Part shown: positions 1 to 44,293 of the stretch, piece after piece | Position numbering within the stretch: the first letter of the stretch is position 1 | Layout: every line of letters starts with the position of its first letter | Sequence record: MZ234049.1 | Reading direction: 5' to 3' (one strand) | Length of the DNA stretch: 44,293 nucleotides | From: Escherichia phage vB_EcoP-UTI89UKE2 | The notes under the pieces: generated by a model | Database searches by the model: none | What the model was told of the DNA's origin: nothing | Seen by the model: the letters and a program-made list of their open reading frames with translations, nothing else | Made by a program: the position numbers and the translations under genes

Positions 1-924
1 ATGACTACTGAAAACGTCCTCCTGTCTGTTCGTGAAGCTGCAACCGCTGAAATCAAGCAGCACTTAGACAATATCGGCACTTCTTACATCAAAGTTGGCG
101 CTTGTCTGAATGAATTACGCGGTGATTTCGAAGGTCAAAAAGACTTTTTAGCTTATGTAGAATCAGAGTTCGGCATCAAGAAAGCACAATGCTACAAGCT
201 GATGAGTGTAGCCCGTGTCTTTGAAGGGGATGAACGCTTTAAAGGTGTGGCTATGCGTGTAATGCTGGCGCTTGTTCCTTTCGCTGATGAAAATATAATC
301 ATGGAGAAGGCCGCAGAACTCGCCGCAGCTGGCAAGCTGGACACTAATGCCGTAAATGCCCTGATTGATCCTAAGAAAGAGACAAAGGCCGAGACGGTAC
401 AATCTAAGGCGGAGACAGTAAAACCGCAGGAGAACGCGACTGAGGCCGCAGAAACTATGCAAGGACATGCAACCTTTGAGGATTTCATCTTAGAGAAGGC
501 GAAAGAGGAGTTACAAAGTGTGCCGCCAGCAAGTGAGTCGGGTAACGACGAATCCGCACCGTGGGAAGATGAAAGCAAGCCGGAAGACACAAAGGCAGCG
601 CCGCTGGATAACACGGCTAATACTGAGAATGCCGCTATTGCTGGTCTGCTGGCACAAATTAAGGCACTGACTGAGCAATTACAGGCGGCTAATGACCGCA
701 TCGCCTCCTTAAGTAGCGCACGCGAAAGCAAGAAGGCAGCCGCACCTATGCTGCCGCAATTCAAATCTTCCTGCTTCTATGCTCGCTTAGGTTTAAGCGC
801 TGAGGAGGCAACGAAGAAAACAGCAGTTAACAAGGCACGCCGCGAACTGGTTAAGCTAGGCTACGGCGAAGGCCATGAAGCATGGCCCTTAATCTCTGAG
901 GCAGTAGAAGAATTAACTAAGTAA
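1..924 (+). CDS. hypothetical protein (307 aa) immediately upstream of the RNAP gene; structured N-terminal region followed by an Ala/Glu-rich low-complexity segment
   Basis: Long uninterrupted + strand ORF. ATG at position 1 is preceded across the window junction by AAGGTG (44282-44287), so the start is probably genuine in a circular record. No catalytic motifs recognised; same position as T7 gene 0.7 but no kinase motifs. Confidence 0.65.
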   Translation: MTTENVLLSVREAATAEIKQHLDNIGTSYIKVGACLNELRGDFEGQKDFLAYVESEFGIKKAQCYKLMSVARVFEGDERFKGVAMRVMLALVPFADENIIMEKAAELAAAGKLDTNAVNALIDPKKETKAETVQSKAETVKPQENATEAAETMQGHATFEDFILEKAKEELQSVPPASESGNDESAPWEDESKPEDTKAAPLDNTANTENAAIAGLLAQIKALTEQLQAANDRIASLSSARESKKAAAPMLPQFKSSCFYARLGLSAEEATKKTAVNKARRELVKLGYGEGHEAWPLISEAVEELTK

Positions 925-987
925 CCTTATCGGTGGCATCTTCTTAGGTGTCACCTATTAAGGTTTCTTTCACTAGGAGTAAACAAG

Positions 988-3615
988 ATGCAAGACCTAC
1001 ACGCTATTCAACTTCAACTTGAAGAAGAAATGTTTAACGGCGGTATCCGTCGCTTTGAAGCGGACCAACAACGCCAGATTGCATCCGGTAATGAATCAGA
1101 CACGGCATGGAATCGCCGCTTATTGTCCGAGTTAATCGCGCCAATGGCTGAAGGTATTCAGGCATACAAGGAAGAGTATGAAGGTAAAAGAGGCCGTGCA
1201 CCGCGTGCATTAGCTTTCATTAACTGCGTAGAAAACGAAGTGGCAGCATATATCACGATGAAAATCGTTATGGATATGCTGAACACGGATGTAACCTTGC
1301 AGGCTATAGCCATGAATGTAGCTGACCGCATTGAGGACCAAGTACGTTTTAGCAAGCTGGAAGGTCACGCCGCCAAATACTTTGAGAAAGTTAAGAAGTC
1401 ACTTAAGGCAAGTAAGACTAAATCATATCGCCATGCGCACAACGTAGCGGTCGTGGCTGAGAAGTCAGTAGCTGACCGTGACGCTGATTTCTCTCGCTGG
1501 GAGGCGTGGCCTAAAGATACCTTGCTACAAATTGGTATGACCTTGCTAGAAATACTGGAAAATAGTGTATTCTTCAATGGTCAGCCTGTCTTTCTTCGCA
1601 CCTTGCGCACTAATGGTGGCAAGCATGGCGTTTACTACTTACAGACTAGCGAACACGTGGGTGAATGGGTAACTGCATTTAAAGAGCACGTAGCTCAGCT
1701 GAGTCCAGCCTATGCGCCTTGCGTTATTCCTCCTCGTCCGTGGGTTTCTCCGTTTAATGGCGGCTTCCATACTGAGAAAGTAGCAAGCCGTATTCGTCTA
1801 GTAAAAGGCAATCGTGAGCACGTCCGCAAGCTGACCAAAAAGCAAATGCCAGCGGTTTACAAGGCTGTTAACGCTTTGCAGGCGACTAAGTGGCAGGTTA
1901 ATAAAGAGGTTTTGCAGGTAGTAGAGGACGTTATCCGTCTCGATCTTGGTTATGGTGTGCCTTCCTTTAAACCACTCATCGACCGTGAGAACAAGCCAGC
2001 TAATCCAGTGCCGTTAGAGTTCCAGCACCTGCGAGGCCGTGAATTGAAAGAGATGCTAACACCGGAGCAATGGCAGGCCTTCATCAACTGGAAGGGTGAA
2101 TGTACTAAGCTGTATACCGCTGAGACTAAGCGCGGCAGCAAGTCGGCGGCGACCGTCCGCATGGTAGGACAGGCCCGTAAATACAGCCAGTTTGACGCTA
2201 TTTATTTTGTATATGCACTGGATAGCCGTTCACGCGTTTATGCGCAATCTAGCACGCTCTCGCCGCAATCAAACGACTTAGGCAAGGCATTGCTCCGTTT
2301 TACCGAAGGGCAGCGTCTTGATAGCGCTGAGGCGCTTAAGTGGTTTTTGGTGAACGGGGCGAATAACTGGGGTTGGGATAAGAAAACTTTTGACGTGCGC
2401 ACCGCTAACGTGCTGGATAGTGAATTTCAAGACATGTGCCGCGACATTGCAGCGGATCCGCTGACCTTCACTCAATGGGTAAATGCCGACTCCCCTTACG
2501 GCTTCCTTGCATGGTGCTTTGAATATGCGCGTTATCTGGATGCACTGGATGAAGGCACGCAAGACCAATTCATGACGCACCTCCCAGTCCATCAAGATGG
2601 TAGTTGTTCTGGTATCCAGCACTACAGTGCTATGCTACGCGATGCAGTAGGTGCGAAAGCGGTAAACCTTAAGCCCTCTGACTCCCCTCAAGATATTTAT
2701 GGTGCCGTTGCGCAGGTAGTAATTCAGAAGAATTATGCATACATGAATGCAGAGGATGCGGAAACCTTCACTTCTGGCAGCGTGACTTTAACAGGTGCAG
2801 AACTTCGTAGCATGGCTAGTGCGTGGGATATGATAGGAATCACTCGCGGCCTGACCAAAAAGCCTGTAATGACACTACCTTATGGCAGCACACGTCTAAC
2901 CTGCCGTGAATCAGTGATTGATTATATCGTTGATTTGGAAGAAAAAGAGGCCCAACGGGCTATTGCGGAAGGGCGTACCGCCAATCCTGTACATCCTTTT
3001 GATAATGACCGCAAAGACAGCCTGACACCTAGCGCAGCTTATAACTATATGACAGCTTTAATCTGGCCTTCTATTTCGGAAGTGGTTAAAGCTCCTATAG
3101 TGGCAATGAAAATGATTCGTCAGCTTGCACGTTTCGCAGCTAAAAGAAACGAAGGCTTAGAATATCCCTTACCAACTGGCTTCATCTTGCAACAAAAGAT
3201 AATGGCTACCGATATGCTCCGCGTATCCACTTGCTTGATGGGTGAAATCAAGATGAGTCTCCAGATTGAAACAGATGTAGTTGATGAAACGGCAATGATG
3301 GGTGCGGCTGCTCCTAACTTCGTCCATGGTCACGATGCTAGCCACCTGATTCTGACTGTATGTGACCTAGTGGATAAAGGTATTACATCCATTGCAGTCA
3401 TCCATGATTCTTTCGGTACTCATGCAGGACGTACCGCAGACCTGCGGGATAGCTTAAGGGAAGAAATGGTTAAGATGTATCAAAACCATAATGCCCTGCA
3501 AAACCTGCTAGATGTGCACGAAGAGCGTTGGTTAGTAGACACCGGAATCCAAGTACCAGAGCAAGGAGAGTTTGACCTTAACGAAATCTTAGTTTCAGAC
3601 TATTGTTTCGCATAA
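988..3615 (+). CDS. single-subunit DNA-dependent RNA polymerase (T7/SP6 type; closest to SP6 RNAP by recollection)
   Basis: 875-aa ORF with RBS AGGAG at 972-976. Contains the family motifs [27 protein letters not shown] and [12 protein letters not shown], and a C-terminal DYCFA. Length and N-terminus [19 protein letters not shown] match SP6-type RNAP. Confidence 0.95.
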
Positions 3616-3622
3616 TATTAAT

Positions 3623-3652
3623 AGGCCATTCCTTAGGGAGTGGCCTTTTTCT
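3623..3652 (+). terminator. stem-loop plus T-run immediately after the RNAP gene
   Basis: GGCCATTCC-loop-GGAGTGGCC followed by TTTTTCTTT. Confidence 0.5.
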
Positions 3653-3676
3653 TTACCTACTACCTGTAACATTTCA

Positions 3677-3719
3677 TTAACATAAAAGTGTCTCACATGT
3701 GAGACTTATTTACCGGACA
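3677..3719 (+). promoter_or_regulatory. palindrome GTCTCACATGTGAGAC abutting a variant phage promoter (TATTTACCGGACACTATAGGATAG)
   Basis: 16-bp perfect palindrome at 3679-3694, directly followed by a sequence matching the phage promoter consensus except at 2-3 positions. Confidence 0.5.
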
Positions 3720-3769
3720 CTATAGGATAGCCGTCGGAGACGGGAAAGAAAGGGAAGATAAAGGATATA

Positions 3770-3830
3770 AAGGAAGTAATAGGTATTAAAGGTTATATAG
3801 GTTATCTAGGAATACCTATTACCTTCTTCC
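3770..3830. repeat. AT-rich block with four AGGT motifs at 9-bp spacing inside an inverted repeat (TAATAGGTATT / AATACCTATTA)
   Basis: AGG at about 3780, 3789, 3798 and 3807; flanking arms are reverse complements. Confidence 0.6.
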
Positions 3831-3868
3831 TTCCTCTTATTACCACTTAGAGGAAGGGCAGACCTAGG

Positions 3869-3914
3869 TTGTCTCACATGTGAGACTTCGTATTTACCGG
3901 ACAGTATAGATAAG
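3869..3914 (+). promoter_or_regulatory. second palindrome GTCTCACATGTGAGAC abutting a second variant promoter-like sequence (TATTTACCGGACAGTATAGATAAG)
   Basis: Palindrome at 3871-3886; the promoter-like sequence differs from consensus in the core (CAGTATAGA vs CACTATAGA), so activity is uncertain. Confidence 0.4.
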
Positions 3915-3940
3915 ATTAACTCACTTTTGGAGATTTAACC

Positions 3941-4069
3941 ATGCGTAACTTTGAGAAGATGGCCCGTAAAGCTAACCGTTTTGACATGGAAGAAGGGCAG
4001 AAGAAAGGCAAGAAGCTGAATAAACCTGTTCGTGACCGTGCATCTAAACGCGCTGCGTGGGAGTTCTAA
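3941..4069 (+). CDS. small basic protein (42 aa)
   Basis: ATG at 3941, in-frame TAA at 4067-4069; sits in the short gap before the primase gene. Absent from the ORF track because it is under 60 aa. Confidence 0.4.
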   Translation: MRNFEKMARKANRFDMEEGQKKGKKLNKPVRDRASKRAAWEF

Positions 4070-4072
4070 GTT

Positions 4073-6061
4073 ATGGCTATTATTCAGAATGTACCGTGTC
4101 CTGCCTGTCAAAAGAATGGACATGATATTACTGGCAACCATCTTATGATATTTGAGGATGGCGCTGGTTACTGTAACCGTGGTCACTTCCATGATAACGG
4201 CAAGCCTTATTACCATAAGCCAGAGGGTGGCATCGAGATAACCGAATTACCTATTACTGGCAATATCAAATATACACCTTCTCAGTTTAAAGAGATGGAG
4301 AAGGAAGGGAAGATTAGCGACCCTAAGCTACGCGCCATCGCACTTGGTGGTATGCGTATGAAAGACCGTTGGGAGGTCATGAATGAGCAAGAAAGGGCAG
4401 AACAAGAAGCAGAGTGGAAACTTGATGTTGAATGGTTCCTCACGCTTAAGCGTAAGAATCTTGTTTCCCGACACATTCGCGGCGACATTTGCGCATTGTA
4501 CGATGTACGTGTCGGACACGATGAAGATGGTAGAGTCTCACGGCATTACTATCCACGCTTCGAGAAAGGTGAGCTAGTAGGCGCTAAGTGTCGCACATTA
4601 CCTAAAGACTTTAAGTTTGGTCATTTAGGTAAACTCTTTGGTATGCAAGATCTTTTCGGTATGAATACTTTGTCTCACGTGTTAGACAAGGGAAGACGAA
4701 AGGATTGCTTGCTTATTGTGGGCGGCGAACTGGATGCACTAGCAGCACAGCAAATGCTCCTTGATTCTGCCAAGGGTACTAAGTGGGAAGGCCAGCCTTA
4801 CCATGTATGGTCTGTCAATAAAGGTGAGTCTTGCCTTGAAGAGATAGTACAGAACCGTGAACACATCGCCCAATTTAAGAAGATTATATGGGGTTTTGAT
4901 GGAGATGAGGTAGGGCAGAAGCAGAATCAGCAAGCGGCTCGCCTGTTTCCTGGCAAATCCTATATCCTTGAATACCCTTCTGGTTGCAAAGATGCTAACA
5001 AGGCATTGATGGCTGGCAAGGCTAAAGAGTTTGTTGATGCTTGGTTTAATGCCAAGTCATCTGATGAAGTCTTTGGTAGCCAGATTAAATCTATCGCATC
5101 TCAAAGGGATAAGCTCAAGGCTGCACGTCCAGAGCAAGGGCTATCATGGCCTTGGCCTAAGCTGAACAAGGTAACGCTAGGTATTCGTAAGAACCAGCTT
5201 ATCATTGTAGGTGCAGGTTCTGGTGTAGGTAAGACTGAGTTCCTCCGCGAAGTGGTTAAACATCTCATTGAAGAACACGGTGAATCTGTAGGCATCATTT
5301 CTACAGAAGACCCAATGGTCAAGGTGTCCCGTGCTTTTATCGGCAAGTGGATTGATAAGCGTATTGAGTTACCGCCAACCAACGACCCGAAAGAAGACGG
5401 ATACCGTGAGGTGTTCGACTACACCGAGGAAGAAGCTAACGCTGCCATTGATTATGTAGCTGATACAGGAAAGCTATTTGTGGCTGACCTAGAAGGCGAT
5501 TATTCTATGGAGAAGGTAGAGCAAACTTGCCTAGAGTTTGAGGCTATGGGCATTTCTAATATCATCATTGATAACTTAACGGGGATTAAATTAGATGAGC
5601 GTGCTTTTGGTGGGAAGGTTGGTGCACTTGATGAATGCGTCAAACGAATTGGTACTATCAAAGACCGACATGCGGTTACGATTTTCCTTGTCTCTCACCT
5701 TACACGTCCTCCGGCAAACCGTACCCAACACGAAGAAGGTGGCGAAGTTATCCTTTCTGACTTCCGAGGCTCAGGCGCTATCGGATTCTGGGCATCTTAC
5801 GCCTTGGGGATTGAGCGTAATACAAGAGCTGAAACGCTTGATGAAAGGACTACCACGTACATCTCGTGTGTCAAAGACCGCGATCAAGGTATCTACACTG
5901 GAACCAAGGTCATGCTTAAAGGTGACATTCAGACCGGACGTTTGATGGAACCACAAGCCCGTACTAAGTCATTTGATACAGGTGAAGCAAGGCAGCAAGA
6001 GGTGCCTGATTTACCGGACACTATAGAAGAGACAAACTTTGAAGATGAACAGGAGTTTTAA
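4073..6061 (+). CDS. DNA primase/helicase (T7 gp4-like)
   Basis: N-terminal Cys4 zinc ribbon (CPACQKNGHD...YCNRGH), Walker A GAGSGVGKTEF, and a C-terminal acidic tail ending FEDEQEF as in T7 gp4. Confidence 0.93.
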   Translation: MAIIQNVPCPACQKNGHDITGNHLMIFEDGAGYCNRGHFHDNGKPYYHKPEGGIEITELPITGNIKYTPSQFKEMEKEGKISDPKLRAIALGGMRMKDRWEVMNEQERAEQEAEWKLDVEWFLTLKRKNLVSRHIRGDICALYDVRVGHDEDGRVSRHYYPRFEKGELVGAKCRTLPKDFKFGHLGKLFGMQDLFGMNTLSHVLDKGRRKDCLLIVGGELDALAAQQMLLDSAKGTKWEGQPYHVWSVNKGESCLEEIVQNREHIAQFKKIIWGFDGDEVGQKQNQQAARLFPGKSYILEYPSGCKDANKALMAGKAKEFVDAWFNAKSSDEVFGSQIKSIASQRDKLKAARPEQGLSWPWPKLNKVTLGIRKNQLIIVGAGSGVGKTEFLREVVKHLIEEHGESVGIISTEDPMVKVSRAFIGKWIDKRIELPPTNDPKEDGYREVFDYTEEEANAAIDYVADTGKLFVADLEGDYSMEKVEQTCLEFEAMGISNIIIDNLTGIKLDERAFGGKVGALDECVKRIGTIKDRHAVTIFLVSHLTRPPANRTQHEEGGEVILSDFRGSGAIGFWASYALGIERNTRAETLDERTTTYISCVKDRDQGIYTGTKVMLKGDIQTGRLMEPQARTKSFDTGEARQQEVPDLPDTIEETNFEDEQEF

Positions 6062-6222
6062 TGGAAATTATTAAACCAGTATTGAATATCGGTATTGAGA
6101 TCCTATTCATGCTTGTGATCGCAGATTATGCTGCACGATATGGATTCAAGAAAGCGGTGAAACTTATCGTTGCATCTGGTTTTCTTATGTCAATGTTCTT
6201 TATTGTAACACGCCTTATCTAG
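6061..6222 (+). CDS. small hydrophobic protein (53 aa)
   Basis: ATG overlaps the primase stop (TAATG); one predicted transmembrane helix; TAG at 6220-6222. Confidence 0.4.
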   Translation: MEIIKPVLNIGIEILFMLVIADYAARYGFKKAVKLIVASGFLMSMFFIVTRLI

Positions 6223-6233
6223 TGTATTTATCA

Positions 6234-6267
6234 GGGCTTGTCTCACATGTGAGACAGGCTCTTATTA
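6234..6267 (+). terminator. palindrome hairpin (core TGTCTCACATGTGAGACA, 6239-6256) with GC clamp and U-rich tail
   Basis: 18-bp perfect palindrome extended by GGCT/AGGC and followed by TCTTATT. Confidence 0.45.
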
Positions 6268-6294
6268 AGTACATTAAATAACTGGAGATTGATT

Positions 6295-6978
6295 ATGTAT
6301 AAATTAGTATTGAATGCAGGTGATTATGTTCGTAACATCAATGCAACCTCACGTAGATATCGTTGCCGTGGTACTGTGACTAATGTAAGTGAAAACAGCT
6401 ACTATGTAGAGTACAGTAATGGTATTAGACAGGCTTATCAAAAGGAATCAGCACATAACTACCTTGAGAAGATTGGAGAGGTAAGCAATCAATGTAAGTG
6501 CGTACACGATGAGATTTGCGATAAGTGTGCCCGCCAGATGCATAAAATGCTATTATACCCTCTTCGCTATGGTGCTGGCATTCAAACCTTATCAGAGGCA
6601 TATGGCAAAGGTAAGACTACACTTAATAAAGATCGCCGCAATGTAATCACTGGTAAGACTCAAAGTGAAATGATTAAGCAATGTGGCACTGCACTAGGTG
6701 TTACGCAGTTTAACACTCGTGCTCTTGGTAAATCCACAGGACAAGCTATGGTGAAGATTGGTGAAGCCATGATGCACCCAAATGTACCTGTGCGAATCAT
6801 GGATGTTGACCATGCAATCACAGAACACGGTACACCACGACGTGTAGCTAATAAGCATTTTGCCGACACTATAGAAGGTATTATCCGTAAGCAAGGGTTG
6901 AAAGGTCTTCACCTCTTGAATGGTGAAGAATTACTGTATCTCCCTATTGTTACTGAAGAAACCTACGTGAATATTTAA
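6295..6978 (+). CDS. hypothetical protein (227 aa) with Cys cluster CKCVHDEICDKC
   Basis: ORF with RBS GGAG at 6284-6287 and ATG at 6295. The track start at 6289 is a TTG extension. Confidence 0.7.
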   Translation: MYKLVLNAGDYVRNINATSRRYRCRGTVTNVSENSYYVEYSNGIRQAYQKESAHNYLEKIGEVSNQCKCVHDEICDKCARQMHKMLLYPLRYGAGIQTLSEAYGKGKTTLNKDRRNVITGKTQSEMIKQCGTALGVTQFNTRALGKSTGQAMVKIGEAMMHPNVPVRIMDVDHAITEHGTPRRVANKHFADTIEGIIRKQGLKGLHLLNGEELLYLPIVTEETYVNI

Positions 6979-6988
6979 GGAGTTAATC

Positions 6989-7075
6989 ATGACTAAAGTT
7001 CTAATTTATAAACAACGAGGTCTTAAGGCTTATGCTATTGTAGCACCAAATGGTGTTAAAAAAAGTAAGTTGTAA
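6989..7075 (+). CDS. small ORF (28 aa)
   Basis: AGGAG RBS then ATG at 6989; TAA at 7073-7075. Confidence 0.25.
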   Translation: MTKVLIYKQRGLKAYAIVAPNGVKKSKL

Positions 7076-7100
7076 GCCTCTTGCAATAAAAGGTGCAGGT

Positions 7101-7205
7101 ATGTCTGCTAACTTACAATTGCAACTTTTTGGCAATTTCACAGAAGCGCAATTCCGCAATAAACATGAAGTTATTGGTTCTTTTATGGTGAAACATGCAG
7201 AATAA
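7101..7205 (+). CDS. small ORF (34 aa)
   Basis: AGGTG RBS at 7091-7095, ATG at 7101, TAA at 7203-7205. Confidence 0.25.
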   Translation: MSANLQLQLFGNFTEAQFRNKHEVIGSFMVKHAE

Positions 7206-7404
7206 ACACAGCCTTAAGATGTTTGATGGTCACGAAGACCTGCAAGCACACATCACTAACCAAGCCTTCCTGTTTGCACAGTTAACTATGGCTGAAGCAA
7301 AGAAGAATAGTCTGACACGTGAGCAGGTTATCAAGGAGGCAACTTGGGAGCCACACCAAGGCAAATACATGGGCCAGAGATTAACTGTAACACGCAGTCG
7401 ATAA
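7195..7404 (+). CDS. hypothetical protein (69 aa; alternative start 7219)
   Basis: ORF ending just before a palindrome hairpin; start ambiguous. Confidence 0.45.
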   Translation: MQNKHSLKMFDGHEDLQAHITNQAFLFAQLTMAEAKKNSLTREQVIKEATWEPHQGKYMGQRLTVTRSR

Positions 7405-7410
7405 GTAAAG

Positions 7411-7440
7411 GGTTGTCTCACACATGAGACAGCCTTTCAT
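7411..7440 (+). terminator. palindrome hairpin variant TGTCTCA-CACA-TGAGACA with GC clamp and U-rich tail
   Basis: Arms TGTCTCA/TGAGACA at 7414-7431, flanked by GG/CC and followed by TTTCAT. Confidence 0.4.
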
Positions 7441-7461
7441 CATATTGATTGGAGGTGCATT

Positions 7462-7569
7462 ATGTCACGTGATTATGATTCTGATTGGGACTACTATGAC
7501 TCAATGAATCCAAAACCTGAACATTCAGATGATTATTATTGGGTGGAGGAAATGTATGAAGACTGTTGA
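7462..7569 (+). CDS. small acidic, aromatic-rich protein (35 aa)
   Basis: RBS GGAGG at 7451-7455, ATG at 7462; ends 14 nt inside the DNA polymerase gene. Confidence 0.35.
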   Translation: MSRDYDSDWDYYDSMNPKPEHSDDYYWVEEMYEDC

Positions 7570-10102
7570 TTGGAAGAAGGAGGCAGAAGGCCGTATCCTC
7601 GTGATGGATGCGGAAGCTAAAGGACTCCTTGACGCTATCCGCTATGGTCATCGTGAAGATGTGCATATCATTTGCTGCATGGACTTGCTTACTACCGAGG
7701 AGTTTCTCTTCTTTGACCCGTATGAGATGCGTGACCCTGAAGCAAGAGAACACCTGAAGGAATGGGAAGGTCATCAAGATGGTGACTTGGTTGATGGTGT
7801 TAACTTCCTGAAGCACTGTGAAGCTATTGTGTCGCAGAACTTCCTAGGGTACGACGGCCTTCTATTTGAGAAAGCATTCCCTGATATCTGGAAAGGCTTT
7901 AACTATACCGAGAGACGCGGCAAGGGCAGACTCCGCGCTGACCTGTGTCCTGTACGCGTCATGGATACGCTGGTCATGAGTCGCCTGTTAAACCCCGATA
8001 GACGCCTCCCTCCGCAAGCATACGCCAAAGGCATGGGTAACGTCGCCCCTCACTCAATTGAGGCGCACGGCATCCGTATAGGCCGTTATAAGCCGGAGAA
8101 CGAGGATTGGTCTAAGCTAACTGACCACATGGTTCACCGTGTACGGGAGGACGTGGCGATAGGCCGTGACTTGTTCCTCTGGCTCTTTAACGGGGAATGG
8201 ATGGAGCACAAACGCCGTGGCGTGAATAAACGCACTGGCCTAGGTATTGAGACAGCCTTCCACATGGAGTCCATTGTGGCGCTGGAGATGAGCCGTCAGG
8301 CCGAGCGTGGATTCCGTCTGGATATAGATAAAGCATTAGCACGATGCGAGGAATTGGACGCTAAGATTGATGAGACAGTCGCAGCGTTCCGTCCGCACAT
8401 GCCTATGCGTATCAAGTCTAAACCTTTTAAACCGGAAGAAAAGAATGAAGTATGCCAACGCGCAAATGAGTATGGAGCTAGCAACAATATACCTACTGTC
8501 CTTGACCCCTCTCACTTTCTTCACGCAGAGAGACGAGGAGATCGCAAGACAGTATGGAGTGTCACTACTAAGTCTGGTGATTGGTCGGCTAGCGTCAAGA
8601 AAGACTTTCCTCACCTTAGAGGAAACCGTAATGACACGCCAAGCATCAAGTGGATTGGCGCTTACTCGCCTGTTACTTTCGAAGAGATTCCCTTGGGTAA
8701 CAGGGATACAGTTAAGCAAGTGCTCTATGATTATGGATGGAAAGGTGTTGAATTTAACGATACCGAGCAAGCGCATCTCGATGAGCATGGCGTATTACCC
8801 AAGCCTTGGAGTGGGAAGATAAATGAAAAGTCCCTTACTTTATGGCAAGAGAGAGCCGCACGTGAAGGTAAAACAGTCCCTGATTGGTGCTTGGGTATCG
8901 CTGCATGGTACATACTCGTATCCCGTCGTGGTCAGATCCTCAACCGTGGTGACGTTGAAGCCTTCGACCAGAAGGGGGTATGGCCTTCGCAAGCTGGTAT
9001 ACGAAAGTGTCGCGGCCTTGTACCTGTAGCATTTAACAAGGAGTTAGGAATCAATGCGCAGCAATACTACGAAAGGTACGGATGCTGGCCTACGTCAGAC
9101 AAGGATGACGGAGAATGGCGTGTGCCAGCTATTGCTATTAGTATTGGAACTTCTACGTTCCGTATGCGTCATCGTAACGTGGTTAATATTCCTGCCCGTG
9201 GTTTGTATCCTTTACGTGATTTATTCATAGCCGGTAAAGGTAAGCTAATCCTTGGTTGTGATGGTGCTGGTCTTGAACTACGTGTACTGTCTCACTTCAT
9301 GAATGACCCTGAATATCAAGATATTGTACTGCATGGTGACATTCACACCCATAATCAAATGAAGGCTGGTCTTCCTAAGCGTGACATGGCGAAGACATTT
9401 ATATATGCCTTCCTATATGGATCTGGTATAGCTAACCTTGCAGCAGTATGTGGTGTTACTGAGGAAGAAATGGAGGAAGTTGTGGCAAGATTTGAGGTTG
9501 AACTACCATCTCTTGCACGCCTTCGTGAGAATGTTATCGCACAAGGTAACAAGTTTGGCTACCTACAAGCACCTGATGGTCATTGGGGTCGCATCCGTAT
9601 GTCTGGTGGTGAACTTAAAGAGCACACTATGCTTAACGTACTACTCCAGATGACTGGTTCTCTGTGTATGAAATACGCATTGGTCAGAGCGTTTGCAGTG
9701 ATGCGCAAGGAAGGTGTGGCCTTAGATAGCATGGGAAACCCTTGCGGTATAGCTAACGTGCACGATGAAATCCAGATGGAAGTCCCTGAAGATGAGGTCT
9801 TGTATCTCAACTATGACTTGCCTTTCACCTTAGAAGGGTTCGAAACAGAGAAGGCTGCTGTGAAAGCAGTGTTCGATGCAGAGGAGAAACGTGTTCATGT
9901 GGATTCTGAAGGACGTATGTGGTCTGCTGCAAATCTCGTTAGCGTTGATGCTGATGCTGGTGTACTTCATTGCCAGCGTCGTTATCACCGTGCAGGGCAT
10001 ATCATTGCCGATGCAATGACTTGGGCTGGTCATTATTTGAAGATGCGTTGTCCGATGGCAGGTGAGTATAAGATTGGTGCAAGCTGGAAGGAAACACACT
10101 GA
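7556..10102 (+). CDS. DNA polymerase (family A, T7 gp5-like, with 3'-5' exonuclease domain)
   Basis: Motifs VMDAEAKGL (exo), GCDGAGLELRVLSHF (motif A), KTFIYAFLYGSG (motif B) and NVHDEIQMEV (motif C). RBS GGAGG at 7546-7550. The track start at 7529 is a non-ATG extension. Confidence 0.93.
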   Translation: MKTVDWKKEAEGRILVMDAEAKGLLDAIRYGHREDVHIICCMDLLTTEEFLFFDPYEMRDPEAREHLKEWEGHQDGDLVDGVNFLKHCEAIVSQNFLGYDGLLFEKAFPDIWKGFNYTERRGKGRLRADLCPVRVMDTLVMSRLLNPDRRLPPQAYAKGMGNVAPHSIEAHGIRIGRYKPENEDWSKLTDHMVHRVREDVAIGRDLFLWLFNGEWMEHKRRGVNKRTGLGIETAFHMESIVALEMSRQAERGFRLDIDKALARCEELDAKIDETVAAFRPHMPMRIKSKPFKPEEKNEVCQRANEYGASNNIPTVLDPSHFLHAERRGDRKTVWSVTTKSGDWSASVKKDFPHLRGNRNDTPSIKWIGAYSPVTFEEIPLGNRDTVKQVLYDYGWKGVEFNDTEQAHLDEHGVLPKPWSGKINEKSLTLWQERAAREGKTVPDWCLGIAAWYILVSRRGQILNRGDVEAFDQKGVWPSQAGIRKCRGLVPVAFNKELGINAQQYYERYGCWPTSDKDDGEWRVPAIAISIGTSTFRMRHRNVVNIPARGLYPLRDLFIAGKGKLILGCDGAGLELRVLSHFMNDPEYQDIVLHGDIHTHNQMKAGLPKRDMAKTFIYAFLYGSGIANLAAVCGVTEEEMEEVVARFEVELPSLARLRENVIAQGNKFGYLQAPDGHWGRIRMSGGELKEHTMLNVLLQMTGSLCMKYALVRAFAVMRKEGVALDSMGNPCGIANVHDEIQMEVPEDEVLYLNYDLPFTLEGFETEKAAVKAVFDAEEKRVHVDSEGRMWSAANLVSVDADAGVLHCQRRYHRAGHIIADAMTWAGHYLKMRCPMAGEYKIGASWKETH

Positions 10103-10218
10103 TGGACAGGTTTGATGTTGTTTGCCTATTCTCTATCTTCTTTCTTATATTCCTTATGCTTGCTTGCTATGGAAGTATGCGATTAGATATACCTGATGAA
10201 GAGGAGGGTTACGATTGA
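10102..10218 (+). CDS. small hydrophobic peptide (38 aa) ending EEEGYD
   Basis: ATG overlaps the DNAP stop (TGATG); one hydrophobic segment. Confidence 0.3.
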   Translation: MDRFDVVCLFSIFFLIFLMLACYGSMRLDIPDEEEGYD

Positions 10219-10316
10219 TGCAAACTGCTTTTATCATTCTTGGGATCATATTATTTATGGTAGTATTCTGGGCTTTCTCTGGCATTGACCCAGATTGTGA
10301 TGGTAACTACGATTGA
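10218..10316 (+). CDS. small hydrophobic peptide (32 aa) ending DCDGNYD
   Basis: ATG overlaps the preceding stop; same architecture as the previous peptide. Confidence 0.3.
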   Translation: MQTAFIILGIILFMVVFWAFSGIDPDCDGNYD

Positions 10317-10384
10317 GTTATACTCAAGGTCACTTACGAGTGGCCTTTATGAATAACTTATTCCTACTTATTTTGTCTAACATG

Positions 10385-10406
10385 ATTTACTGGACACTAT
10401 AGAAGG
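10385..10406 (+). promoter_or_regulatory. phage RNAP promoter (ATTTACTGGACACTATAGAAGG)
   Basis: Exact match to the consensus recurring in this genome; SP6-type core CACTATAGAAG. Confidence 0.8.
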
Positions 10407-10460
10407 AAAGCCTAGGTAATCTAGGTTTATAAGGTAGTATAGGTAATTAAGTAAATATAG
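10405..10460. repeat. phased (T)AGGT repeat array downstream of a promoter
   Basis: TAGGT/AAGGT/TAGGA motifs at about 9-bp spacing (CCTAGGTAATCTAGGTTTATAAGGTAGTATAGGTAA...). Confidence 0.6.
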
Positions 10461-10471
10461 GAGATATAAAT

Positions 10472-10849
10472 ATGTCTATGGTAACTACTCTGGTATTCGT
10501 GGCTCAATACTTTCGTGGTCTTGCTAATAAGTTCAAGTCCAAGGCTATCAAAGCTATTGAGGCTCGCATCGAAGCAGTACAGGCAGAGCAAGTTAAAGTT
10601 GAAGAACATCGTAGTTCTCAAATGATTGACTGTCATAACCGCTACTATGCATCTCGTGATGCACTAAATGCACGTCAAGTCAAAGAGGTAGAAGATATGC
10701 TGGCACGTCACCAGCAAGAGCGTGACAGCCTGAAAGCTGAATTTGAAGAGAACAAGGCATCAATTGCTCTTGTAAATCAAGCTGCATCTGACAGCCTGAA
10801 GAAAGAGATTGTTATGCTGGAAATAGAACTGGACAACTTGACTAAATAA
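10472..10849 (+). CDS. hypothetical protein (125 aa), predicted coiled coil
   Basis: RBS AGGAG then ATG at 10472; charged heptad-like sequence. Confidence 0.65.
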   Translation: MSMVTTLVFVAQYFRGLANKFKSKAIKAIEARIEAVQAEQVKVEEHRSSQMIDCHNRYYASRDALNARQVKEVEDMLARHQQERDSLKAEFEENKASIALVNQAASDSLKKEIVMLEIELDNLTK

Positions 10850-10855
10850 GGAGTT

Positions 10856-11155
10856 ATGATGGAAGAAGTGATTCAAGCTAAACATGTAGGTATCATCTTT
10901 CGTGATCTAGAGCAGCGTAAAGTTGCAGGTCACACTCGTCTGGCTAAAGAAGACGATACAGCAATCACTACTGTGGAACAAGCAGATGCCTATCGTGGGC
11001 CAGAGTTCACTCAAGGTGAAACTTGTCACCAATTGAGCCTTTCACTTTGTGATACTATGGCTAGTGTAAATGTACAAGAGGTTGAAGATGGTGAATGTGT
11101 TAGCTATGTCTACCCTCTCGACACTATTGCACGTATTAAGGTAGTTCATAAGTAA
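10856..11155 (+). CDS. hypothetical protein (99 aa; start may be ATG 10859)
   Basis: RBS AAGGAG at 10848-10853; tandem ATGs. Confidence 0.6.
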   Translation: MMEEVIQAKHVGIIFRDLEQRKVAGHTRLAKEDDTAITTVEQADAYRGPEFTQGETCHQLSLSLCDTMASVNVQEVEDGECVSYVYPLDTIARIKVVHK

Positions 11156-11176
11156 TTACTGGACACTATAGAACAA
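11153..11176 (+). promoter_or_regulatory. phage RNAP promoter (TAATTACTGGACACTATAGAACAA)
   Basis: Consensus core; overlaps the stop of the upstream ORF. Confidence 0.75.
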
Positions 11177-11226
11177 TAGGTCGGCTTAGTTCGGCCTATG
11201 ATTGTAAAGTGTTGAACCGCCTTTTG

Positions 11227-11257
11227 TGCATCTTGCACAACCCGATACTATATCGGG
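11227..11257 (+). promoter_or_regulatory. 5' leader stem-loops (GTGCATCTTGCAC and CCCGATACTATATCGGG)
   Basis: Two adjacent perfect hairpins between the promoter and the 268-aa gene; candidate RNase III site or mRNA stabiliser. Confidence 0.4.
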
Positions 11258-11319
11258 CTTTCTAGTGAGTACATGCTTGTGCTCAGTACAAAGCTAACTG
11301 ACAATAGGAGACTAAATAA

Positions 11320-12126
11320 ATGGCACGTGGTGATTTTGATTTTGGTGCTCAGGTTACTAAAGCTGAAGGTAAAGTATTTAAGAACCCTGAAGTTGGTGAT
11401 CATGAAGCAGTAATCTCTGGCATCATTCATGTTGGTTCCTTCCAAGATATCTTTAAGAAAGGTAATACCACTGAAGTTAAGAAGCCAGCAAACTTTGTTC
11501 TTGTTAAGATTGTCCTGATGGGCGACGATGATAAGAACGAAGATGACTCTCGCATGGAACAATGGATGGCTGTGCCTCTGAAGTCTGGTGATAAGGCAAC
11601 ACTAACTAAGTTCCTGAATGCAGTTGACCCTAAAGAGTTGCTGGGTGGCTTCGATGATTTTATCGGTGAATGTCTGACTGCAACTATGGTTGGCTCTGGC
11701 GACAAGAATGATGATGGTACTTTCAAGTATGTTAACTGGAAAGGCTTTGGTGGTATGCCGGATAAGCTGAAGAAACTTGTCATTGCTCAGGTTGAAGAAG
11801 AGGGTCTGTCTATGACAGGTCATATTACCTTCGACAAGCTGACCAAAGAAATCCTTGATGATATTCCTGCTAACTTGGTGCGTCAATACTTCCTGAACGA
11901 GACGCCTCGTGGCAAGAACCTGTCTGTTGCTGGCTCTCACGTAGAAGCAATCATCAAAGCTGCTCGTGAAGAAGACCCAGAGTGGAAGAAAGCTAAGAAG
12001 AAAGATGAAGAGGATGCCACTCCAGCTAATCGTAGATCTCTGGATACCGGCGAGTCTGTTCCACAGGAAGTACCTGAAGCGGAGGACAACCCTGCACCTG
12101 AAATGGATGAAGACGCGGAATACTAA
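11320..12126 (+). CDS. hypothetical protein (268 aa); candidate ssDNA-binding protein
   Basis: Strong ORF with RBS, own promoter and structured leader; acidic C-terminal tail ending EMDEDAEY, reminiscent of T7 gp2.5; N-terminal GDFDFGAQV. Function assignment is inference. Confidence 0.75.
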   Translation: MARGDFDFGAQVTKAEGKVFKNPEVGDHEAVISGIIHVGSFQDIFKKGNTTEVKKPANFVLVKIVLMGDDDKNEDDSRMEQWMAVPLKSGDKATLTKFLNAVDPKELLGGFDDFIGECLTATMVGSGDKNDDGTFKYVNWKGFGGMPDKLKKLVIAQVEEEGLSMTGHITFDKLTKEILDDIPANLVRQYFLNETPRGKNLSVAGSHVEAIIKAAREEDPEWKKAKKKDEEDATPANRRSLDTGESVPQEVPEAEDNPAPEMDEDAEY

Positions 12127-12135
12127 GGAGGGCGG

Positions 12136-12354
12136 ATGAAAGTACAAATTGTAACTCTGCATTGCAAGAAAGGCATCACCACGCTTGGCGGTGGCACTTT
12201 CCACTCCTTCTCCGAAGGAGACACATACTCTGACCTGCACTACATCTGGCGCGATGGGCAGCACGTGGTGAACTATAGTGACCCGGCTACGGGGAAGCGC
12301 CACGGCGTATCGCTTCCGGCGCATGACATTGCTCAGGTGAACACAGTTTTATAA
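12136..12354 (+). CDS. hypothetical protein (72 aa)
   Basis: RBS AGGAGGG then ATG at 12136. Confidence 0.5.
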   Translation: MKVQIVTLHCKKGITTLGGGTFHSFSEGDTYSDLHYIWRDGQHVVNYSDPATGKRHGVSLPAHDIAQVNTVL

Positions 12355-12355
12355 A

Positions 12356-12371
12356 GTCTCACGTGTGAGAC
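12356..12371. promoter_or_regulatory. palindrome variant GTCTCAC-GT-GTGAGAC
   Basis: Same arms as the other palindrome copies; sits between a gene end and a promoter. Confidence 0.5.
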
Positions 12372-12386
12372 AAATCGGTGTCCGGT

Positions 12387-12409
12387 ATTTACTGGACACT
12401 ATAGAAGAG
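12387..12409 (+). promoter_or_regulatory. phage RNAP promoter (ATTTACTGGACACTATAGAAGAG)
   Basis: Exact consensus. Confidence 0.8.
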
Positions 12410-12459
12410 AAGAATTTTAATCGGCGATAATGCCATAACCAACAAAAGGAGAATTTAAT

Positions 12460-12831
12460 ATGTTCAAGATTGAAACTATCGTAAACCGTGTTGTTAAAGG
12501 TGCTGCTCTGGTATCCGTTGAGTCTTTCATTATCGTCGATGAAGCTGATCAACTGGTAGCTGGTACTAAGGCTTACGATACCCGTGAAGAAGCTCAGGCT
12601 AAGATTGACAGCATGGGTAACTTCGCTGCTGGTCTGGAGTTCGCTCGTGCTTGCTTCCCTGAGCAGGCTGACAAAGCCCAGATCGGGAAGGCTAACATCG
12701 TAGCTGAATATCTGGATTGGATTGCTGCTGGTAAACCAGTGAAAGAAGTTAAAGCTGCTGAAGAAGCTGAAGCTCCTGCAGTAGAAGTGTCTGCACCGGA
12801 AGCTCCGGTTAGCGAAGAGGAAGAGTTTTGA
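12460..12831 (+). CDS. hypothetical protein (123 aa) with acidic C-terminal tail ending SEEEEF
   Basis: RBS AGGAG; promoter upstream and strong terminator downstream suggest a highly expressed monocistronic unit. Confidence 0.7.
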   Translation: MFKIETIVNRVVKGAALVSVESFIIVDEADQLVAGTKAYDTREEAQAKIDSMGNFAAGLEFARACFPEQADKAQIGKANIVAEYLDWIAAGKPVKEVKAAEEAEAPAVEVSAPEAPVSEEEEF

Positions 12832-12889
12832 TAATAGCAGGTGTAGCCTCTGTTAGTCCTAGTTGACTATCACGCTCACCTCATCTAAT

Positions 12890-12924
12890 GCCCTGTCTGC
12901 CTTAGTGTAGGCAGGGTCTTTTGC
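12890..12924 (+). terminator. intrinsic terminator-like hairpin (CCCTGTCTGCC-loop-GGCAGGGTC followed by TTTTG)
   Basis: GC-rich perfect stem plus U-run directly after the 123-aa gene. Confidence 0.7.
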
Positions 12925-12948
12925 GTAATAGTTATTGGAGAATGAATT

Positions 12949-13221
12949 ATGCCGACTATTGAATCTCGAATTGAACTGGACATTAGCTACAATGCAATCA
13001 CCAGACAGTATATTGGGGTTGCCTATGATTACAAAACTGGTGAGAAGCTAGTGGAGGTGAGACAATGGGATGACTATTGGTTAAGACAGAACCTCCATGA
13101 TGCGGTGTCCTCCTTCTTGAAGGAGTGGCCTACATGCGACCAAACTTCGACTTCGGAGCTACAGTATCGGAAGACAATAATCTCATCCTGTGGCCGACTG
13201 AAGGTAATCGAATCGCTTTAA
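12949..13221 (+). CDS. hypothetical protein (90 aa), overlaps the exonuclease start by about 88 nt in another frame
   Basis: RBS GGAGA then ATG at 12949. Confidence 0.4.
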   Translation: MPTIESRIELDISYNAITRQYIGVAYDYKTGEKLVEVRQWDDYWLRQNLHDAVSSFLKEWPTCDQTSTSELQYRKTIISSCGRLKVIESL

Positions 13222-14162
13222 TAGATGCTGATATGTTACCCTACATCGTAGGTTATACAATCAGTGACATGACTTATTTACGAGCCACAACTCGTGTTAA
13301 GTCAGGACAAGTCCCATCAATCAAAGATACGCCTGAGTGTAAGCAAGCGTGTGACCGTGTGAACTCCTTGCTTAACTCTTGGGTGTATGCAGCAGAATGT
13401 GATGCAGCTAAGTTATTCATGACGAAATCAGAAGCTAACTTCCGTGTCCGCCTAGCATTCACCAAGCCTTATAAAGGTCAACGTAAGACCGAGAAGCCTC
13501 CATTCTTCTATGAATTGCGAGAGCATCTCTTAGAGGTTCACGGTGCAATCTTGGCAGATGGAGAGGAAGCAGACGACCTCATGAGTATCGCACAATGGGA
13601 CAGCCACCGCCGCTTCCAGCAAGATACAGGTAACGAGTTCCCTATCGGTAGTCCAGAGCATAAAGCATTCTCTGATACTTGCATCGTTTCCTTGGATAAG
13701 GATTTGATGATTGTTCCCGGTTGGCATCTACAGCCGGGTCAAGAGAAGAAGTGGGTAGAGCCTATGGGCTGGCTTGAGTTACGCCGCAAAGCTAATGGTC
13801 AAGTCAAAGACCTAAAAGGTGCTGGCCTTATGTTCCATTATGCACAGATGATTATCGGTGATGATATTGATAACTATGCTGGCATACCTGGTCGTGGTGC
13901 TAAATATGCCTATGATCTTCTCAAAGGTTGTAAGACAGAGAAAGAATTGTACATGGCAGTGCTTGGTGCTTACAAAGCTAAGTTCGGTCATGGACAGGTT
14001 AAGATTAAGAATTACCGAGGTGGTTATCGGGTGGGCAAAGCCTTTGACCTTATGCTTGAATGCGGTCGCTTAGCTCACATGGCTAGGTTCAAAGGTGATA
14101 TATGGAGAGCCGATAAGAACCCAATCTTGTGGGGAGATGATGCGGAATGGTTAGCAAATTAA
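13134..14162 (+). CDS. 5'-3' exonuclease (T7 gp6 / FEN-like)
   Basis: Motifs IALIDADMLPY, GEEADDLMS, SLDKDLMIVPG and GDDIDNYAGIPGRG; RBS AGGAG at 13121-13125. Confidence 0.85.
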   Translation: MRPNFDFGATVSEDNNLILWPTEGNRIALIDADMLPYIVGYTISDMTYLRATTRVKSGQVPSIKDTPECKQACDRVNSLLNSWVYAAECDAAKLFMTKSEANFRVRLAFTKPYKGQRKTEKPPFFYELREHLLEVHGAILADGEEADDLMSIAQWDSHRRFQQDTGNEFPIGSPEHKAFSDTCIVSLDKDLMIVPGWHLQPGQEKKWVEPMGWLELRRKANGQVKDLKGAGLMFHYAQMIIGDDIDNYAGIPGRGAKYAYDLLKGCKTEKELYMAVLGAYKAKFGHGQVKIKNYRGGYRVGKAFDLMLECGRLAHMARFKGDIWRADKNPILWGDDAEWLAN

Positions 14163-14560
14163 AAGCATCGGAGGTGGCAGCTTATAAGAAGGAATTGCTA
14201 GATAAGCAAGGATGGAAATGCCCTCTGTGTGGTGGCAGTCTCAAAGCTGTCACACCTGTAAACCGTGTACTTGACCATGACCATGAGACAGGATTCTGCC
14301 GTGCTGTTGTATGCCGAGGTTGCAATGGTGCGGAAGGGAAGATTAAGGGTGTTATCTCTGGTTATGGCAAGGCGGGTAATAACCGTTACTTCCAGCTTCA
14401 ATGGTTAGAGAGATTGTATGAATACTGGAAGTTACATAGTACGCCTCAGACAGATAAGTTATATCACAAACATCAAACGGAGGCAGAGAAGCGCGAGGCT
14501 AAGAACCGTAAGGCACGCCTTGCTTATGCAAGAAAGAAGAAGGAGGTTAAAGTTGGGTAA
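14147..14560 (+). CDS. endonuclease VII-like Holliday junction resolvase
   Basis: CPLCGG ... DHDHETG ... CRGCNGAEGK, the zinc-binding and catalytic signature of the T4 endo VII family. Confidence 0.8.
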   Translation: MVSKLKASEVAAYKKELLDKQGWKCPLCGGSLKAVTPVNRVLDHDHETGFCRAVVCRGCNGAEGKIKGVISGYGKAGNNRYFQLQWLERLYEYWKLHSTPQTDKLYHKHQTEAEKREAKNRKARLAYARKKKEVKVG

Positions 14561-15560
14561 GCTTCGCAGCTTGTACAAAGACTCCGAGGTACTTGATGCA
14601 ATCGAGCAAGCTACCGACGAGAAAGGTAATGTTAACTACAACGAGATGGCACGGGTATTATCGTGTCACCCTGTGGGTAAGAAGATTACCCGCCAGTTGG
14701 CTCGATACTGGCATGGTCAATTCAAGAAGACCAAGAAGAATGGTGATTACTACCAGACTCTTCTGCAAGAGGATAAGCGTATCAAAGAAGAGCGTAAGCT
14801 CAGGACTCCTGACCGCTACGAGGATTTGGCTATTGTACCACTGCCTGACTCGCCTCATCGAAGTGTACTGGTAATCCCTGACACTCATGCACCTTACGAG
14901 CACCCAGATATCTTAGAGTTTCTGGCAGCGGTGGCAGCACGTTACCGTCCAGACACTGTAGTTCATCTGGGGGATGAGGCAGATAAACATGCCTTATCGT
15001 TCCACGATTCAGACCCCAATCTGGATAGTGCTGGCATGGAGTTAGAGAAGGCCCGTGTCTTTATGCATAAATTACACAAGATGTTTCCTGTGATGCGCCT
15101 GTGTCATTCTAATCACGGCTCTATGCACTTCCGTAAGGCAAGCGCTAAGGGTATCCCTGTGCAATACTTGCGTACCTATCGAGAAGTCTTCTTTCCGCAT
15201 GGGGGTGGCGACCAGTGGGATTGGCAGCATACACACGTTCTTGAGTTGCCGAATGGTGAACAGGTTGCATTTAAGCATCAACCAGCAGGCTCAGTCTTAG
15301 CAGATGCAGCGCATGAGCGTATGAACCTTGTGTGTGGTCACTTGCATGGTAAGATGTCTGTGGAGTACGCACGTAATACACATGAACAGTATTGGGCTGT
15401 GCAGGGCGGCTGTTTGATTGATGAGTCATCTCGTGCATTTGCCTATGGTCGTGAGTCCAAATACAAGCCAGCATTAGGTTGTGTGGTTATTCTGGAGGGT
15501 GTGCCGCACATTGTCCCGATGCAGACCAATAGTGACAATCGCTGGATTGGTAAGATTTAG
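14553..15560 (+). CDS. calcineurin-like metallophosphoesterase (start uncertain; TTG at 14553 after RBS AGGAGG)
   Basis: Motifs VIPDTHAPYEHPD, HLGDEADKH, CHSNHG and CGHLHG. The track start at 14418 lies inside the endonuclease gene and is unlikely. Confidence 0.75.
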   Translation: MGKLRSLYKDSEVLDAIEQATDEKGNVNYNEMARVLSCHPVGKKITRQLARYWHGQFKKTKKNGDYYQTLLQEDKRIKEERKLRTPDRYEDLAIVPLPDSPHRSVLVIPDTHAPYEHPDILEFLAAVAARYRPDTVVHLGDEADKHALSFHDSDPNLDSAGMELEKARVFMHKLHKMFPVMRLCHSNHGSMHFRKASAKGIPVQYLRTYREVFFPHGGGDQWDWQHTHVLELPNGEQVAFKHQPAGSVLADAAHERMNLVCGHLHGKMSVEYARNTHEQYWAVQGGCLIDESSRAFAYGRESKYKPALGCVVILEGVPHIVPMQTNSDNRWIGKI

Positions 15561-15600
15561 TTGACACTATAGAACAAAGGGTAGGTATTAGCTTACCCTT
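15555..15600 (+). promoter_or_regulatory. phage RNAP promoter (ATTTAGTTGACACTATAGAAC) followed by a leader hairpin (AAGGGTA-loop-TACCCTT)
   Basis: Promoter variant closest to the classical SP6 consensus ATTTAGGTGACACTATAGAAG; the hairpin begins at +1. Confidence 0.7.
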
Positions 15601-15628
15601 GATTGTATAGTGAATGGAGGAATTAATT

Positions 15629-16099
15629 ATGTCAAAGATTTATATTGGCGAATACGTCGTACGCCGTGCAGCTTACCGAGATGCCTTCTGGAATAAACTG
15701 TGTGAAAGCCTAGGCAAGAAACCAGATGGGGTATTCAAAGTATCCCGTGCAGAACCTAATTATAACTCTATTATGTTAGAAGGTGTTGAGAAGCGCGAAT
15801 GGTATGCACCTTACTTCAAGGTTGTTGACTCATTGCAAGATGAAGACCCTAGCACGTTGGACAACAATATGGTTACTAAGCCTAAGCACTATGAGTTCTT
15901 CGATGGGGTAGAGGCAATCACTATCATTGCTCGTAGTATGACCGAGAAGCAATTTGCTGGATATTGCATGGGTAATGCTTTGAAGTATCGTCTGCGTGCA
16001 GGGAAGAAATTCAACACGGAAGAAGATCTGAAGAAAGCAGACTACTACAAAGAGCTATTCCAGAAGCATCGTCACGAATGTATTGATGAGGATATTTAA
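15629..16099 (+). CDS. DUF3310-like phage protein (157 aa)
   Basis: KPKHYEF ... GVEAI ... FAGYCMGNALKYRLRAGKK signature; RBS GGAGG at 15616-15620. Confidence 0.65.
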   Translation: MSKIYIGEYVVRRAAYRDAFWNKLCESLGKKPDGVFKVSRAEPNYNSIMLEGVEKREWYAPYFKVVDSLQDEDPSTLDNNMVTKPKHYEFFDGVEAITIIARSMTEKQFAGYCMGNALKYRLRAGKKFNTEEDLKKADYYKELFQKHRHECIDEDI

Positions 16100-16100
16100 T

Positions 16101-16217
16101 ATGACTTGTCCTAATTGTGGAAGTAAAGAAACAGAACATGTAGTTATGTCAGATACTTATCATTTCTACTTCTGTCATAGCTGCGACACCACCATTGAAG
16201 AGGAAGAAGCTGTATGA
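16101..16217 (+). CDS. small zinc-ribbon protein (38 aa; CPNCG ... CHSCD)
   Basis: Two CxxC pairs; the ATG of the next gene overlaps its stop. Confidence 0.45.
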   Translation: MTCPNCGSKETEHVVMSDTYHFYFCHSCDTTIEEEEAV

Positions 16218-17161
16218 ATATATTCCAATTCCTAGGTCTTCCAGAAGACCACCGCAATCACCCATTCATGCTGGTGAAACATCGCGGTGAAGTACCTGAG
16301 AAGAAATTAACTTTTCCATGTTATGCACAGGTAAAACGAGATGGTATATTTAGTGCTGTGGTTGTTCGCAACGATGGTGTCGTTGGTATCTTTGGACGCA
16401 CTGGAAAGAAACTGGCTAACACGGAAACCTTGGAAGAATCTTATTCAGCTTTCCCTACTGGCATTTATCTCGGTGAGTTGCAATCTATGGCTATTGATGT
16501 CTACCTTGAAGCACTTTCTGGAGTAGTTAACCCTAACCGCACTGAGCCACTGGATTTCATAGGCCAGCAGATTAAAGACAACCTGTATATTGACTTCTTC
16601 GATATGTTAACTATTAAGGCATTCCATGATGGATTCACTGATGTTTCTTATCTCAAACGTTACGATGCTTTACATCGTCGCATCGGCGCTAATCTTAGCG
16701 GGTACAACGCTATCCTTCCTATTACTCCTTGCCATAATGAGCGAGAAGTTGAAGCGTTTGCGCAAGAGCAAATAGACGCAGGCCGAGAGGGTGCTGTGTT
16801 TAAACTGGACTGTGATTATGAAGCAGGCCACAAAGGTTATCGTCAGACTAAAGAAGTCCGTAAGGTAACTTATGACCTTACTTGTATTGGCTTTGAAGAA
16901 GGCAAAGGTAAGTACAAAGGTAAGGTAGCTAACCTCATTTTCAAATGGAAAGGAGGCAAGACAATCAAAGCTATGTTAGGTAAAGGGTGGACTCATGCAG
17001 ATGCAGAACAGATGTTCCACGATATTAAACATGGTGGACGATTGAATGTCATTGGTAAAATCTTTGAAGTAAAAGGTCTTCAGGATTCAAGCAAGGGCAA
17101 CATTCGTCTGCCCAAAGCGGGAGAATTAAGACATGACAAAGATGAACCAGATTTCTTTTGA
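16214..17161 (+). CDS. ATP-dependent DNA ligase
   Basis: Adenylation motif VKRDG near the N-terminus; size and position typical of T7-group ligases. Confidence 0.85.
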   Translation: MNIFQFLGLPEDHRNHPFMLVKHRGEVPEKKLTFPCYAQVKRDGIFSAVVVRNDGVVGIFGRTGKKLANTETLEESYSAFPTGIYLGELQSMAIDVYLEALSGVVNPNRTEPLDFIGQQIKDNLYIDFFDMLTIKAFHDGFTDVSYLKRYDALHRRIGANLSGYNAILPITPCHNEREVEAFAQEQIDAGREGAVFKLDCDYEAGHKGYRQTKEVRKVTYDLTCIGFEEGKGKYKGKVANLIFKWKGGKTIKAMLGKGWTHADAEQMFHDIKHGGRLNVIGKIFEVKGLQDSSKGNIRLPKAGELRHDKDEPDFF

Positions 17162-17348
17162 TAGCATGAAGGCAACTCGTGCAGTTGAGGTAGCAGAAGC
17201 TATCTTTGAAACTTTATCCTGTGGCATGGAATTGCCGTATACTTTACTGGCTGATGCAGAAGAGCTTGGTCTTTCTGTAGAAGCTATCCAAGAGAAGGTT
17301 GAAGAACTCTATGGTACAGACGAAGAAGAAACCGACGATTTCATTTGA
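17133..17348 (+). CDS. hypothetical acidic protein (71 aa) ending TDEEETDDFI
   Basis: ORF overlapping the ligase 3' end. Confidence 0.45.
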   Translation: MTKMNQISFDSMKATRAVEVAEAIFETLSCGMELPYTLLADAEELGLSVEAIQEKVEELYGTDEEETDDFI

Positions 17349-17352
17349 GGGT

Positions 17353-17481
17353 ATGGAGATGCTTGAGATGATTCTCAAGCCTTCTTCTCCGAAGGTGACT
17401 AAGACTCACGAAGAATTAATCGTAGATGAAGTGAAGCGTTACATCATGGATTGTGTCAGAGCACAACTGGTGGTCCAATGA
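17353..17481 (+). CDS. small ORF (42 aa)
   Basis: RBS GAGGG then ATG at 17353; its stop overlaps the next ATG. Confidence 0.35.
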   Translation: MEMLEMILKPSSPKVTKTHEELIVDEVKRYIMDCVRAQLVVQ

Positions 17482-17939
17482 TACGTCCAGCTTCCTTCCT
17501 AGATATTCCTGAGATTATAAACCTTGGGAATAAATATGTGGAAGAGGAAGTCAAGGTTGTAGCCCACCACTCAGCCTCATGGAATGCAGAACAAAGTGCA
17601 CATAACCTTTGTGCATCTCTTAGTAGAGAAGATTTATTCCTATGGGTGGCTGTAGATGAAGGGCAGATTGTAGGGTTCCTGTGGGCTGGCTATCACGAGT
17701 TGGCCCCTTGGACACCTGTAAGGGTTGCCTCTGACATTCTCTTTTACATTATACCAGAGAAGCGAGGGACACTACTCGGTATGCGTCTTATCAAGGCTCT
17801 TAAACAATGGGCTAATGAAAATGAATGCTCTGAGGTTCGCCTGTCTATCGCCTCTGGTATTAATGAAGAACGTGTCGGACGTATGTATAAGCGACTTGGC
17901 TTTGAACCGTTTGGCACTGTGTACAACCTGAAGTTCTAA
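17478..17939 (+). CDS. GNAT-family N-acetyltransferase
   Basis: N-terminus MIRPASFLDIPEI, acetyl-CoA binding motif IIPEKRGTLLGMRLI, C-terminal YKRLGFEPFG. Confidence 0.6.
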   Translation: MIRPASFLDIPEIINLGNKYVEEEVKVVAHHSASWNAEQSAHNLCASLSREDLFLWVAVDEGQIVGFLWAGYHELAPWTPVRVASDILFYIIPEKRGTLLGMRLIKALKQWANENECSEVRLSIASGINEERVGRMYKRLGFEPFGTVYNLKF

Positions 17940-17948
17940 GGAGATAAC

Positions 17949-18158
17949 ATGGGTGTTGTAAAGAAAGCATTTAAGGCTATCGGTCTTGCTCAAGATGCAC
18001 CACGTATTGAAGCCAAAGTCCCAGCACAGCAGCTTGAGCGTAAGCCTGAGACTGAAGCTGAAGATATTCAAATTGGTGCAGGTGGCGATGATGCGACTGC
18101 ATCTGCAAAAGGTAAGCGCGGCCTTGTCCGTCCGGTAGCTTCTAGCTTGAAGGTGTAA
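17949..18158 (+). CDS. hypothetical protein (69 aa)
   Basis: RBS AAGGAG then ATG at 17949. Confidence 0.5.
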   Translation: MGVVKKAFKAIGLAQDAPRIEAKVPAQQLERKPETEAEDIQIGAGGDDATASAKGKRGLVRPVASSLKV

Positions 18159-18159
18159 T

Positions 18160-19710
18160 ATGAAACAGAGCACAGATTTGGAGTATGGAGGTAAGCGGTC
18201 TAAGATACCTAAGCTATGGGAGAAGTTCTCCACTAAACGTAGCTCTTTCCTTGATAGGGCGAAGCATTACTCCAAATTAACCTTGCCCTATCTGATGAAT
18301 GACAAAGGTGATAACGAGACTTCGCAGAATGGATGGCAAGGTGTAGGTGCTCAGGCAACTAATCATCTAGCCAACAAGCTAGCGCAAGTACTATTCCCTG
18401 CACAGCGTTCCTTCTTCCGTGTAGACTTAACTGCACAAGGTGAGAAGGTTCTTAATCAGCGTGGCCTGAAGAAGACAGAGCTAGCTACCATCTTCGCTCA
18501 AGTGGAAACACGGGCAATGAAAGAGTTAGAGCAACGTCAATTCCGGCCTGCTGTAGTGGAAGCATTCAAGCATCTTATTGTTGCTGGTAGCTGTATGCTA
18601 TACAAGCCGAGCAAAGGTGCAATCAGTGCTATCCCAATGCATCACTATGTAGTTAACCGTGATACCAATGGCGACCTGTTAGACATTATCTTACTGCAAG
18701 AGAAAGCCTTACGCACCTTTGACCCAGCTACACGTGCTGTAGTAGAGGTTGGCCTGAAAGGTAAGAAGTGCAAGGAAGATGACAGCGTTAAGCTGTACAC
18801 ACATGCTAAGTATCTTGGTGATGGATTTTGGGAACTCAAGCAATCTGCTGATGATATCCCTGTGGGTAAGGTGAGTAAAATCAAATCAGAAAAGCTACCT
18901 TTCATCCCATTAACTTGGAAGCGAAGCTATGGTGAGGATTGGGGTCGCCCTCTTGCAGAGGATTACTCCGGTGATTTATTCGTTATCCAATTCTTATCTG
19001 AAGCGGTTGCCCGTGGTGCTGCGCTGATGGCAGATATCAAGTACCTGATTCGTCCGGGTGCTCAAACTGATGTTGACCACTTTGTTAACTCTGGCACTGG
19101 TGAGGTTGTCACTGGTGTAGAAGAAGACATCCATATTGTACAGTTAGGTAAGTACGCAGACCTCACACCTATTAGTGCGGTTCTAGAGGTATACACTCGC
19201 CGTATCGGTGTTGTCTTCATGATGGAGACAATGACACGCCGTGACGCCGAACGTGTTACTGCTGTAGAAATCCAGCGAGATGCGTTAGAGATTGAGCAGA
19301 ACATGGGTGGTGTATACTCTCTCTTTGCTACTACTATGCAATCGCCAGTAGCGATGTGGGGTCTGCTGGAGGCAGGGGAGTCCTTCACTAGTGACTTAGT
19401 GGACCCTGTGATTATCACAGGTATTGAAGCTTTAGGACGCATGGCTGAGTTGGATAAACTGGCTAACTTTGCTCAGTATATGTCACTGCCATTACAATGG
19501 CCTGAGCCTGTCCTAGCTGCTGTGAAATGGCCTGACTATATGGATTGGGTGCGTGGTCAAATCTCTGCTGAACTGCCGTTCCTTAAATCGGCTGAAGAGA
19601 TGGCACAAGAACAGGAAGCACAGATGCAAGCACAGCAAGCACAGATGCTTGAAGAAGGTGTGGCTAAGGCCGTGCCGGGTGTAATTCAACAAGAACTTAA
19701 GGAGGCGTAA
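18160..19710 (+). CDS. portal (head-tail connector) protein, T7 gp8-like
   Basis: 516 aa; NGWQGVGAQATNHLANKLAQVLFP resembles the T7 gp8 N-terminal region; gene order. Confidence 0.88.
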   Translation: MKQSTDLEYGGKRSKIPKLWEKFSTKRSSFLDRAKHYSKLTLPYLMNDKGDNETSQNGWQGVGAQATNHLANKLAQVLFPAQRSFFRVDLTAQGEKVLNQRGLKKTELATIFAQVETRAMKELEQRQFRPAVVEAFKHLIVAGSCMLYKPSKGAISAIPMHHYVVNRDTNGDLLDIILLQEKALRTFDPATRAVVEVGLKGKKCKEDDSVKLYTHAKYLGDGFWELKQSADDIPVGKVSKIKSEKLPFIPLTWKRSYGEDWGRPLAEDYSGDLFVIQFLSEAVARGAALMADIKYLIRPGAQTDVDHFVNSGTGEVVTGVEEDIHIVQLGKYADLTPISAVLEVYTRRIGVVFMMETMTRRDAERVTAVEIQRDALEIEQNMGGVYSLFATTMQSPVAMWGLLEAGESFTSDLVDPVIITGIEALGRMAELDKLANFAQYMSLPLQWPEPVLAAVKWPDYMDWVRGQISAELPFLKSAEEMAQEQEAQMQAQQAQMLEEGVAKAVPGVIQQELKEA

Positions 19711-20630
19711 TGTCTTTCTCATTTACTGAACCGTCAACCACTCACCCTACTGCTGAAGAGGGTCCGGTAGAAACCAAGGAGGTAACAACTGATGATGCTA
19801 CTACTGATGCTCCTGCTGACGCTGGCACTGCTGTACAAGATGACAATGCTGGTGCACAACCTACTGAAGACACCGGAGGAGAAGCTTCTGGACAGCCTTC
19901 AGAAAAAGGAGACAATGGCGGAGAGAATGGTGAACCTAAGCCAGATGATACCGCGACCGACACTGAGGAAGTGCAATACTTCTTCGGAGAACATGAAGTA
20001 ACAGTAGACATCCCACAGGATGTAACTGACAGCCTTAAAGAGAAAGGCATTGATGCCAAGCAGGTTGCCAAGGAACTCTATGCCAAAGATGGCAAGTTTG
20101 AGCTGTCTGATGCAACCAAGCAGAAATTGTATGATGCTTTTGGCAAGTTTGCGGTAGATGCTTACCTGTCAGGTCTTAAGGCTCAAAATGAAGCCTTCTT
20201 CCTGAAAGAAGCCAACGCAGCTAAAGAGTTGGAAGCAGCTAATACCCAGCGCTTCTCTGACATCTCTAAGGAAGTTGGTGGTGAAGAAGGGTGGTCACGT
20301 CTTGAGGCGTGGGCGCTTGAAACGCTATCCGATGACGAACTCACGGCATTCAATGCGGTGATGGAGTCTGGCAACCAGTACCTCCAGCAGTACGCTGTGC
20401 GTGAACTGGAGAGCCGCCGTAAGGCTGCACAGGGTGATGACAAACCAAACCTGATTGAACCCTCTGCACCTGCTGCTGCATCTGAAGATAATGGCCCACT
20501 CTCTCGTGAGCAGTACCTGCGTGAGATGATGACTCTTAGCTCTCGCTTCGGTACAGACAAGAAAGCTGCTGCTGAGTATCAGGCTAAACTGGATGCTCGC
20601 CGTCGTGCTGGTATGGCTCGCGGTCTGTAA
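19710..20630 (+). CDS. capsid assembly scaffolding protein
   Basis: Acidic, low-complexity 306-aa protein between portal and major capsid genes. Confidence 0.8.
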   Translation: MSFSFTEPSTTHPTAEEGPVETKEVTTDDATTDAPADAGTAVQDDNAGAQPTEDTGGEASGQPSEKGDNGGENGEPKPDDTATDTEEVQYFFGEHEVTVDIPQDVTDSLKEKGIDAKQVAKELYAKDGKFELSDATKQKLYDAFGKFAVDAYLSGLKAQNEAFFLKEANAAKELEAANTQRFSDISKEVGGEEGWSRLEAWALETLSDDELTAFNAVMESGNQYLQQYAVRELESRRKAAQGDDKPNLIEPSAPAAASEDNGPLSREQYLREMMTLSSRFGTDKKAAAEYQAKLDARRRAGMARGL

Positions 20631-20635
20631 TCAGT

Positions 20636-20658
20636 ATTTACTGGACACTATAGAAGGG
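20636..20658 (+). promoter_or_regulatory. phage RNAP promoter (ATTTACTGGACACTATAGAAGGG) for the major capsid gene
   Basis: Exact consensus 48 nt upstream of the capsid ATG. Confidence 0.85.
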
Positions 20659-20706
20659 AGAAATGTCTCCCTAAATTATCAATTTGATTTATAAGGAGGT
20701 TTATTA

Positions 20707-21909
20707 ATGAGCACCCCGAATAACCTGACCAACGTTGCAGTCTCCGCTTCCGGCGAGGTAGACAGCCTTCTCATTGAGAAATTCAATGGCAAGGTAAATG
20801 AGCAGTACCTGAAAGGTGAGAACATCATGTCCTACTTTGATGTTCAGACTGTTACTGGTACTAACACTGTAAGCAACAAATATTTGGGTGAAACCGAGTT
20901 GCAGGTTCTGGCACCGGGACAGTCTCCGGCTGCAACTTCTACTCAGGCCGATAAAAACCAACTGGTAATCGATGCCACTGTTATTGCTCGTAACACGGTT
21001 GCTCACCTGCATGATGTACAGGGTGACATTGATAGCCTGAAGCCGAAGCTGGCTACTAACCAAGCGAAGCAGCTGAAGAAGATGGAAGATGAAATGCTGA
21101 TTCAGCAGATGCTGCTGGGCGGTATTGCCAACACTCAGGCTAAGCGTACTAATCCGCGTGTTAAAGGCCATGGCTTCTCTGTCAACGTAGAAGTTGCAGA
21201 AAGTGAAGCACTGGTCAACCCGCAGTATGTAATGGCGGCTGTAGAGTTTGCTCTTGAGCAGCAGCTTGAGCAGGAAGTAGACATCTCTGATGTAGCTATC
21301 CTGATGCCGTGGCGCTACTTCAACGTACTGCGTGATGCAGACCGTATCGTTGACAAGAGCTACACCGTTAGCCAGTCTGGTGCAACCATTCAGGGTTTTG
21401 TTCTGTCTTCTTACAACTGCCCTGTTATCCCGTCTAACCGCTTCCCTAAATTCTCTGCTGGTCAGAAACATCACCTGCTGTCAAATGAAGACAACGGTTA
21501 TCGTTATGACCCGACTGCAGAAATGAATGGCGCTATCGCTGTACTGTTCACAGCTGACGCTCTTCTTGTTGGTCGTTCAATCGATGTAACCGGTGATATC
21601 TTCTATGAGAAGAAAGAGAAGACCTATTACATTGACACCTTTATGTCTGAAGGTGCAATCCCTGACCGTTGGGAGGCAGTGTCTGTAGTTACCACCAAGC
21701 GAGAGACAAATGGCACGCCTACCACTACTGCAACTCAGGCCGCACAGCATACTCAGGTTCTGAACCGTGCACAGCGTAAGGCTGTCTACGTCAAGAACGC
21801 TGCTCCGGCTGCCGCTGCTGCAAACCTGTCAGCTGAAGACTTGGTTGCTGCTGTTCGTGCTGTCATGGCTAATGACATTAAGCCGACTGCAATGAAGCCT
21901 GCTGAGTAA
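20707..21909 (+). CDS. major capsid protein
   Basis: 400-aa ORF with strong RBS AGGAGG, own promoter and downstream terminator; codon usage typical of a highly expressed gene. Confidence 0.9.
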   Translation: MSTPNNLTNVAVSASGEVDSLLIEKFNGKVNEQYLKGENIMSYFDVQTVTGTNTVSNKYLGETELQVLAPGQSPAATSTQADKNQLVIDATVIARNTVAHLHDVQGDIDSLKPKLATNQAKQLKKMEDEMLIQQMLLGGIANTQAKRTNPRVKGHGFSVNVEVAESEALVNPQYVMAAVEFALEQQLEQEVDISDVAILMPWRYFNVLRDADRIVDKSYTVSQSGATIQGFVLSSYNCPVIPSNRFPKFSAGQKHHLLSNEDNGYRYDPTAEMNGAIAVLFTADALLVGRSIDVTGDIFYEKKEKTYYIDTFMSEGAIPDRWEAVSVVTTKRETNGTPTTTATQAAQHTQVLNRAQRKAVYVKNAAPAAAAANLSAEDLVAAVRAVMANDIKPTAMKPAE

Positions 21910-21916
21910 TACCTAT

Positions 21917-21952
21917 GCCCTATCTACCTTGCGTAGGTAGGGTTCTTTTTTG
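21917..21952 (+). terminator. T-phi-like intrinsic terminator (CCCTATCTACC-loop-GGTAGGG followed by TTCTTTTTTG)
   Basis: Perfect GC-containing stem plus U-run directly after the capsid gene. Confidence 0.8.
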
Positions 21953-21964
21953 TTAGGAGGATTC

Positions 21965-22702
21965 ATGCCTGTTATTAAACAACAAAGTTACACTGGCTAT
22001 ACTGTCTCAGATGTAGCCTTTCAAGTGATTGATAGTAAGCTGGAGGCTGTTAACCTTTGTATGCGAGCCATTGGTCGTGAGGGTGTGGATTCTCTCGACT
22101 CAGGCGACCTTGATGCTGAAGATGCTAGCAAAATGATTGATATCGTCTCCCAACGTTTCCAATACAACAAAGGAGGTGGTTGGTGGTTTAACCGTGAGCC
22201 TAACTGGCAGCTTGCACCAGATACTAATGGTGAGGTTAATCTACCTAATAACTGCCTAGCTGTATTGCAGTGCTACGCATTGGGTGAGAAGAAAGTTCCT
22301 ATGACTATGCGTGCAGGTAAGCTTTACTCCACATGGAGTCACACCTTTGATATGCGCAAGCATGTTAATGCTAATGGCATGATTCGTCTTACCTTACTTA
22401 CCTTACTACCCTACGAGCATCTACCTACAAGTGTAATGCAGGCTATTGCCTATCAAGCTGCTGTAGAGTTTATTGTGTCTAAGGATGCAGATCAGACTAA
22501 GCTAGCCACTGCGCAGCAGATAGCCACTCAGCTTCTTATGGATGTACAATCTGAGCAAATGTCACAGAAGCGATTAAACATGCTGGTACATAACCCCACT
22601 CAGCGACAGTTTGGCATCATGGCTGGTGGCTCTCAGAATGTACCTGCTTACTCTCATTCACCTTATGGTAGTTGGGCGCTCCGTCCGTGGGAGGATCGTT
22701 AA
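21965..22702 (+). CDS. tail tubular protein A (gp11-like)
   Basis: RBS AGGAGG at 21955-21960, ATG at 21965; position between capsid and gp12-like gene. Confidence 0.75.
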   Translation: MPVIKQQSYTGYTVSDVAFQVIDSKLEAVNLCMRAIGREGVDSLDSGDLDAEDASKMIDIVSQRFQYNKGGGWWFNREPNWQLAPDTNGEVNLPNNCLAVLQCYALGEKKVPMTMRAGKLYSTWSHTFDMRKHVNANGMIRLTLLTLLPYEHLPTSVMQAIAYQAAVEFIVSKDADQTKLATAQQIATQLLMDVQSEQMSQKRLNMLVHNPTQRQFGIMAGGSQNVPAYSHSPYGSWALRPWEDR

Positions 22703-25104
22703 TGGAAGTACAAGGTTCATTAGGTAGACAAATCCAAGGCATTAGCCAGCAGCCGCCAGCGGTACGCTTGGATGGTCAGTGCACAGCCATGATTAATATG
22801 ATACCTGATGTAGTGAATGGTACTCAATCACGCATGGGTACAACTCATATTGCAAAGATACTTGATGCGGGGACTGATGACATGGCTACTCATCATTATC
22901 GCAGAGGTGATGGTGATGAAGAGTATTTCTTCACGTTGAAGAAAGGACAAGTTCCTGAGATATTTGATAAGTATGGGCGCAAATGTAATGTGACTTCACA
23001 AGATGCACCTATGGCTTACTTGGCTGAGGTGATAAACCCAAGAGAAGATGTACAATTCATGACGATAGCTGATGTTACTTTCATGCTTAATCGTAGGAAA
23101 GTAGTTAAAGCTAGTAACAGGAAGTCACCTAAAGTTGGAAACAAAGCCATTGTGTTTTGTGCGTATGGTCAATATGGTACATCTTATTCCATTGTAATTA
23201 ATGGGACCAACGCTGCTAGTTTTAAAACACCGGATGGTGGAAGTGCAGACCATGTTGAACAAATTCGAACTGAACGTATCACTTCTGAATTATACTCTAA
23301 GTTGCAGCAATGGAGCGGTGTGAGTGACTATGAAATACAAAGAGACGGTACTAGTATATTTATCGAGAGACGGGATGGTGCTAGCTTTACAATAACAACC
23401 ACCGATGGTGCAAAAGGTAAGGACTTAGTGGCTATCAAGAATAAAGTTAGCTCTACTGACCTACTCCCGTCTCGTGCGCCTGCGGGTTATAAAGTGCAAG
23501 TGTGGCCTACTGGCAGCAAACCTGAGTCTCGTTACTGGCTGCAAGCTGAGCCTAAAGAGGGAAACCTTGTATCTTGGAAAGAAACAATAGCTGCCGATGT
23601 ATTACTTGGGTTTGATAAAGGCACAATGCCTTATATCATTGAACGTACAGGTATCGTAGACGGCATAGCTCAATTCAAGATAAGACAAGGCGATTGGGAA
23701 GATCGTAAAGTAGGGGATGACTTGACTAACCCTATGCCCTCTTTTATTGATGAGGAAGTACCCCAGACAATAGGTGGAATGTTCATGGTGCAGAACCGCC
23801 TATGCTTTACAGCAGGTGAAGCGGTTATTGCTTCTCGTACATCATACTTCTTCGATTTCTTTCGTTATACGGTTATCTCTGCATTGGCAACTGACCCATT
23901 TGATATTTTCTCAGATGCTAGTGAAGTCTACCAGCTAAAACATGCAGTGACCTTAGATGGCGCTACCGTGTTGTTCTCTGATAAGTCACAATTCATACTG
24001 CCAGGCGATAAGCCTTTAGAGAAGTCAAATGCATTGCTTAAGCCTGTTACAACATTTGAAGTGAACAATAAAGTGAAGCCAGTAGTAACTGGTGAATCGG
24101 TAATGTTTGCCACTAATGATGGTTCTTACTCTGGTGTACGAGAGTTCTATACAGACTCTTATAGTGACACTAAGAAGGCACAAGCAATCACAAGTCATGT
24201 GAATAAACTCATCGAAGGTAACATTACCAACATGGCAGCAAGCACCAATGTCAACAGGTTACTTGTCACTACCGATAAGTATCGTAACATAATCTACTGC
24301 TACGATTGGTTATGGCAAGGAACAGACCGTGTACAATCAGCATGGCATGTGTGGAAGTGGCCTATAGGTACAAAGGTGCGAGGTATGTTTTATTCTGGCG
24401 AATTACTTTACCTGCTCCTTGAGAGAGGCAATGGTGTCTATCTGGAGAAGACGGATATGGGTGATGCATTAACCTATGGTTTAAATGATCGCATCCGAAT
24501 GGATAGACAGGCAGAGTTAATCTTCCAGCATTTCGAAGCAGAAGATGAATGGGTATCTGAACCGCTACCTTGGGTTCCTACTAACCCAGAACTTTTAGAT
24601 TGCATCTTAATCGAGGGTTGGGATTCATATATTGGTGGTTCTTTCCTATTCAAATACAACCCCGGTGATAACACCTTGTCTACAACCTTTGATATGCATG
24701 ATGATAGCCACGTAAAAGCGAAGGTTATTGTTGGTCAGATTTACCCTCAAGAGTTTGAACCAACACCTGTAGTTATCAGAGATAGGCAAGACCGTGTATC
24801 CTATATTGATGTACCTGTTGTGGGATTAGTTCACCTTAATCTTGATATGTATCCTGATTTCTCCGTGGAGGTTAAGAATGTGAAGAGTGGTAAAGTACGC
24901 AGGGTGCTAGCGTCAAACCGTATAGGTGGTGCTCTCAACAATACAGTAGGTTATGTTGAACCAAGAGAAGGTGTCTTCAGATTCCCACTGAGAGCTAAGA
25001 GTACGGATGCTGTTTATCGTATTATTGTAGAATCACCTCACACATTCCAGCTTCGTGATATTGAGTGGGAAGGGAGCTACAATCCAACCAAAAGGAGGGT
25101 CTAA
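22702..25104 (+). CDS. tail tubular protein B (gp12-like)
   Basis: N-terminal IQGISQQPP matches the T7 gp12 GISQQPD motif; ATG overlaps the upstream stop (TAATG). Confidence 0.88.
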   Translation: MEVQGSLGRQIQGISQQPPAVRLDGQCTAMINMIPDVVNGTQSRMGTTHIAKILDAGTDDMATHHYRRGDGDEEYFFTLKKGQVPEIFDKYGRKCNVTSQDAPMAYLAEVINPREDVQFMTIADVTFMLNRRKVVKASNRKSPKVGNKAIVFCAYGQYGTSYSIVINGTNAASFKTPDGGSADHVEQIRTERITSELYSKLQQWSGVSDYEIQRDGTSIFIERRDGASFTITTTDGAKGKDLVAIKNKVSSTDLLPSRAPAGYKVQVWPTGSKPESRYWLQAEPKEGNLVSWKETIAADVLLGFDKGTMPYIIERTGIVDGIAQFKIRQGDWEDRKVGDDLTNPMPSFIDEEVPQTIGGMFMVQNRLCFTAGEAVIASRTSYFFDFFRYTVISALATDPFDIFSDASEVYQLKHAVTLDGATVLFSDKSQFILPGDKPLEKSNALLKPVTTFEVNNKVKPVVTGESVMFATNDGSYSGVREFYTDSYSDTKKAQAITSHVNKLIEGNITNMAASTNVNRLLVTTDKYRNIIYCYDWLWQGTDRVQSAWHVWKWPIGTKVRGMFYSGELLYLLLERGNGVYLEKTDMGDALTYGLNDRIRMDRQAELIFQHFEAEDEWVSEPLPWVPTNPELLDCILIEGWDSYIGGSFLFKYNPGDNTLSTTFDMHDDSHVKAKVIVGQIYPQEFEPTPVVIRDRQDRVSYIDVPVVGLVHLNLDMYPDFSVEVKNVKSGKVRRVLASNRIGGALNNTVGYVEPREGVFRFPLRAKSTDAVYRIIVESPHTFQLRDIEWEGSYNPTKRRV

Positions 25105-25850
25105 TGGCTATAGGTTCAGCCGTTATGGCTGGTATGTCTTCTATTGGTAGTATGTTTGCAGGTAGCGGTGCAGCGGCCGCTGCTGGGGGTACTGCCGCAG
25201 CAGCAGGAGGGACAGCCGCCGCAGGTGGCGGAGGTTTGCTTGGCTCCCTTGGTAGTTTCTTAGGAGGTTCTTCTGCTGGCTTCTCTAATGCAGGACTGCT
25301 TAGTGCAGGTATGCAAGGTCTTGGGCTTCTAGGCAATCTTTTTGGTGGAAGTGATGAAGCCAAAGCTATGAAGAAAGCTCAGGAGGAGCAATGGCGGCAG
25401 CAGTTAATTGCTACACAAGAAGCATATAAGACAGTAGCAGATGCAGAACGCTCTGCTGCTAAACAGTATCATGCGGATGCAATAAGCAATCAGGCTTCAC
25501 TGCTACAGCAAAGAGCGCAGGTTGCACTACTTGCAGGTGCAACTGGCACTGGTGGTAACTCTGTATCTTCTATGCTGAATGACTTAGCAGCAGAGGGCGG
25601 GAGGAACCAGAGTACAATTATTGATAACTATGAGAATCAGAAGATTAACTTCACCAATCAGCTTAAGTCTATCCAGCGAGGTGGACAGATGCAGATGCGT
25701 GAGTTTAAGAAGCCTTCTGCCGTGAGCACCTTGGTGCAAGGTATACCGAGTCTGGCATCTGCCTATGTAACAGGTAGTAAGTCCGGCATGGCTTTAGGTA
25801 AAGCTTTAACTGATTCTCGTACATATTCATCTGGAACAAGAGGTATTTAA
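25104..25850 (+). CDS. internal virion protein (Gly/Ala-rich N-terminus)
   Basis: ATG overlaps the gp12 stop; low-complexity GGTAAAAGG repeats. Confidence 0.65.
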   Translation: MAIGSAVMAGMSSIGSMFAGSGAAAAAGGTAAAAGGTAAAGGGGLLGSLGSFLGGSSAGFSNAGLLSAGMQGLGLLGNLFGGSDEAKAMKKAQEEQWRQQLIATQEAYKTVADAERSAAKQYHADAISNQASLLQQRAQVALLAGATGTGGNSVSSMLNDLAAEGGRNQSTIIDNYENQKINFTNQLKSIQRGGQMQMREFKKPSAVSTLVQGIPSLASAYVTGSKSGMALGKALTDSRTYSSGTRGI

Positions 25851-28798
25851 TGGCAATTGAGCGACAAGCAGTACAAGGTCTGCCACAAGTGCAGGCCACT
25901 TCTCCTAATGTCATGACCTTTGCACCTCAACAAGTGGGAGGTGTGGAGGCTGGCGTGGCTTCTACCTCCGGTAGTAGATTTATCGAAGACCTTATTCGTG
26001 CAGCAAGCAGCGTGGCTGATGTTACCACTGGTATCCTTAATCAGAAGATTGAGGAAGATAAGGTTATTCAAATGGAGCGGGCATATAATGGATTAATGCC
26101 TTCTGAGGATGCAACTCGTGGTGGCGCTCGTGCTAACATGCTTGTCAAAGCTCAACTGCTAGCTAATGATGAAGCAGCACGAATGAAAGACATGGCTACT
26201 CGTTTCCAAGGAACGGATGATGAGTGGACACAACTTATGGTTGACTCTCGTAATGAGATGCAGAATAAGCTGTTCCAGCAATACCCTGAGTTGCAAGGTG
26301 ACAAAGATACTATGCGTATGGTCACTAATGTCTTCCAAGAACAGCAGCCTCAGATTTGGGCTACACGAACCCAGCATAAACTTGACCGTGAACAAGCAGA
26401 CCGTGAGGATACCTTTGACGGGCGAGTGGCTTCTACTTGGGATTCTAATATTGACCCTGAAGCCTCTGGCTATGCTTTACAGGAACGAATCCGCGAAGGT
26501 CTTACTCAAGGATTACTACCGGAACAGATGCACAAGAAGTTAGTCCAGCGAGCAATTTCACTTGCACAAGGCGGTGATGTTAGCATGGCTGAAGCCCTGA
26601 AGTATGTGAAGGACGATAAGGGTGTTTCTGTTTATGCTAAGAATCCACAGCTTATCACAGCCATCACTAGTGGTAATGCAGTTTGGGCTAGGAATAATGT
26701 AGCTGATGTAACTCGTATGTCTTTCGAAGTTAAAGAATCCTACCTTGCAGGTGATTTAACTGATGAAGAACTGTTGGAACGAGCACAGCACATTAATAAT
26801 CTGACAGGTAACTCTGTCTTCTCTAATCCAGAGCTAGAGGCACTGATGCGCCAACGGGCTAAGCAGAATGCAGAGCTAGGTGCAATGCAGGATATGCGAC
26901 GTGAGCTTTACTCCGACCGCCTGACTGGCTTCCAAGGTAAGACTGATAAAGAGAAGAAGGCTTACATTGATGTTATCAAACAGGATAGCCAACTTTATGC
27001 AGACCAGCAAATCAAACAACGTGGCTTGGACCCTTACAGTCAAGAGGCTGAAGCTATTCGTGGTGCAGTGGAAGTGCAGCGCCTGCAATTCATGAACTCC
27101 AAAGGCTTAGTGGATGATACCTTTGAGTCTCGTATCAAAGCCATGGAATCTATGCTATCGCCTGAGCACTTTGCCAAGGGCGAACCACAGGAGTTGATGA
27201 CTATTCGCCAGTTGTGGGAACAGTTGCCAGAAGAGAGCCGAGGTGTCTTTGGTGACACGGTGAATGGCTACATGGATAACTACAACACTGCACTACAAAT
27301 GGGAGAGACACCTTTGCAGGCTGCAAGGTTTGCGCGTGAAGCACAGCAGAAATTCTCTCGTACTGAGAAGGAAACCAAGAAGTTCAACTCAGCTATTGGA
27401 GATGCACTGGATGAGGTATCTGGTGCTGGCTGGTTTGATGGTAAAACCGAAGTGTCAGACTTAGGTAAAGCTATTGCGGAAGAAGAGTTACGAGCTAAGG
27501 CCAATATGTTGTGGTCTAGTGGTATGCGTAACATGGATTCTATCAAGAAGGCTTTAATTACTTGGGGCAATAAACGCTACACTCAAACAGAGGATGCAAA
27601 GACTTCCGGTGGCTATTTCATTAAAGGTGATTACACTTCTGCATCTGATATGCTTATGTCAGTTGGGAAAGGCGTAAACCCTACCGATGTACCTCTGGCG
27701 CTTGGTAGGTATGTAGAAACACAGATGCCAGAATTGAAGAAGGAGCTTCAAGAGTGGGAAACTAAAGATGATATATACATTGATTACAATGAACAGAAAG
27801 GAACTTTTGTGATTCGTGCTGGTGCAGCAGGTCGACCTCTTTCTGGAGTAATCCCTGTAACCTCTTTAGATACCACTTCACTACTAGATTCTGCCTATCA
27901 GAAGAAAGTAGAGGAACGAGATAAAGGCGAGTATGTTCACCCGTATCGTACAGATATTGGTGCACAAGAGCCTATGCCAGCTAAACCAACTGCCAAAGAT
28001 ATTGGTAAATTTGGACTAGCTAACTTCCTCATGTCTTCTGCTTTTGCTTCTGGTGAGAATCTGCCTTCTAACTTCGAGATTAACTATCGAGGTAATATGC
28101 AACAATTCTATGACAAGCTAGCTATGGATGAGAATAAAGATAAAGTTGGCTTTAATAAGGCAACTGGAACCTTTACTCCATATAAAGACGCTCGCGGTGA
28201 GTCTATCGGTTACGGTCATTTCTTAACGGAAGAAGAGAAGCGAAACGGGTATATTAAGATTGGTGATGAACTAGTTCCCTATCGAGGGTCTATGTCTCAG
28301 CTTACAGAGAGCAAGGCTCGCGCTCTTATGGAGCAAGATGCTAAGAAGCATGTGCCTCCTACTCGTGACTGGAAGATTCCGTTTGACCAGATGCATCCTG
28401 CACAGCAACGTGGCTTGATGGATTTAACCTACAATTTAGGTAAAGGTGGAATCCAGAACTCACCGCGTGCTCTTGCTGCATTCAAAGCTGGTAAGCTTAC
28501 GGAAGGCTTTATCGAAATGCTGGGCACTGCATCAAGTGAAGGTAAGCGTATTCCTGGCCTACTGAAGCGACGCGCTGAGGCATACAATATGGCATCTGCT
28601 GGTGGTGTGCCTAAGATTACCGAAGTGGAGACTCGTGAAGATGGCTCCATGTGGGTTAGGTTTGGTGGACCTATGCCAGCAGGTTCTGTCTCGGCATGGA
28701 CTCATAAACGTATTGGCGCGGATGGTTGGTATCAGGTTTATGAGGCTGCACCTACCAAGTTAGCTAAAGGTTCTAAGGTAGGTAAAGTTAAGTTGTAG
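25850..28798 (+). CDS. internal virion (ejection) protein with C-terminal T4-lysozyme-like muramidase domain
   Basis: 982 aa; residues encoded around 28150-28600 carry MDENKDK ... YKDARGESIGYGHFLTE ... MDLTYNLG ... LLKRRAEAYNM, resembling the T4 lysozyme fold with Glu/Asp catalytic positions retained. Confidence 0.8.
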   Translation: MAIERQAVQGLPQVQATSPNVMTFAPQQVGGVEAGVASTSGSRFIEDLIRAASSVADVTTGILNQKIEEDKVIQMERAYNGLMPSEDATRGGARANMLVKAQLLANDEAARMKDMATRFQGTDDEWTQLMVDSRNEMQNKLFQQYPELQGDKDTMRMVTNVFQEQQPQIWATRTQHKLDREQADREDTFDGRVASTWDSNIDPEASGYALQERIREGLTQGLLPEQMHKKLVQRAISLAQGGDVSMAEALKYVKDDKGVSVYAKNPQLITAITSGNAVWARNNVADVTRMSFEVKESYLAGDLTDEELLERAQHINNLTGNSVFSNPELEALMRQRAKQNAELGAMQDMRRELYSDRLTGFQGKTDKEKKAYIDVIKQDSQLYADQQIKQRGLDPYSQEAEAIRGAVEVQRLQFMNSKGLVDDTFESRIKAMESMLSPEHFAKGEPQELMTIRQLWEQLPEESRGVFGDTVNGYMDNYNTALQMGETPLQAARFAREAQQKFSRTEKETKKFNSAIGDALDEVSGAGWFDGKTEVSDLGKAIAEEELRAKANMLWSSGMRNMDSIKKALITWGNKRYTQTEDAKTSGGYFIKGDYTSASDMLMSVGKGVNPTDVPLALGRYVETQMPELKKELQEWETKDDIYIDYNEQKGTFVIRAGAAGRPLSGVIPVTSLDTTSLLDSAYQKKVEERDKGEYVHPYRTDIGAQEPMPAKPTAKDIGKFGLANFLMSSAFASGENLPSNFEINYRGNMQQFYDKLAMDENKDKVGFNKATGTFTPYKDARGESIGYGHFLTEEEKRNGYIKIGDELVPYRGSMSQLTESKARALMEQDAKKHVPPTRDWKIPFDQMHPAQQRGLMDLTYNLGKGGIQNSPRALAAFKAGKLTEGFIEMLGTASSEGKRIPGLLKRRAEAYNMASAGGVPKITEVETREDGSMWVRFGGPMPAGSVSAWTHKRIGADGWYQVYEAAPTKLAKGSKVGKVKL

Positions 28799-28810
28799 TA
28801 CCTAACTCAA

Positions 28811-28840
28811 GGCTTGTCTCACATGTGAGACAGGTCTTTA
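28811..28840 (+). terminator. palindrome hairpin (core TGTCTCACATGTGAGACA, 28815-28832) with GC clamp and U-rich tail
   Basis: Same 18-bp palindrome as at 6239, between two internal virion protein genes. Confidence 0.45.
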
Positions 28841-28862
28841 TGATAGGCACTATGGAGGAATT

Positions 28863-31800
28863 ATGGAACAAGACATTAAGACTAATTGGGCTGGATATGT
28901 CCAGTCTACTCCTGAGCCGTTTTCTATTGAGGCGGCTCCGGTATCGGCTCCTACGATACGCCAGCGTAATGAGTTACAAGAGCAAGTTCTTGAAGCTAAA
29001 GCTGACGCTGATATTTTAGGTGCTGTAGGTGCTGCCTTCCAGAATGAGTGGTTGGCATTCGGAGGCAAGCGGTGGTATGACCGTGCCACTGCTGATTTCA
29101 CACCTCAACCAGACTTTGAGATACAACCTGAGCAACGTGAAGCACTACGTTTCAAATATGGTACGGATATGATGCAGACAATCACTGAGGGTGTTCGTTC
29201 TGAGGATGAATTGAACTTCCGTATTCAGAATGCTGATGAAGACCTTGAGCGCAATAAGCGCATTGCTCAGGCTGGCTGGGTTGGCTCTGTGGCGACGATT
29301 GGCGCTGCTGTGCTTGACCCTGTGGGATGGGTTGCCTCTATTCCAACCGGTGGTGCCGCTAAAGTTGGACTCGTAGGACGTGCTGTGCGTGGCGCTATCG
29401 CCGCTGGCGTGAGTAATGCCGCTATTGAATCCGTATTGGTCCAAGGTGACATGACTCGTGATTTAGATGACATTATGGTAGCACTAGGTTCCGGTATGGC
29501 GATGGGTGGCGTTATTGGCGCTGTAGCGCGTGGTAGGGCCACTAAGCTCAGTGAGCAAGGGGATGACAGGGCTGCGAGCATTGTGCGCAGTGCAGACGCA
29601 GGGGACCGCTATGTGCGTGCTGTTGCTGATGATAGTATCGGTGCGATGCGTGTTAAGGGTGAAGAGGTACTCACGGAGGGTGCATTTGATGTCTCTAGCA
29701 AAGGTGAAGATTTGCTGAAAACCCTACAGCGGGAAGGTAATGCAATTGATATGACCCCTCGCCGCTGGGCCGGAACTCTGTCTGCCCTTGGTACTGTCGT
29801 ACATTCCTCTCAGGATGCAAGTGTACGCGGCCTTGGTGCTCGCCTGTTTGAGTCCCCCCAAGGCTTAGGTATGCAGAAGGCATCTGCTAGTCTCATGCAG
29901 AATACTAACTTGAACCGTCTGAAATCTGCTGATATGAATCGTTTCAACGATGGGTTCGATTTATGGCTCAAAGAGAATAATATCAACCCGGTTGCAGGTC
30001 ATACTAACTCTCACTATGTGCAGCAATATAATGAGAAGGTATGGGAAGCTGTACGCATCGGTATGGACGAGTCTACGCCTAAGTCTATCCGTATGGCAGC
30101 AGAGGGGCAGCAAGCTATGTATCGTGAAGCATTAGCATTACGTCAACGCTCTGGTGAAGCTGGGTTTGAAAAGGTTAAAGCAGATGATAAGTACATGCCT
30201 GATATTTTTGACAGTATGAAGGCTCGTCGTCAATTCAGTATGCACGATAAAGAGGACATCATTGAGTTATTCTCTCGTGCATACCAGAATGGTTCTCGTA
30301 AGGTTCCAAAGGAAGTGGCTGATGATATTGCACGAGCACAAGTAAACCGCGTTGCTGATGCCACCTTGACCGGACAGCTTAGCTTTGAAAAGGCTATGTC
30401 TGGTCAAACCAAAGCAGAATATGAAGCACTCATGCGCAAAGCAGGCTTTAGTGATGAAGAGATTGAAAAGATGGTAGAAGCTCTGGATAATAAAGAAACC
30501 AGAGATAATATCTCTAACCGAGCTAAGATGAGTTTAGGCTTAGATGTTACTCAAGAGTACAATGGTATTCGTATGCGTGACTTTATGAACACTAACGTGG
30601 AAGAGTTAACAGATAACTACATGAAGGAAGCGGCAGGTGGTGCTGCCTTGGCTCGTCAAGGTTTCTCTACCTATCAGGCTGCACTTAATGCAATTGATCT
30701 TGTAGAGCGAAATGCACGAAATGCAGCTAAAGATACAAAAGCACACGCACAATTTGAAGCGGAGTCGGCTAAGATCCGTCAATCAGAGCCTGATTACAAG
30801 AAGGCACAAGAGAAGATTGAAGAGTTAAAGAAGCGACTTAAATTGAAAGAGAAAGATGAAGCAGCAGGTCTGGCTATTGATGAAGAAATCCGTCAGATGC
30901 GAGAGGGGCTTCGCTTGATTATGGGTAAATCTATCGATTCAAACCCACAAGATTTGTCTACTAAAATGCTGCGTCGTGGGCGTGACATTACAGGCGTACT
31001 TCGCTTAGGTCAGATGGGCTTCGCACAGCTAGGTGAACTTGCTAACTTCATGGGTGAGTTTGGTATTGCTGCCACCACTATGGCTTTAGGTAAGCAATTC
31101 CGCTTCACCTCTAAGGCGTTGCGTAATGGCGATGGCTTCTTTCGAGATAAGAATTTAGCTGAGGTTGAGCGAATGGTAGGTTACATTGGTGAAGACAACT
31201 GGCTAACAACTAAGGGTGCGCGTCCAGATGAGTTTGGTGATGTAACCACAGTGCGAGGTATGATGGCCCATTTTGACCAGTCCATGAACTCTATACGACG
31301 TGCTCAGACAAACCTATCCCTCTTCCGCATGGCACAGGGTTCTCTGGAGCGAATGACCAATAGGCAAATAGCTTTGTCTTTCATTGACCACCTTGAAGGC
31401 AAGAAGATTATCCCTCAGAAGAAACTGGAGGAACTTGGTCTTACTCAGGGGTTCATGACTAACCTACAGAAGCACTATGATGCTAACTCTAAAGGTTCTG
31501 GCTTGCTTGGCTTTGATACAATGCCTTATGCCATGGGTGAAACTTTAGCTAATGCTATTCGTCGTAAGTCAGGTCTAATTATCCAACGTAACTTCATTGG
31601 TGATGAAGGTATCTGGATGAACAAAGCACTAGGTAAGACATTTGCACAGCTTAAGTCATTCTCTCTTGTATCTGGTGAGAAGCAATTTGGTCGAGGGATT
31701 CGACACGATAAAATTGGTCTTGCTAAGAAGACAGCTTACGGGTTTGCTTTGGGTTCAATAGTGTATGCGGCAAAAGCCTATGTGAACTCTATTGGGCGAG

Positions 31801-32171
31801 AAGACCAAGATGAATATTTGGAAGAGAAGTTATCGCCTAAAGGGTTGGCCTTTGGTGCAATGGGTATGATGAGTACAACTGCTGTATTTAGTCTAGGTGG
31901 AGATTTCTTAGGTGGCCTAGGTGTTCTACCTTCTGAGTTAGTACAATCCCGTTATGAGGCTGGCTTTCAGACTAAGGGTTTGATAGACCAAATACCACTA
32001 GTAGGTGTTGGTCAAGATGCATATCGTTTAGCAGATTCTATAACTAAATATGCAGAGGGTGATACAGAAGGTGTAGATGTGGCACGTAGGGCTTTACGCT
32101 TAGTGCCTCTAACTAATGTAATAGGAATCCAGAACGCATTGCGTTATGGCTTAGATGAACTGGAGGATTGA
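28863..32171 (+). CDS. large internal virion protein (1102 aa; gp16-like core/ejection protein)
   Basis: RBS GGAGG; size and position. Confidence 0.8.
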   Translation: MEQDIKTNWAGYVQSTPEPFSIEAAPVSAPTIRQRNELQEQVLEAKADADILGAVGAAFQNEWLAFGGKRWYDRATADFTPQPDFEIQPEQREALRFKYGTDMMQTITEGVRSEDELNFRIQNADEDLERNKRIAQAGWVGSVATIGAAVLDPVGWVASIPTGGAAKVGLVGRAVRGAIAAGVSNAAIESVLVQGDMTRDLDDIMVALGSGMAMGGVIGAVARGRATKLSEQGDDRAASIVRSADAGDRYVRAVADDSIGAMRVKGEEVLTEGAFDVSSKGEDLLKTLQREGNAIDMTPRRWAGTLSALGTVVHSSQDASVRGLGARLFESPQGLGMQKASASLMQNTNLNRLKSADMNRFNDGFDLWLKENNINPVAGHTNSHYVQQYNEKVWEAVRIGMDESTPKSIRMAAEGQQAMYREALALRQRSGEAGFEKVKADDKYMPDIFDSMKARRQFSMHDKEDIIELFSRAYQNGSRKVPKEVADDIARAQVNRVADATLTGQLSFEKAMSGQTKAEYEALMRKAGFSDEEIEKMVEALDNKETRDNISNRAKMSLGLDVTQEYNGIRMRDFMNTNVEELTDNYMKEAAGGAALARQGFSTYQAALNAIDLVERNARNAAKDTKAHAQFEAESAKIRQSEPDYKKAQEKIEELKKRLKLKEKDEAAGLAIDEEIRQMREGLRLIMGKSIDSNPQDLSTKMLRRGRDITGVLRLGQMGFAQLGELANFMGEFGIAATTMALGKQFRFTSKALRNGDGFFRDKNLAEVERMVGYIGEDNWLTTKGARPDEFGDVTTVRGMMAHFDQSMNSIRRAQTNLSLFRMAQGSLERMTNRQIALSFIDHLEGKKIIPQKKLEELGLTQGFMTNLQKHYDANSKGSGLLGFDTMPYAMGETLANAIRRKSGLIIQRNFIGDEGIWMNKALGKTFAQLKSFSLVSGEKQFGRGIRHDKIGLAKKTAYGFALGSIVYAAKAYVNSIGREDQDEYLEEKLSPKGLAFGAMGMMSTTAVFSLGGDFLGGLGVLPSELVQSRYEAGFQTKGLIDQIPLVGVGQDAYRLADSITKYAEGDTEGVDVARRALRLVPLTNVIGIQNALRYGLDELED

Positions 32172-33133
32172 TGAGTTATACTTTCACAGAACATATAGCC
32201 AACGGTACGCAAGTAACCTATCCCTTTAGATTTGCTGGCAGGGATAAAGGCTATCTTCGTGCCTCAGATGTGATAGTGGAATCTCTTCAAGGTAACACTT
32301 GGATTGAGGTTACATCTGGCTGGCAATTAACTGGTACGCATCAAATCACTTTTGATGTAGCACCTGTTGCAGGTTTGAAGTTCCGTATTCGAAGGGAAGT
32401 ACAAAAGGAGTATCCATACGCTGAGTTTGACCGTGGTGTTACCTTGGATATGAAGTCTTTAAATGGTTCTTTCATTCATATACTGGAGATTACACAGGAG
32501 TTACTTGATGGGTTTTATCCAGAAGGATACTTCATTAAGCAGAATGTAAGCTGGGGCGGCAATAAGATTACTGACCTAGCTGATGGTGAGAATCCAAAAG
32601 ATGCAGTAAATAAGTCACAGCTAGATGCTATCGACAAGAAGCATACTGATTGGAACTCTGCACAAGATATAGAGATTGCTGGTATTAAGAGAGGAATGGT
32701 GTCTGGTGTATCTCATCGCACTATTCCTTGGTATATGGTCGCCTCCGGTGGAGAGCAAATCATTCGACCACCTTACTCATTTGATGATGCTATGGTGTTT
32801 ATAAACGGTGTATTCCAGCATGAACTAGCAGGTGCAGTATCAGTGGGGTATAATGTTATAACCCTGTCCGAGCCATTACAGGCTGGGGATGAAGTTTATG
32901 TGCTTATCGGTAGTCGCTTAACCCCACCTACAAGTGCGGATACTATCCTCTTTACACAAGCAGTGAGTGAAGGTACACAATCTATCGACATTGTAACGGC
33001 TTTCCAACGTCTTGATGTATACTTGGATGGCCTGTATCAACCTAATAATGCTTATGAAATCGTAGGGTCTACTATCACTTTCAGTGAGCCATTACCTGAG
33101 TGTGTCGTAAGTATGAAGCTACAACTAGTGTAA
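32171..33133 (+). CDS. tail fiber/tailspike adaptor protein (T7 gp17 N-terminal domain-like)
   Basis: N-terminal MSYTFTEHIANGTQVTYPFRF resembles the gp17 tail-attachment domain; no long fibre shaft. Confidence 0.7.
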   Translation: MSYTFTEHIANGTQVTYPFRFAGRDKGYLRASDVIVESLQGNTWIEVTSGWQLTGTHQITFDVAPVAGLKFRIRREVQKEYPYAEFDRGVTLDMKSLNGSFIHILEITQELLDGFYPEGYFIKQNVSWGGNKITDLADGENPKDAVNKSQLDAIDKKHTDWNSAQDIEIAGIKRGMVSGVSHRTIPWYMVASGGEQIIRPPYSFDDAMVFINGVFQHELAGAVSVGYNVITLSEPLQAGDEVYVLIGSRLTPPTSADTILFTQAVSEGTQSIDIVTAFQRLDVYLDGLYQPNNAYEIVGSTITFSEPLPECVVSMKLQLV

Positions 33134-33142
33134 GGAGGTGAG

Positions 33143-33337
33143 ATGATTAACTCCGAACTGGTAGATAGTGGTGTGAAGCTTGCGCCACCTGCATTAGTCT
33201 CAGGTGGGTACTTCCTCGGTATCAGTTGGGATAATTGGGTGTTAATAGCAACATTCATTTATACCGTGTTGCAAATTGGAGACTGGTTTTATACCAAGAT
33301 TAAACTATGGAGGAAGAATCGTGAGCGTCCACAATAA
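33143..33337 (+). CDS. putative holin (64 aa)
   Basis: RBS AAGGAGG; hydrophobic segment plus charged C-terminus KLWRKNRERPQ; position equivalent to T7 gp17.5. Confidence 0.55.
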   Translation: MINSELVDSGVKLAPPALVSGGYFLGISWDNWVLIATFIYTVLQIGDWFYTKIKLWRKNRERPQ

Positions 33338-33620
33338 ACATGCAGCTACGGAAGATGAGGTTGGCATCCTGCATGGTGCTATTACCAAAATCTTTAATAA
33401 GAAAGCACAGGCAATACTGGACACTATAGAAGAAGACCCAGATGCAGCACTGCATTTAGTCTCTGGTAAAGACATTGGAGCTATGTGTAAGTGGGTTCTT
33501 GATAATGGTATTACCGCTACACCTGCTGCACAGCAGGAGGAGTCCAAGCTATCTAAGCGCCTCAAGGCTATCCGAGAGGCATCAAGTGGCAAGATTATTC
33601 AATTCACTAAGGAGGATTGA
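33321..33620 (+). CDS. terminase small subunit (gp18-like); GTG start after RBS GGAGG
   Basis: Immediately upstream of, and overlapping, the large terminase gene. Confidence 0.5.
   Translation: MSVHNKHAATEDEVGILHGAITKIFNKKAQAILDTIEEDPDAALHLVSGKDIGAMCKWVLDNGITATPAAQQEESKLSKRLKAIREASSGKIIQFTKED
33413..33435 (+). promoter_or_regulatory. phage promoter-like sequence (AATACTGGACACTATAGAAGAAG) inside the small terminase gene
   Basis: One mismatch to the consensus, embedded in coding sequence (encodes ILDTIEED). Confidence 0.55.
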
Positions 33621-35518
33621 TGGCTAAGGCAAGAGAATCACAAGCGGAGGCTCTTGCCAGATGGGAGATGCTACAGGAGTTACAGCAGACCTTTCCTTAC
33701 ACAGCGGAAGGTTTGCTTCTCTTTGCAGATACAGTTATTCATAACTTAATTGCAGGCAACCCTCATCTGATTCGTATGCAGGCGGATATCTTGAAGTTCC
33801 TATTTTACGGACACAAGTACCGCCTCATCGAAGCGCCTCGTGGTATCGCTAAGACAACACTATCAGCAATCTATACGGTATTCCGTATTATTCATGAACC
33901 ACATAAGCGTATCATGGTTGTGTCCCAAAACGCCAAGCGAGCAGAGGAAATCGCAGGTTGGGTAGTTAAAATCTTCCGTGGCTTAGACTTTCTTGAGTTT
34001 ATGCTGCCGGATATCTACGCTGGGGACCGTGCATCCGTTAAGGCGTTTGAGATTCATTACACCCTACGTGGTAGTGATAAGTCTCCTTCTGTATCCTGTT
34101 ACTCAATCGAAGCAGGTATGCAGGGTGCTCGTGCTGATATTATTCTAGCGGATGACGTAGAGTCGATGCAGAATGCTCGTACGGCAGCGGGCCGTGCCTT
34201 GCTTGAGGAACTGACTAAGGAGTTTGAATCTATCAACCAGTTTGGGGATATCATTTACCTTGGTACACCTCAGAACGTAAACTCTATCTACAACAACCTG
34301 CCTGCTCGTGGTTACTCTGTTCGTATCTGGACTGCGCGTTACCCTTCAGTAGAGCAAGAGCAATGTTATGGCGACTTCCTTGCACCTATGATTGTTCAAG
34401 ATATGAAGGACAACCCAGCACTTCGCTCAGGGTACGGGTTGGATGGTAATAGTGGTGCACCTTGTGCCCCTGAAATGTATGATGATGAAGTCCTGATTGA
34501 GAAGGAAATCTCTCAGGGTGCTGCTAAGTTCCAGCTTCAGTTCATGCTTAACACTCGCATGATGGATGCTGACAGATACCCATTACGCCTGAACAATCTA
34601 ATCTTCACCTCGTTTGGTACAGAGGAAGTCCCTGTGATGCCTACGTGGAGTAATGATTCCATAAACATCATTGGTGATGCACCTAAGTATGGTAACAAGC
34701 CTACGGATTTCATGTACAGACCTGTAGCTCGCCCATACGAATGGGGTGCTGTCTCCCGCAAGATTATGTATATTGACCCTGCGGGTGGTGGTAAGAACGG
34801 AGATGAGACGGGTGTAGCCATCGTATTCCTGCACGGCACATTCATTTATGTGTATCAGTGCTTTGGTGTACCTGGCGGATACCGAGAGTCGTCCCTGAAT
34901 CGCATTGTGCAGGCCGCAAAGCAGGCGGGTGTTAAAGAGGTATTCATTGAGAAGAACTTTGGTCATGGCGCGTTTGAGGCGGTAATTAAGCCGTACTTTG
35001 AACGAGAGTGGCCTGTAACTCTGGAAGAGGATTACGCCACCGGACAGAAAGAGTTGCGTATCATTGAGACGCTGGAGCCGCTCATGGCAGCCCATAGGCT
35101 TATCTTCAATGCAGAGATGGTGAAGTCAGACTTTGAGTCGGTACAGCACTATCCGCTTGAACTACGCATGTCCTACAGTCTTTTCAATCAAATGTCGAAC
35201 ATAACGATTGAGAAGAACAGCCTCCGGCACGATGACCGCCTAGACGCCCTGTATGGCGCTATACGGCAATTAACTTCTCAGATAGACTATGACGAGGTTA
35301 CACGGATTAATCGCCTCAGAGCGCAGGAGATGCGCGATTACATCCATGCTATGAATACACCTCATCTACGCAGGGCAATGCTATATGGAGATTACGGTAC
35401 TGAGCGAAGAGTGACCAACACTTCCGTAGCGATGCAGCAGCGAGTTTACGGGCAGAACTACCGAAATAAATCGGCAAGCAGAAATACACTTTCTGCAAGG
35501 ATTTCAAGGACTTATTAA
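33620..35518 (+). CDS. terminase large subunit (gp19-like)
   Basis: Walker A-like RGIAKTT ... ILADDVE (Walker B) and C-terminal nuclease region. The track start at 33617 is a TTG. Confidence 0.9.
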   Translation: MAKARESQAEALARWEMLQELQQTFPYTAEGLLLFADTVIHNLIAGNPHLIRMQADILKFLFYGHKYRLIEAPRGIAKTTLSAIYTVFRIIHEPHKRIMVVSQNAKRAEEIAGWVVKIFRGLDFLEFMLPDIYAGDRASVKAFEIHYTLRGSDKSPSVSCYSIEAGMQGARADIILADDVESMQNARTAAGRALLEELTKEFESINQFGDIIYLGTPQNVNSIYNNLPARGYSVRIWTARYPSVEQEQCYGDFLAPMIVQDMKDNPALRSGYGLDGNSGAPCAPEMYDDEVLIEKEISQGAAKFQLQFMLNTRMMDADRYPLRLNNLIFTSFGTEEVPVMPTWSNDSINIIGDAPKYGNKPTDFMYRPVARPYEWGAVSRKIMYIDPAGGGKNGDETGVAIVFLHGTFIYVYQCFGVPGGYRESSLNRIVQAAKQAGVKEVFIEKNFGHGAFEAVIKPYFEREWPVTLEEDYATGQKELRIIETLEPLMAAHRLIFNAEMVKSDFESVQHYPLELRMSYSLFNQMSNITIEKNSLRHDDRLDALYGAIRQLTSQIDYDEVTRINRLRAQEMRDYIHAMNTPHLRRAMLYGDYGTERRVTNTSVAMQQRVYGQNYRNKSASRNTLSARISRTY

Positions 35519-35538
35519 TTACTGGACACTATAGAAGG
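35517..35538 (+). promoter_or_regulatory. phage RNAP promoter (AATTACTGGACACTATAGAAGG)
   Basis: Consensus; starts immediately after the terminase stop. Confidence 0.8.
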
Positions 35539-35544
35539 AAGGCC

Positions 35545-35630
35545 CGGATAATAAGATAAATAATAGGTAATATATAGGTTAACCTAGGTTATATAGGTAT
35601 GCATTAGTATGGGTGTACTCCTGTACACCC
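35545..35630. repeat. phased TAGGT repeat array (4 copies, 9-11 bp spacing) followed by leader hairpin GGGTGTAC-TCCT-GTACACCC
   Basis: AATAGGTAATATATAGGTTAACCTAGGTTATATAGGTATG, then a perfect 8-bp stem at 35611-35630. Confidence 0.6.
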
Positions 35631-35677
35631 CCCTATTCCTTACTTCCTTACTATATTTACATAATAGGAGAGAGACA

Positions 35678-35953
35678 ATGGCTAATGATTATAGTAGTCA
35701 ACCATTAACAGGTAAGTCTAAGAGAAAGCAGGTACAACCTGTAAGTGAAGCACTAATGCTTCCGGTAATCTCGAAAGAGGAAGCTAGTAAGAAAAGCAAT
35801 GTTATTAATGATGCCACCAAATCAGGTAAACAGAAAGGGGCCATGGTATGCCTTGAAGTGGATGGTGCATTGAAGATTGCTATCGCTGTTGATGGCAAAG
35901 AAGATTCAGAGTGGAAGTTAGTGACAGGGGAACCCACTATTACCCCAGTTTAA
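35678..35953 (+). CDS. hypothetical protein (91 aa), paralog 1 of a tandem family
   Basis: RBS AGGAGAG then ATG at 35678. Shares SGKQxGAMV ... IAVA ... W with the next two ORFs. The track start at 35609 lies in the leader hairpin. Confidence 0.6.
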   Translation: MANDYSSQPLTGKSKRKQVQPVSEALMLPVISKEEASKKSNVINDATKSGKQKGAMVCLEVDGALKIAIAVDGKEDSEWKLVTGEPTITPV

Positions 35954-35971
35954 GAGAAGGAGGAAGATTAC

Positions 35972-36259
35972 ATGGCTAAATATGGTACTACAGGTTCTGT
36001 TACGGGTCAGGCTTTTCGAGTGAAAGCAGTACAAACTATTGCAACGGCAATTCCTATGCCTGTTGTTGCTGAAGAAGACCTTAAGAAGAAAGATCATCCT
36101 ATCAACATCAAATATTTATCAGGTAAACAGAGAGGTGCAATGGTTGTTATTTCGAGAGCGGACACAACCGTGCATATTGCTGTTGCACGTGGTAGTGAGC
36201 CCACCGACGTTTGGGATGTAACTGCTATGGACTCCCTTGCTGTTACACCAGGGGAGTGA
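35972..36259 (+). CDS. hypothetical protein (95 aa), paralog 2
   Basis: RBS AAGGAGG; motif KYLSGKQRGAMVVISRA ... HIAVARGSEPTDVWDV. Confidence 0.6.
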   Translation: MAKYGTTGSVTGQAFRVKAVQTIATAIPMPVVAEEDLKKKDHPINIKYLSGKQRGAMVVISRADTTVHIAVARGSEPTDVWDVTAMDSLAVTPGE

Positions 36260-36266
36260 TATTATC

Positions 36267-36944
36267 GTGTTAGGTATTACAGGACAACGAAGTGTAAGTC
36301 ATCAAGCTAAGGTTGCCACGGAAGTGGCTCCTATCGTTGATATCTCAGATGTGTCTGACGTTAACTCTTATCTAAACCAAAAGTACCTATCAGGTAAACA
36401 GGAAGGATATACTGTTCTGACTAAGAAAGGTTCACGTTATTCATTGTATGCTGCAACAGGTTCTAAGCCAGAAGATAAGTGGTTGCCTTTAGAGCAAGCA
36501 ACCCTACCTGATTCGAGTGCATTAGAGCTAATTGACACCATCGATGTTGAAGTTGCAAGTGCAAGCGACACAGTAGAGGTTAATGTAACCAAAGAGAGGA
36601 CTGTGTGCATCCAGACGCCTATGAAGGACTTAGCAGGTGATACAGTTTACCGGCAAGAATTGACTGCCAACATTAACCTTACCATTAATGAAAACGGAAG
36701 CCCAAGCGATACGGTTAAATTAAACATATCAATTCCTAATTTGCCAGGAACATCTAGTGGGTCTTACTATACAGTTGACAATGTGCTGTGTACTTCTTTT
36801 GGAGACGACAGTCCTGTTATTGCCAATATAGATGTCGATAAGGCTACCACTAACTTGATTGCTGTTACACTTCGTAAAGAGACGGCAACAGATATTAGGC
36901 TGTCTCTTGTAATTAGGTGGTCAATGCCAGTGGAGATTGTATAA
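36267..36944 (+). CDS. hypothetical protein (about 225 aa), paralog 3 with C-terminal extension; GTG start inferred
   Basis: Motif KYLSGKQEGYTVL ... YAATGSKPEDKWLPL; start codon uncertain (TTG 36237 or GTG 36267). Confidence 0.55.
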   Translation: MLGITGQRSVSHQAKVATEVAPIVDISDVSDVNSYLNQKYLSGKQEGYTVLTKKGSRYSLYAATGSKPEDKWLPLEQATLPDSSALELIDTIDVEVASASDTVEVNVTKERTVCIQTPMKDLAGDTVYRQELTANINLTINENGSPSDTVKLNISIPNLPGTSSGSYYTVDNVLCTSFGDDSPVIANIDVDKATTNLIAVTLRKETATDIRLSLVIRWSMPVEIV

Positions 36945-37288
36945 TGCTTAACAAATACTTCAAGCGTAAAGAGTTCGCTTGCCGTTGTGGGTGCGGTACA
37001 TCCACTGTTGATGCTGAATTACTGCAGGTAGTCACAGATGTGCGTGAGCACTTTGGTACTCCTGTTGTTATCACTTCTGGTCATCGCTGTGCTAAGCACA
37101 ATGCTAATGTAGGTGGAGCTAAGAACTCTATGCATCTTACTGGTAAGGCTGCTGACATTAAGGTACGAGGCATCTTACCTTCTGATGTACATAAGTACCT
37201 TACTGATAAGTACCAAGGCAAGTATGGTATTGGTAAATATACCTCCTTTACTCATATTGATGTACGTGACGGGTGTGCACGATGGTAG
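36944..37288 (+). CDS. endolysin, peptidase M15 family (zinc peptidase)
   Basis: FACRCGCG ... SGHRCAKHNANVGGAKNSMHLTGKAADI ... HIDVRDG; ATG overlaps the upstream stop. Confidence 0.8.
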   Translation: MLNKYFKRKEFACRCGCGTSTVDAELLQVVTDVREHFGTPVVITSGHRCAKHNANVGGAKNSMHLTGKAADIKVRGILPSDVHKYLTDKYQGKYGIGKYTSFTHIDVRDGCARW

Positions 37289-37396
37289 GTTGTGTTGCAT
37301 GGTGTGAACGCATGGTTGCTAAGGCTTCAGAGGAAGGCAACTATGAAGATTGGCAGAACTACTCAACTTTATTAGCTCAATGGAAAGGGAGATGCA

Positions 37397-37546
37397 ATGA
37401 AAAAGCTGTTCAAATCTAAGAAGGTTGTAGGTGCACTAGTTGCATTGGCAATTGCTCTTGTTTCTGTAGGTCTTGGTGTAGACCTTGGCTCTGGCACGGA
37501 ATCCTCTGTGACAGATGTGGTATGCCAAGTAATCACCTGTGAATAA
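37397..37546 (+). CDS. small membrane protein (49 aa), possible lysis-associated protein
   Basis: N-terminal MKKLFKSKK followed by a hydrophobic helix; lies between endolysin and spanins. Confidence 0.35.
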   Translation: MKKLFKSKKVVGALVALAIALVSVGLGVDLGSGTESSVTDVVCQVITCE

Positions 37547-37760
37547 GGTGCTTGAGGTGGTGGCAGGTCTTATTGGCCTGCTGCTTGCCGCTAAGAAGAA
37601 GAAGGAAGAGAAGGAGGTACAAAGTGAGGCGAATCATGCTAGCGACAATCCTGCTGATTGGTTCGCTGATCACTTCAGGGTGTCAGACGGCGTTACCAGA
37701 GAATCCAAAGGTGAAACCTCTGAAGCCGACGCTTACGGCAGTCTACGAGGTGGACGATAG
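37539..37760 (+). CDS. putative i-spanin (Rz-like; start codon ambiguous, GTG candidates at 37539-37560)
   Basis: N-terminal TM segment VLEVVAGLIGLLLAA followed by a charged periplasmic region; overlaps the o-spanin gene. Confidence 0.45.
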   Translation: MNKVLEVVAGLIGLLLAAKKKKEEKEVQSEANHASDNPADWFADHFRVSDGVTRESKGETSEADAYGSLRGGR

Positions 37761-37833
37761 AGTCTGCTTCAGTAAACCTGACGCTACAAAATTGGGTCTG
37801 TACATTCTCTCGCTAGAACGCGGATATAATTAA
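37636..37833 (+). CDS. putative o-spanin lipoprotein (Rz1-like)
   Basis: Signal plus lipobox-like LITSGC, then a Pro-rich mature part with a second Cys; gene starts inside the i-spanin gene in another frame and extends past it. Confidence 0.55.
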   Translation: MLATILLIGSLITSGCQTALPENPKVKPLKPTLTAVYEVDDRVCFSKPDATKLGLYILSLERGYN

Positions 37834-37862
37834 TACATAGTTTTATGTATCAGTGTCTTACG

Positions 37863-37885
37863 ATTTACTGGACACTATAGAAGAG
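37863..37885 (+). promoter_or_regulatory. phage RNAP promoter (ATTTACTGGACACTATAGAAGAG) for the tailspike module
   Basis: Exact consensus. Confidence 0.8.
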
Positions 37886-37964
37886 ATGAGATAGTGCCGT
37901 TCTTTTGAGCGGCCTATTACTAGCCAATCTTCATAGGGAGGATTGGGAAGTAATAGGAGAGTAT

Positions 37965-38300
37965 ATGGCTAAGTTAACTAAACCCAAGACAACGGGCTTA
38001 CTACATAGAGATACTGTACTAGCTAACTTATTAGATAATTTACTATCTAAAAGGCGTGTTACATTTGAAGGTGTAGCTCCAAGTGAAGATACTAAAATTG
38101 AGATAGAAGTACCTGTGACAGGAGACTTAGATTCTTCGTGGGCATCAATTGTATCATTAAGTACACCTGCACTTTGTACAGCTTGGATCACTAAACTGTC
38201 AGATACTACTTTAGAGATTCATGTATTTCATACAGCACAAGTAGAAATAGACATAGAGGTAGATGTTTACGTTCTAGGTAAGCACACTGTCAGTGCGTAA
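37965..38300 (+). CDS. hypothetical protein (111 aa) preceding the tailspike gene
   Basis: RBS GGAG then ATG at 37965. A 111-aa ORF at this position is recalled for K1E-type phages, where K1-5 carries a second tailspike instead. Confidence 0.6.
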   Translation: MAKLTKPKTTGLLHRDTVLANLLDNLLSKRRVTFEGVAPSEDTKIEIEVPVTGDLDSSWASIVSLSTPALCTAWITKLSDTTLEIHVFHTAQVEIDIEVDVYVLGKHTVSA

Positions 38301-38366
38301 GCACTGCTTTTCGCGCAACTTTTCTTAAAGGTTATCATGATGGTAGCCTTTCAGAAAGGAGGTTAC

Positions 38367-40802
38367 ATGATTCAAAGACTAGGTTCTTCATTAGTTAAAT
38401 TCAAGAGTAAAATAGCAGGTGCAATCTGGCGTAACTTGGATGACAAGCTCACCGAGGTTGTATCGCTTAAAGATTTTGGAGCCAAAGGTGATGGTAAGAC
38501 AAACGACCAAGATGCAGTAAATGCAGCGATGGCTTCAGGTAAGAGAATTGACGGTGCTGGTGCTACTTACAAAGTATCATCTTTACCTGATATGGAGCGA
38601 TTCTATAACACCCGCTTCGTATGGGAACGTTTAGCAGGTCAACCTCTTTACTATGTGAGTAAAGGTTTTATCAATGGTGAACTCTATAAAATCACGGACA
38701 ACCCTTATTACAATGCTTGGCCTCAAGACAAGGCGTTTGTATATGAGAATGTGATATATGCACCCTACATGGGTAGCGACCGTCATGGTGTTAGTCGTCT
38801 GCATGTATCATGGGTTAAGTCTGGTGACGATGGTCAAACATGGTCTACTCCAGAGTGGCTAACTGATCTGCATCCAGATTACCCTACAGTGAACTATCAT
38901 TGTATGAGTATGGGTGTATGTCGCAACCGTCTGTTTGCCATGATTGAAACACGTACTTTAGCCAAGAACGCACTAACCAATTGTGCATTGTGGGATCGCC
39001 CTATGTCTCGTAGTCTGCATCTTACTGGTGGTATCACTAAGGCTGCAAATCAGCGTTATGCAACAATCCATGTACCTGATCACGGATTATTCGTGGGCGA
39101 TTTTGTTAGCTTCTCTAATTCTGCGGTAACAGGTGTAACTGGTGATATGAAAGTTGCAACAGTTATAGATAAGGACAACTTCACGGTTCTTACAGCCAAT
39201 CAGCAGACCTCTGATTTGAACAATGCTGGAAAGAATTGGCACATGGGTACTTCCTTCCATAAGTCTCCATGGCGTAAGACAGATCTTGGCCTGATACCTC
39301 GTGTTACTGAAGTTCATAGCTTTGCTACTATTGATAACAATGGCTTTGTTATGGGTTATCACCAAGGCGACGTAGCTCCACGCGAAGTTGGTCTTTTCTA
39401 CTTCCCTGATGCTTTTAACAATCCATCTAATTATGTTCGTCGTCAGATACCATCTGAGTACGAACCGGGTGCTGCAGAGCCATGCATCAAGTACTATGAC
39501 GGTGTATTATACCTTATCACTCGTGGTACTCGTGGCGACCGACTAGGAAGCTCTTTGCATCGTAGTAGAGATATAGGTCAGACTTGGGAGTCACTGAGAT
39601 TTCCACATAATGTTCATCATACTACCTTACCTTTTGCTAAAGTAGGAGATGACCTTATTATGTTTGGTTCAGAACGTGCAGAAAATGAATGGGAAGCAGG
39701 TGCACCAGATGATCGTTACAAGGCATCTTATCCTCGTACCTTCTATGCACGATTGAATGTAAACAATTGGAATGCAGATGATATTGAATGGGTTAACATC
39801 ACAGACCAAATCTATCAAGGTGACATTGTGAACTCTAGTGTAGGTGTAGGTTCTGTTGTAGTTAAAGACAGCTACATTTACTATATCTTTGGTGGTGAAA
39901 ACCATTTCAACCCAATGACTTATGGTGACAACAAAGATAAAGACCCATTTAAAGGTAATGGACACCCTACTGATATATACTGCTATAAGATGCAGATTGC
40001 AAATGACAGTCGTGTATCTCGTAAGTTTACATATGGTGCAACTCCTGGTCAGGCTATACCTACTTTCATGGGTACTGATGGTATTCGCACTATTCCTGCT
40101 CCACTTCACTTATCAGGAGAGGTAGTTGCCGCAGATATGACTGTCGAACACCTTACCTTGAAGGCAAGTACAAGTGCTAATATTCGCTCAGAGATGCTGA
40201 TGGAGGGTGAATATGGGTTCATTGGTAAGACTATACCAACGGATAACCCAACCGCCCAACGTGTTATCATCTCTGGTGGAGAGGGTACAGCAGCAGATAC
40301 CGGTGCGCAAATTACCTTACACGGAGCAGGTTCTAGCACTTCTAGACGCGCAGTATATAATGCCAATGAGCACTTGTTCCAAAGTGGAGCTATCATGCCA
40401 TACAATGATAACGTGTATCCTGCTGGTGGCCCTCGTAATAGATTCACTACTATCCATCTTACAAGTGACCCTATTATTACGTCGGATGCCACTCATAAGT
40501 ATGGATCACAAGGTATTGATGAGAGTGTACTAAAGGCATGGGGTAAGGTTAGCTTCAAGCAGTACAAGTTGATTGGTGAGATGTCTCGTGGTGTGCACCA
40601 CACTCACTTTGGTGTATTGGCACAAGACATTGTAGCTGCTTTTGCATCCGAAGGGTTAGATGCAATCGACTTCGGCATTGTCTCCTTCGAAGAAGGTCAG
40701 TTTGGTGTTAGATATAGTGAAATCTTAATCTTGGAGGCTGCTTATACTCGCTATCGTTTAGACAAGTTAGAGGAGATGTATGCCACTAATAAAATCAGTT
40801 AA
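38367..40802 (+). CDS. tailspike endo-N-acetylneuraminidase (endosialidase) with C-terminal intramolecular chaperone domain
   Basis: 811 aa from ATG 38367 (RBS AAGGAGG). Sequence recognised from memory as K1-phage endosialidase, including the C-terminal block ending YATNKIS. Confidence 0.88.
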   Translation: MIQRLGSSLVKFKSKIAGAIWRNLDDKLTEVVSLKDFGAKGDGKTNDQDAVNAAMASGKRIDGAGATYKVSSLPDMERFYNTRFVWERLAGQPLYYVSKGFINGELYKITDNPYYNAWPQDKAFVYENVIYAPYMGSDRHGVSRLHVSWVKSGDDGQTWSTPEWLTDLHPDYPTVNYHCMSMGVCRNRLFAMIETRTLAKNALTNCALWDRPMSRSLHLTGGITKAANQRYATIHVPDHGLFVGDFVSFSNSAVTGVTGDMKVATVIDKDNFTVLTANQQTSDLNNAGKNWHMGTSFHKSPWRKTDLGLIPRVTEVHSFATIDNNGFVMGYHQGDVAPREVGLFYFPDAFNNPSNYVRRQIPSEYEPGAAEPCIKYYDGVLYLITRGTRGDRLGSSLHRSRDIGQTWESLRFPHNVHHTTLPFAKVGDDLIMFGSERAENEWEAGAPDDRYKASYPRTFYARLNVNNWNADDIEWVNITDQIYQGDIVNSSVGVGSVVVKDSYIYYIFGGENHFNPMTYGDNKDKDPFKGNGHPTDIYCYKMQIANDSRVSRKFTYGATPGQAIPTFMGTDGIRTIPAPLHLSGEVVAADMTVEHLTLKASTSANIRSEMLMEGEYGFIGKTIPTDNPTAQRVIISGGEGTAADTGAQITLHGAGSSTSRRAVYNANEHLFQSGAIMPYNDNVYPAGGPRNRFTTIHLTSDPIITSDATHKYGSQGIDESVLKAWGKVSFKQYKLIGEMSRGVHHTHFGVLAQDIVAAFASEGLDAIDFGIVSFEEGQFGVRYSEILILEAAYTRYRLDKLEEMYATNKIS

Positions 40803-40929
40803 GCAATCTGCTGTACGCCAGAACACAGAAGAACTTATTCAATCAGGACGTGACCCTAAGCAGGCATATGCCATTGCCAAGGATGTACAACGTCGTGACT
40901 TGAAGAAACCTTCTGCATCTTCTGCTTAA
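40780..40929 (+). CDS. small basic ORF (49 aa) overlapping the 3' end of the tailspike gene
   Basis: ATG at 40780 in the +1 frame after GGAG; TAA at 40927-40929. Confidence 0.25.
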   Translation: MPLIKSVKQSAVRQNTEELIQSGRDPKQAYAIAKDVQRRDLKKPSASSA

Positions 40930-40939
40930 GCAGGTTAAT

Positions 40940-41100
40940 ATCTTAGTGTACACAAGGGCAGACCTAGGTTTGCTCTTAGTGCCATCAAAGGAGGGTGTAG
41001 GTATGTTATCTTTGTTGTGTATACTCAGTGATGTCCTAGGTCGTAAGAGGTACATTCTTAGTGAAGACCAAATAAGGGACGAGAAGATACGGAGGTCGCT
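40940..41100. repeat. CTTAGT(G) repeat copies to the left of the GC-rich terminal segment
   Basis: CTTAGTG at about 40942, 40975 and 41057; the 17-mer AAGGGCAGACCTAGGTT (40954-40970) also occurs at 3854-3870. Confidence 0.5.
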
Positions 41101-41139
41101 CACAAAGTAACCAAAGTCAAAATTTTGATATAGGCGTGT

Positions 41140-41460
41140 GTGAGGTGTCTCGCCCTCGCCCTCGCCGGATTTCCCCCATATGGGGCCGCGCTGCGGTTGG
41201 CTTGGGAATTGGGCTGGGCTGGTCCGTCTTCGACGGGTGGCCTAGGGCTTGCCGAGGTCTGCTCTTAGTGGCTGCACAAGGAGAACGCCTAGGAAGCGCT
41301 AGGGCACGCCTTAGTATTGGACAAGGTGATTGCCTTAGTGCAATCGCTTAGGGCTTACACAGGGCGTTTTAGGGCCATTCCTGAGCGTTTGACAGGGTGT
41401 GAGGGCGTGGGCTATCTGTTCGTTTCGTTCACTACGCTTGCGCTCCGTTCACTCGCTCAC
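41140..41460. other. GC-rich non-coding segment, probable genome terminus / direct terminal repeat region
   Basis: No credible ORF; CGCCCT x3 and the palindrome CCCCATATGGGG (41174-41185), which resembles the CCCCCATAGGGGG element near the T7 left end; flanked by heptamer repeat arrays as the T7 terminal repeat is flanked by CCTAAAG arrays. Confidence 0.5.
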
Positions 41461-41465
41461 GTGTA

Positions 41466-41595
41466 CCTTAGGTTATTACTTGATGGATAGCTTAGGTTAA
41501 CCTTAGTGGAATGCCTTAGTTAAAGACTTAGTGCTTATCTTAGTAACAGCTTAGTAGTGTACCTTAGTTGGTCTTAGTGAATAGCCTTAGTGATT
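41466..41595. repeat. dense array of about 11 C/T-TTAG-G/T-T/G heptamer repeats at 10-13 bp spacing
   Basis: CCTTAGGTT, GCTTAGGTT, CCTTAGTGG, GCCTTAGTT, ACTTAGTGC, TCTTAGTAA, GCTTAGTAG, CCTTAGTTG, TCTTAGTGA, CCTTAGTGA, with more copies out to 41915. Confidence 0.75.
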
Positions 41596-41788
41596 GCACA
41601 TGCAAGCATGTAAGATGCCAATAGGTCGCGGTCGGTAGACCGCTAAAGAAAGAGAATAGTAATAAGATGCAGTAGGAGGAACACCAGAAACCTAGCCAAC
41701 CTAGCCTATCCTAGCTCTGTATCTATTGCTTTTCCTTAGTCTAACATGTGAGACAACCTAGATTTATCTTAGTGATGATAGCTTAGTG

Positions 41789-41817
41789 TTGACAAGGCCG
41801 TCTCAATGTAATACTAT
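41789..41817 (+). promoter_or_regulatory. candidate host sigma70 early promoter (-35 TTGACA, 17-bp spacer, -10 TACTAT)
   Basis: Hexamer match and spacing; upstream of the first early gene. Confidence 0.4.
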
Positions 41818-41884
41818 TCATCGCGTAGGCAGCACTGAGGTGCTTAGTAGCCAGCTAGTAAGGCATACGAAGAGACTAGCGCTT

Positions 41885-41915
41885 ACATTGCTCTTTAACA
41901 ATTTGCTTAGTGTAA
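41885..41915 (+). promoter_or_regulatory. early leader module 1 containing CTCTTTAACAATTTG
   Basis: First of five copies of a CTCTTTAACAAT-containing element before early genes; the same core is recalled from the T7 gene 0.3 leader (RNase III site R0.3). Confidence 0.45.
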
Positions 41916-41960
41916 CCTATGTATGCCGTGGTTAATTACTTATTGAATGAGGGATTAACT

Positions 41961-42188
41961 ATGAAAGTACAAGTAAAAGCGTACAACATGCCAGTTGATG
42001 AGATTCAGCACTTCCTCGATAAAGGTTATGACTTATGTAAGATGCGCACACCAGATAACTATGATTATTCGCCTAAGTATCTGCACTATATTGATCTTAA
42101 GATGGGTAATAAATTAGTTATAACTGGTACAGCATATAACCGCATTATCAAAACTCTTAAAGAGGGTGCTAATCATGACATTAAATAA
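41961..42188 (+). CDS. early protein (75 aa)
   Basis: RBS GAGGGA then ATG at 41961. Confidence 0.55.
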   Translation: MKVQVKAYNMPVDEIQHFLDKGYDLCKMRTPDNYDYSPKYLHYIDLKMGNKLVITGTAYNRIIKTLKEGANHDIK

Positions 42189-42354
42189 CCGTGAACTGTC
42201 CGTTCTCTTCACCCTGTTATGTTACATGATTCGTAACAACGAATTACTTACAGATGATGAGTTAGCCTTGTATCACCGCTTTCTTAACGAAGGTTGGACC
42301 GATACGGTTAATCAATACCGTAACATGATAGATGAGTTGAGGGAGGGTAAATAA
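42175..42354 (+). CDS. early protein (59 aa)
   Basis: RBS AGAGGG then ATG at 42175; overlaps the upstream gene by 14 nt. Confidence 0.5.
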   Translation: MTLNNRELSVLFTLLCYMIRNNELLTDDELALYHRFLNEGWTDTVNQYRNMIDELREGK

Positions 42355-42578
42355 TGTATCAACATGAGGTATTCTTTGAATCAGCTAGCGAAGCTATTCG
42401 CTTCCACGATGATATGCTACAAACTGGCGTAGGTGTTGATGTACATCACTTCCTACTAGATTACGACACTGAATATCACCGAGTTACCTTAGTATCTGAG
42501 TATGACAACCAAGTCATTACTGAGTATCTAGGTAGTGAAGATTATGATTACGATGAAGTAATCACGACAAATCTCTAA
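42354..42578 (+). CDS. early acidic protein (74 aa)
   Basis: TAATG overlap start; RBS GAGGGAGGG; strongly acidic C-terminal half. Confidence 0.55.
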   Translation: MYQHEVFFESASEAIRFHDDMLQTGVGVDVHHFLLDYDTEYHRVTLVSEYDNQVITEYLGSEDYDYDEVITTNL

Positions 42579-42586
42579 ATTAACTA

Positions 42587-42615
42587 TTGACAACCACGGC
42601 ATACAAGGTTACATT
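42587..42615 (+). promoter_or_regulatory. candidate sigma70 promoter (-35 TTGACA, 17-bp spacer, -10 TACATT)
   Basis: TTGACAAC start resembles the T7 A2/A3 -35 regions. Confidence 0.35.
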
Positions 42616-42644
42616 AAGCATCAAGACGGCGACGTCTTTAAACA

Positions 42645-42665
42645 TCACGCTCTTTAACAATAGAG
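42645..42665 (+). promoter_or_regulatory. early leader module 2 (CGCTCTTTAACAATAGAG)
   Basis: Repeat copy inside a roughly 280-bp non-coding stretch. Confidence 0.4.
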
Positions 42666-42802
42666 ATTAGGCCGGCAGTATCGGTGTGAGGGACAAGGAG
42701 GCTTTCCCACAATTAAACTGGTGGCAAAAGGATTGCCCAGCTTTATAGCCCAGTTATGGATAGCAATAGCGTAAGGATGGCAGCACACCCGCGAGTCTAA
42801 TC

Positions 42803-42850
42803 TCTAGCTCTTTAACAATCTGGCTAGTGCCTTGGTAGGCTAACTACTTA
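42803..42850 (+). promoter_or_regulatory. early leader module 3 (AGCTCTTTAACAATCTGG)
   Basis: About 40 nt upstream of the 70-aa gene. Confidence 0.45.
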
Positions 42851-42862
42851 CTAAGGTGAACT

Positions 42863-43075
42863 ATGAACTACTGCGACATCGCTCACGAATTACGCATGGA
42901 ACGTGAGAAACAAGAAAGGCGGATTATCAAGAAGATGGCTGTACTGCTTGCACACTATAAGGCAGACAAACAGCCAACACATGATGAGTTCGTGGACTTC
43001 TGTAACATGTATCTTAATGTGAGTAAGGCCACTGGTTACAGATGGCTTAAAGCACTGAATGATGGAGAATTGTAG
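42863..43075 (+). CDS. early protein (70 aa), possible helix-turn-helix
   Basis: RBS AAGGTG; C-terminal VSKATGYRWLKAL resembles an HTH recognition helix. Confidence 0.55.
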   Translation: MNYCDIAHELRMEREKQERRIIKKMAVLLAHYKADKQPTHDEFVDFCNMYLNVSKATGYRWLKALNDGEL

Positions 43076-43078
43076 CAA

Positions 43079-43165
43079 TAAGCCAGCTTAATAGCTGGCC
43101 TATCAAGGCACTAACCTAGCCCTTTAACAATCTGGTTTGTGTCTTGATAGGCTTACTAACAGAAA
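43079..43165 (+). promoter_or_regulatory. early leader module 4: hairpin GCCAGCTTAATAGCTGGC, then CCTATCAAGGCAC ... CCCTTTAACAATCTGG ... GTGTCTTGATAGG
   Basis: Long imperfect stem enclosing the conserved core; structure typical of RNase III processing sites. Confidence 0.5.
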
Positions 43166-43176
43166 GGTAAATTATC

Positions 43177-43344
43177 ATGGAAACTTTAATCGTTACCACT
43201 ACAATCAACGGCGTAAGTATCAGCATAACTAAGTATTCTTCCGAAGAGTATGAAGTGAATCACGGAATAGCTGCTATGGTGTATGACAACTTGGCAGATG
43301 CCGTGGAGCATTGGATACAGTCATGTAAGGCTGCAATTAAGTAG
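43177..43344 (+). CDS. early protein (55 aa)
   Basis: RBS AGAAAGG then ATG at 43177; TAG at 43342-43344. Under 60 aa, so absent from the ORF track. Confidence 0.45.
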   Translation: METLIVTTTINGVSISITKYSSEEYEVNHGIAAMVYDNLADAVEHWIQSCKAAIK

Positions 43345-43460
43345 GAAAGATAAGGCTGGCACTAGCCAGCCTATCAAGGCACAAGCCACGCTCTTTAACA
43401 ATATGGGTAGTCGCTTCTTAGTCTGGATAGGTTAAACCTAGGAGATTCTCTTGAGTCTCC
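43345..43460 (+). promoter_or_regulatory. early leader module 5: hairpin GGCTGGCACTAGCCAGCC, CGCTCTTTAACAATATGG, and hairpin GGAGATTCTCTTGAGTCTCC before ocr
   Basis: Same arrangement as module 4; a perfect TATAAT sits at 43461-43466. Confidence 0.5.
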
Positions 43461-43498
43461 TATAATGTAACCTAACTAACTAAATGAGGATTAATAAC

Positions 43499-43852
43499 AT
43501 GGCTATGTCTAATATGACTTACTCTCAGGTTTACAACACCGCTCATGCTGCATTAGTTGAACGTGTCTGGGATGATGCTATTGATTGTATCGATAACGCA
43601 CATGATGCAATCCATGAGGTGGCGGATAGTGCTGTACCAATCTATTATGCTGACATCTTCTCGGTGATGGCCAGTGAAGGAATCGACCACTTCTTCGAGG
43701 ATTCTGGCTTAATGCCAGACACTAAGGATGTGACTGTCGTACTACAAGCCCGTATTTATGAACAACTCACCATTGATTTATGGGAACGTGTTCAAGATAT
43801 GATTGATGAGTACATCGATTCCGCTGAGGATTCAGAAGAAGAGGAAGAATAA
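43499..43852 (+). CDS. ocr: Ocr-like DNA-mimic anti-restriction protein (T7 gene 0.3 homologue)
   Basis: MAMSNMTY ... [13 protein letters not shown] ... [11 protein letters not shown] ... [14 protein letters not shown] and an acidic C-terminus closely follow T7 Ocr as recalled. RBS GAGGA; the track start at 43484 is an extension. Confidence 0.85.
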
Positions 43853-43854
43853 GG

Positions 43855-43968
43855 ATGGAAAAGCAATATAACTTTATCTTTTCAGACGGTGTAACCCTGA
43901 AGTGTTCCCTACGATTCGCTCAGATTCGTGAGGAAGTGCTAGGTACTACATACAAACTATTTAGCTGA
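43855..43968 (+). CDS. small early ORF (37 aa)
   Basis: ATG 3 nt after the ocr stop; TGA at 43966-43968. Confidence 0.35.
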   Translation: MEKQYNFIFSDGVTLKCSLRFAQIREEVLGTTYKLFS

Positions 43969-43983
43969 CACTATAAGAGAAGG
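43962..43983 (+). promoter_or_regulatory. degenerate phage promoter-like sequence (TAGCTGACACTATAAGAGAAGG)
   Basis: Core CACTATA retained but downstream AGAGAAG instead of GAAG; may be the weak first phage promoter. Confidence 0.3.
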
Positions 43984-44044
43984 CTTAACAAGGCGTTGCT
44001 ACGGTAGCGCCTGATTAAACTTTCACTTACTAGGAGTTGAGATT

Positions 44045-44230
44045 ATGAAAACCTTGATTGGATGCTTCTTGTTGGCTTCTCTTGCTCTGGCATTTACCGC
44101 TAAAGCTGGTTATGACGCTTATAAAGTAGAACAAGCCCAGCAAGACTGGGCCAAAAAGTTCAACTTGTGTAGCAAGAGCAACACCTACGAGTATTGCAAC
44201 AAAACACTAAGACACTTATGGAAAGAGTAA
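44045..44230 (+). CDS. small secreted protein (61 aa) with N-terminal signal peptide
   Basis: RBS AGGAG; MKTLIGCFLLASLALAFTAKA is a signal-peptide-like N-terminus with AKA cleavage motif; mature part has two Cys. Confidence 0.55.
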   Translation: MKTLIGCFLLASLALAFTAKAGYDAYKVEQAQQDWAKKFNLCSKSNTYEYCNKTLRHLWKE

Positions 44231-44264
44231 CTAGCCTATAGCCTACCTGAGTGGGCTATGTGAT

Positions 44265-44287
44265 ATTTACTTACACTATATAAGGTG
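44265..44287 (+). promoter_or_regulatory. degenerate promoter-like sequence (ATTTACTTACACTATATAAGGTG) at the window end, upstream of the ORF starting at position 1
   Basis: Partial match to the phage promoter consensus; its 3' end provides the AAGGTG RBS for the position-1 ATG if the record is circular. Confidence 0.3.
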
Positions 44288-44293
44288 ATTACT

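Follow-up and report, generated by a model that had tools for sequence, protein, structure and literature searches.

An M15-endolysin lysis module with a probably non-canonical inner-membrane spanin partner in Escherichia phage vB_EcoP-UTI89UKE2

The window analysed here, which is the whole 44,293-nt stretch of sequence record MZ234049.1, holds the late lysis module of a K1E-like podophage. The module is a known one and is mostly ordinary; its odd part is the spanin pair, whose inner-membrane partner is probably non-canonical. The best explanation of the whole, which we put forward tentatively and give somewhat less than an even chance, is that the 73-aa product of orf73, and not the small membrane protein gp44, partners the lipoprotein gp45, and that gp44 is a holin-like accessory. 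The holin would make the inner membrane permeable, the putative endolysin would leave the cytoplasm and cleave the peptide cross-links of the peptidoglycan, gp44 would act as a holin-like accessory factor, and gp45 with an inner-membrane-side partner would then destroy the outer membrane. The orf73 protein would be that partner and would serve as a minimal 'i-spanin equivalent' of non-canonical type; in place of the usual type II anchor, a short N-terminal helix, hydrophobic or amphipathic, would keep it at the membrane.

Organization of the lysis module

The sequence of the window matches MZ234050 with 100% identity; the phage falls in the Vectrevirus, K1E/SP6 group. Five tightly overlapping genes make up the cassette, in the order M15 endolysin, 45-aa soluble protein, gp44, orf73 and gp45, and they are apparently translationally coupled. 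All frames are open and under purifying selection in 23 relatives, more than expected by chance, and homologues of cassette genes are annotated in the K1E and SP6 records. The ORFs listed in the initial annotation are all present at the coordinates given there; the four-gene cassette that it described (endolysin, 49-aa protein and spanin pair) is incomplete, as the conserved 45-aa ORF was overlooked. An SP6/K1E-type phage promoter (35517..35539, +; AATTACTGGACACTATAGAAGGA), one of 11 plus-strand matches to the core CACTATAG, lies upstream of the operon holding the cassette; it was assigned by the known SP6/K1E promoter consensus. Another promoter of this type (37863..37885, +; ATTTACTGGACACTATAGAAGAG) lies immediately 3' of the cassette, before the tailspike genes. 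No intrinsic terminator was found between the cassette and the 37863..37885 promoter, and no notable RNA structure was found 3' of the cassette.

The first gene (36944..37288, +) encodes an endolysin of 114 aa that, judged by profile matches, is an M15 (LAS-type) zinc peptidase, as the initial annotation had proposed. It covers positions 1-108 of the 108 in Pfam Peptidase_M15_3 (E=1.1e-32, 112.9 bits, against a cut-off of 23.2 bits) and matches the endolysin family phrog_894 (E=2e-44). H64, D71 (H-x6-D), H104 and D106 are invariant among 10 homologues, down to 37% identity. The single-sequence AF2 model was too poor for a fold search (pLDDT 52), so a profile-to-PDB search was used instead, and the fold assignment is by profile matches only: the 10-homologue profile matches PDB 1LBU (E=1.3e-10), and the Zn-ligand residues align with its NSRHMYGHAAD segment. 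The protein carries no signal or SAR sequence. For the SP6-group enzyme, biochemical evidence is reported to be absent (PMC4837284). The supposed absence of a T7-type amidase also holds: tblastn with T7 gp3.5, the lysozyme that is both amidase and RNAP inhibitor, against all six frames of the window gave no homologue (best match E=0.009 over 26 aa, minus strand), and the K1E record has no annotated amidase.

The start of the 45-aa soluble ORF (MVGCVAWCE..., 37282..37419, +) overlaps the endolysin stop (ATGGTAG). It is annotated in MZ234050, matches phrog_1312 (E=1.3e-17), has a dN/dS of 0.15, and is conserved in ECBP5, RCIP0089 and Aeromonas Tola, among other relatives. The next gene, gp44 (37397..37546, +), encodes a 49-aa single-pass membrane protein, predicted to lie N-in/C-out, with a K-rich N-terminus, a 19-residue hydrophobic segment (summed insertion energy -1.2 kcal/mol) and a 21-aa periplasmic tail ending in CxxxxC; its dN/dS is 0.18. 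The membrane segment of this protein is thus as first described, but the gene is not directly next to the endolysin, since the 45-aa ORF lies between them.

The separate upstream holin-like gene reported earlier is a T7 gp17.5-type holin of 64 aa (33143..33337, +), located apart from the other lysis genes, 3.6 kb upstream of the cassette. It matches Pfam Phage_holin_2_2 (E=3.2e-27) and the holin family phrog_920 (E=1.9e-27), and T7 gp17.5 shares 38% identity with it in tblastn (E=1.4e-6).

The lipoprotein gene and orf73

The last gene, gp45 (37624..37833, +), encodes a predicted outer-membrane lipoprotein precursor of 69 aa that belongs to an o-spanin family. It matches the Rz-like spanin family phrog_8971 (E=3e-39), it has been curated as o-spanin in K1E, K1-5 and SP6 (Kongari 2018), and related sequences occur in 162 phage records. 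The non-overlapping part of the gene has a dN/dS of 0.09, and a periplasmic Cys is conserved. The initial annotation had placed this ORF at 37636-37833; the ORF and the ATG at 37636 are present, but the start is most likely the GTG at 37624, because AAGGAGG (37611-37617) precedes this GTG by 6 nt, SP6 has ATG at the same position and lacks the internal Met, and the K/R n-region demanded by lipoprotein signal rules (here R2/R3) is present only in the longer form. With this start the signal reads MRRIMLATILLIGSLITSG|C, with the Cys at position 20 (codon 37681-37683), and the lipobox TSGC fits the pattern [ILMFTV][^REKD][GAS]C, which holds only from GTG 37624; the signal was judged by this sequence pattern check, not by LipoP or SignalP. 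The +2 residue is Gln, and in relatives it is Q, S, A, G, V or E and never D, as expected for outer-membrane sorting. We also considered gp45 as a unimolecular spanin and rejected this, as a C-terminal transmembrane domain (TMD) is absent and only an 8-residue stretch, LGLYILSL, is found.

The gene orf73 (37539..37760, +) starts with GTG, and this start overlaps the gp44 stop. It is a genuine gene under selection. The GTG is conserved and the frame open in 23/23 relatives. Outside gp45, in the 77 nt at 37547-37623, dN/dS is 0.26 in the orf73 frame, whereas the two other frames give 1.6 and 3.7; variable sites number 17/26, 9/25 and 21/26 at the three codon positions, and diversity is 0.205/0.057/0.34. 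Within overlap A, orf73 (dN/dS 0.13) is more constrained than the signal peptide of the lipoprotein (0.55). The tail, residues 49-73, is neutral (dN/dS 0.93), and in several relatives a premature stop shortens it; function resides in residues 1-48. Word-indexed searches for orf73, gp44 and T7 gp19.5 gave only close relatives, whereas an exhaustive profile search showed an orf73 family of 59 clusters, detectable at about 30% identity. The protein matches phrog_9219 (E=8e-34), gene callers call the gene in 40 clusters, and the homologues in ECBP5, RCIP0089 and L055 have an ATG start that overlaps the upstream stop. Annotation is rare, the gene being missing from K1E, UTI89UKE3 and many other records, and the SP6 record gives the 'o-spanin' label to the frame of orf73.

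Two other readings of orf73 were tried and dropped. A gp44-orf73 fusion by frameshift does not agree with a stop three codons upstream in the orf73 frame, the invariant GTG and the distant ATG-starting homologues. Secretion through a cleavable signal peptide does not agree with Tyr at -1 in many relatives and a basic cluster directly after it.

The gp45 gene starts inside orf73 in the +1 frame, with an overlap of 137 nt, and the constrained half of each gene lies over the unconstrained half of the other. An overlapping gp45-family lipoprotein gene was present in 11/11 inspected contexts of the orf73 family, and also in Proteus PM93 and Aeromonas Tola; among the 11 contexts the endolysins differ (M15_3, DUF5675, Amidase_3, transglycosylase), and so do the holins. 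Here and in the inspected distant contexts the gp45-family gene lies downstream of the endolysin and adjoins or overlaps a candidate partner gene. The sole exception is Vibrio XM1, where the lipoprotein stands alone, without orf73.

Candidate partners of the lipoprotein

The strict overlap of orf73 and gp45 argues for a joint function, and orf73 occupies exactly the slot of an overlapped i-spanin. The homologue in UAB_Phi78 has been curated as one (Kongari 2018), and distant phages with M15 endolysins carry canonical i-spanins of 70-75 aa at the same position. We found no experimental work on SP6-group spanins or these proteins in the literature. The conserved core of the orf73 family consists of a single long helix and, after it, a helix with the motif [DN]PxxWFxxHF. 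An AF2 model from a 44-sequence alignment has helices at residues 2-36 and 38-49 and a disordered tail, with pLDDT >85 up to position 40; a high density of charge at residues 19-36 gives it the charged alpha-helical extramembrane domain expected of an i-spanin.

Other properties of an i-spanin were not found. In the orf73 protein the hydrophobic stretch extends over 12 residues without a charge, or over 15 if an internal Glu (E6) is allowed, and some variants have D13. On the Hessa hydrophobicity scale, its summed insertion energy comes to 7.6 kcal/mol for 19 residues and to 0.2 for 15; this scale is crude, as T7 gp18.5 also scores poorly (4.7 and 1.6), and the window protein taken alone is borderline. 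Across the family, uncharged runs are <=9 residues in 39/52 representatives and the median 19-residue value is 7.5; most of the 59 representatives are clearly without a TMD and have an amphipathic helix instead, some N-termini being plainly amphipathic. A convincing N-terminal N-in/C-out TMD was found neither in the window protein nor in most family representatives. In addition, the KKKK on the C-terminal side of the hydrophobic stretch predicts a cytoplasmic C-terminus, which is the wrong topology for an i-spanin, and a cytoplasmic protein could not reach the periplasmic lipoprotein before the holin acts. Lambda Rz contacts Rz1 through its C-terminus; no conserved C-terminal o-spanin-binding region was found in orf73, the tail of which is unconstrained and variably truncated. 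The i-spanin/o-spanin pair of the initial annotation therefore survives in part: a lipobox lipoprotein does start inside a conserved gene in another frame, but that gene does not read as an i-spanin in its TMD, topology or tail. The lone lipoprotein of XM1, and a lipoprotein of Vibrio ICP3 that is abutted by a gp44 homologue and has no orf73, also stand against orf73 as the partner of gp45.

The published assignment takes gp44 as i-spanin and gp45 as o-spanin, a 'separated' miniature two-component spanin, in which orf73 would be accessory or regulatory and merely share DNA; we consider it rather unlikely. The curation for K1-5, K1E and SP6 lists gp44 as i-spanin with the flag 'Too small?' (Kongari 2018), gene 56 carries the label 'i-spanin' in the SP6 record, and the LL11 homologue is a 'putative I-spanin'. 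The N-in/C-out TMD expected of an i-spanin is robust in gp44, its periplasmic CxxxxC is conserved, as is the periplasmic Cys of gp45, and in PP1, which keeps a gp44 homologue and lacks both orf73 and gp45, that homologue is without the Cys pair. In ICP3 and VP4 a gp44 homologue (47 aa in ICP3; hhalign probability 96%) abuts a lipoprotein, different from gp45 in ICP3, at the T7 18.5/18.7 spanin locus. However, gp44 offers only about 21 periplasmic residues and no predicted coiled coil; with the 50 of gp45 the sum is 71, among the shortest in a curated spanin set ranging from 62 to 300. Both PHROG (phrog_4712 'holin', E=3e-27) and RefSeq label it holin, and the relatives that match phrog_4712 (E=1e-5 to 5e-4) are holin-like proteins with two TMDs and only a short periplasmic loop, from which we infer that gp44 may be related to holin-like proteins; that PP1 keeps a gp44 homologue where orf73 and gp45 are both missing is a further point for this. 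Its possible kin T7 gp19.5 coexists with full-size spanins, resembles a holin-type factor in its genetics and is implicated in lysis timing (PMC2680503, PMC8365609). Moreover, gp44 as i-spanin leaves the strict pairing of orf73 with gp45 unexplained.

It is also possible, but in our judgement unlikely, that orf73 encodes a cytoplasmic or peripheral protein, membrane-active or regulatory, and that gp45 acts without a dedicated inner-membrane subunit; such a protein could be an antiholin-like timer or a disruptin-like peptide freed through holin lesions. Most N-termini of the family lack a TMD, and their helical hydrophobic moments are high, reaching 0.7. A basic cluster comes after the helix in every case, and the modelled long helix, short helix and disordered acidic tail are consistent with such a role, as are the small membrane protein that always precedes orf73 and the lone lipoprotein of XM1. 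The strict overlap with gp45 speaks against it, and we know of no precedent linking such a protein to a lipoprotein gene. In addition, the module is retained in ECBP5/KBNP1315-type phages, which have a secreted endolysin together with what has been proposed to be a pinholin (PMC4640515), an arrangement from which a cytoplasmic protein would not be released.

The reading in which orf73 is no gene at all, its frame open by chance and its constraint imposed by gp45 and the ribosome-binding site of gp45, is highly improbable and already contradicted by selection and family evidence: the missing annotations, the GTG without a Shine-Dalgarno sequence and the neutral C-terminal third, interrupted in some relatives, are outweighed by the frame-specific dN/dS and codon-position pattern of the 77-nt part, the 59-cluster family with its conserved PxxWFxxHF motif and the distant members that start with ATG.

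A bolder proposal, which we regard as doubtful, is that orf73 and gp45 represent a third type of system for disrupting the outer membrane, widely distributed among phages of Gram-negative hosts, in which the lipoprotein acts with a small helical partner that has no transmembrane anchor. This partner would lie peripherally on the inner membrane, or would stay in the cytoplasm until lesions made by the holin give it access to the envelope, and the gp44-type 'mini i-spanins' of SP6, K1E and K1-5 would really be holin-like. Should it be true that orf73 works without a membrane anchor, the definition of two-component spanins needs widening.

Significance and comparison with known systems

SP6/K1E-type phages are used in phage therapy and as sources of capsule depolymerases, and database labels for the small genes of this cassette are of three incompatible kinds, with gp44 a 'holin' or an 'i-spanin' depending on the record. 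For annotators, orf73 is a missing gene, selected and almost always coupled to the gp45 lipoprotein family. For spanin research, the 77 nt in which orf73 is separable from gp45 offer a clean test case.

Compared with K1E, the endolysin is 84%, gp44 92% and gp45 99% identical. The Molineuxvirinae K1E, K1-5 and SP6 have direct homologues in identical order (gp43 endolysin, gp44, gp45), and K1E shares the T7-type holin gene before the terminase genes. Unlike these three phages, the present phage has an additional 225-aa ORF 5' of the endolysin, and in the K1E record both the 45-aa ORF and orf73 are left unannotated. The endolysin has the SxHxxGxAxD and H-x-D motifs in common with 1LBU (the Streptomyces albus Zn D-Ala-D-Ala carboxypeptidase), M15 LAS peptidases and other Peptidase_M15_3 endolysins; in contrast to 1LBU, it is a single 114-aa domain without a cell-wall-binding domain.

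T7 gp19.5, a lysis-associated membrane protein, equals gp44 in length (49 aa) and resembles it in having a basic N-terminus, a single TMD and CxxxxC at the C-terminus; the genes of both lie to the right of the terminase genes. BLASTP aligns the two at 40% identity over 25 aa (pairwise E=2e-4), and hhalign of gp44 with the gp19.5 family gives E=2e-4 with a probability of only 45%. The gp19.5 models Pfam PF17553 and phrog_2193 do not detect gp44, which has no Pfam match at E<=1, and the two proteins belong to separate PHROGs; homology is suggestive only.

In lambda Rz/Rz1 and T7 gp18.5/gp18.7, as here, the lysis cassette ends with the gene of a small outer-membrane lipoprotein that lies out of frame within another gene or overlaps it, and in these systems, as in gp45, the N-terminal part of the mature lipoprotein is rich in proline. 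There is no sequence similarity between the two systems and orf73/gp45. The orf73 protein is half the size of Rz or gp18.5, it lacks their clear type II TMD and long coiled coil, has its basic residues on the side opposite to that expected, and shows no constraint at the C-terminus. The 'disruptin' phiKT gp28 is reportedly small, helical and amphipathic, and its proposed target is the outer membrane once holin and endolysin have acted. It is strongly cationic and replaces spanins, whereas the orf73 protein is net acidic and always paired with a lipoprotein.

The lysis cassette and its surroundings

A lysis cassette is confirmed in the region, and each ORF listed by the initial annotation is present; however, the cassette comprises five genes rather than four, a 45-aa ORF (37282-37419) having been omitted. 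The endolysin (36944-37288, 114 aa) is an M15 zinc peptidase, as had been claimed: it aligns over the full length of Pfam Peptidase_M15_3 (E=1.1e-32) and matches the PHROG endolysin family phrog_894 (E=2e-44), and a profile of 10 homologues, down to 37% identity, finds 1LBU, a Zn D-Ala-D-Ala carboxypeptidase from Streptomyces (E=1.3e-10). Residues H64, D71 (H-x6-D), H104 and D106 are invariant. The single-sequence AlphaFold model was too poor for use. Since the endolysin carries no N-terminal hydrophobic segment, it requires a holin; the separate holin-like gene first proposed upstream at 33143-33337 is of the T7 gp17.5 type (Phage_holin_2_2, E=3e-27; 38% identity to gp17.5). The absence of a T7-type amidase is likewise borne out, as no counterpart of T7 lysozyme gp3.5 is detectable in any frame of the window and no amidase is annotated in K1E.

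The 45-aa ORF starts on the endolysin stop (ATGGTAG), belongs to phrog_1312 (dN/dS 0.15) and encodes a soluble, conserved protein with a CxxxC motif (MVGCVAWCE...). Distant relatives carry it too, and it accompanies gp44, orf73 and gp45 even where the endolysin is another one, as in ECBP5, RCIP0089 and Aeromonas Tola. It is followed by the 49-aa membrane protein gp44 (37397-37546) and by orf73 (37539-37760), a 73-aa ORF whose GTG start overlaps the gp44 stop. The lipoprotein gp45, of the o-spanin family, was previously started at ATG 37636, but GTG 37624, 6 nt after AAGGAGG, is most likely the true start: in SP6 this upstream codon is ATG and the internal one encodes Trp, and the longer form alone (MRRIMLATILLIGSLITSG, ahead of C) supplies the basic n-region that a lipoprotein signal should have. 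The same upstream site was taken by Kongari et al. (PMC6139136).

Over 1.4 kb around the cassette, the window matches Escherichia phage vB_EcoP-UTI89UKE3 at 100% identity (MZ234050, whose coordinates run one higher than those of the window), so a sequenced phage already carries the cassette; that record describes each of the six CDSs in this stretch as 'hypothetical protein'. Identity to other Vectrevirus/K1E-like phages is 90-98%. The tailspike encoded downstream (38367-40802) is an endosialidase, which marks the phage as a K1-capsule member of the SP6/K1E group. SP6/K1E-type promoters on the + strand at about 35517 and about 37863 flank the cassette operon, and no terminator was found after the cassette. 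The promoter core CACTATAG has 11 + strand matches in the window (3718, 6019, 6867, 10395, 11164, 12397, 15565, 20646, 33422, 35527 and 37873), most with the full ATTTACTGGACACTATAGAAG consensus. As the window begins with ATG and lacks a detectable terminal repeat, the record is permuted or trimmed. Between the second flanking promoter and the tailspike gene lies a 111-aa ORF (37965-38300; phrog_15083), the counterpart of K1E gene 46. Directly 5' of the endolysin is a 225-aa ORF (36267-36944; phrog_32357), missing from K1E and many relatives and paralogous at its N-terminus to the 95-aa ORF before it (35972-36259; phrog_2725); the latter family is widely mislabelled 'acetyl-CoA acetyltransferase', and the label of its counterpart in the Kp7 record is minor capsid protein, with an Ig domain. 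The terminase (about 33621-35519) is one intact gene, whereas the K1E large subunit gene (K1E 37390-40034) is interrupted by a homing endonuclease gene (40A/40.5/40B). In RCIP0089, an HNH endonuclease is inserted just 5' of the small lysis genes.

Selection on orf73

Orf73 is a real gene. In 23 relatives the reading frame stays open and the GTG start is invariant. Within the 77 nt that gp45 does not cover, nucleotide diversity at the three codon positions is 0.205/0.057/0.34, and dN/dS is 0.26 in the orf73 frame vs 1.6 and 3.7 in the remaining ones; these 77 nt also make the orf73/gp45 module cleanly testable. Where it overlaps the gp45 signal peptide, orf73 is the more constrained (dN/dS 0.13 vs 0.55 for gp45), and over the conserved gp45 body it is neutral (0.93) and truncated in several relatives. 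The functional part of orf73 is thus residues 1-48, and the constrained half of each gene sits on the unconstrained half of the other. Orf73 matches phrog_9219, and an exhaustive profile search gave a family of 59 clusters (58-95 aa). Its members have in common a helix at the N-terminus, a group of basic residues, a helix with EQxxAQxEAD, the motif [DN]PxxWFxxHF and a tail of polar residues. Given the family alignment, AlphaFold predicts helices at 2-36 and 38-49 and a disordered tail.

The partner of gp45

In the i-spanin/o-spanin pair originally proposed, the lipoprotein and the overlap in another frame hold, as do the endolysin and holin around it; for orf73, the name i-spanin is a reasonable call from position, but the protein fails the anchor test that defines the family. 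Orf73 pairs strictly with gp45, sits in the i-spanin slot and has a charged helical body, and distant M15 phages have canonical i-spanins of 70-75 aa at its position. On the other hand, its uncharged stretch spans only 12 residues, with E6 within and D13 in some variants, basic residues lie C-terminal to it, and the C-terminus is unconstrained; uncharged runs are of at most nine residues in 39 of the 52 family representatives, and some N-termini are plainly amphipathic, e.g. MRAFVELLNRILALLESALRRREN. The hydrophobicity scale is crude and also gives a poor score to the accepted i-spanin T7 gp18.5; by itself, the window's orf73 is therefore borderline. We tentatively favour orf73 as a non-canonical partner that would meet gp45 from the inner-membrane side, with gp44 as a holin-like accessory.

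The published reading, in which gp44 is the i-spanin, seems less likely to us. The gp44 anchor is robust (N-in/C-out), its tail has a conserved CxxxxC, and in Vibrio phage ICP3 (1465-1805 of the locus) a 47-aa homologue (hhalign 96%) abuts a different lipoprotein, an unrelated acidic 65-aa protein at the T7 18.5/18.7 position between two terminase genes, with no orf73-like ORF at the locus. However, gp44 has only 21 periplasmic residues and holin-like relatives, and is retained in Pectobacterium phage PP1 (1819-2495 of the locus), without the Cys pair, where orf73 and gp45 are missing. It is also possibly related to T7 gp19.5, which coexists with full spanins and shows the behaviour of a lysis-timing factor (PMC2680503, PMC8365609). 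A 38-aa PP1 lipoprotein (mature CIVIYDSENVEV...), just 5' of the endolysin, resembles the N-terminus of the ICP3 lipoprotein (CTVNIVKDSTDV...). Slightly less likely again is that orf73 acts as a cytoplasmic regulator or membrane-active protein.

Distribution and annotation of the orf73/gp45 pair

Outside the close relatives, orf73 is overlapped in all 11 contexts inspected (metagenomic contigs, ECBP5, RCIP0089 and Kp7) by a gp45-family lipoprotein gene whose product has D[AS]xxLGxYILxLERGY as its C-terminal motif, and the overlap recurs in Proteus PM93 and Aeromonas Tola. The surrounding endolysins (M15_3, DUF5675, Amidase_3, transglycosylase) and holins vary. Directly 5' of orf73, each of these contexts has a small membrane protein, often of 65-70 aa with two TMDs, matching both 'holin' PHROGs and gp44's phrog_4712. 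The orf73/gp45 pair is an old module. In Vibrio phage vB_VpaM_XM1 (701-910 of the locus), a lone gp45-family lipoprotein lies beside an integrase gene, with neither an overlapping orf73 nor lysis genes nearby, which hints that the family may act, or persist, without orf73.

Literature and databases disagree on the partner of gp45. Kongari et al. list K1-5, K1E and SP6 with a separated gp44 + gp45 pair, marked 'Too small?', and the SP6-like UAB_Phi78 with an overlapped pair of 69 and 61 aa, lengths that match orf73 and gp45 (PMC6139136). RefSeq calls gp44 a holin. In the SP6 record (AY288927.2), the gp44 homologue is the 'i-spanin', and the 'o-spanin' label is placed on the orf73 frame: the gene 48 CDS (39607-39804; 1441-1638 of the locus) translates as VAGLLGLLLAYKKKQ..., and the true lipoprotein (MKQIWLAMTLLIGSLTISGC...) lies unannotated in the other frame. 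The PM93 and Tola records likewise annotate the orf73 frame and leave the lipoprotein out. To our knowledge, the orf73/gp45 module has not previously been described as a variant. The cassette as a whole is of a known kind, and the orf73/gp45 module within it is a variant.

Follow-up and report, generated by a model that had tools for sequence, protein, structure and literature searches.

This locus raises the question of how many capsule types a phage carrying it can address, and of what the 111-aa ORF is that lies where a second tailspike gene could be expected. The window analyzed, i.e. the whole stretch of 44,293 nucleotides of Escherichia phage vB_EcoP-UTI89UKE2 (record MZ234049.1), very probably carries a K1E-type Vectrevirus receptor-binding module, conferring a single specificity, for K1, through an endosialidase tailspike. 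The evidence for the module consists of sequence homology, domain order, conserved residues, a promoter, the borders of the cassette and purifying selection. K1E-like endosialidase tailspikes are a textbook case of capsule-specific phage adsorption; such enzymes serve as reagents for polysialic acid, and have been tried as anti-K1 therapeutics. The module has already been published for K1E, K1-5 and PK1A, and the genome itself is in GenBank. The sole new element is the 111-aa partner of the endosialidase, read as an internally deleted, maintained tailspike.

The tailspike gene and its product

The tailspike frame is open from 38337 to 40802 on the + strand. Initiation at the ATG at 38367 yields a product of exactly 811 aa, with the N-terminus MIQRLGSSLVK, encoded at 38367-40802 (stop codon included). 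A ribosome-binding site, AAGGAGG, is located 4 nt 5' of this ATG. Two in-frame ATGs further upstream (38337 and 38340) were rejected as starts because they fall within a hairpin, lack a ribosome-binding site, and would alter an N-terminus found family-wide. The frame corresponds to CDS 38368-40803 of MZ234050 (vB_EcoP-UTI89UKE3), with a record offset of +1, and the two stretches of the window that were compared with MZ234050 are 100% identical to it.

All four endosialidase Pfam domains and Peptidase_S74 were detected in the protein, each far above cut-off, the endosialidase profiles being each matched along their full length. The domains follow the order typical of endosialidases, an N-terminal extension (End_N_terminal, aa 39-102) being followed by the catalytic six-bladed beta-propeller (End_beta_propel, 735 bits; aa 103-545, 38673-40001), with an inserted beta-barrel (End_beta_barrel, 151 bits; aa 214-296, 39006-39254), and by the stalk (End_tail_spike, 283 bits; aa 546-705, 40002-40481). 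The C-terminal intramolecular chaperone domain (aa 706-811, 40482-40799, + strand as all the others) matches Peptidase_S74, 'chaperone of endosialidase', at aa 706-763. The endoNF structures 1v0e and 3gvl match aa 38-705 (E=0), and 3gw6, the endoNF chaperone domain, matches the C-terminus (E=2e-58).

Judged by its sequence, the tailspike is an endo-N-acetylneuraminidase with a C-terminal intramolecular chaperone. This is what the original prediction had claimed for the 811-aa product, and Pfam and structure matches agree with it. The homology check proposed with that prediction points the same way: the amino acid identity to the PK1A endosialidase is 98.2% over all 811 residues, that to the enzyme of ULINTec7 is 97.3%, and that to K1E gp47 is 90%. 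In the deposited record the gene is labelled 'unclassified head-tail protein', a vague database label that the endosialidase identification replaces.

Functional residues of the tailspike

We take the active-site residues of endoNF to be Glu581, Arg596 and Arg647, plus His350; the residues aligned to them in the window tailspike are E371, R386, R437 and H140, respectively. The Ser-Lys pair involved in autocleavage, S911 and K916 in endoNF, is aligned to S706 and K711 of the window tailspike, within the motif ...IIT/SDATHK. The residue aligned to endoNF S848, presumably a contact of the stalk with sialic acid, is Ala, and K1-5-type enzymes have the same stretch.

The endosialidases of PK1A and of the binding-only laboratory mutant mutPK1A2 differ by H417Y and N489D, and also at residue 614. 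The window tailspike has the active-type residues H417 and N489, and is thus wild type at both PK1A2-inactivating positions; according to PMC5715158, two substitutions abolish catalysis. Six substitutions are private to the window enzyme (N248S, S258T, P277A, S352N, D368G and H531N), D368G being 3 residues from the catalytic Glu371.

Adaptor and organization of the module

The tail adaptor, a 320-aa homologue of K1E gp37 (99% identity), is encoded at 32171-33133 on the + strand. It is expected to dock on the tail by a T7 gp17-like N-terminal domain and to offer two sites for tailspikes. Phage_T7_tail of Pfam is matched at aa 3-153, with 27.3 bits vs. a cut-off of 25.2; the tail fiber family phrog_2710 is also matched, as is PDB 7y22_e, 'tail adaptor protein', over the full length (E=2e-84). 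The adaptor lacks a receptor-binding domain of its own.

The undecapeptide MIQRLGSSLVK at the tailspike N-terminus (38367-38399, + strand) is an exact match to the anchor for the C-terminal site of the adaptor, and is invariant in the window tailspike, K1E, ULINTec7, Mt1B1_P10 and SP6 gp47. Attachment of tailspikes to this site by the slot-2 undecapeptide is described in PMC6872550, citing Leiman 2007; the role of the slot-1 anchor MAKLTKP is described there as well.

A tblastn search of the whole window with the K5 lyase revealed no lyase body; the only matches were to the first 46 aa of the lyase, located in the 111-aa ORF, and to the C-terminal chaperone domain of the lyase, located in the endosialidase. 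The remaining ORFs of at least 300 aa in the window are conserved phage genes only. A K1-5-type dual specificity, for K1 and K5, was considered and rejected, slot 1 containing no K5 lyase body. By these comparisons the module is assignable to the K1E subtype, with gp46 in slot 1 and neither a K5 lyase nor any other depolymerase body.

The original prediction thus holds for the gp17-type adaptor, for the absence of a K5-lyase-sized ORF, and for a K1E-like layout with one enzymatic tailspike and the 111-aa ORF in the place of the K5 lyase. It had also described adaptor and tailspike as one modular receptor-binding cassette. Both components are there, but the cassette is bipartite rather than contiguous, the adaptor being encoded 5 kb upstream.

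The 111-aa slot-1 protein

The ORF at 37965-38300 (+ strand) encodes a 111-aa protein made up of the peptide MAKLTKP and a beta-rich domain of about 85 aa. In the homology check it matched K1E gp46, to which it is 88% identical. The heptapeptide is present in exact form, and is conserved in the K5 lyase, in the slot-1 protein of Mt1B1_P10 and in SP6 gp46 (as M-SLTKP). The N-terminal 25 aa or so are homologous to the N-terminus of the K5 lyase, and match the K5 lyase structure 2x3h in the PDB.

Residues 22-107 match the C-terminus of a 493-aa slot-1 tailspike (P0005) at E=1e-5 in a search of 1.8 billion proteins. This link was reached by an exhaustive HMMER profile search; a word-indexed search gave close homologues only, forming 4 clusters among 5.8 billion proteins. 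The alignment by hhalign of the body of the protein with the C-terminus of the 493-aa tailspike scored 87%, and 95% (E=3e-8) upon addition of the C-terminus of a further tailspike (E212). One full-length tailspike matched by the 111-aa protein occupies slot 1 in a phage of identical gene order. The link to the tailspike C-terminal domain is made at 22-24% identity and with few sequences.

No match, and no enzymatic domain such as a beta-helix, was found by a Pfam search of the 111-aa protein. An AlphaFold2 model built on a 5-sequence alignment has a mean pLDDT of 58.7 and gives a beta-rich outline only; Foldseek found nothing at E<=0.001 when the model was compared to the PDB. Homology to an Ig-repeat protein of the He_PIG type (P0006) was rejected, the score of E=2e-5 being obtained via six short stretches; the match was taken to hint weakly at a beta-sandwich.

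The protein is under purifying selection, dN/dS ranging from 0.35 to 0.42, with the value of 0.35 measured at a dS of 0.84. Its length of 111 aa is exactly kept between relatives that are 58% identical, and the ORF is equipped with a promoter and a ribosome-binding site of its own. In two contigs (L009 and L010) it lies beside a 663-aa slot-2 tailspike that is unrelated and not an endosialidase. In mutPK1A2 gp46 is frameshifted to 46 aa, so that the gene is not strictly essential. Cryo-EM is reported to show K1E gp46 attached to the adaptor gp37, according to a review citing Leiman 2007 (PMC6966330); gp46 is also described in the literature as 'very small and truncated'.

These data suggest that the 111-aa protein is a slot-1 tailspike which may have lost its beta-helix by an internal deletion, with the anchor and the C-terminal domain kept. 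The ORF had originally been set against a second tailspike gene. The ORF is there as described, but is itself a homologue of slot-1 tailspikes and retains the MAKLTKP peptide.

Promoter and intergenic spacer

A phage RNA-polymerase promoter of the SP6/K1E type is located at 37863-37885 on the + strand. The 23-mer ATTTACTGGACACTATAGAAGAG is an exact match to the consensus, and transcription is predicted to start with the G at 37880 (+1). With up to 3 mismatches allowed, eight sites of this type occur in the window, each of them on the + strand; 100 shuffles gave none. The promoter is conserved in the K1-5-like phage ULINTec7, and is annotated at the equivalent position in the K1E record X78310. 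A promoter had been predicted to precede the tailspike gene; it exists, but adjoins the 111-aa ORF and not the tailspike directly.

The 111-aa ORF and the tailspike gene appear to be co-transcribed, since the promoter precedes the former and a spacer of only 66 nt separates the two. The spacer bears a hairpin (38319-38359, + strand), which RNA folding predicts to have a stem of about 18 bp, the 3' arm lying against the tailspike ribosome-binding site; the fold of 38296-38375 has an energy of -22.5 kcal/mol (z = -2.8). The hairpin is part of the conserved spacer that borders the swappable slot-1 segment. Scans of the interval 37000-42000 for sigma-70 promoters and intrinsic terminators gave fewer matches than shuffled sequence. 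No + strand terminator was recovered in this interval 3' of the tailspike gene, nor was the 'terminator' that the KAW1A4500 annotation places where gp46 ends.

Host, proposed mechanism and alternative explanations

The phage vB_EcoP-UTI89UKE3 was isolated on strain UTI89, and its host range, published as a percentage only, covers 4% of 79 urinary isolates (PMC8614997, Table 1). UTI89 bears a K1 capsule, on which its lysis by a K1-specific phage depends (PMC2906519). The host had been predicted, from the letters of the DNA, to be a K1-encapsulated E. coli, and the isolation strain bears this out. K1E is reported to infect K1 strains only (PMC6966330), and the endosialidase identification predicts that this phage is K1-restricted as well.

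Trimerisation, self-cleavage, the geometry of attachment, enzymatic activity and K1 dependence would be as in the work on endoNF, endoNE, PK1A, K1E and K1-5. Most likely, the promoter at 37863-37885 drives both genes of the tailspike module together. The tailspike, putatively an endo-alpha-2,8-sialidase, would fold as a trimer with the aid of its C-terminal chaperone domain, which would then cut itself off before Ser706 by means of the Ser706/Lys711 pair. The mature spike would be mounted by MIQRLGSSLVK on the C-terminal site of the adaptor, and the 111-aa protein by MAKLTKP on the other. The active site of the beta-propeller (Glu371, Arg386, Arg437) would cleave polysialic acid while the stalk grips the chain, and degradation of the capsule would allow the phage to tunnel to the outer membrane of the K1-encapsulated cell. 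Given an identity of 98% to the characterised PK1A enzyme, the trimeric tailspike probably hydrolyses alpha-2,8-linked polysialic acid. Since the 111-aa protein has no enzymatic body, the specificity is expected to be for the K1 capsule alone.

The tailspike might bind polysialic acid without cleaving it, as PK1A2 does, infection being then independent of capsule degradation. Natural and laboratory variants of the enzyme lose catalysis by two substitutions, and the window enzyme has six private ones, D368G near the catalytic Glu among them. Yet the two inactivating positions are wild type, the residues that we take to be catalytic are all conserved, and the catalytic part is under strong purifying selection, with a dN/dS of 0.065 vs. 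K1E. The isolate moreover forms plaques on the fully encapsulated UTI89 (PMC8614997), and a binding-only tailspike is extremely improbable. The other doubts concern the 111-aa protein. Were its beta-sandwich-like domain to bind another surface structure, the phage would have a second, cryptic specificity, and be dual as K1-5 and SP6 are. The homology of this domain to the virion-distal C-terminal domain of a tailspike would fit, as would the likeness, however weak, to Ig-like He_PIG repeats and the purifying selection. The He_PIG match is marginal and scattered over repeats, and no binding or enzymatic motif was found in the protein; the narrow host range (PMC8614997) and the restriction of K1E to K1 strains (PMC6966330) also speak against a second receptor, which we hold to be improbable.

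That the 111-aa ORF is what remains of a second tailspike since lost, functionless, in decay and possibly unassembled, with the first site of the adaptor left empty, is unlikely, although several data agree with it. Neither an enzymatic domain nor a Pfam match was found, the family is tiny, K1E gp46 is called truncated in the literature (PMC6966330), and mutPK1A2 propagates despite its frameshift. Decay is at odds with a frame and a length kept at a dS of 0.84, with the retention of the protein beside a quite different slot-2 tailspike, with the presence of its own translation and transcription signals, and with the gp46 of K1E seen on gp37, as reported at second hand in the review mentioned above. 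A maintained minimal tailspike is quite possible: a deletion would have fused the adaptor-binding peptide to the C-terminal domain, and the product would be kept for filling and stabilising the first site of the adaptor, or for binding a secondary receptor. It would travel independently of the endosialidase, as it is found also beside the unrelated 663-aa tailspike. If the reading as a maintained minimal tailspike is true, two-slot, adaptor-mounted receptor-binding modules can lose a specificity and keep their structural integrity, which would be of use in the engineering of phage host range, though no surprise for the field.

Comparison with known modules

K1-5-type dual modules, such as those of ULINTec7 and AAPEc6, share with the window the promoter, the 5' leader, the first nine or so codons of slot 1, the spacer and the endosialidase (97% identity at the amino acid level). 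Slot 1 is occupied in these phages by a K5 lyase of 632 aa. In the window, 284 bp (37991-38274) take the place of the ULINTec7 lyase segment of 1866 bp; homology restarts at 38275, and includes the spacer with its hairpin (94% identity).

The K1F endosialidase, endoNF (1V0E, 3GVL, 3GW6), resembles the window enzyme in its propeller, barrel, stalk and chaperone domains, in the catalytic residues and in the Ser-Lys pair. It has, in contrast, its own N-terminal anchor domain of the T7 gp17 type, where the window enzyme has an 11-residue peptide and a separate adaptor; alignment with the solved chains begins only at aa 38 of the window enzyme. The PK1A endosialidase (EF507428) is close to the window enzyme throughout, the C-terminal part included; mutPK1A2 departs from the window both by its two inactivating substitutions and by its frameshifted gp46.

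K1E (Vectrevirus, NC_007637) has the same order of elements as the window, i.e. the promoter, a 111-aa gp46, a hairpin-bearing spacer and an 811-aa endosialidase, with the same anchor peptides and, as in the window, no K5 lyase. The endosialidases of the two phages differ in their last 260 aa or so, comprising stalk and chaperone, which are of another lineage than in K1E gp47 (endoNE), with identities of 56-84%. In the stalk, identity is 56-78% to K1E vs. 92-100% to ULINTec7, and dS relative to K1E is 1.53 (about 1.5) for aa 551-811 vs. 0.14 for aa 1-550. This pattern of divergence makes the tailspike a mosaic when set against K1E, the breakpoint lying close to aa 550. The part from about aa 551 on is assigned to the K1-5/PK1A lineage and not to that of K1E. 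Outside the module, the terminase gene of K1E is split by a homing endonuclease, unlike that of the window, and a 225-aa ORF (36267-36944) is found in the window and not in K1E.

Tailspike identity and predicted activity

The original prediction read the plus-strand ORF at 38367-40802 as an 811-aa endosialidase tailspike with a C-terminal chaperone block, and was confirmed in every respect. The protein (MIQRLGSSLVK...) starts at the ATG at 38367, 4 nt downstream of AAGGAGG, and its CDS has the same limits in the MZ234050 record. Pfam domains are End_N_terminal (aa 39-102), End_beta_propel (aa 103-545, 735 bits) with End_beta_barrel nested within it (aa 214-296), End_tail_spike (aa 546-705) and Peptidase_S74, the 'chaperone of endosialidase' (aa 706-763). 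Crystal structures of the K1F counterpart endoNF match aa 38-705 (1v0e and 3gvl, E=0), and that of its chaperone domain aa 589-764 (3gw6, 2e-58). MZ234050 lists the endosialidase CDS (UTI89UKE3_052) as 'unclassified head-tail protein', and gives the adaptor the label 'non-contractile tail fiber protein'; K1 specificity is therefore hidden in the database.

Residues H140, E371, R386 and R437 align with the endoNF active-site residues His350, Glu581, Arg596 and Arg647, and S706/K711, within the motif IIT/SDATHK, with the self-cleavage pair Ser911/Lys916. The window tailspike has six private residues (N248S, S258T, P277A, S352N, D368G, H531N), none of them at one of these catalytic positions. With the PK1A endosialidase, a characterised enzyme, it shares 98.2% identity. 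Two substitutions are reported to abolish catalysis in PK1A2, a binding-only derivative (PMC5715158). The deposited sequences of PK1A and this derivative differ at H417Y, N489D and position 614, PK1A being the outlier at 614, and the window tailspike carries H417 and N489. Given the conserved residues, the identity to PK1A, H417 and N489, and a dN/dS of 0.065 relative to K1E over aa 1-550, an active endosialidase is by far the most likely reading.

The tailspike is a mosaic relative to K1E. As far as about aa 550 it is 94-100% identical to K1E gp47, and 56-84% across the stalk and chaperone domains; dS climbs from 0.14 over aa 1-550 to 1.53 over aa 551-811. The drop in identity and the jump in dS mark a recombination junction where propeller and stalk meet. 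Over the stalk and chaperone stretch, the tailspike remains 92-100% identical to its counterpart in ULINTec7, a K1-5-like phage, and the C-terminal third belongs to the PK1A/K1-5 lineage.

Organization of the receptor-binding module

By sequence, the module is an endosialidase tailspike module of the K1E type: all of its defining sequence-level features were tested and found. Dual specificity of the K1-5 type was tested and rejected. As predicted, a promoter and a 111-aa ORF (37965-38300) precede the tailspike. At 37863-37885 stands the 23-mer ATTTACTGGACACTATAGAAGAG, which matches the phage promoter exactly; the window has 8 sites of this promoter (at most 3 mismatches), each of them on the plus strand, and 100 shuffles gave none. 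The body of a K5 lyase is absent, in keeping with the proposed absence of an ORF of that size: tblastn of a K5 lyase over the whole window matches only the lyase ends, the first 46 residues pairing with the 111-aa ORF and the C-terminal chaperone domain with the endosialidase.

In ULINTec7, in contrast, a 632-aa K5 lyase lies ahead of the endosialidase. DNA homology between window and ULINTec7 takes in the spanin gene, promoter and leader together with the first ~9 codons of slot 1 (the first tailspike gene of the module), ends at 37990, is missing across 37991-38274 (284 bp in the window, 1866 bp in ULINTec7), and restarts at 38275, running through the intergenic spacer into the endosialidase. 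The spacer holds a hairpin (38319-38359; stem of ~18 bp, -22.5 kcal/mol, z = -2.8) adjoining the tailspike ribosome-binding site. In Mt1B1_P10 the slot-1 position is occupied by a third variant, a pectate-lyase-like protein of 479 aa.

For the adaptor (32171-33133), Pfam confirms the T7 tail-fibre N-terminal domain that had been attributed to it; the protein is 99% identical to K1E gp37, and matches the solved 'tail adaptor protein' 7y22_e (2e-84). Slot-1 and slot-2 peptides are described as contacting the middle and C-terminal adaptor sites, respectively (PMC6872550, citing Leiman 2007). The N-termini, MAKLTKP for slot-1 proteins (M-SLTKP in SP6 gp46) and MIQRLGSSLVK for slot-2 proteins, follow this rule. 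Slot-1 borders, slot-1 variants and the anchor rule all support the view that host range is switched in this module.

The tailspike gene shares its final 23 nt with a 49-aa ORF read in a different frame (40780-40929; phrog_2423). Annotations of this ORF exist in ULINTec7, mutPK1A2 and KAW1A4500 (there 'similar to 48 of K1-5'), not in K1E.

The 111-aa protein

The 111-aa ORF is the homologue of K1E gp46 (88% identity), which a review describes as mounted on gp37, 'very small and truncated', and lacking enzymatic activity (PMC6966330). Homology to the N-terminus of K5 lyase extends over the first ~25 residues of the ORF. The gp46 family makes up 4 clusters among 5.8 billion proteins, every member being 111 aa long. 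One informative distant relative emerged when 1.8 billion representatives were searched exhaustively with an HMMER profile: the 493-aa protein P0005, in which the final ~88 residues align with residues 23-106 of gp46 (E=1e-5). P0005 has the N-terminus MSKLTKPTTTGILHKD and a pectate-lyase-like body; its gene is in slot 1 of the Logan phage contig L011, in a gene order matching the window, followed by a 626-aa slot-2 protein starting with MALQRLGSSLVK. Probability of the gp46/P0005 match in hhalign is 87%, and reaches 95% (E=3e-8, 88 columns) upon addition of the homologous tailspike C-terminus of the P22-like phage E212. Since the gp46 body matches a tailspike C-terminal domain and the anchor is kept, gp46 looks like an anchor peptide fused straight to that domain, the outcome of an internal deletion of the enzymatic beta-helix, rather than of simple C-terminal truncation. 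This reading is a tentative, small addition, the evidence going somewhat beyond what was found stated in the literature. The predicted structure of the 111-aa protein is too poor to use (pLDDT 58.7), and Foldseek gave no significant match with this model.

An equal-length gp46 copy, 58% identical, precedes a 663-aa tailspike, unrelated to the endosialidase outside the anchor region, in two metagenomic contigs (L009 and L010); dN/dS between the 111-aa ORF and this copy is 0.35 at dS 0.84. Because of the equal-length copy beside another tailspike and of this ratio, the ORF appears to be maintained, not decaying. In the laboratory phage mutPK1A2 the homologue (gene p59, L014 165-305) has lost one base, as its depositors point out, and the resulting frameshift leaves 46 aa; this counts against an essential role, the 111-aa protein being therefore dispensable at least in the mutPK1A2 background.

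Both gp46-carrying contigs (L009, ERR3179028_16, 156-2548; L010, ERR3179123_186, 1453-2802) are from an SP6/K1E-like phage; their 663-aa slot-2 tailspike starts with MLQRLSSKLVR, and has neither endosialidase domains nor a solved relative. Both tailspikes of L011 (SRR33881051_11221, 5001-8453), of 493 and 626 aa, are pectate-lyase-like. The first shares 42% identity with the E212 tailspike in its body and C-terminal domain, an example of how a single receptor-binding body can pass from adaptor-mounted to P22-type attachment or back.

Relatives, host and proposed mechanism

The window is 100% identical to vB_EcoP-UTI89UKE3 (MZ234050, 44,294 bp; Autographiviridae, Molineuxvirinae, Vectrevirus) over 37800-41000 and 36200-37000, with a constant one-base offset (megablast). 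UTI89UKE3, of which UTI89UKE2 (44,293 bp) is a sibling isolate, comes from wastewater, with E. coli UTI89 as isolation host, and plaques on 4% of 79 urinary isolates (PMC8614997, Table 1). UTI89 is a cystitis isolate with a K1 capsule, lysed by the K1-specific phage K1F, a kpsM capsule mutant being resistant (PMC2906519). Genome, enzyme family, adaptor architecture and modular exchange are all already published; the finding is correct but known.

Homology, domain order, conserved residues, promoter, cassette borders and purifying selection were computed here; trimerisation, release, anchoring, cleavage and capsule tunnelling are proposed from published work on endoNF, endoNE, PK1A, K1E and K1-5. 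The C-terminal domain would aid trimer assembly, and then be freed by cleavage before Ser706. The undecapeptide would mount the mature spike on the adaptor, the 111-aa protein occupying the other site. The propeller would cut alpha-2,8-polysialic acid while the stalk holds the polymer, and the phage would thereby tunnel through the K1 capsule.

Genome ends and other genes

K1E aligns with its left end from 41148 onward and with its right end as far as 41414. The window is a permuted assembly, the physical ends probably lying within 41148-41414 as one ~267-bp repeat copy, equal in length to the annotated terminal repeat of Mt1B1_P10; the direct terminal repeat of K1E is 288 bp. A GC-rich 71-aa ORF (41136-41351, K1E gp48-like) inside this region is a doubtful gene. 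The plus-strand hexamer CTTAGT has 19 of its 30 whole-window copies in 40800-42000, 1.2 kb of non-coding DNA around the presumed ends, and may form arrays like those flanking terminal repeats in T7-like phages.

The large terminase gene is intact in the window (33617-35518, 633 aa); in K1E a homing-endonuclease gene interrupts it, leaving 40A and 40B. A 225-aa ORF (36267-36944; phrog_32357, no Pfam match) between gp42 and the endolysin is missing from K1E, ULINTec7 and SP6, and present in about nine other Vectrevirus-like records; its L011 counterpart, at the same place, is 233 aa long and 29% identical. In the 225-aa protein, the first ~80 aa are paralogous to two upstream proteins of ~91-95 aa, themselves paralogous (35678-35953 and 35972-36259; K1E gp41/gp42, phrog_2725, no Pfam match). 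RefSeq records label these two 'acetyl-CoA acetyltransferase', an enzyme for which they are far too small, and the label looks like an annotation artefact.

Follow-up and report, generated by a model that had tools for sequence, protein, structure and literature searches.

Which positions of the genome of Escherichia phage vB_EcoP-UTI89UKE2 (MZ234049.1) form the physical ends of the virion DNA, and what role do the short repeats crowded around them play? The question is raised by a mostly non-coding region of about 1 kb in the window (the whole stretch of 44,293 nucleotides that was analysed, one strand, 5' to 3'), which is limited on the left by a small gene ending at 40929 and followed by the first supported early gene, starting at about 41961. 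Taken as a whole, this region is very probably the concatemer junction of a K1E-like podovirus of the T7 supergroup with a collapsed direct terminal repeat (DTR), which is the best explanation for the set of features collected in Table 1.

By nucleotide similarity, the window is a K1E-like Vectrevirus (K1E/K1-5 group, Molineuxvirinae, SP6-like branch of the T7 supergroup). A segment of 1,061 bases around the junction is a 100% match to Escherichia phage vB_EcoP-UTI89UKE3 (MZ234050.1, 44,294 bp), and the repeat and its flanks are similar to those of K1E-group phages: over the query 41100-41480, identity is 94-97% to ULINTec4, the K1E isolate KY435490 and Mt1B1_P10 (96.8% for the latter), with KAW1A4500 at 93.7% and the K1E type record AM084415 at 85.4%. 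All large genes are encoded on the + strand, and PHROG matches identify the phage-encoded single-subunit RNA polymerase and the two-subunit terminase required of a T7-type phage; the terminase subunits (33276..35518) would be expected to work on the junction.

The first-pass annotation had described the region as about 1 kb of non-coding DNA. It indeed holds no family-supported genes, but small ORFs are annotated in it, so that it is not wholly ORF-free. Those annotated at 41003-41110 and 41136-41351 were rejected as unsupported, since they belong to no PHROG family and one of them spans the predicted physical left end.

Table 1. Junction features and related genes in the window (positions counted from its first letter).
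Feature	Position	Strand	Basis or details
Single-subunit phage RNA polymerase	988..3615	+	PHROG phrog_414, E = 3e-290
Small terminase subunit	33276-33620	+	PHROG phrog_891, E = 3e-25
Large terminase subunit	33617-35518	+	PHROG phrog_17672, E = 9e-241
Endosialidase-type tailspike	38337-40802	+	PHROG
Last supported gene before the junction, conserved small protein of 49 aa	40780..40929	+	phrog_2423, E = 3.8e-23; annotated UTI89UKE3_053
Right-end repeat cluster, analogous to T7 SRR	40942..41063	+	CTTAGTG at 40942, 40975, 41057
Conserved block directly left of the repeat, (C)AAAGTCAAAATTTTGATATAGGCGTGTGT(G/C)AG...	41104..41147	.	Nearly invariant from SP6 to K1E
Predicted direct terminal repeat, 267 bp, once in the assembly	41148..41414	+	Boundaries coincide with relatives' exact terminal repeats
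Palindrome CCCCCATATGGGG	41173..41185	.	Starts at predicted genome base 26
Heptamers inside the repeat	41264..41374	+	CTTAG at 41264, 41310, 41334, 41347; TTTAGGG at 41368
TATCTGTT, then T-rich CGTTTCGTT; match to the class II pause/termination signal	41413..41420	+	HATCTGTT
Dense left-end array, analogous to T7 SRL	41467..41592	+	Ten CTTAG(T/G)(G/T/A) units, ~12 bp apart
Two small palindromes/hairpins after the array	41598..41643	+	Conserved
Five scattered CTTAG units	41735..41912	+	41735, 41768, 41782, 41843, 41906
First host-type early promoter candidate, TTGACA-17-TACTAT	41789-41817	+	Promoter scan; scattered CTTAG units around

The terminal repeat and its boundaries

The GC-rich segment noticed in the first-pass annotation is real and corresponds to 41148-41414, with a GC content of 60.7% as against 45.1% for the genome and about 42% for both flanks. 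A search with 41100-41480 as the query retrieved 137 phage records. KAW1A4500, fTuEco01 and ACG-C91 start exactly at window position 41148, K1E AM084415, mutPK1A2, EC120 and Mt1B1_P10 end exactly at 41414, and the segment is present twice in each of these records. In six phages, the length of the repeat was taken as the longest exact prefix-suffix identity of both record ends, which yielded 288 bp for K1E, 234 bp for K1-5, 174 bp for SP6, 267 bp for both KAW1A4500 and Mt1B1_P10, and 160 bp for T7.

In the SP6 group, the repeat starts with (TC)TCGCCCTCGCC, before which ...GATATAGGCGTGTGT(C/G)AG... stands at the right end, and it finishes with ...GGGC(G)TGGGCTA, followed at the left end by TCTGTTCG. 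The first-pass annotation had suggested a left end near 41148 from a TCTC start, and this is the exact position at which the records of K1E (AM084415), SP6 (NC_004831) and KAW1A4500 begin, all of them reading TCTC(G/T)C.... The left boundary is 1-2 nt apart among records, as K1-5 starts 2 nt further in (TCGCC) and Mt1B1_P10 1 nt (CTCGCC). The right boundary reads ...GGGCTA|TCTGTT in K1E, K1-5, SP6, KAW1A4500 and Mt1B1_P10, as in the window at 41414|41415, and the repeats of these five phages are of the same sequence family as that of the window, with a TCTCGCCCTCGCC start and the same CTTAG arrays.

Because the window shares the boundary sequences of its SP6-group relatives at both 41147|41148 (where the repeat starts with TCTCGCCCTCGCC) and 41414|41415 (where it ends with ...GGGCTA|TCTGTT), the repeat is assigned to 41148-41414. 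Its predicted length of 267 bp is that of KAW1A4500 and Mt1B1_P10; position 41148 is the predicted left end of the genome and 41414 the predicted right end, with the repeat predicted to occur twice in the virion DNA. The DTR is annotated in the records of Mt1B1_P10 and mutPK1A2, and a terminal repeat of 266 bp has been published for KAW1A4500 (PMC6563267). In UAB_Phi78, whose repeat was mapped by run-off sequencing (PMC4837284), the annotated DTR is displaced upstream at both edges, its start by ~16 nt relative to the SP6-type start and its end by ~10 nt relative to the TCTGTT boundary. The start of the ULINTec4 record, at window position 41002, was considered as a rival terminus and rejected: the two ends of this record do not overlap but abut each other relative to the window, meaning that it is opened at an arbitrary point.

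It has been reported that short-read assemblers commonly collapse the DTRs of T7-like phages and place them mid-contig (PMC10438801). Homology with the relatives above points to the same for the window: the assembler would have merged the two repeat copies and opened the circle elsewhere, and the virion DNA is predicted to be linear, from 41148 to 41414, with the 267-bp repeat at both ends. The location of the termini and of a DTR collapsed to one copy, both proposed in the first-pass annotation, is in this way supported by five relatives in which both record ends agree. With the second 267-bp copy, the virion genome would be about 44,560 bp long.

Compared with the records of the K1E/K1-5/SP6 group, MZ234050.1 differs only in its permutation, its single copy of the repeat, the absence of a terminal repeat annotation and the hypothetical CDSs called across the repeat. 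Since this record starts in the middle of the early-to-middle genes, it represents a circularly opened assembly. The terminal repeat and the junction layout are already known from T7, SP6, K1-5 and K1E, and are annotated in several near-identical Vectrevirus records; the terminal repeats of SP6, K1-5 and K1E have reportedly been published for those phages. The contribution made here is one of curation: MZ234050.1 was opened arbitrarily, lacks the second 267-bp copy and probably carries spurious gene calls across the repeat, and if the record were re-oriented with 41148 as its first base, it could be compared with those of K1E, K1-5 and SP6.

Boundary elements and the pause signal

The 44-bp block directly to the left of the repeat hardly varies between SP6 and K1E, whereas the sequence immediately before it cannot be aligned. 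This block contains the perfect 12-bp palindrome TCAAAATTTTGA (41117-41128) and is a candidate recognition or hairpin element for the left-end cut. Folding of single-stranded DNA around the left boundary (41100-41200) was no better than that of shuffled sequences (z = -1.1). Inside the repeat, the palindrome CCCCCATATGGGG mentioned in the first-pass annotation was found at 41173-41185.

The sequence TATCTGTTCGTTTCGTT (41413-41429) straddles the right edge of the repeat. It places on the transcribed strand a match to HATCTGTT followed by a T-rich tract, and this octamer has only one copy on the + strand of the 44-kb window. HATCTGTT is found at the same position in K1E, K1-5, SP6, Phi78, Pm5460, P3a, T7 and T3. 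In the Klebsiella phage K1-ULIP33, ATCTATT appears in place of ATCTGTT, and given this phage the pause signal may not be strictly required. For T7-type RNA polymerases, HATCTGTT with a T-rich tract constitutes the class II signal for pausing or termination, which needs no hairpin and has one natural copy in the T7 concatemer junction (PMC11347151; bioRxiv 10.1101/2021.01.11.426313; PMC11617373; bioRxiv 10.64898/2026.02.12.705533).

Eight phage promoters with the consensus ATTTACTGGACACTATAGAAG were located in the window. Those nearest to the junction are at 37863, the last one before it, and 43959, and none was found in 40900-41920. Because the promoter at 37863 lies upstream and no convincing + strand terminator was found between it and the junction, late transcription should reach the signal at 41413, and the phage RNA polymerase is expected to pause at 41413-41420.

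The first-pass annotation had drawn a parallel with the concatemer junction of T7, and this parallel goes further than was proposed. The window shares with T7 and T3 a TCTC left end (TCTCGCC... at 41148), HATCTGTT at the right edge of the repeat, and heptamers in one orientation before, inside and after the repeat, which in T7/T3 are of the TAAAG type with a 13-bp spacing (12-13 bp overall). About 25 bases into the repeat, a C-run/G-run palindrome occurs in both cases: the C-run palindrome CCCCCATAGGGGG of T7 starts at base 26, the same offset as CCCCCATATGGGG in the window. The machinery (RNA polymerase and terminase) is also of the same kind. Nevertheless, there is no alignable sequence similarity beyond these short elements; the repeated unit is CCTAAAG in T7/T3 and CTTAGTG here; the repeat of the window is GC-rich and longer (267 bp versus 160 or 231 bp); and its boundary lies 1 nt later with respect to ATCTGTT (CTA|TCTGTT here, CCCT|ATCTGTT in T7/T3). 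Moreover, T7 has phiOL and phiOR beside the junction, in contrast to the window, where no phage promoters adjoin it. This adds weight to the view that the junction design of T7 (end sequence, base-26 palindrome, pause site at the edge and heptamers) is conserved between subfamilies with almost no nucleotide similarity. The Pseudomonas phage phiKMV has no pause signal and uses other short words, and this single comparison suggests that the details of the junction are lineage-specific within a common plan.

The CTTAG heptamers

On its + strand, the interval 40930-41920 contains 22 copies of the CTTAG core, and on its - strand none, as against 0.95 copies expected from the rest of the genome, an excess of about 23-fold (Poisson p about 1e-22). 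In the same interval, CTTAGT is found 19 times (0.26 expected) and CTTAGTG 12 times (0.15 expected), and a ranking of k-mers made without bias places CTTAG-type words at the top at k = 5, 6 and 7. The consensus over the 22 copies is B-CTTAG-T-G. Three copies precede the DTR, four are inside and 15 follow it (10 in the dense array and 5 scattered), so that one-oriented arrays of short repeats lie on both sides of the repeat, as at a T7-type junction. The abundance claimed by the first-pass annotation is consequently real, although the count of about 20 is 18 on the + strand and 0 on the - strand of 40940-41920 when its own motif (YTTAGKK) is used. Likewise, the heptamers do flank the GC-rich segment as had been stated, but they also occur inside it, with four CTTAG copies and several CCTAG variants.

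The right-end cluster contains, in addition to the copies listed in Table 1, CCTAGG variants at 40963 and 41035. CCTAGG can be regarded as a one-base variant of the unit because the copy at 40963 reads CTTAGG in K1E, K1-5 and SP6. The CTTAGTG aligned with 40975 is present at 7/7 right ends, and the sites aligned with 40942 and 40963 are kept at all seven except that of mutPK1A2; in K1E, K1-5 and SP6, the CTTAG copies before the DTR are precisely the sites aligned with 40942, 40963 and 40975. The copy at 41057 is restricted to the window, KAW1A4500 and Mt1B1_P10.

The dense array announced in the first-pass annotation exists at 41467-41590, with 10 cores and not 11. It begins 53 bp past the repeat, and its cores, at 41467, 41491, 41502, 41515, 41527, 41539, 41550, 41563, 41573 and 41586, are separated by 24, 11, 13, 12, 12, 11, 13, 10 and 13 bp. 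The 12-bp spacing is not a helical repeat. Further downstream, heptamer copies also surround the early promoter candidate, an observation that a pure packaging role would leave unexplained.

The same layout was found in seven relatives from four host genera, namely K1E, K1-5, SP6, UAB_Phi78, the Raoultella phage P3a, the Klebsiella phage K1-ULIP33 and the Proteus phage Pm5460. In all of them, a few copies stand before the repeat, 1-4 inside it, and a dense run with roughly 12-bp spacing about 50-75 bp after it, with further copies extending into the early promoter region and nearly all copies on the + strand. In an alignment of 10 phages, the CTTAGT cores are nearly invariant and the spacers variable, with a mean pairwise identity of 0.87 in the core columns as compared with 0.54 in those of the spacers; against the window, the Salmonella, Klebsiella and Proteus phages show 0.78-0.85 in the cores and 0.34-0.45 in the spacers, a contrast which is somewhat inflated because aligners stack repeated cores. 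As number, spacing and orientation are kept, these comparisons argue for selection on the heptamer units themselves.

Two small hairpins follow the dense array. The first one, ACATGC-AA-GCATGT (41598-41611), has changes on both sides in 3/5 pairs across 8 phages, and the second one, GCGGTC-GGTA-GACCGC (41628-41643), reads GCTTGC-TGGA-AGCAAGC by eye in Pm5460. No known structured RNA was matched in the junction region in Rfam at E up to 1.

Possible roles of the junction and its arrays

According to the biology of T7, replicated genomes would be joined head to tail through one copy of the GC-rich repeat, whose high GC content should help joining. The RNA polymerase, starting from the late promoter at 37863 and moving rightward through the tailspike gene, would pause at TATCTGTT and the T-rich tract. 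A terminase-prohead complex would then cut at 41414|41415 to generate the right end and at 41147|41148 to generate the left end, and repair synthesis would duplicate the repeat, giving two copies per packaged genome. Recognition of the cut sites is likely to involve both the TCAAAATTTTGA block and the palindrome with the C-run that starts at base 26.

The heptamers, all in one orientation, are putative targets of a DNA-binding protein that acts as a multimer, the small terminase with its ring form being the most plausible one; such a protein, once bound, would label the junction and define its direction. It is tentatively proposed, as a possibility, that the CTTAG arrays, together with the co-varying hairpins downstream, constitute a scaffold for a small terminase ring or for another phage protein that sets polarity. 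A comparable grouping of short oriented repeats next to the place where a terminase cuts is known from the R sites of lambda cosB and the hexamer repeats of P1 pac, although these systems differ in using cos or headful packaging, other terminase families and other repeat sequences. In the literature searched, which left the primary T7 packaging papers outside its scope, no experimental support was found for a role of the T7 arrays in processing or packaging; the CTTAG heptamer and the names of the T7 short repeats gave nothing relevant either, the SP6 and K1-5 genome papers also being outside that scope. If the scaffold proposal were true, it would explain what the arrays of short repeats next to the terminal repeat of T7 are for, and the difference between CTTAGTG (SP6 group) and CCTAAAG (T7/T3) would represent a packaging-specificity code. 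The arrays also offer a clean target for studying how terminases of the T7 type recognise the sites at which they cut and give them an orientation.

A different use of the same elements, with the junction and repeat as described, would be in early events (control of early transcription or entry of the leading end), through the binding of a host or phage protein, and not in packaging. The promoter candidate at 41789-41817 has scattered copies on either side, five in all, and two of these stand just before its -35 element; in T7, the TAAAG units similarly extend as far as 308 bp beyond the repeat, into the region of the early promoter. In T7, it is the left-end side that enters the cell first; the heptamers of the window would be in the first ~800 bp to enter, with the dense array on the left-end side. 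However, this role would have no need of the heptamers located inside the repeat or at the extreme right of the genome, and no candidate binding protein has been found for it, for which reasons it is considered unlikely.

Another reading would see in the arrays the iterons of an origin of replication close to the end of the genome, similar to the secondary origins that T7 has near its ends. Origins typically contain short direct units of one orientation, spaced regularly, and the two conserved small hairpins after the array would fit with this. The units nevertheless measure only 7 bp and no gene for an initiator lies beside them; the origins of T7 require phage promoters, which are lacking in the junction; and the origin of SP6 is cited near the DNA polymerase gene in a paper on a relative (PMC4837284). 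An origin at this place is accordingly improbable.

It is very improbable that the heptamers lack a function and are what tandem duplication or slippage has left behind at a non-coding end of the genome. Some slippage would fit with the variation among relatives in the DTR (174-288 bp) and in the dense array (8-11 copies), but the orientation is kept, and the cores exceed the spacers in identity in the Salmonella, Klebsiella and Proteus phages, a contrast to be read with the stacking by aligners in mind. Finally, a genome with no fixed ends, packaged by a headful mechanism into circularly permuted molecules with the GC-rich segment as a pac-like or regulatory island, is scarcely conceivable: the deposited record and several relatives are permuted and have no repeat annotated, yet at least five relatives, close to moderately close, carry exact repeats at both record ends with fixed, sequence-identical boundaries, and ULINTec4, which starts elsewhere, is devoid of any terminal overlap.

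Other promoter-like sequences in the region were discarded. The heptamers are not copies of the upstream half of the SP6 promoter (TTTAGGTG), as the eight promoters of the window read ATTTACTGGACACTATAGAAG and none of them lies in 40900-41920. The TTGACA at 41389-41394 is not spaced, by eye, as a sigma-70 promoter would be, and the scan gave only 41789-41817 on the + strand. The same holds for the TAAGATGC motifs (41611-41618 and 41663-41670), which have an unfit spacing by eye and do not appear in the scan; both motifs are conserved.

Conserved elements downstream of the heptamer array

Two small palindromic, hairpin-like elements lie immediately 3' of the heptamer array, and their pairing is preserved by compensatory changes between genera among the relatives compared. 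The first hairpin reads ACATGC-AA-GCATGT in the window, ATAGCT-AA-AGCTAT in K1E and ACAAGC-AA-GCTTGT in the Proteus phage Pm5460, while the second is GCGGTC-GGTA-GACCGC in the window and GCTTGC-TGGA-AGCAAGC in Pm5460. Neither matches an Rfam family.

The same region holds a repeated octamer. Of the ten relatives compared, nine, the Proteus phage among them, retain both copies. The exception is Klebsiella phage K1-ULIP33, in which both copies are changed, to TAAGGTGC and GGAGATGC. A conserved AGTAGGAGGAACACC follows the second copy. A TAAGAT in this region resembles a -10 element but has no -35 element within a usable distance. The CCTAGC units are also kept in K1E, K1-5 and SP6.

Features in and around the terminal repeat, and the phage promoters (window coordinates)
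Feature	Position	Strand	Remarks
Hypothetical CDS UTI89UKE3_055	41136-41351		deposited record
TTGACA hexamer	41389-41394		
Hypothetical CDS UTI89UKE3_056	41399-41500		deposited record
Two small palindromes (hairpins)	41598-41611; 41628-41643		immediately 3' of heptamer array
Octamer TAAGATGC, two copies	41611-41618; 41663-41670		52 bp apart
Three tandem-like CCTAGC units (aaCCTAGCcaaCCTAGCctatCCTAGCtc)	41691-41715		between hairpins and early promoter
Eight phage-polymerase promoters, consensus ATTTACTGGACACTATAGAAG	6009; 6857; 10385; 12387; 15555; 20636; 37863; 43959	+	

The right edge of the terminal repeat

K1-ULIP33 also differs at the edge of its repeat (160-170), where ATCTATT replaces the strictly conserved core ATCTGTT of the class II pause signal, which makes this phage a natural test of the need for that signal. 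A TTGACA hexamer, kept in every relative examined except K1-ULIP33, lies 18 bp upstream of the TATCTG at the right edge of the repeat. The T7 junction pause site has been reported to act also as an Escherichia coli promoter (bioRxiv 10.64898/2026.02.12.705533), and the pair formed by TTGACA and TATCTG may, by analogy, represent a comparable case.

Gene calls and repeat limits

Two hypothetical CDSs, UTI89UKE3_055 and UTI89UKE3_056, are called across the terminal repeat in the deposited record, and one of them crosses the physical left end. No PHROG family was found when the ORF of UTI89UKE3_055 was scanned. Both are probably not genes, and 'gp48' of K1E is a call of the same sort.

In the SP6 relative UAB_Phi78, the annotated terminal repeat (1-180) begins about 16 nt ahead of the TCTC start of SP6 and stops about 10 nt short of the GGGCTA|TCTGTT boundary, an offset that reflects either imprecise run-off mapping or different cut sites.

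Comparison with T7 and T3

Whereas T7 and T3 have phiOL and phiOR, none of the eight phage promoters in the window adjoins the terminal repeat. Reverse-complemented, the T7 unit CCTAAAG reads CTTTAGG, which is one base longer than the CTTAGG/CTTAGT of the SP6 group but lies on the opposite strand; in this comparison, made between T7 1-500 and window 41467-41592, the likeness could be a coincidence or could reflect a distant kinship with inverted polarity.

Follow-up and report, generated by a model that had tools for sequence, protein, structure and literature searches.

In E. coli, the boxA of the rrn operons is the nascent-RNA site for the NusB/NusE(S10) dimer, which nucleates the Nus/SuhB antitermination complex on RNA polymerase. 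The combination of an rrn-type boxA with leader-trailer helices is regarded as a ribosome-making device, and an rrn-type boxA is also found in CRISPR arrays, which are non-coding. Among phages, the PeSL cassettes of the T4 type, composed of an early promoter and a stem-loop, flank small variable early genes. The helices formed between rrn leaders and trailers are cut by RNase III, and it has been proposed that the boxA tether brings the leader strand to the trailer; in Enterobacteriaceae, the 16S leader-trailer helix is 25-40 bp long (PMC10250234). The boxA consensus published for gamma-proteobacteria is GYTCTTTAANA, and boxA elements on bacterial mRNAs, such as that in the suhB 5' UTR, control Rho termination or translation (PMC5725501). 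A full-text search of the literature on the early regions of T7-, SP6- and K1-5-type phages found neither boxA nor gene-bracketing helices; they could still be mentioned in the SP6 genome paper, the K1-5/SP6 paper in J Mol Biol or reviews on T7.

An array of rrn-type boxA elements

The window analysed is the whole 44,293-nt stretch of record MZ234049.1 (Escherichia phage vB_EcoP-UTI89UKE2). The region considered here is the left end of a K1E/SP6-like phage, in which all copies of the motif lie in non-coding gaps, on the + strand. An earlier note on this DNA had claimed that five copies of a core sequence punctuate the early operon, and all five were located, four of them exact and one with a single mismatch. 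GCTCTTTAACAAT is exact at 41890, 42649, 42807 and 43390 and has one mismatch at 43119. Likewise, CTCTTTAACAAT is exact at 41891, 42650, 42808 and 43391, with the one-mismatch form CCCTTTAACAAT at 43120, and the nearby sequence contains no further match to it with 0 or 1 mismatches.

When both strands of the 44.3 kb were scanned with GYTCTTTAANA, exactly four perfect matches were obtained, all within 41890-43400 and on the + strand, for a chance expectation of about 0.2 computed from the information content of the pattern. These are boxA-1 (GCTCTTTAACA, 41890-41900), boxA-2 (42649-42659, about 27 nt past the start predicted for P2), boxA-3 (42807-42817) and boxA-5 (43390-43400), the position of which matches that of the single boxA found before gene 0.3 in T7 and T3. 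boxA-4 (43119-43129) is the variant GCCCTTTAACA, with a T to C change at position 3, a fixed position of the consensus; it is possibly a weaker element. The identity with the host extends beyond the consensus: TGCTCTTTAACAATTT, at 41889-41904, is identical across 16 nt to the leader boxA of E. coli rrnH; copies 3 and 4, like the T7 and T3 sequences, have the tail ATCTGG, as does the boxA of the 16S-23S spacer. Judged by its sequence, the repeated core is the host rrn-type boxA, known as the NusB/NusE site; its identity, strand and position are established.

All the copies are downstream of, and on the same (+) strand as, two predicted sigma-70 promoters. P1 (TTGACA-17-TACTAT, 41789-41817) agrees with the consensus at 10 of 12 positions and, by virtue of this match, is the predicted start of the host-RNAP early transcript. 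P2 (TTGACA-17-TACATT, 42587-42615) overlaps the 3' strand of helix B (see below). The promoter search found the first phage-type promoter at 43962, downstream of every boxA copy, and the phage RNAP gene is at 988-3615. As far as these predicted promoters indicate, the boxA array sits in the sole part of the genome that is transcribed only by the host polymerase.

In public records, the boxA and helix elements are unannotated or overlain by spurious ORFs, and the annotated records of T7, T3, 13a, phiA1122, SP6, K1-5, K1E and K30 show no feature at the motif. An Rfam search of positions 41400-44293 at a permissive threshold returned nothing relevant; its sole match, mir-5879, was discarded as a chance match to the palindrome at 43968-44039.

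Helices that bracket the early genes

The copies had been described as usually embedded in long stems and preceded by small perfect hairpins. The hairpins are present before copy 2 (AAGACG-GCGA-CGTCTT, 42623-42638, 10 nt upstream of boxA-2), copy 4 (CCAGCU-UAAU-AGCUGG, 43083-43098) and copy 5 (GGCUGGC-ACUA-GCCAGCC, 43354-43371), the latter two being conserved and abutting the 3' strands of the helices of cassettes 3 and 4, respectively. As to the stems, the one that CCTATCAAGGCAC and GTGTCTTGATAGG form around copy 4 is real and well folded (z = -4.4), and copy 5 has a weaker one (z = -3.4), but the folds predicted for copies 1 to 3 (z = -1.5, -1.1 and +0.8) are no better than those of shuffled sequence. 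Local long stems are thus confined to copy 4 and, weakly, copy 5, and the view that each copy is a local hairpin had to be abandoned.

The stems are in fact mostly long-range. The arm lying just 3' of one boxA pairs with the arm lying just 5' of the next, enclosing the gene or genes in between, and the spacing between boxA and the 5' strand of an RNA helix is 1-25 nt for every copy. Where a phage has a single cassette (Kosakonia Kc166A, K30, CB5, phD2B, PM85 and SP6), the post-boxA arm has no local partner and finds one only on the far, downstream side of the next gene. Each arm has one unique partner, located downstream, in 8 of the 8 SP6-like and K30-like phages of the panel. The helices of copies 1, 3 and 4 bracket their cargo as rRNA leader and trailer do, since their 3' strands come after the next gene or block of genes. 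For the arm that follows copy 5, and for the arms that follow the last boxA in all panel phages, no long-range partner stood above background; this last boxA precedes a local R0.3-like hairpin, as copy 5 does.

Helix B, about 29 bp long, joins 41905-41933 to 42592-42619 (+ strand) around the three small genes that form the cargo of cassette 1 (41961-42188, 42175-42354 and 42354-42578, all +) and belong to PHROGs without assigned function. Its 5' strand has a unique partner (-48 kcal/mol, versus -29 for the next best), and, when the 781-nt transcript is folded (z = -8.7), the helix is present in the MFE and centroid structures alike. Cassette 2 (42661-42806, +) consists of a 12-bp stem, 42661-42672 with 42795-42806, that closes a non-coding insert of about 120 nt abutted by a boxA at either end; it is found in only 8 Vectrevirus records and is absent from K1E (AM084415). 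Copy 2 does lie, as the earlier note had it, in a non-coding stretch, a gap of 284 nt (42579-42862). Cassettes 3 and 4 each have a class A helix on the + strand: 42822-42840 with 43098-43116 around a 70-aa ORF (42863-43075, +, phrog_26099), and 43134-43152 with 43369-43387 around a 55-aa ORF (43177-43344, +).

The 3' strand of cassette 3 has an alternative local partner at 43134-43152. The helix of this cassette forms when the transcript ends at 43118, and the equilibrium fold of 42800-43410 adopts a nested topology, with the copy-4 local hairpin and boxA-4 in its loop. For cassettes 3 and 4 together, the nested, unconstrained fold (-188.0 kcal/mol) is favoured by about 4.5 kcal/mol over the forced bracket topology (-183.5 kcal/mol). 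The copy-4 local hairpin is a near-isoenergetic alternative that arises here only because two like cassettes stand in tandem.

The helices, their covariation and their signature at the RNA level are established from a sample of about 20 phages and contigs. In class B (29 pairs), 96.4% of the cells are paired, versus 25-40% in shifted registers, and 15 of the 29 pairs show compensatory double changes. In class A (18 pairs), the corresponding values are 96.1%, 29-42% and 9 of 18, most of the "not paired" cells being explained by alignment A1, in which a 1-2 nt deletion in the 5' arm throws three sequences out of register over the distal 4-6 pairs. The observed values were reached in 0 of 500 shuffles for either class. 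G.U cells outnumber A.C cells by 18:0 in the class A core and by 19:7 in class B. This tolerance of G.U, with A.C essentially excluded from the class A core, indicates that selection acts on the + strand RNA, and a purely DNA-level inverted repeat was rejected on the strength of this asymmetry; the hairpins also make use of G.U (SP6, L012). The class B helix falls within the 25-40 bp range of the 16S leader-trailer helices, while that of class A, at 18-19 bp, falls short of it, barring coaxial stacking of the 6-7 bp hairpin next to it. boxA is unpaired in the full-length folds as in the structures supported by covariation; some MFE folds pair it locally, but weakly, over 4 bp.

The conserved frame has the following order: boxA, arm, stop codons and Shine-Dalgarno sequence, cargo, stop cluster, hairpin, arm. 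The cargo ORFs differ while the frames stay conserved, with at least 14 unrelated cargo proteins and one empty cassette; one cargo family occurs in both class A and class B frames, and the frame of the SP6-like phages is also that of K30 and Kc166A, which belong to the T7-like subfamily. In CB5-type phages, no boxA follows the class A cassette. In its layout, the first operon of the phage resembles a small-scale rRNA operon, in the order boxA, leader strand, cargo, trailer strand.

Beyond copy 5 is a two-stem local hairpin (43409-43492, +, upper stem 43439-43462), the counterpart of R0.3, whose base covers the Shine-Dalgarno sequence of ocr. The z-score of this R0.3-like hairpin is -3.6, compared to -3.8 in K1-5, -5.2 in SP6 and -3.7 for the annotated R0.3 of T3. 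The first gene past the boxA array is ocr (43499-43852, +; phrog_2568, E = 2.7e-49), which encodes a gene 0.3-like anti-restriction protein. The distance of 40-95 nt announced between motif and start codon holds for copies 1, 3 and 4 (71, 56 and 58 nt from the motif start) but not for copy 5 (109 nt).

Proposed functions of boxA and of the helices

The core had been placed in the T7 gene 0.3 leader as well and taken for an RNase III element. The first point was right: T7 has an exact GCTCTTTAACAAT at 813-825, past promoter A3 and ahead of gene 0.3, with no other good match in its first 6.5 kb. The second does not stand. The core is the rrn boxA and is unpaired; the T3 boxA (781-791) is 30 nt upstream of the annotated RNase III site R0.3 (822-875), which excludes it; T3 sites R0.5 and R1 have no boxA-like motif; and in the T7-like phage 13a, an inserted gene stands between two copies of an R0.3-type hairpin, boxA remaining single. 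Nowhere among these sites is the CTCTTTAACAAT core part of a T7-type RNase III site. In our phage, the shape of such a site (intergenic, with an upper and a lower stem and an internal loop) is found only at 43409-43492, the copy-5 hairpin, which aligns with the annotated R0.3 of T3; the motif modules of copies 1 to 3 lack it. boxA is separable from the RNase III hairpins. It is still plausible that RNase III-type duplexes punctuate the early operon.

The explanation that we favour as probable is that rrn-type boxA elements and cargo-bracketing helices act together, through Nus loading and RNase III excision of the early mRNAs. By analogy with the rrn operons, we infer NusB/E binding, antitermination or a speed-up of transcription, and cleavage by RNase III. 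Each boxA would load, or re-load, Nus factors on the host RNAP, making it faster and Rho-resistant across untranslated leaders; this would matter, as access to the phage's own RNAP gene is thought to depend on transcription by the host. As has been proposed for rrn, the 5' strand may also be kept at the RNA exit channel by the tethered boxA until the 3' strand appears. RNase III would then cut the 19-30 bp helices, yielding single-cassette mRNAs with paired ends, and the cut would detach boxA from the ribosome-binding site.

The shortness of the class A helices, the change at a fixed consensus position in copy 4 and the nested equilibrium fold of cassettes 3 and 4 count against this explanation. 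A fresh boxA after each cut is not obligatory, because T7, T3 and 13a have one boxA and many RNase III sites; these phages, together with those of the CB5 type, weaken the idea that every RNase III-type helix needs a new boxA behind it. T7 deletions that span the 0.3 leader are viable, and the function of boxA is therefore probably non-essential in laboratory hosts.

A bolder version, possible but distinctly more tentative, sees the left-end operon of SP6-like and K30-like phages as a true modular mimic of the rRNA operon, with the frame as a portable slot for early genes. A Nus/SuhB complex would assemble at each boxA, shield the transcript from Rho, speed up elongation and retain the neighbouring 5' arm at the exit channel until the 3' arm appears, and RNase III would excise each small ORF as a paired-end mRNA. 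The exchanged early genes would probably serve host take-over or anti-defence, and the released boxA fragments might also act as a sponge for NusB/E.

boxA might instead be mainly a Nus-dependent repressor of the next gene, acting on translation or through Rho as in the suhB 5' UTR, and setting its level or timing instead of favouring read-through. The 45-60 nt that separate boxA from the start codon for copies 1, 3 and 4 are near the window of <=50 nt for regulatory mRNA boxA elements, and boxA elements located farther away can also regulate (PMC5725501). Nevertheless, the architecture here is rrn-like, not suhB-like, repression of the phage's very first genes is hard to rationalise, and boxA is probably uncoupled from the ribosome-binding site, since in the modelled structures a helix, itself probably cleaved, stands between the two. 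We regard this explanation as unlikely.

It is less likely again that the elements are decoys, with up to five boxA per abundant early transcript, set free on small fragments by processing, titrating NusB/NusE away from the host rrn operons and so aiding host shut-off. Multiple exact copies behind strong consensus-like promoters would suit such a role, as would the stable hairpin that tandem arms can form, with boxA exposed in the loop, but the proposal is purely speculative and T7 and T3 have one copy.

The conserved frame with variable cargo, common to K30/Kc166A and SP6-like phages, would also be expected if the frames were chiefly DNA-level recombination modules for the swapping of early genes, comparable to the T4-type cassettes, and the helices and boxA had no function as RNA. 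This is very improbable: the compensatory changes keep pairing rather than sequence, with G.U tolerated and A.C essentially excluded in the class A core, and boxA matches the host consensus exactly across genera. It is more likely that the repeats bring about cargo shuffling as a side effect. Least probable of all is that the CTCTTTAACAAT module itself is the core of local-hairpin RNase III sites cutting the early polycistronic RNA, for although copy 4, also in the equilibrium fold, and weakly copy 5 form stems around the motif, and the T7 motif is near R0.3, the motif is an exact rrn boxA that lies in a loop or unpaired and never within a duplex, the local folds of copies 1 to 3 are not significant, in single-cassette phages a local partner is altogether lacking, and the RNase III sites of T3 and 13a do without it.

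If the favoured explanation, Nus loading at boxA with excision of the cassettes, is true, the whole rrn layout, up to the next boxA, has been turned to the expression of protein-coding early genes by virulent enterobacterial phages of a widespread group. It would provide a small, genetically tractable system (cargo of 170-700 nt, versus 1.5-2.9 kb) and a testbed for the proposed boxA-tether delivery of the leader to the trailer, which would couple antitermination to RNase III processing. It would also give a rationale for fast, Rho-proof host transcription in the vulnerable first minutes of infection. boxA and paired arms would mark interchangeable early-gene slots beside ocr, a signature that would help find new host-takeover or anti-defence genes. 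Annotation is also corrected for elements so far unannotated or masked by spurious ORFs.

Comparison with rrn operons and other systems

The E. coli rrn operons, whose antitermination and processing system comprises boxA with boxB/boxC, the rrnTAC and the leader-trailer helices cut by RNase III, are a close counterpart. The boxA sequence is identical, flanks included; it stands just past a sigma-70 promoter and again before the next cargo; a small hairpin precedes it in several phage units; and a long covarying helix starts right after it and finds its partner just past the cargo, as in rrnH, where the leader strand directly follows boxA and its partner is just 3' of 16S. The differences are that the phage cargo consists of small protein-coding genes with their own ribosome-binding sites rather than rRNA, that the class A helices are shorter (18-19 bp plus the abutting hairpin), that up to five units are packed in 1.6 kb, and that boxC is represented by a mere weak resemblance to UGUGU. 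The phage helix works like a leader-trailer helix without being a member of the rrn family, because its cargo is small ORFs with Shine-Dalgarno sequences.

The boxA elements of the suhB 5' UTR and of CRISPR arrays are likewise of the rrn type and used outside rRNA, but they are single elements without gene-bracketing helices and do not come from virulent phage genomes. With the nut sites of lambda, the present locus shares a phage boxA and, as proposed here, the use of host Nus factors for processive antitermination of early transcripts. However, the hairpin is here 5' of boxA, the rrn order, with no boxB 3' of it, and boxA is the full rrn consensus, not the lambda variant. No N-like antiterminator family was recognised among the eight early ORFs, a weak test given that their PHROGs are unassigned or ocr. 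The PeSL cassettes of T4-type phages resemble our cassettes as repeated regulatory modules around small variable early genes, with cargo apparently swapped; they differ in sequence and logic, the module here being a boxA with paired arms around an ORF.

Another close counterpart is the gene 0.3 leader of T7 and T3. There, boxA is followed by about 100 nt containing a two-stem hairpin and then by gene 0.3, and copy 5, its hairpin and ocr reproduce this order and spacing; in both cases, the motif is carried on the host-RNAP early transcript. T7 and T3 have a single boxA and local hairpins only, and their other RNase III sites are without boxA, whereas the phage group described here adds, upstream, long-range helices that bracket the early genes.

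The motif and its place in the early operon

The motif CTCTTTAACAAT, reported in the earlier note, recurs exactly at 41891, 42650, 42808 and 43391, and with one mismatch at 43120. The functional gamma-proteobacterial boxA consensus is GYTCTTTAANA (PMC5725501). When both strands of the whole window are scanned, this consensus has four exact matches, all of them copies of the motif, and copy 4 departs from it at one fixed position. In E. coli MG1655, the boxA regions of rrnH are TGCTCTTTAACAATTTATCAG in the leader and GCTCTTTAAAAATCTGGAT in the 16S-23S spacer. Copy 1 (TGCTCTTTAACAATTT) is identical to the leader over 16 nt, and copies 3 and 4, like T7 and T3, share the ATCTGG tail of the spacer. 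Because of these consensus matches and rrnH identities, the motif is, by sequence, a boxA of the host NusB/NusE type and not an RNase III determinant. The last boxA of K1E AM084415 (L004), at ~2245, reads GCTCTTTTAACAAT, one T more than the consensus and the window; either the sequence is in error there or this copy is inactivated.

Sequence comparison places the window at 100% identity with Escherichia phage vB_EcoP-UTI89UKE3, which belongs to Vectrevirus in the K1E/K1-5/SP6 group. Because of circular permutation of the record, the genomic left end corresponds to 41500-44293. Two sigma-70 promoters are predicted on the + strand, both strong matches: P1 (41789-41817) and P2 (TTGACA-17-TACATT, 42587-42615). 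Since the first phage-type (SP6-like) promoters, recognized by sequence match at 43962 and 44267 (+), and the phage RNA polymerase gene (988-3615, past the wrap-around) come later, the boxA array lies, on this predicted map, in the first ~1.6 kb of a stretch that only the host RNA polymerase can transcribe. Its genes are small ORFs without assigned function, followed by ocr, the gene 0.3-like ORF. Two other roles for the copies were considered, as suhB-like repressors and as a decoy for NusB/E.

Other features lie near the array. The + strand of 40942-41911 has 19 copies of CTTAGT, most densely at 41502-41591 (8 copies, period ~12 nt), and the whole window has 55, against 29 expected; this is probably a short-repeat array adjoining the terminal repeat, as in T7. 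A palindromic hairpin (43968-44039) lies immediately 3' of the phage-type promoter at 43962; on both strands it matches mir-5879 weakly, at chance level (E = 0.03 and 0.27). Just 5' of the promoter at 44267, a hairpin resembling a terminator, with a T-rich tail (44237-44260), may be the end of the host-polymerase early unit, or an attenuator.

Gene-bracketing helices

The boxA flanks were compared in SP6, K1-5, K1E, Pectobacterium CB5, Lelliottia phD2B, Proteus PM85, Kosakonia Kc166A and K30. Across this panel, the arms directly after one boxA and directly before the next are complementary, with a gene between them. Duplex searches gave one standout partner per arm, always 3' of the cargo, with energies from -35 to -54 kcal/mol where the background was -25 to -30 kcal/mol. 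We call the unit of boxA, 5' arm, cargo gene(s) and 3' arm a cassette; its helix is of one of two types, class A or class B. Helix B of cassette 1 (~29 bp, -48 kcal/mol) pairs 41905-41933 with 42592-42619 around a three-gene block (41961-42578). Class A helices of ~19 bp enclose one gene each in cassette 3 (42822-42840 with 43098-43116; gene 42863-43075) and cassette 4 (43134-43152 with 43369-43387; gene 43177-43344). The spacer and -10 element of P2 form the 3' strand of helix B (42587-42619 region), the same bases being both a DNA promoter and an RNA helix strand, and this overlap is kept in SP6, K1-5, K1E, phD2B, PM85 and several IMG/VR contigs.

After copy 2, a 12-bp stem (42661-42672 with 42795-42806) closes a ~120-nt non-coding insert that ends exactly at copy 3. 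With its stem, the insert (42661-42806) measures 146 nt, lies between boxA-2 and boxA-3 with a boxA at both ends, and is found only in 8 Vectrevirus records, K1E AM084415 being without it. Shuffled sequences fold about as well overall as the insert (z = -0.84). The insert could represent a cassette whose cargo is non-coding or has decayed; alternatively, a small mobile element could have entered boxA.

The earlier note had the motif usually embedded in local flanking stems. These exist at copy 4 (CCTATCAAGGCAC/GTGTCTTGATAGG arms, strong fold, z = -4.4) and, in degraded form, at copy 5 (z = -3.4), but the local folds of copies 1-3 are no better than shuffles. Helix B is present in both the MFE and centroid folds of a 781-nt transcript (z = -8.7). 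In the tandem cassettes 3 and 4, whose four arms are near-identical, the equilibrium fold is nested, with an outer 3-4' helix and a local hairpin holding boxA-4 in its loop, the structure seen in that note; it reaches -188.0 kcal/mol versus -183.5 when each gene is bracketed. The gene-bracketing helix is predicted to form in a transcript ending at 43118, where the next arm is absent, and where a phage has just one class A cassette, no local pairing is possible. From helix B, the truncated transcript and the single-cassette phages, we conclude that the bracket is the conserved structure and the local hairpin a secondary alternative. Both topologies put a ~19-bp duplex on each side of every gene.

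With extra loci from IMG/VR, 39 distinct cassettes were gathered. Of the cells in the class A alignment (20 sequences, 18 pairs), 96.1% are paired, where shifted registers give 29-42%, and 9 of the 18 pairs have both-side changes (26 cells); class B (11 sequences, 29 pairs) has 96.4% against 25-40%, with both-side changes at 15 of 29 (28 cells). In neither class did any of 500 shuffles score as high. G.U occurs often in the helices and at some positions outnumbers every other pair, whereas the class A core has no A.C (G.U:A.C cells, 18:0) and class B has little (19:7), which shows that selection acts on the + strand RNA and not on a DNA palindrome. In each of the 23 class A cassettes examined, a hairpin of 6-7 bp directly adjoins the 3' strand; covariation extends to its stem, which has G.U pairs in SP6, K1-5 and L012.

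Modular frames and the RNase III sites of T7-like phages

The cargo of class A frames comprises at least 14 unrelated proteins (36-88 aa). One cargo family, in a class A frame in the window, has a class B frame around it in L032 and L040. The frame 5' UTR (GGCTNACTAAC...AAGGT...ATCATG) is independent of cargo, and a multi-frame stop-codon cluster (TAGATAG or TAAGGTAA) stands just 5' of the hairpin whatever protein is encoded (class A cassettes of L002-L042 and window 42841-42862, 43153-43176, 43345-43353). The frame is also found in K30 and Kc166A, members of the T7-like subfamily. That the frames are a DNA-level shuffling module was likewise considered. One class A frame, in L040 (- strand, boxA at 2508), is empty; its arms are only ~36 nt apart and make a local hairpin right after boxA. 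Such a frame may be a step between helices that bracket genes and local sites of the T7 type. CB5-type phages (L005 ~990-1010; L020, L026, L038) have no boxA after the class A 3' arm; a conserved GAGAGTTAAGAG motif comes there instead, then a new TTGACA promoter. Read on the other strand, as CTCTTAACTCTC, this motif is loosely similar to a lambda-type boxA.

The earlier note took the motif copies for a set of RNase III processing sites and placed the same core in the T7 gene 0.3 leader. T7 does carry it there (GCTCTTTAACAAT at T7 813-825, between promoter A3 and gene 0.3), but several direct tests contradict the motif as an RNase III core. Among the sites annotated in the T3 record, R0.3 (822-875) excludes T3's only boxA (781-791), and R0.5 (1359-1408) and R1 (2908-2956) have none. 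In the T7-like phage 13a (L045, 836-1215), an R0.3-type hairpin (aactcaagggtatcgcaaggtgccct...) stands on either side of the inserted gene 0.45, and the single boxA is upstream of this duplicated frame, the second hairpin having none. The 13a layout suggests that T7-like phages insert genes through recombination at RNase III hairpins.

Copy 5 had no long-range partner in the duplex searches. The sequence downstream of it aligns with the boxA-to-gene 0.3 sequence of T7 and T3, and a two-stem hairpin there (43409-43492, z = -3.6), whose base covers the ocr Shine-Dalgarno, has the same shape as T3's annotated R0.3. By alignment with T7, where we take the R0.3 cut to be at nt 890, RNase III would cleave this hairpin near 43463-43467. 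A minus-strand match to the phage-promoter consensus (2 mismatches, 43457-43474) over the hairpin is probably a by-product of its symmetry.

Comparison with rrn operons

boxA/Nus antitermination, leader-trailer helices and the T7 early RNase III sites are already known, and the single T7 boxA may well have appeared in earlier work. In these phages, a coupling of boxA arrays to gene-bracketing helices is described neither in the literature covered, which did not include the SP6 and K1-5 genome papers, nor in 8 annotated phage records. For the antitermination complex to form, boxA is both necessary and sufficient; in its lambda counterpart, RNA polymerase modified by N is Rho-resistant, with an elongation rate about twice that of the unmodified enzyme; leader-trailer helices are cut by RNase III, and it has been proposed that a boxA tether brings the leader strand to the trailer (PMC10250234). 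The best reading, which we infer by analogy, is that the host Nus/RNase III machinery of rrn would be used on the phage early operon, the outcome being fast, Rho-proof transcription with cassette-by-cassette processing. An rrn operon has its elements in the phage order of promoter, (hairpin), boxA, 5' strand, cargo, 3' strand and boxA; the rrnH leader strand immediately follows boxA and has its pairing partner just beyond the 3' end of 16S.

Follow-up and report, generated by a model that had tools for sequence, protein, structure and literature searches.

The stretch at positions 41,961 to 43,968 of the Escherichia phage vB_EcoP-UTI89UKE2 sequence (MZ234049.1; 44,293 nt, hereafter the window) corresponds to the block of early genes in a K1E/SP6-like Vectrevirus, an E. 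coli phage deposited as a permuted record, and the same gene order is found in K1E, K1-5, and SP6. The block contains repeated boxA elements of the type found in E. coli rRNA (rrn) operons, together with complementary strands, supported by covariation, that lie on either side of translation units. We consider it probable that these features belong to a single arrangement, in which an early operon combines boxA antitermination with enclosing stems, exchanges its accessory genes as cassettes, and encodes early effectors.

All seven ORFs that the earlier note had listed (proteins of 75, 59, 74, 70, 55, and 37 aa, here A to F, together with Ocr) were confirmed as real genes based on Shine-Dalgarno sequences, PHROG matches, and purifying selection (Table 1). 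As had been proposed, each has its own ribosome-binding site, with a Shine-Dalgarno-like purine run 4–9 nt 5′ of the ATG. Proteins A, B, C, D, and F matched PHROG families with E values of 3e-29 to 1e-53; the match of protein E was weak. The dN/dS ratios were 0.10–0.31 for gene C and 0.01–0.14 for gene B, excepting one comparison with the near-identical fTuEco01 copy of B, which gave 1.73 from 4 substitutions. Third-position changes were in excess, with pN/pS of ~0.35, both for D aligned to a 50%-identical Klebsiella phage copy and for E aligned to a Morganella phage copy.

Table 1. Features of the UTI89UKE2 early region, listed from the upstream candidate promoter across the record junction
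Feature	Position	Strand	Basis and remarks
Candidate sigma-70 early promoter, TTGACA-17-TACTAT	41789..41817	+	Consensus scan, 10/12 matches; ~70 nt 5′ of boxA1; putative function
boxA1, GCTCTTTAACAA	41890..41901	+	Exact E. coli rrnB leader boxA; extended match TGCTCTTTAACAATTT 16/16
Stem 1, 5′ strand	41904..41933	+	Pairs with 42592-42620, encloses A-B-C; −48.1 kcal/mol
Gene A, 75 aa, accessory	41961..42188	+	phrog_19860 4e-49; dN/dS 0.06
Gene B, 59 aa (K1-5 gp1 / SP6 gp3)	42175..42354	+	phrog_9275 2e-40; conserved across SP6-like phages
Gene C, 74 aa, acidic (K1-5/K1E gp2)	42354..42578	+	Ferredoxin-like fold (model); invariant acidic-aromatic C-terminal segment
Second promoter-like site, TTGACA-17-TACATT	42587..42615	+	Consensus scan; embedded in stem 1 3′ strand
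Stem 1, 3′ strand	42592..42620	+	Repeats I14, I15; pairs with 41904-41933
boxA2	42649..42660	+	Motif match
ORF-less 146-nt unit	42662..42805	+	Closed by stem 42662-42673 with 42793-42805, −27.9 kcal/mol
boxA3	42807..42818	+	Motif match
Stem 3, 5′ strand	42822..42841	+	Pairs with 43097-43116, encloses D; −37.1 to −41.0 kcal/mol
Gene D, 70 aa (K1E gp2.5), accessory cassette	42863..43075	+	Long helix and C-terminal helix-turn-helix (model)
Stem 3, 3′ strand	43097..43116	+	Repeat I2
boxA4, GCCCTTTAACAA, one mismatch	43119..43130	+	Motif match
Stem 4, 5′ strand	43134..43153	+	Pairs with 43368-43387, encloses E; bracketing −38.7 kcal/mol
Gene E, 55 aa, rare accessory cassette	43177..43344	+	Weak PHROG match 5.6e-4; pN/pS 0.36
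Stem 4, 3′ strand	43368..43387	+	Repeat I1
boxA5	43390..43401	+	Motif match
Local hairpin 5′ of ocr	43439..43462	+	Fold z = −4.3 (43420-43498)
ocr, DNA-mimic anti-restriction protein, 117 aa	43499..43852	+	PF08684 1.1e-41
Gene F, 37 aa (K1-5/K1E gp4), conserved	43855..43968	+	phrog_11746 5e-30; dN/dS 0.02-0.07
Long irregular local hairpin, T7-type RNase III-like candidate	43971..44033	+	Fold z = −5.6 (43969-44044)
Gene G, 61 aa (K1-5 gp5), variable slot	44045..44230	+	phrog_20059; candidate small secreted/membrane protein
gp6-like 307-aa early protein (K1-5 gp6 / SP6 gp7)	1..924	+	phrog_4571 4e-130
GC-rich hairpin and T-run	3623..3654	+	Directly 3′ of RNAP gene

Gene A was found in 13 Escherichia phage records and in Proteus phage PM16 (40% identity), and gene B in 101 phage records with Escherichia, Salmonella, Klebsiella, Citrobacter, and Raoultella hosts. 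For B, an exhaustive HMMER search of 1.84 billion proteins returned only 6 clusters at 50% identity, two of which are repeat proteins without informative Pfam content. An identical E protein is encoded in 8 Escherichia phage records, with the protein split into two pieces in KY435490, and the copy in Morganella phage phiA020 (66% identity) likewise lies immediately 5′ of ocr. Gene F, which has 79% identity in SP6, is translationally coupled to ocr, and B and C are likewise coupled to each other in translation. The ORF calls for A and E improve on the GenBank annotation, from which E is missing, and the analysis amends the public annotation of the genome.

What the earlier note had called a processing module consists mainly of an rrn-type boxA, a candidate antiterminator, with strands of long-range stems on either side; these stems enclose whole translation units. 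The 12-nt boxA consensus GCUCUUUAACAA is matched exactly at four sites and with one mismatch at a fifth; all five lie on the + strand and in the early region, compared with 0.43 matches expected for the whole window. The repetition of the motif is significant. A separate module exists for D and for E only; A, B, and C lie together in one unit, and F is coupled to ocr. The exact 13-mer is present in the rrnB leader of strain MG1655, between the promoter region and 16S. Across 13 SP6-like phages, the 12-mer is exact in 39 of 42 copies and the flanking arms are variable. The number of copies per phage is five in UTI89UKE2 and three each in SP6, K1-5, and K1E; T7 has one exact boxA, 3′ of promoter A3, and Proteus phage PM16 also has one exact copy.

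In rrn and lambda antitermination, boxA recruits NusB/E, and in some contexts it can promote Rho termination (PMC12360218). Because mutations in the T7 boxA are reported to make Gp2 dispensable (PMC3709561), the T7 element appears to be functional. The five rrn-type boxA elements of UTI89UKE2 would recruit NusB/NusE(S10) and other Nus factors, rendering the host RNAP fast and Rho-resistant. By analogy, the N-dependent lambda nut site (boxA and boxB) also places a boxA RNA that recruits NusB/NusE in a phage early transcript; in contrast to nut, the UTI89UKE2 boxA has the rrn consensus, and the small GC hairpins 5′ of boxA4 and boxA5 resemble boxB in position only. Since no N-like protein was identified in this analysis, a host-only rrn-type complex is the more likely mode. 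Our literature search, which had the 2004 SP6/K1-5 genome papers outside its scope, found nothing about boxA or about RNase III in phages of the SP6-like or K1 type; parts of the architecture may already be described in those papers.

Host RNAP would transcribe the early operon starting at the candidate sigma-70 promoter near 41789, pass the record junction, gp6, and the phage RNAP gene, and stop at the terminator near 3623-3654; by analogy with T7 TE, this hairpin is likely the end of the operon. Of the two promoter-like sites, that at 41789 precedes boxA1 and that at 42587 precedes boxA2; both come from a weak consensus scan that returned 8 sites vs 6.8 in shuffled sequence. Both hexamers of the 42587 site are retained in Klebsiella phages despite differing stem sequence, and the 41789 site with boxA1 corresponds in position to T7 A3-boxA. 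The T7 early region comprises promoters A1–A3, RNase III sites R0.3–R1.3, and genes 0.3–1. Like the proposed UTI89UKE2 operon, the T7 class I region is a host-RNAP operon with an ocr-type gene and small accessory genes first and the phage RNAP gene and a terminator last, and it has the exact GCTCTTTAACAA boxA 3′ of the early promoters; unlike UTI89UKE2, with five, it has one boxA. ARAGORN found no tRNA, and the only matches in an Rfam search of 40800-44293 (E up to 1) were two to miRNA models, attributed to chance.

The 5′ strand of a 19–30-bp long-range stem starts within 2–3 nt of boxA, and its 3′ strand lies just past the stop codon of the enclosed unit, with the stems positioned outside the Shine-Dalgarno-to-stop span in every unit. 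Enclosed in this way are A-B-C, D, E, and the 146-nt unit without an ORF, four units in all; when we looked for a distant complement to the strand that follows boxA5, in the Ocr-F unit, only noise was obtained. In 13 SP6-like phages, each of the 29 inter-boxA units has a bracketing pairing of −37 to −53 kcal/mol. The stems are present in all 13 of the phages examined, and covariation was computed for two stem families. For the 29 pairs of stem 1, pairing amounts to 96.6% over 10 distinct phage sequences, and 9 pairs show compensatory changes, a result that 0 of 500 shuffles reached; when one strand was slid by 1–3 columns, pairing occurred in 24–39% of cells. The cassette stem family (19 real pairs and one artificial linker pair) has all pairs formed in 6 sequences, 4 with compensatory changes. 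Read on the sense strand, the non-Watson-Crick cells of stem 1 are ~14 G·U vs 4 A·C, and those of the cassette family are 9 G·U vs 0 A·C.

The enclosing duplexes are likely RNase III processing and mRNA-stabilising sites; their 19–30 bp provide the roughly two helical turns of dsRNA expected of an RNase III substrate. A literature search found no transcript end-mapping for Vectrevirus. The arm at 43097-43116 can pair in two ways, with a bracketing energy of −37.1 vs −33.2 kcal/mol for a local hairpin around boxA4, in which its partner is the 5′ strand of stem 4. Taken whole, the intergenic region of 284 nt folds no more stably than shuffled sequence does (z = −0.3).

RNase III cuts T7 early mRNA between genes, and the T7 processing sites are local hairpins. 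The earlier note had given most of the genes a processing module of their own; if each module were a local hairpin of the T7 type, the 12-mer would simply be part of the cleavage site. Three regions of the block do fold locally with significant stability (43076-43176, with z = −4.9; 43420-43498; and 43969-44044). However, local pairing around boxA, computed with 32-nt flanks, is mostly −4 to −19 kcal/mol (four modules reach ~−33), whereas shuffled arms average −12.4; pairing is thus at background for four of the five boxA copies in the window and for most copies in the relatives. The single strong hairpin, at 43076-43176, has boxA4 in its loop, not its stem, and the 12-mer is the boxA of rrn and of T7, where it is separate from the RNase III sites. 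A local hairpin at every boxA was rejected on these energies, and we give little credence to the modules being local RNase III sites of the T7 kind. The conserved duplexes of UTI89UKE2 differ from those sites in being long-range and in enclosing whole translation units.

The proposed organisation of the transcript resembles that of an rRNA operon. E. coli rrn operons have leader and spacer boxA elements, and RNase III stems enclose their 16S and 23S sequences. In both systems the identical boxA recurs before successive units, and shortly after it a long-range stem opens with its 5′ strand, the complementary strand being located past the enclosed unit; the phage units differ in being mRNAs for proteins of 55–75 aa and one 146-nt unit without an ORF, rather than rRNAs. 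Only 8 Vectrevirus records carry the 146-nt unit, which has no credible match in Rfam. Its capture from host DNA was rejected, as there was no match in 5,426 E. coli genomes.

Gene presence varies among the relatives, and the presence/absence junctions fall at boxA. Wide conservation is seen for B, C, Ocr, F, and gp6, and A, D, E, and G are swappable; among near-identical phages, A, D, E, and the 146-nt unit are each present or absent with junctions exactly at boxA. Some modules are chimeric, such as K1E 1663, in which the upstream arm comes from one module and the downstream arm from another. Because boxA is an invariant direct repeat, units could be gained and lost by recombination within it, which would yield a conserved set (B, C, Ocr, F, and gp6) and single-gene cassettes (A, D, E, and G).

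The exact junctions and the chimeric modules would also be expected if the boxA direct repeats and flanking inverted repeats were DNA-level cassette features of the MITE or integron type, devoid of any RNA role. Against this, the stems show a G·U bias on the sense strand, which is expected for RNA and not for DNA pairing, the repeat is a known RNA-protein recognition site, and all copies lie on the transcribed strand and in the early operon only. We regard a purely DNA-level origin as improbable. DNA-cassette and RNA roles are not mutually exclusive.

Turning from the boxA and stem arrangement to the proteins, Ocr was confirmed at its previously assigned position, matching profile positions 1–100 of 101 in PF08684 (141.8 bits; cutoff 25) and T7 gp0.3 with 65% identity over 111 aa (69% over 100 aa in another comparison). 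Based on this similarity, it would block type I restriction. The other ORFs are known, uncharacterised early ORFs of K1E/K1-5/SP6-type phages; in those phages, Ocr is gp3, and the published early ORFs are all hypothetical except Ocr. UTI89UKE2 differs in adding A, E, and the 146-nt unit and in lacking K1E gp1.5, gp2.8, and gp5. Apart from Ocr, proteins A to F had no match to a characterised family in Pfam, NCBIfam, PHROGs, or PDB sequences.

Protein C is strongly acidic, as had been noted (pI 4.09; 17 D+E vs 2 K+R). No similarity to DNA mimics of the Ocr/ArdA type was found in sequence or fold: there was no Pfam or PDB sequence match, and the structural model is a compact beta-alpha-beta-beta-alpha-beta domain, ferredoxin-like, with nearest folds in CutA/PII and uS10-like proteins. 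Based on the model and its invariant acidic-aromatic tail, EDYDYDEV, C is most likely a protein-binding inhibitor; it may also be a DNA mimic through some other fold. For D, a helix-turn-helix-like C-terminus had been suggested. This is plausible given the AlphaFold model, which predicts helices at residues 40–50 and 55–66, but the match to HTH_23 (residues 51–68; E 0.0094) scored 16.2 bits, below the cutoff of 24.6. Judging from the model, D is probably a small DNA-binding helix-turn-helix protein. PDB sequence searches gave no credible match for C or D; a match of D to 9ncf was spurious, caused by a repeated ‘ATGYQW’ motif in Ig-like repeats.

From sequence and a hydropathy calculation, the N-terminus of G consists of MK, a hydrophobic core LIGCFLLASLALAFT (KD(15) 2.34), and AKA|G, which could be an AXA cleavage motif; it is a possible Sec-type signal peptide or membrane anchor. 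In other phages, the slot of G holds non-homologous small membrane proteins, and G and these counterparts would act at the envelope. The 307-aa gp6-like ORF had no kinase or other match in Pfam, NCBIfam, or PDB sequences. Among the best 120 of its 338 homologues there was no Pfam domain, and the sole functional name was one ‘endolysin’ label, the rest being hypothetical.

The earlier note had also reported no homologue of T7 gp0.7 or gp2, and at the sequence level this was borne out. We searched with T7 gp0.7, gp2, gp0.4, gp0.5, and gp0.6A using TBLASTN and using phmmer against all stop-to-stop ORFs of at least 30 aa, and nothing credible was found in the window: the best TBLASTN E values were 0.94 (gp0.7) and 0.54 (gp2), phmmer returned nothing for these two, and the best E value overall, 0.009 for gp0.6A, fell in a distant part of the genome. 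UTI89UKE2 thus also differs from T7 in having no sequence homologues of 0.4, 0.5, 0.6, 0.7, and 2.

Counter-defence and host-takeover genes are usually found in such a setting, an early operon with swappable cassettes beside a counter-defence gene. The proposal that the six small proteins are anti-defence or host-takeover factors is a reasonable guess in this context: they lie in an early operon beside ocr, a proven counter-defence gene, and several are swappable, but none matches a characterised family. Because of this lack of matches beyond Ocr, the label is one of context only. The proteins could instead be general takeover factors that target host division, cytoskeleton, transcription, or nucleoid, as T7 gp0.4, 0.6, and 0.7 do, rather than anti-defence proteins. 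The conservation of B, C, F, and gp6 in SP6-like phages that infect several genera of hosts is consistent with conserved host targets; F, coupled to ocr, occupies the place of T7 0.4; and the phage has neither gp0.7 nor gp2, and therefore other proteins must fill those roles. However, the patchy and swappable A, D, E, and G fit strain-specific defence better than essential host targets, and besides Ocr there is no sequence similarity to T7 class I proteins. On balance we lean away from general takeover as the role of these proteins, while holding it a real possibility. That alternative concerns protein roles only and is compatible with the regulatory explanation.

K1E/K1-5/SP6-type phages are in therapeutic use against K1 E. 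coli. Because their early ORFs are already known, flagging them as candidates adds little by itself; the new value lies in a regulatory hypothesis that can be tested by mutation, namely multiple rrn-type boxA elements and covarying stems around gene units, which also accounts for the exchange of early accessory genes between phages. More tentatively, and as less likely than not, we suggest that SP6-like phages package early accessory genes as rRNA-like units, each with an rrn boxA and a long-range RNase III stem enclosing one translation unit, and that the 146-nt unit gives a processed small RNA of the phage. If this were true, a single module would serve in antitermination, in processing and stabilisation, and as a portable joint at which recombination could swap counter-defence genes. 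The conserved B, C, F, and gp6 are candidates for the takeover of conserved host functions in phages without gp0.7 and gp2, and for the swappable A, D, E, and G the candidate role is strain-specific counter-defence, a division that gives a rational order for experiments.

The early region runs from ~41789 to 44293 and resumes at window position 1, as the record is permuted; gp6, the product of the 307-aa ORF, is encoded in its downstream part. Window 41100-44293 aligns with 100% identity to phage vB_EcoP-UTI89UKE3 (MZ234050; window coordinate = record coordinate - 1), which is classified as Autographiviridae, Molineuxvirinae, Vectrevirus. Gene order matches that of K1E (gp1-gp7), K1-5 and SP6, and the early genes are already published as hypothetical ORFs of these phages. 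The terminator-like hairpin 3' of the RNA polymerase gene is likely the end of early transcription. Downstream of it, a phage-promoter-like sequence, ATTTACCGGACA(C/G)TATAG, occurs in three copies (3708-3725, 3892-3909, 6009-6026). The heptamer CTTAGTG has 12 + strand copies in the 1-kb leader/genome-end region 40942-41906, of 18 on the + strand genome-wide. The GC-rich stretch 41136-41500 is annotated with several "hypothetical" CDSs that probably do not code for protein and belong to the terminal repeat or leader.

Coordinates of early-region features (in the window, except L-numbers, which are records of relatives, and MZ234050 CDSs as annotated)
Feature	Position	Remark
Gene A	41961-42188	Shine-Dalgarno-like sequence upstream
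Gene B	42175-42354	Shine-Dalgarno-like sequence upstream
Gene C	42354-42578	Shine-Dalgarno-like sequence upstream
Gene D	42863-43075	Shine-Dalgarno-like sequence upstream
Gene E	43177-43344	Shine-Dalgarno-like sequence upstream
Ocr	43499-43852	Shine-Dalgarno-like sequence upstream
Gene F	43855-43968	Shine-Dalgarno-like sequence upstream
F-gp6 slot proteins	window 44045-44230; L002 2865-3092; L005 2181-2372; L008 2889-3014	KD(15) 1.86-2.99
307-aa ORF (gp6-like)	1-924	downstream part of early region, across record junction
Phage RNA polymerase gene	988-3615	after 307-aa ORF
Terminator-like hairpin + T-run	3623-3654	immediately 3' of RNA polymerase gene
Stem round A-B-C (stem 1)	41904-41933 with 42592-42620	
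Stem round 146-nt ORF-less unit	42662-42673 with 42793-42805	
Stem round D	42822-42841 with 43097-43116	
Stem round E	43134-43153 with 43368-43387	
Annotated CDSs of MZ234050 in intergenic modules	42654-42788 (-), 43137-43232, 43283-43435	implausible

The seven ORFs called in the earlier note (A-F and Ocr) are real genes, based on Shine-Dalgarno-like sequences 4-9 nt 5' of each ATG, database matches and substitution patterns. All ORFs matched PHROG families without an assigned function, the match of E being weak, and the DNA mimic Ocr was confirmed by Pfam PF08684 (1.1e-41). Against orthologues from nine relatives, dN/dS was 0.06 for A, 0.01-0.14 for B (one near-identical comparison excepted), 0.10-0.31 for C and 0.02-0.07 for F. 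D and E show next to no variation within Vectrevirus; compared with copies from a Klebsiella phage (D, 50% identical) and a Morganella phage (E, 66% identical), pN/pS was ~0.35 in each case, with a third-position excess. The starts proposed earlier for A and E are preferable to those of MZ234050, whose annotation looks wrong across this region: A is annotated at 41919-42188, its start moved out to an ATG inside an RNA stem, and the conserved 55-aa gene E is left out, with three short CDSs in intergenic modules in its place.

The "processing modules" assigned to these genes in the earlier note did not stand as described; based on sequence, they are reinterpreted as a putative combination of an rrn-like boxA and a long-range stem. 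The early region has five copies of the motif CTCTTTAACAAT (boxA1-boxA5, at 41891, 42650, 42808, 43120 with one mismatch, and 43391); elsewhere in the window there is a single one-mismatch match, with 0.43 expected overall. Because the E. coli MG1655 rrnB leader carries an identical element, cacTGCTCTTTAACAATTTatc, between the promoter region and 16S (13-mer exact; 16/16 against copy 1), the repeated motif is, by sequence identity, the rrn boxA. It is exact in 39 of 42 copies from 13 SP6-like phages despite differing flanks, with three copies each in SP6, K1-5 and K1E and five in the present phage and ULINTec4. T7 has one exact boxA (nt 813, downstream of promoter A3 and upstream of gene 0.3), which is functional, since its mutations are reported to make Gp2 dispensable (PMC3709561). 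Proteus phage PM16 (Slopekvirinae; L018 3433) has a single exact rrn-type boxA 5' of gene 3, so at least three Autographiviridae subfamilies (Studiervirinae/T7, Molineuxvirinae and Slopekvirinae) have rrn boxA in their early regions.

Local folding around boxA was significant for copy 4 only (z = -4.9, boxA in the loop). When boxA flanks were scored all-against-all, the stretch just 3' of each boxA paired with the stretch just 5' of the next. A bracketing duplex was found in 29/29 inter-boxA units of 13 phages (-37 to -53 kcal/mol, wider windows); with 32-nt flanks, shuffled arms gave a mean of -12.4 and a minimum of -24.4 kcal/mol, and local pairing mostly -4 to -19 kcal/mol. All stem strands lie outside the Shine-Dalgarno-to-stop span of their units. 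When 10 distinct phage sequences were aligned, stem 1 was 96.6% paired, compared with 24-39% of cells in slid controls, and compensatory double changes occurred in 9 of 29 pairs, a result reached by 0/500 shuffles. The stems around single-gene cassettes such as D and E (six sequences) were all paired, with four compensatory pairs. Most of the non-Watson-Crick positions read G·U on the sense strand, an argument for pairing in RNA rather than in DNA. Beyond boxA5 there are only local hairpins (43439-43462, 43971-44033 with z = -5.6, 44237-44260, 925-963).

In rrn operons, the 5' strand of a stem comes after boxA and pairs with a strand on the far side of the enclosed unit; RNase III cuts the 16S and 23S stems. 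The layout in the phage is the same as in these operons, from which we infer that the long-range duplexes are putative RNase III processing and stabilising sites; boxA would thereby be presented anew ahead of each enclosed unit. Promoter-like hexamers (TTGACA-17-TACATT) at 42587-42615 lie inside the stem 1 3' strand. They are kept in Klebsiella phages with a different stem sequence, so this stretch may double as promoter in DNA and stem strand in RNA.

Ten early regions were mapped, those of T7 and nine SP6-like phages. Nearly all of the SP6-like phages have B, C, Ocr, F and gp6; SP6 gp4 and a 69-aa ORF of ULINTec4 look, by eye, like divergent C homologues. A, D, E and G are patchily distributed, and junctions of gene presence and absence coincide with boxA. 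B, restricted to the SP6-like lineage, was found in 101 phage records from five host genera, A in 13 Escherichia phage records and in two entries for a single Proteus phage, D in 16 records plus five from Klebsiella, and E in eight records plus one from Morganella. At the D/E position, K1-5 has an unannotated 36-aa ORF (L004 1314-1424) with an RBS in a boxA/stem-bracketed cassette. The Morganella copy of E, unannotated in phage phiA020 (Studiervirinae; L014 ~2001-2165; 66% identity), lies immediately 5' of ocr, so the E-ocr adjacency is common to two subfamilies; a TTGACA promoter-like site lies upstream, and no boxA was found within the 4-kb stretch examined.

The 146-nt unit between boxA2 and boxA3 (42662-42805) lacks a canonical ORF and shares the architecture of the gene cassettes, with a 12-bp closing stem. 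It was found in eight Vectrevirus records only, with no match in E. coli genomes and no credible Rfam match (fold z = -1.9); most relatives have a single chimeric module in its place. A processed small RNA of the phage is one possible identity, a dead cassette another.

In every case, the slot separating F from gp6 is occupied by a small protein that has one hydrophobic segment. Its occupants (G in the present phage, K1E gp5, SP6 gp6 and a 41-aa ULINTec protein) are non-homologous yet each strongly hydrophobic in that segment, which points to a function directed at the envelope and replaced repeatedly. Searches of the whole window found no credible sequence homologue of T7 gp0.7 or gp2, in agreement with the earlier note, nor of gp0.4, gp0.5 or gp0.6A. 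gp6 had no match in Pfam, NCBIfam or PDB, and the homologues among the matches listed carried no functional information. As gp6 and the small proteins lack informative matches, functions other than that of Ocr are drawn from context, on which anti-defence or host-takeover roles are plausible.

In T7, one boxA is known, and so is RNase III processing. The present phage has multiple copies of boxA with covarying, unit-enclosing stems that serve as cassette joints. We found no description of this variant in the literature searched, which excluded the 2004 genome papers, and we claim novelty cautiously.

Follow-up and report, generated by a model that had tools for sequence, protein, structure and literature searches.

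The analysed stretch of DNA, hereafter the window, comprises the 44,293 nucleotides of Escherichia phage vB_EcoP-UTI89UKE2 (sequence record MZ234049.1). Its final 894 bases are 100% identical to Escherichia phage vB_EcoP-UTI89UKE3 (MZ234050.1), a Vectrevirus. The genus Vectrevirus is part of the Molineuxvirinae, which form the SP6/K1E/K1-5 group within the T7 supergroup. Because of a circular permutation, the record starts (position 1) at the ATG of the gp7-like gene, and this gene therefore comes after position 44293. The order at the junction is several small ORFs, ocr, a gp4-like ORF, the 61-codon ORF under study, the gp7-like gene, and the RNA polymerase gene (Table 1). In conventionally oriented relatives, the 61-codon ORF is likewise followed by the gp7-like gene and then by the RNA polymerase gene. 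The gp4-like ORF was kept in all Molineuxvirinae loci examined.

Table 1. Features of the 61-codon ORF, its borders, and the genes referred to in the text (positions in the window).
Feature	Position	Strand	Remarks
ocr	43484-43852		Pfam PF08684, E = 1e-41
gp4-like ORF, 37 aa (MEKQYNFIFSDG...)	43855-43968	+	PHROG 11746; left border of the variable slot
Phage-RNA-polymerase promoter-like element ATTTAGCTGACACTATAAGAG	43959-43979	+	Overlaps the end of gp4
5' RNA hairpin	43982-44022	+	Lower stem UUAA/UUAA, 2x2 internal loop, 9-bp upper stem
Shine-Dalgarno AGGAG	44032-44036	+	8 nt before the ATG of the 61-codon ORF
61-codon ORF, product MKTLIGCFLLASLALAFTAKAGYDAYKVEQAQQDWAKKFNLCSKSNTYEYCNKTLRHLWKE	44045-44230	+	ATG 44045, TAA 44228-44230
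Signal peptide part, residues 1-21 (MKTLIGCFLLASLALAFTAKA)	44045-44107	+	Predicted signal peptidase I cut after A21
Mature peptide, residues 22-61, plus TAA	44108-44230	+	40 aa, Cys42 and Cys51 (predicted cleavage)
3' RNA hairpin, right cassette border	44225-44272	+	10-bp core 44237-44260, directly after the stop
Second, degenerate promoter-like element (ATTTACTTACACTATATAAGG)	44265-44287	+	Overlaps the SD (AAGGTG) of the next gene
gp7-like gene, 307 aa	1-924	+	PHROG 4571, function unknown; conserved neighbour downstream of the slot
RNA polymerase gene	988-3615		Follows the gp7-like gene
Proteins with lysozyme or transglycosylase domains	25850-28798 and 28863-32171		

By the organisation of T7-group genomes, the region around the 61-codon ORF would be early and transcribed by the host polymerase. 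A sigma-70 scan gave two 10/12 matches upstream on the + strand (41789 and 42587), and the overall number of matches was not above the shuffled expectation. The preliminary description had placed a 61-aa ORF in the early region. The ORF is complete at the positions proposed for it and has a good ribosome-binding site, and its early placement agrees with ocr upstream and the phage RNA polymerase gene downstream.

The 61-aa protein is a member of the phage K1-5 'gene 5' family (PHROG 20059, function unknown; E = 2.8e-47, residues 1-61 of 61), and many existing records list this gene product as a hypothetical protein. The protein is identical in ACG-C91, K1E (KY435490), and mutPK1A2, and 98% identical to K1-5 gp5, whose allele carries an in-frame one-codon insertion (an extra Lys). 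The most divergent of the available alleles, found in phages ULINTec6 and Mt1B1_P10, has 79% protein identity and 77% DNA identity. The two alleles differ at 27 of about 35 synonymous sites and at 15 of about 148 non-synonymous sites; the synonymous sites are saturated between them, and dN/dS is about 0.05-0.1. In a six-frame count, a pN/pS of 0.13 with no internal stop was obtained in the annotated frame only, and the other five frames contained 3-8 stop codons each without comparable bias. Judged by these substitutions, the 61-codon ORF is a genuine protein-coding gene under strong purifying selection.

A chance ORF, or one kept only for another DNA or RNA role, would be in keeping with the small size, orphan status, and dispensability of the gene, and with the Mt1B1_P10 record, which annotates the opposite strand. 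However, the excess of synonymous over non-synonymous differences in this frame only, the stops in the five other frames, the in-frame indel of K1-5, and the conserved Shine-Dalgarno sequence all run against a non-coding origin, which we regard as effectively refuted by the substitution pattern. The opposite-strand ORF annotated in GenBank record Mt1B1_P10 instead, with 54 aa there and 37 aa in the window, was rejected by the frame-specific substitution test because the substitution bias is confined to the annotated frame and the others hold stops.

The N-terminus of the protein has the three parts of a signal peptide. The n-region is M1-K2, and K2 is invariant across alleles. The h-region (T3-F17) is uncharged, with 15 residues and a mean Kyte-Doolittle value of 2.34, and its substitutions among alleles are all apolar-for-apolar (F/L, A/S, A/V, and T/A). 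The c-region reads T-A-K-A, which places Ala at both -3 and -1, and Gly follows at +1; A19-K20-A21 is invariant in all alleles of the family, here called type A, and position 22 is G or D. A crude rule set was used as a signal-peptide filter on all ORFs of 30 aa or more that a six-frame translation of the window contains, 395 in number. The filter passed four ORFs (1%), among them the 61-codon ORF with cleavage after residue 21, and the other three were judged spurious. Among the controls, OmpA, DsbA, and MalE were accepted, and PhoA and Bla were missed, so the filter is conservative.

The sequence L4-I5-G6-C7 fits the lipobox [LVI][ASTVI][GAS]C, with three residues preceding the Cys and so no h-region before it. 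A lipobox Cys is expected around position 15-25, at the end of a full-length signal. The lipoprotein reading, with cleavage by signal peptidase II, was rejected because C7 is too near the N-terminus.

A canonical Sec signal peptide followed by a mature peptide of roughly 40 aa with two cysteines had also been proposed, and both parts of this proposal held. The n/h/c layout is, by all sequence criteria, that of a cleavable signal peptidase I signal, and Sec targeting with cleavage after Ala21 is well supported by sequence. The predicted cut leaves residues 22-61 with Cys42 and Cys51. This part has a mass of 4.9 kDa, a pI of 8.7, and a GRAVY of -1.28, and is basic and strongly hydrophilic. Both cysteines are invariant among alleles, and a third (C7) lies inside the signal.

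The AF2 model of the mature part has helices at 2-24 and 27-39 with a turn between them (pLDDT 72.5), and most of the second helix is invariant between alleles. The model of the full-length precursor (pLDDT 62) is a single helix from residue 5 to 44 and is not usable. The input alignment contained four sequences, and the confidence of the models is moderate (pLDDT 62-72). In the mature model, the cysteines are at positions 21 and 30, 4-5 residues from the turn, and a disulfide could staple the helical hairpin. Foldseek with the mature model gave no match in the PDB and only matches with E>3 in BFVD.

Database searches returned the family itself. The PHROGs search gave family 20059 as the sole match, Pfam gave sub-threshold noise only, the PDB sequence search gave no match, and PADLOC reported nothing meaningful, with no likeness to a known defence or anti-defence protein. 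When 5.8 billion proteins were searched by word index, six clusters were returned; all come from Vectrevirus, and two are fragments with a frameshift at an A5 run. At the profile level, 1.84 billion proteins were searched exhaustively, which recovered the own family only, plus low-complexity or signal-only matches, and no mimicry of any cellular protein was seen among these 1.84 billion representatives. Altogether, the sequence searches gave no homologue with known function, and the structural search gave no match. In the literature, no paper was found addressing K1-5 gene 5 or SP6 gp6.

The ORF is bordered by promoter-like elements and RNA hairpins. The phage's own promoter consensus, ATTTACTGGACACTATAGAAG, has 11 copies in the window, and the upstream element departs from it at -12 to -10 and at +1. 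Its core, TGACACTATAAGA, hardly varies among distant relatives: of 14 loci, one (L037) departs from it, with TAGCACTATAAGAG. Because this conserved promoter-like element lies immediately upstream, the 61-codon gene may be read by both host and phage polymerase and not early only. The second element, downstream of the ORF, is not conserved in phages that carry another gene at this site (type C below; TCATTATA), and its promoter function is therefore doubtful.

The 5' hairpin has -24.9 kcal/mol and z = -4.6 and an extended fold at 43974-44029, and compensatory changes were observed in 8 of 15 pairs (11 sequences). The 3' hairpin has -18.2 kcal/mol and z = -3.7, with compensatory changes in 5 of 17 pairs (nine sequences); it was listed as terminator-like, without a proper U-run. 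Both flanking hairpins have the form of T7-type RNase III sites, being irregular, about 20 bp long, covarying, and interrupted by an internal loop. In T7, RNase III cleaves the polycistronic transcripts at sites of this kind (PMC6938266). By this analogy, we infer that the hairpins are putative sites of processing or stabilisation, and the outcome would be a short, monocistronic mRNA. An Rfam search of the region gave no matching family, only a meaningless sub-threshold match to a miRNA-like hairpin.

In a comparison with phage AAPEc6, the window is nearly identical on both sides, as far as the ATG and from the stop codon onwards, and the sequence in between is unrelated. The 61-codon ORF occupies a precisely bounded slot, which has the ocr/gp4 genes on its left, the gp7-like/RNA-polymerase genes on its right, and the two covarying hairpins as its flanks. 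Among 75 phage records matching the region, type A was found in 13. Type B, in 32 records (AAPEc6 and others), encodes 75 aa, in which a hydrophobic segment at the N-terminus precedes a Lys/Arg cluster. Type C, in 14 records (VEc3 and others), encodes 41 aa with a C-terminal hydrophobic segment. More distant loci were gathered via the gp7-like protein (63-97% identity), and they have the same slot architecture throughout the subfamily. Four further types were found in Salmonella and Klebsiella relatives: type D (SP6 gp6), with 63 aa and the N-terminus MSKVTNILVSIVILLVVLWSAIG-S...; type E, in Klebsiella phages, with 51-62 aa and MTRIINVAVVFLFATLALIASG-S...; type E', in Salmonella phages, a distant relative of type E with MKTLINVLACFLLGSIILLASAG-V...; and type F, with 65 aa and an N-terminal hydrophobic segment (hyphens mark the -1/+1 boundary). 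Besides type A, the slot thus holds at least five unrelated occupant proteins of 41-75 aa, or none. The slot is empty in three loci; the upstream promoter-like element and the 5' hairpin are retained in these phages, and the ORF and the 3' hairpin are absent. An SD-like GAGG/AGGAG precedes every slot allele.

All occupants have a signal-like or transmembrane segment, with a maximum 15-residue hydropathy of 1.86-2.99. Small residues at -3/-1 directly after the apolar core were found in types A, D (SAIG-S), E (IASG-S), and E' (ASAG-V), whereas types B, C, and F have no cleavage motif. By the positive-inside rule, the soluble parts of B/F and of C appear to lie in the cytoplasm, so the common theme of the slot would be 'membrane' and not 'periplasm'. 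Types E and E' are distantly homologous, at 37% identity (E = 1e-4). The similarity between A and E' is confined to the signal peptide (pairwise E = 7e-5), and B and F match weakly (E = 0.05); merging A with E', or B with F, was rejected, the pairwise matches being insufficient. The SP6-type mature part stands behind a different N-terminus in two Salmonella phages. Because A and E' are alike only over the signal, and because the SP6-type mature part occurs with another N-terminus, the comparison suggests that signal and cargo are exchangeable separately.

These occupants bear on whether the type A signal is cleaved at all. As an uncleaved signal anchor, the protein would be a single transmembrane helix in the inner membrane with its 40-residue tail in the periplasm, acting within the membrane, for example by perturbing the membrane potential or an integral membrane protein. 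The other slot alleles all have a transmembrane-like segment, with no cleavage motif in B, C, and F; the apolar stretch between K2 and K20 has 17 residues, a borderline bilayer span; and the full-length AF2 model is one helix over residues 5 to 44. However, no type A allele deviates from A-K-A at -3/-1, and the small residues at these positions in D, E, and E' would be expected only if cleavage were selected. In addition, a 15-residue h-region is typical of cleaved signals, not of anchors. We consider retention as an anchor unlikely and favour the cleaved form.

Inheritance of the slot was compared with that of the rest of the genome. The gp7-like gene of the window shares 97% identity with its counterpart in type B and C phages versus 88% with that in other type A phages. 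For an association analysis, 15 complete Vectrevirus genomes and the window were used (six type A, five B, and five C), and label permutation was applied to 42 shared genes, asking whether each was closer within an allele type than between types. In this set of 16 genomes, which has low power, no association between the slot allele and the 42 shared genes was significant after correction. The p values were 0.49 for the adjacent gp7-like gene, 0.54 for the RNA polymerase, and 0.39 for the tailspike. For the three internal virion/ejection proteins (25104-32171), which were recognised by comparing their order and length with annotated genomes, they ranged from 0.92 to 0.97, with 0.97 for the lysozyme-domain ejection protein. 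The holin-sized and endolysin-sized ORFs gave 0.70 and 0.48, respectively. The ORF at 7195-7404 reached a nominal p of 0.005, with a C-terminal variant in 6 of 6 type A genomes and 4 of 10 others; it was rejected as it fails correction for 42 tests.

Different alleles were also found on the same isolation strains. On strain APEC 45, ULINTec6 is of type A, and ULINTec4 and ULINTec7 are of type C; on strain K1 LU_100, Phi100-A is of type A and PhiNW-E1 of type B. Even under the name K1E, two GenBank records have different alleles, one of type A and the other of type B. A correlation with the host (K1 capsule) was rejected, since K1-specific phages carry A and B, and A, B, and C share isolation strains. 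Given the missing gene linkage and the different alleles on the same strains, the slot appears to be freely shuffled by recombination and tied neither to host type nor to a partner gene. With its conserved flanks, unrelated contents, dispensability, and backbone-independent inheritance, it has, as far as these sequences indicate, the properties of an accessory region. What is new here is the selection on the gene, the hairpin-bounded slot with at least six membrane-targeted types or none, the unlinked inheritance, and the counterpart to T7 gene 0.5 described below.

From the ORF, the selection on it, its signal features, the cassette, and the unlinked inheritance, we infer export, cleavage, a disulfide, timing, target, and role as follows. 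Gene 5 of this K1E/K1-5-like virulent podophage would encode a 7-kDa preprotein made from the first minutes of infection, on the early region transcribed by the host polymerase, and probably read also from the phage-promoter-like element. Its mRNA would be delimited by the two hairpins resembling RNase III sites. The Sec machinery would insert the preprotein into the inner membrane, and signal peptidase I would cut after Ala21, releasing a basic, hydrophilic helix-turn-helix peptide of 40 residues into the periplasm, where Cys42 and Cys51, symmetric about the turn, could oxidise to a disulfide staple. The peptide would serve a dispensable, horizontally exchanged accessory function in a slot reserved for small membrane-targeted proteins, most likely by binding a cell-envelope component rather than a cytoplasmic target. 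That every slot occupant, although unrelated in sequence, is membrane-targeted suggests an envelope target for type A too, and is the strongest circumstantial point for an envelope role. On balance, we hold it to be probable that type A is an early exported, cleaved, two-helix periplasmic peptide acting at the envelope.

Regarding its role, the suggested superinfection exclusion or modification of envelope functions is plausible, and the present comparisons neither support nor refute it. The closest functional parallel is T4 Spackle (gp61.3), an early helical protein that loses its signal, carries a disulfide, and inhibits, in the periplasm, the tail lysozyme of a superinfecting phage (PMC7677548). 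Both are early genes of virulent coliphages with a removed signal (22 residues in Spackle, 21 predicted for type A), and each mature protein is small and entirely helical, with two cysteines that could be joined in one disulfide (in type A, by the model). However, Spackle is a 75-aa helical bundle, whereas the type A mature part has 40 aa in two helices, and PHROGs, Pfam, PDB, the 1.84 billion representatives, and Foldseek gave no homology of type A to the Spackle family. The ejection proteins of SP6-like virions are annotated as lysozyme or transglycosylase in related genomes, so that a target comparable to that of Spackle exists; the slot allele did not covary with the lysozyme-domain ejection protein (p = 0.97).

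A second parallel is P22 SieA, an inner-membrane blocker of the ejection-protein conduit, with three types that are less than 30% mutually identical (PMC10883804). Like type A, SieA and T4 Imm, both superinfection-exclusion proteins of the inner membrane, are phage-encoded, dispensable, and membrane-targeted, with several unrelated or barely related sequence types per locus. In contrast, they are retained integral membrane proteins, whereas type A is predicted to be released; there is no homology, and SieA is expressed from a prophage. By analogy with Spackle and SieA, we tentatively propose that the peptide might protect the infected cell at the envelope by blocking genome delivery of later phages. 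The missing linkage to the ejection proteins, the tailspike, and the other tested genes would count against lock-and-key exclusion of kin, and so do the different alleles on APEC 45 and K1 LU_100.

An equally reasonable role is a host-directed one, in envelope takeover or counter-defence. The exported peptide would bind a host periplasmic or inner-membrane protein, such as a stress-sensor kinase domain, a capsule/LPS assembly factor, or a membrane-embedded antiphage system, so that the envelope stays permissive or the defence is disarmed. In this it would resemble other variable accessory genes of phages beside ocr, and small bacterial membrane regulators such as MgrB. The slot is non-essential, hypervariable, bounded by conserved genes, and next to the anti-restriction gene ocr, and the missing linkage to phage genes fits a host target better than a phage target. 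Variable accessory regions of this kind have been reported to be enriched in counter-defence genes (bioRxiv 10.1101/2023.04.06.535777). In addition, Gnarl1-3, small accessory proteins (40-90 aa) of lytic phages, have been reported to remodel the O-antigen (PMC12373910); like type A, they are small, non-essential, highly variable, and located between conserved genes of lytic phages, with a possible action at the cell surface (PMC12373910; bioRxiv 10.1101/2023.04.06.535777). However, the known Gnarl target, GalU, on which Gnarl3 acts, is cytoplasmic and not periplasmic, and Gnarl1-3 are not homologous to type A; in the parts of the Gnarl paper's supplements that were available, the N-terminal words of alleles A, B, and C were absent. 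A host-directed role is further weakened by the lack of similarity to known anti-defence or defence proteins and of cellular mimicry among the 1.84 billion representatives, and by the missing host-strain correlation, with different alleles plating on the same isolates. We regard it as possible, on the doubtful side.

The peptide might instead regulate lysis timing by modulating the holin/endolysin/spanin machinery or by sensing superinfection, comparable to the T4 RI antiholin. It would be exported, small, and periplasmic, and T4 Spackle mutants also affect lysis inhibition (PMC7677548). However, the gene is of the early class, some 33 kb separate it from the lysis genes, certain phages have nothing in the slot, and the alleles of the holin- and endolysin-sized ORFs showed no association with it. 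A lysis-timing function is accordingly very improbable, and an exported, envelope-acting peptide remains our preferred reading.

The position of the gene has a counterpart in T7. The T7 gp0.5 protein is uncharacterised and putatively membrane-associated (PMC12798971, PMC11863960). T7 gene 0.5 lies at an equivalent position, after ocr and gene 0.4 and before the RNA polymerase gene, and its class I product is likewise very small (47 aa) and hydrophobic. In contrast to type A, gp0.5 is hydrophobic nearly throughout, without a cleavable signal or a hydrophilic exported domain. The two belong to different families (PHROG 16572 versus 20059), and what they share is position and hydrophobic character only. 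On a more speculative note, the T7 supergroup could have in this slot a cassette dedicated to 'envelope effectors' and bounded by recombination. Virulent podophages would exchange unrelated mini-proteins there, all of them acting at the inner membrane or in the periplasm and excluding competitors or silencing envelope-based host responses.

The small early genes of T7-supergroup phages are, to our knowledge, the least understood part of these textbook genomes, and we know of no function assigned to T7 gene 0.5 after 40 years. The type A gene is an uncharacterised small phage accessory protein of a familiar, envelope-aimed sort. At least six unrelated membrane-targeted mini-proteins in one bounded slot point to a testable envelope-directed function with interchangeable solutions. 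If the slot is indeed such an effector cassette, no smaller phage effector with Sec export and a disulfide staple than type A would be known, and a Spackle-like function would have arisen anew within 40 residues. Phages of this group (K1E, K1-5, and UTI89 phages) serve as candidates for therapy of K1 and uropathogenic E. coli, and an exclusion or envelope-modifying gene would affect host-range engineering and, because phages may block each other, cocktail design. The cassette borders would also offer a natural, neutral insertion site for payloads.

In the relatives, the position between the gp4-like and gp7-like genes is occupied, instead of by gene 5, by unrelated small proteins, each with a hydrophobic segment, and in three loci of related phages (L027-L029) it is empty. 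The match to SP6 gp6 in the Salmonella phages PST_H2 and vB_SalP_SE29 (H115/H116) is limited to residues 19-63, which indicates that these phages carry the same predicted exported domain behind a different N-terminal segment. In types A and E', the signal peptide is the only part in common. Signal and cargo in the slot proteins may be separately recombining modules.

Two records named phage K1E differ at this position: KY435490.1 (44246 bases) carries type A, whereas AM084415.1 / NC_007637.1 (45251 bases) carries type B. The two are different phage stocks. For Mt1B1_P10 (MT496971.1, L017 1499-1663), the GenBank annotation gives an opposite-strand ORF and not gene 5, and the substitution pattern shows that this ORF is an annotation error. 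Two 54-aa variants of the gene 5 protein from Logan assemblies (P0005 and P0006) are frameshifted within or beside an A5 run (GCCAAAAAGTTC, window ~44150-44160), and these frameshifts represent either homopolymer sequencing errors or natural pseudogenes.

The ocr gene (window 43484-43852) showed clearly different sequence types among phages with the same gp4, one of them beginning MERNANAYY...; thus, the region immediately left of the slot is also mosaic. The 69-aa ORF at window 7195-7404 has two C-terminal variants, ...ATWEPHQGKYMGQ... and ...SEVKRKIRSR*, and the former was found in all six type A genomes versus 4 of the 10 others, an association with slot type that was nominal (p 0.005) and lost significance once corrected for the 42 tests. 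Among the 16 genomes compared, the ORF at window 36621-36944 is present in only 2 and that at 37965-38300 in only 8; both are further accessory genes and lie close to the lysis genes in the late region. Additionally, HNH homing-endonuclease insertions split genes in three relatives, while the primase/helicase, DNA polymerase, and large terminase genes of the window appear uninterrupted.

The window comprises a complete phage genome, which was deposited in permuted orientation, with the gp7-like gene and its Shine-Dalgarno sequence at opposite ends of the record. The actual ends of the genome must fall somewhere after the tailspike region (~40930) and before the first early ORFs (~41900). The table below summarizes the coordinates.

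Coordinates of the features in the window and in loci of related phages (L-handles)
Feature	Phage or detail	Coordinates
Type B slot protein	75 aa	
Type C slot protein	41 aa	
Type D slot protein (SP6 gp6)	63 aa	
Type E/E' slot proteins	51-62 aa	
Type F slot protein	65 aa	
Slot proteins in relatives		L003 1887-2114; L011 2146-2271; L014 2181-2372
Slot proteins in relatives		L026 and L030-L037, about 1236-1439
ocr in relatives		L025-L030, L033-L037, about 700-1100
Primase/helicase gene split by HNH insertion	ULINTec6	L050 6404-9170
DNA polymerase gene split by HNH insertion	ULINTec4	L051 11312-14460
Large terminase gene split by HNH insertion	K1E	L052 37390-40034
gp7-like gene start	A of ATG	window base 1
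Shine-Dalgarno sequence of gp7-like gene	AAGGTG	window 44282-44287
Phage-polymerase promoter matches	+ strand	window 3718, 6019, 6867, 10395, 11164, 12397, 15565, 20646, 33422, 35527, 37873

The window contains eleven strong matches to a phage-polymerase promoter, all on the + strand, with the consensus ATTTACTGGACACTATAGAAG. The promoter-like elements on either side of gene 5 have both diverged from this consensus and carry A or T instead of its +1 G.
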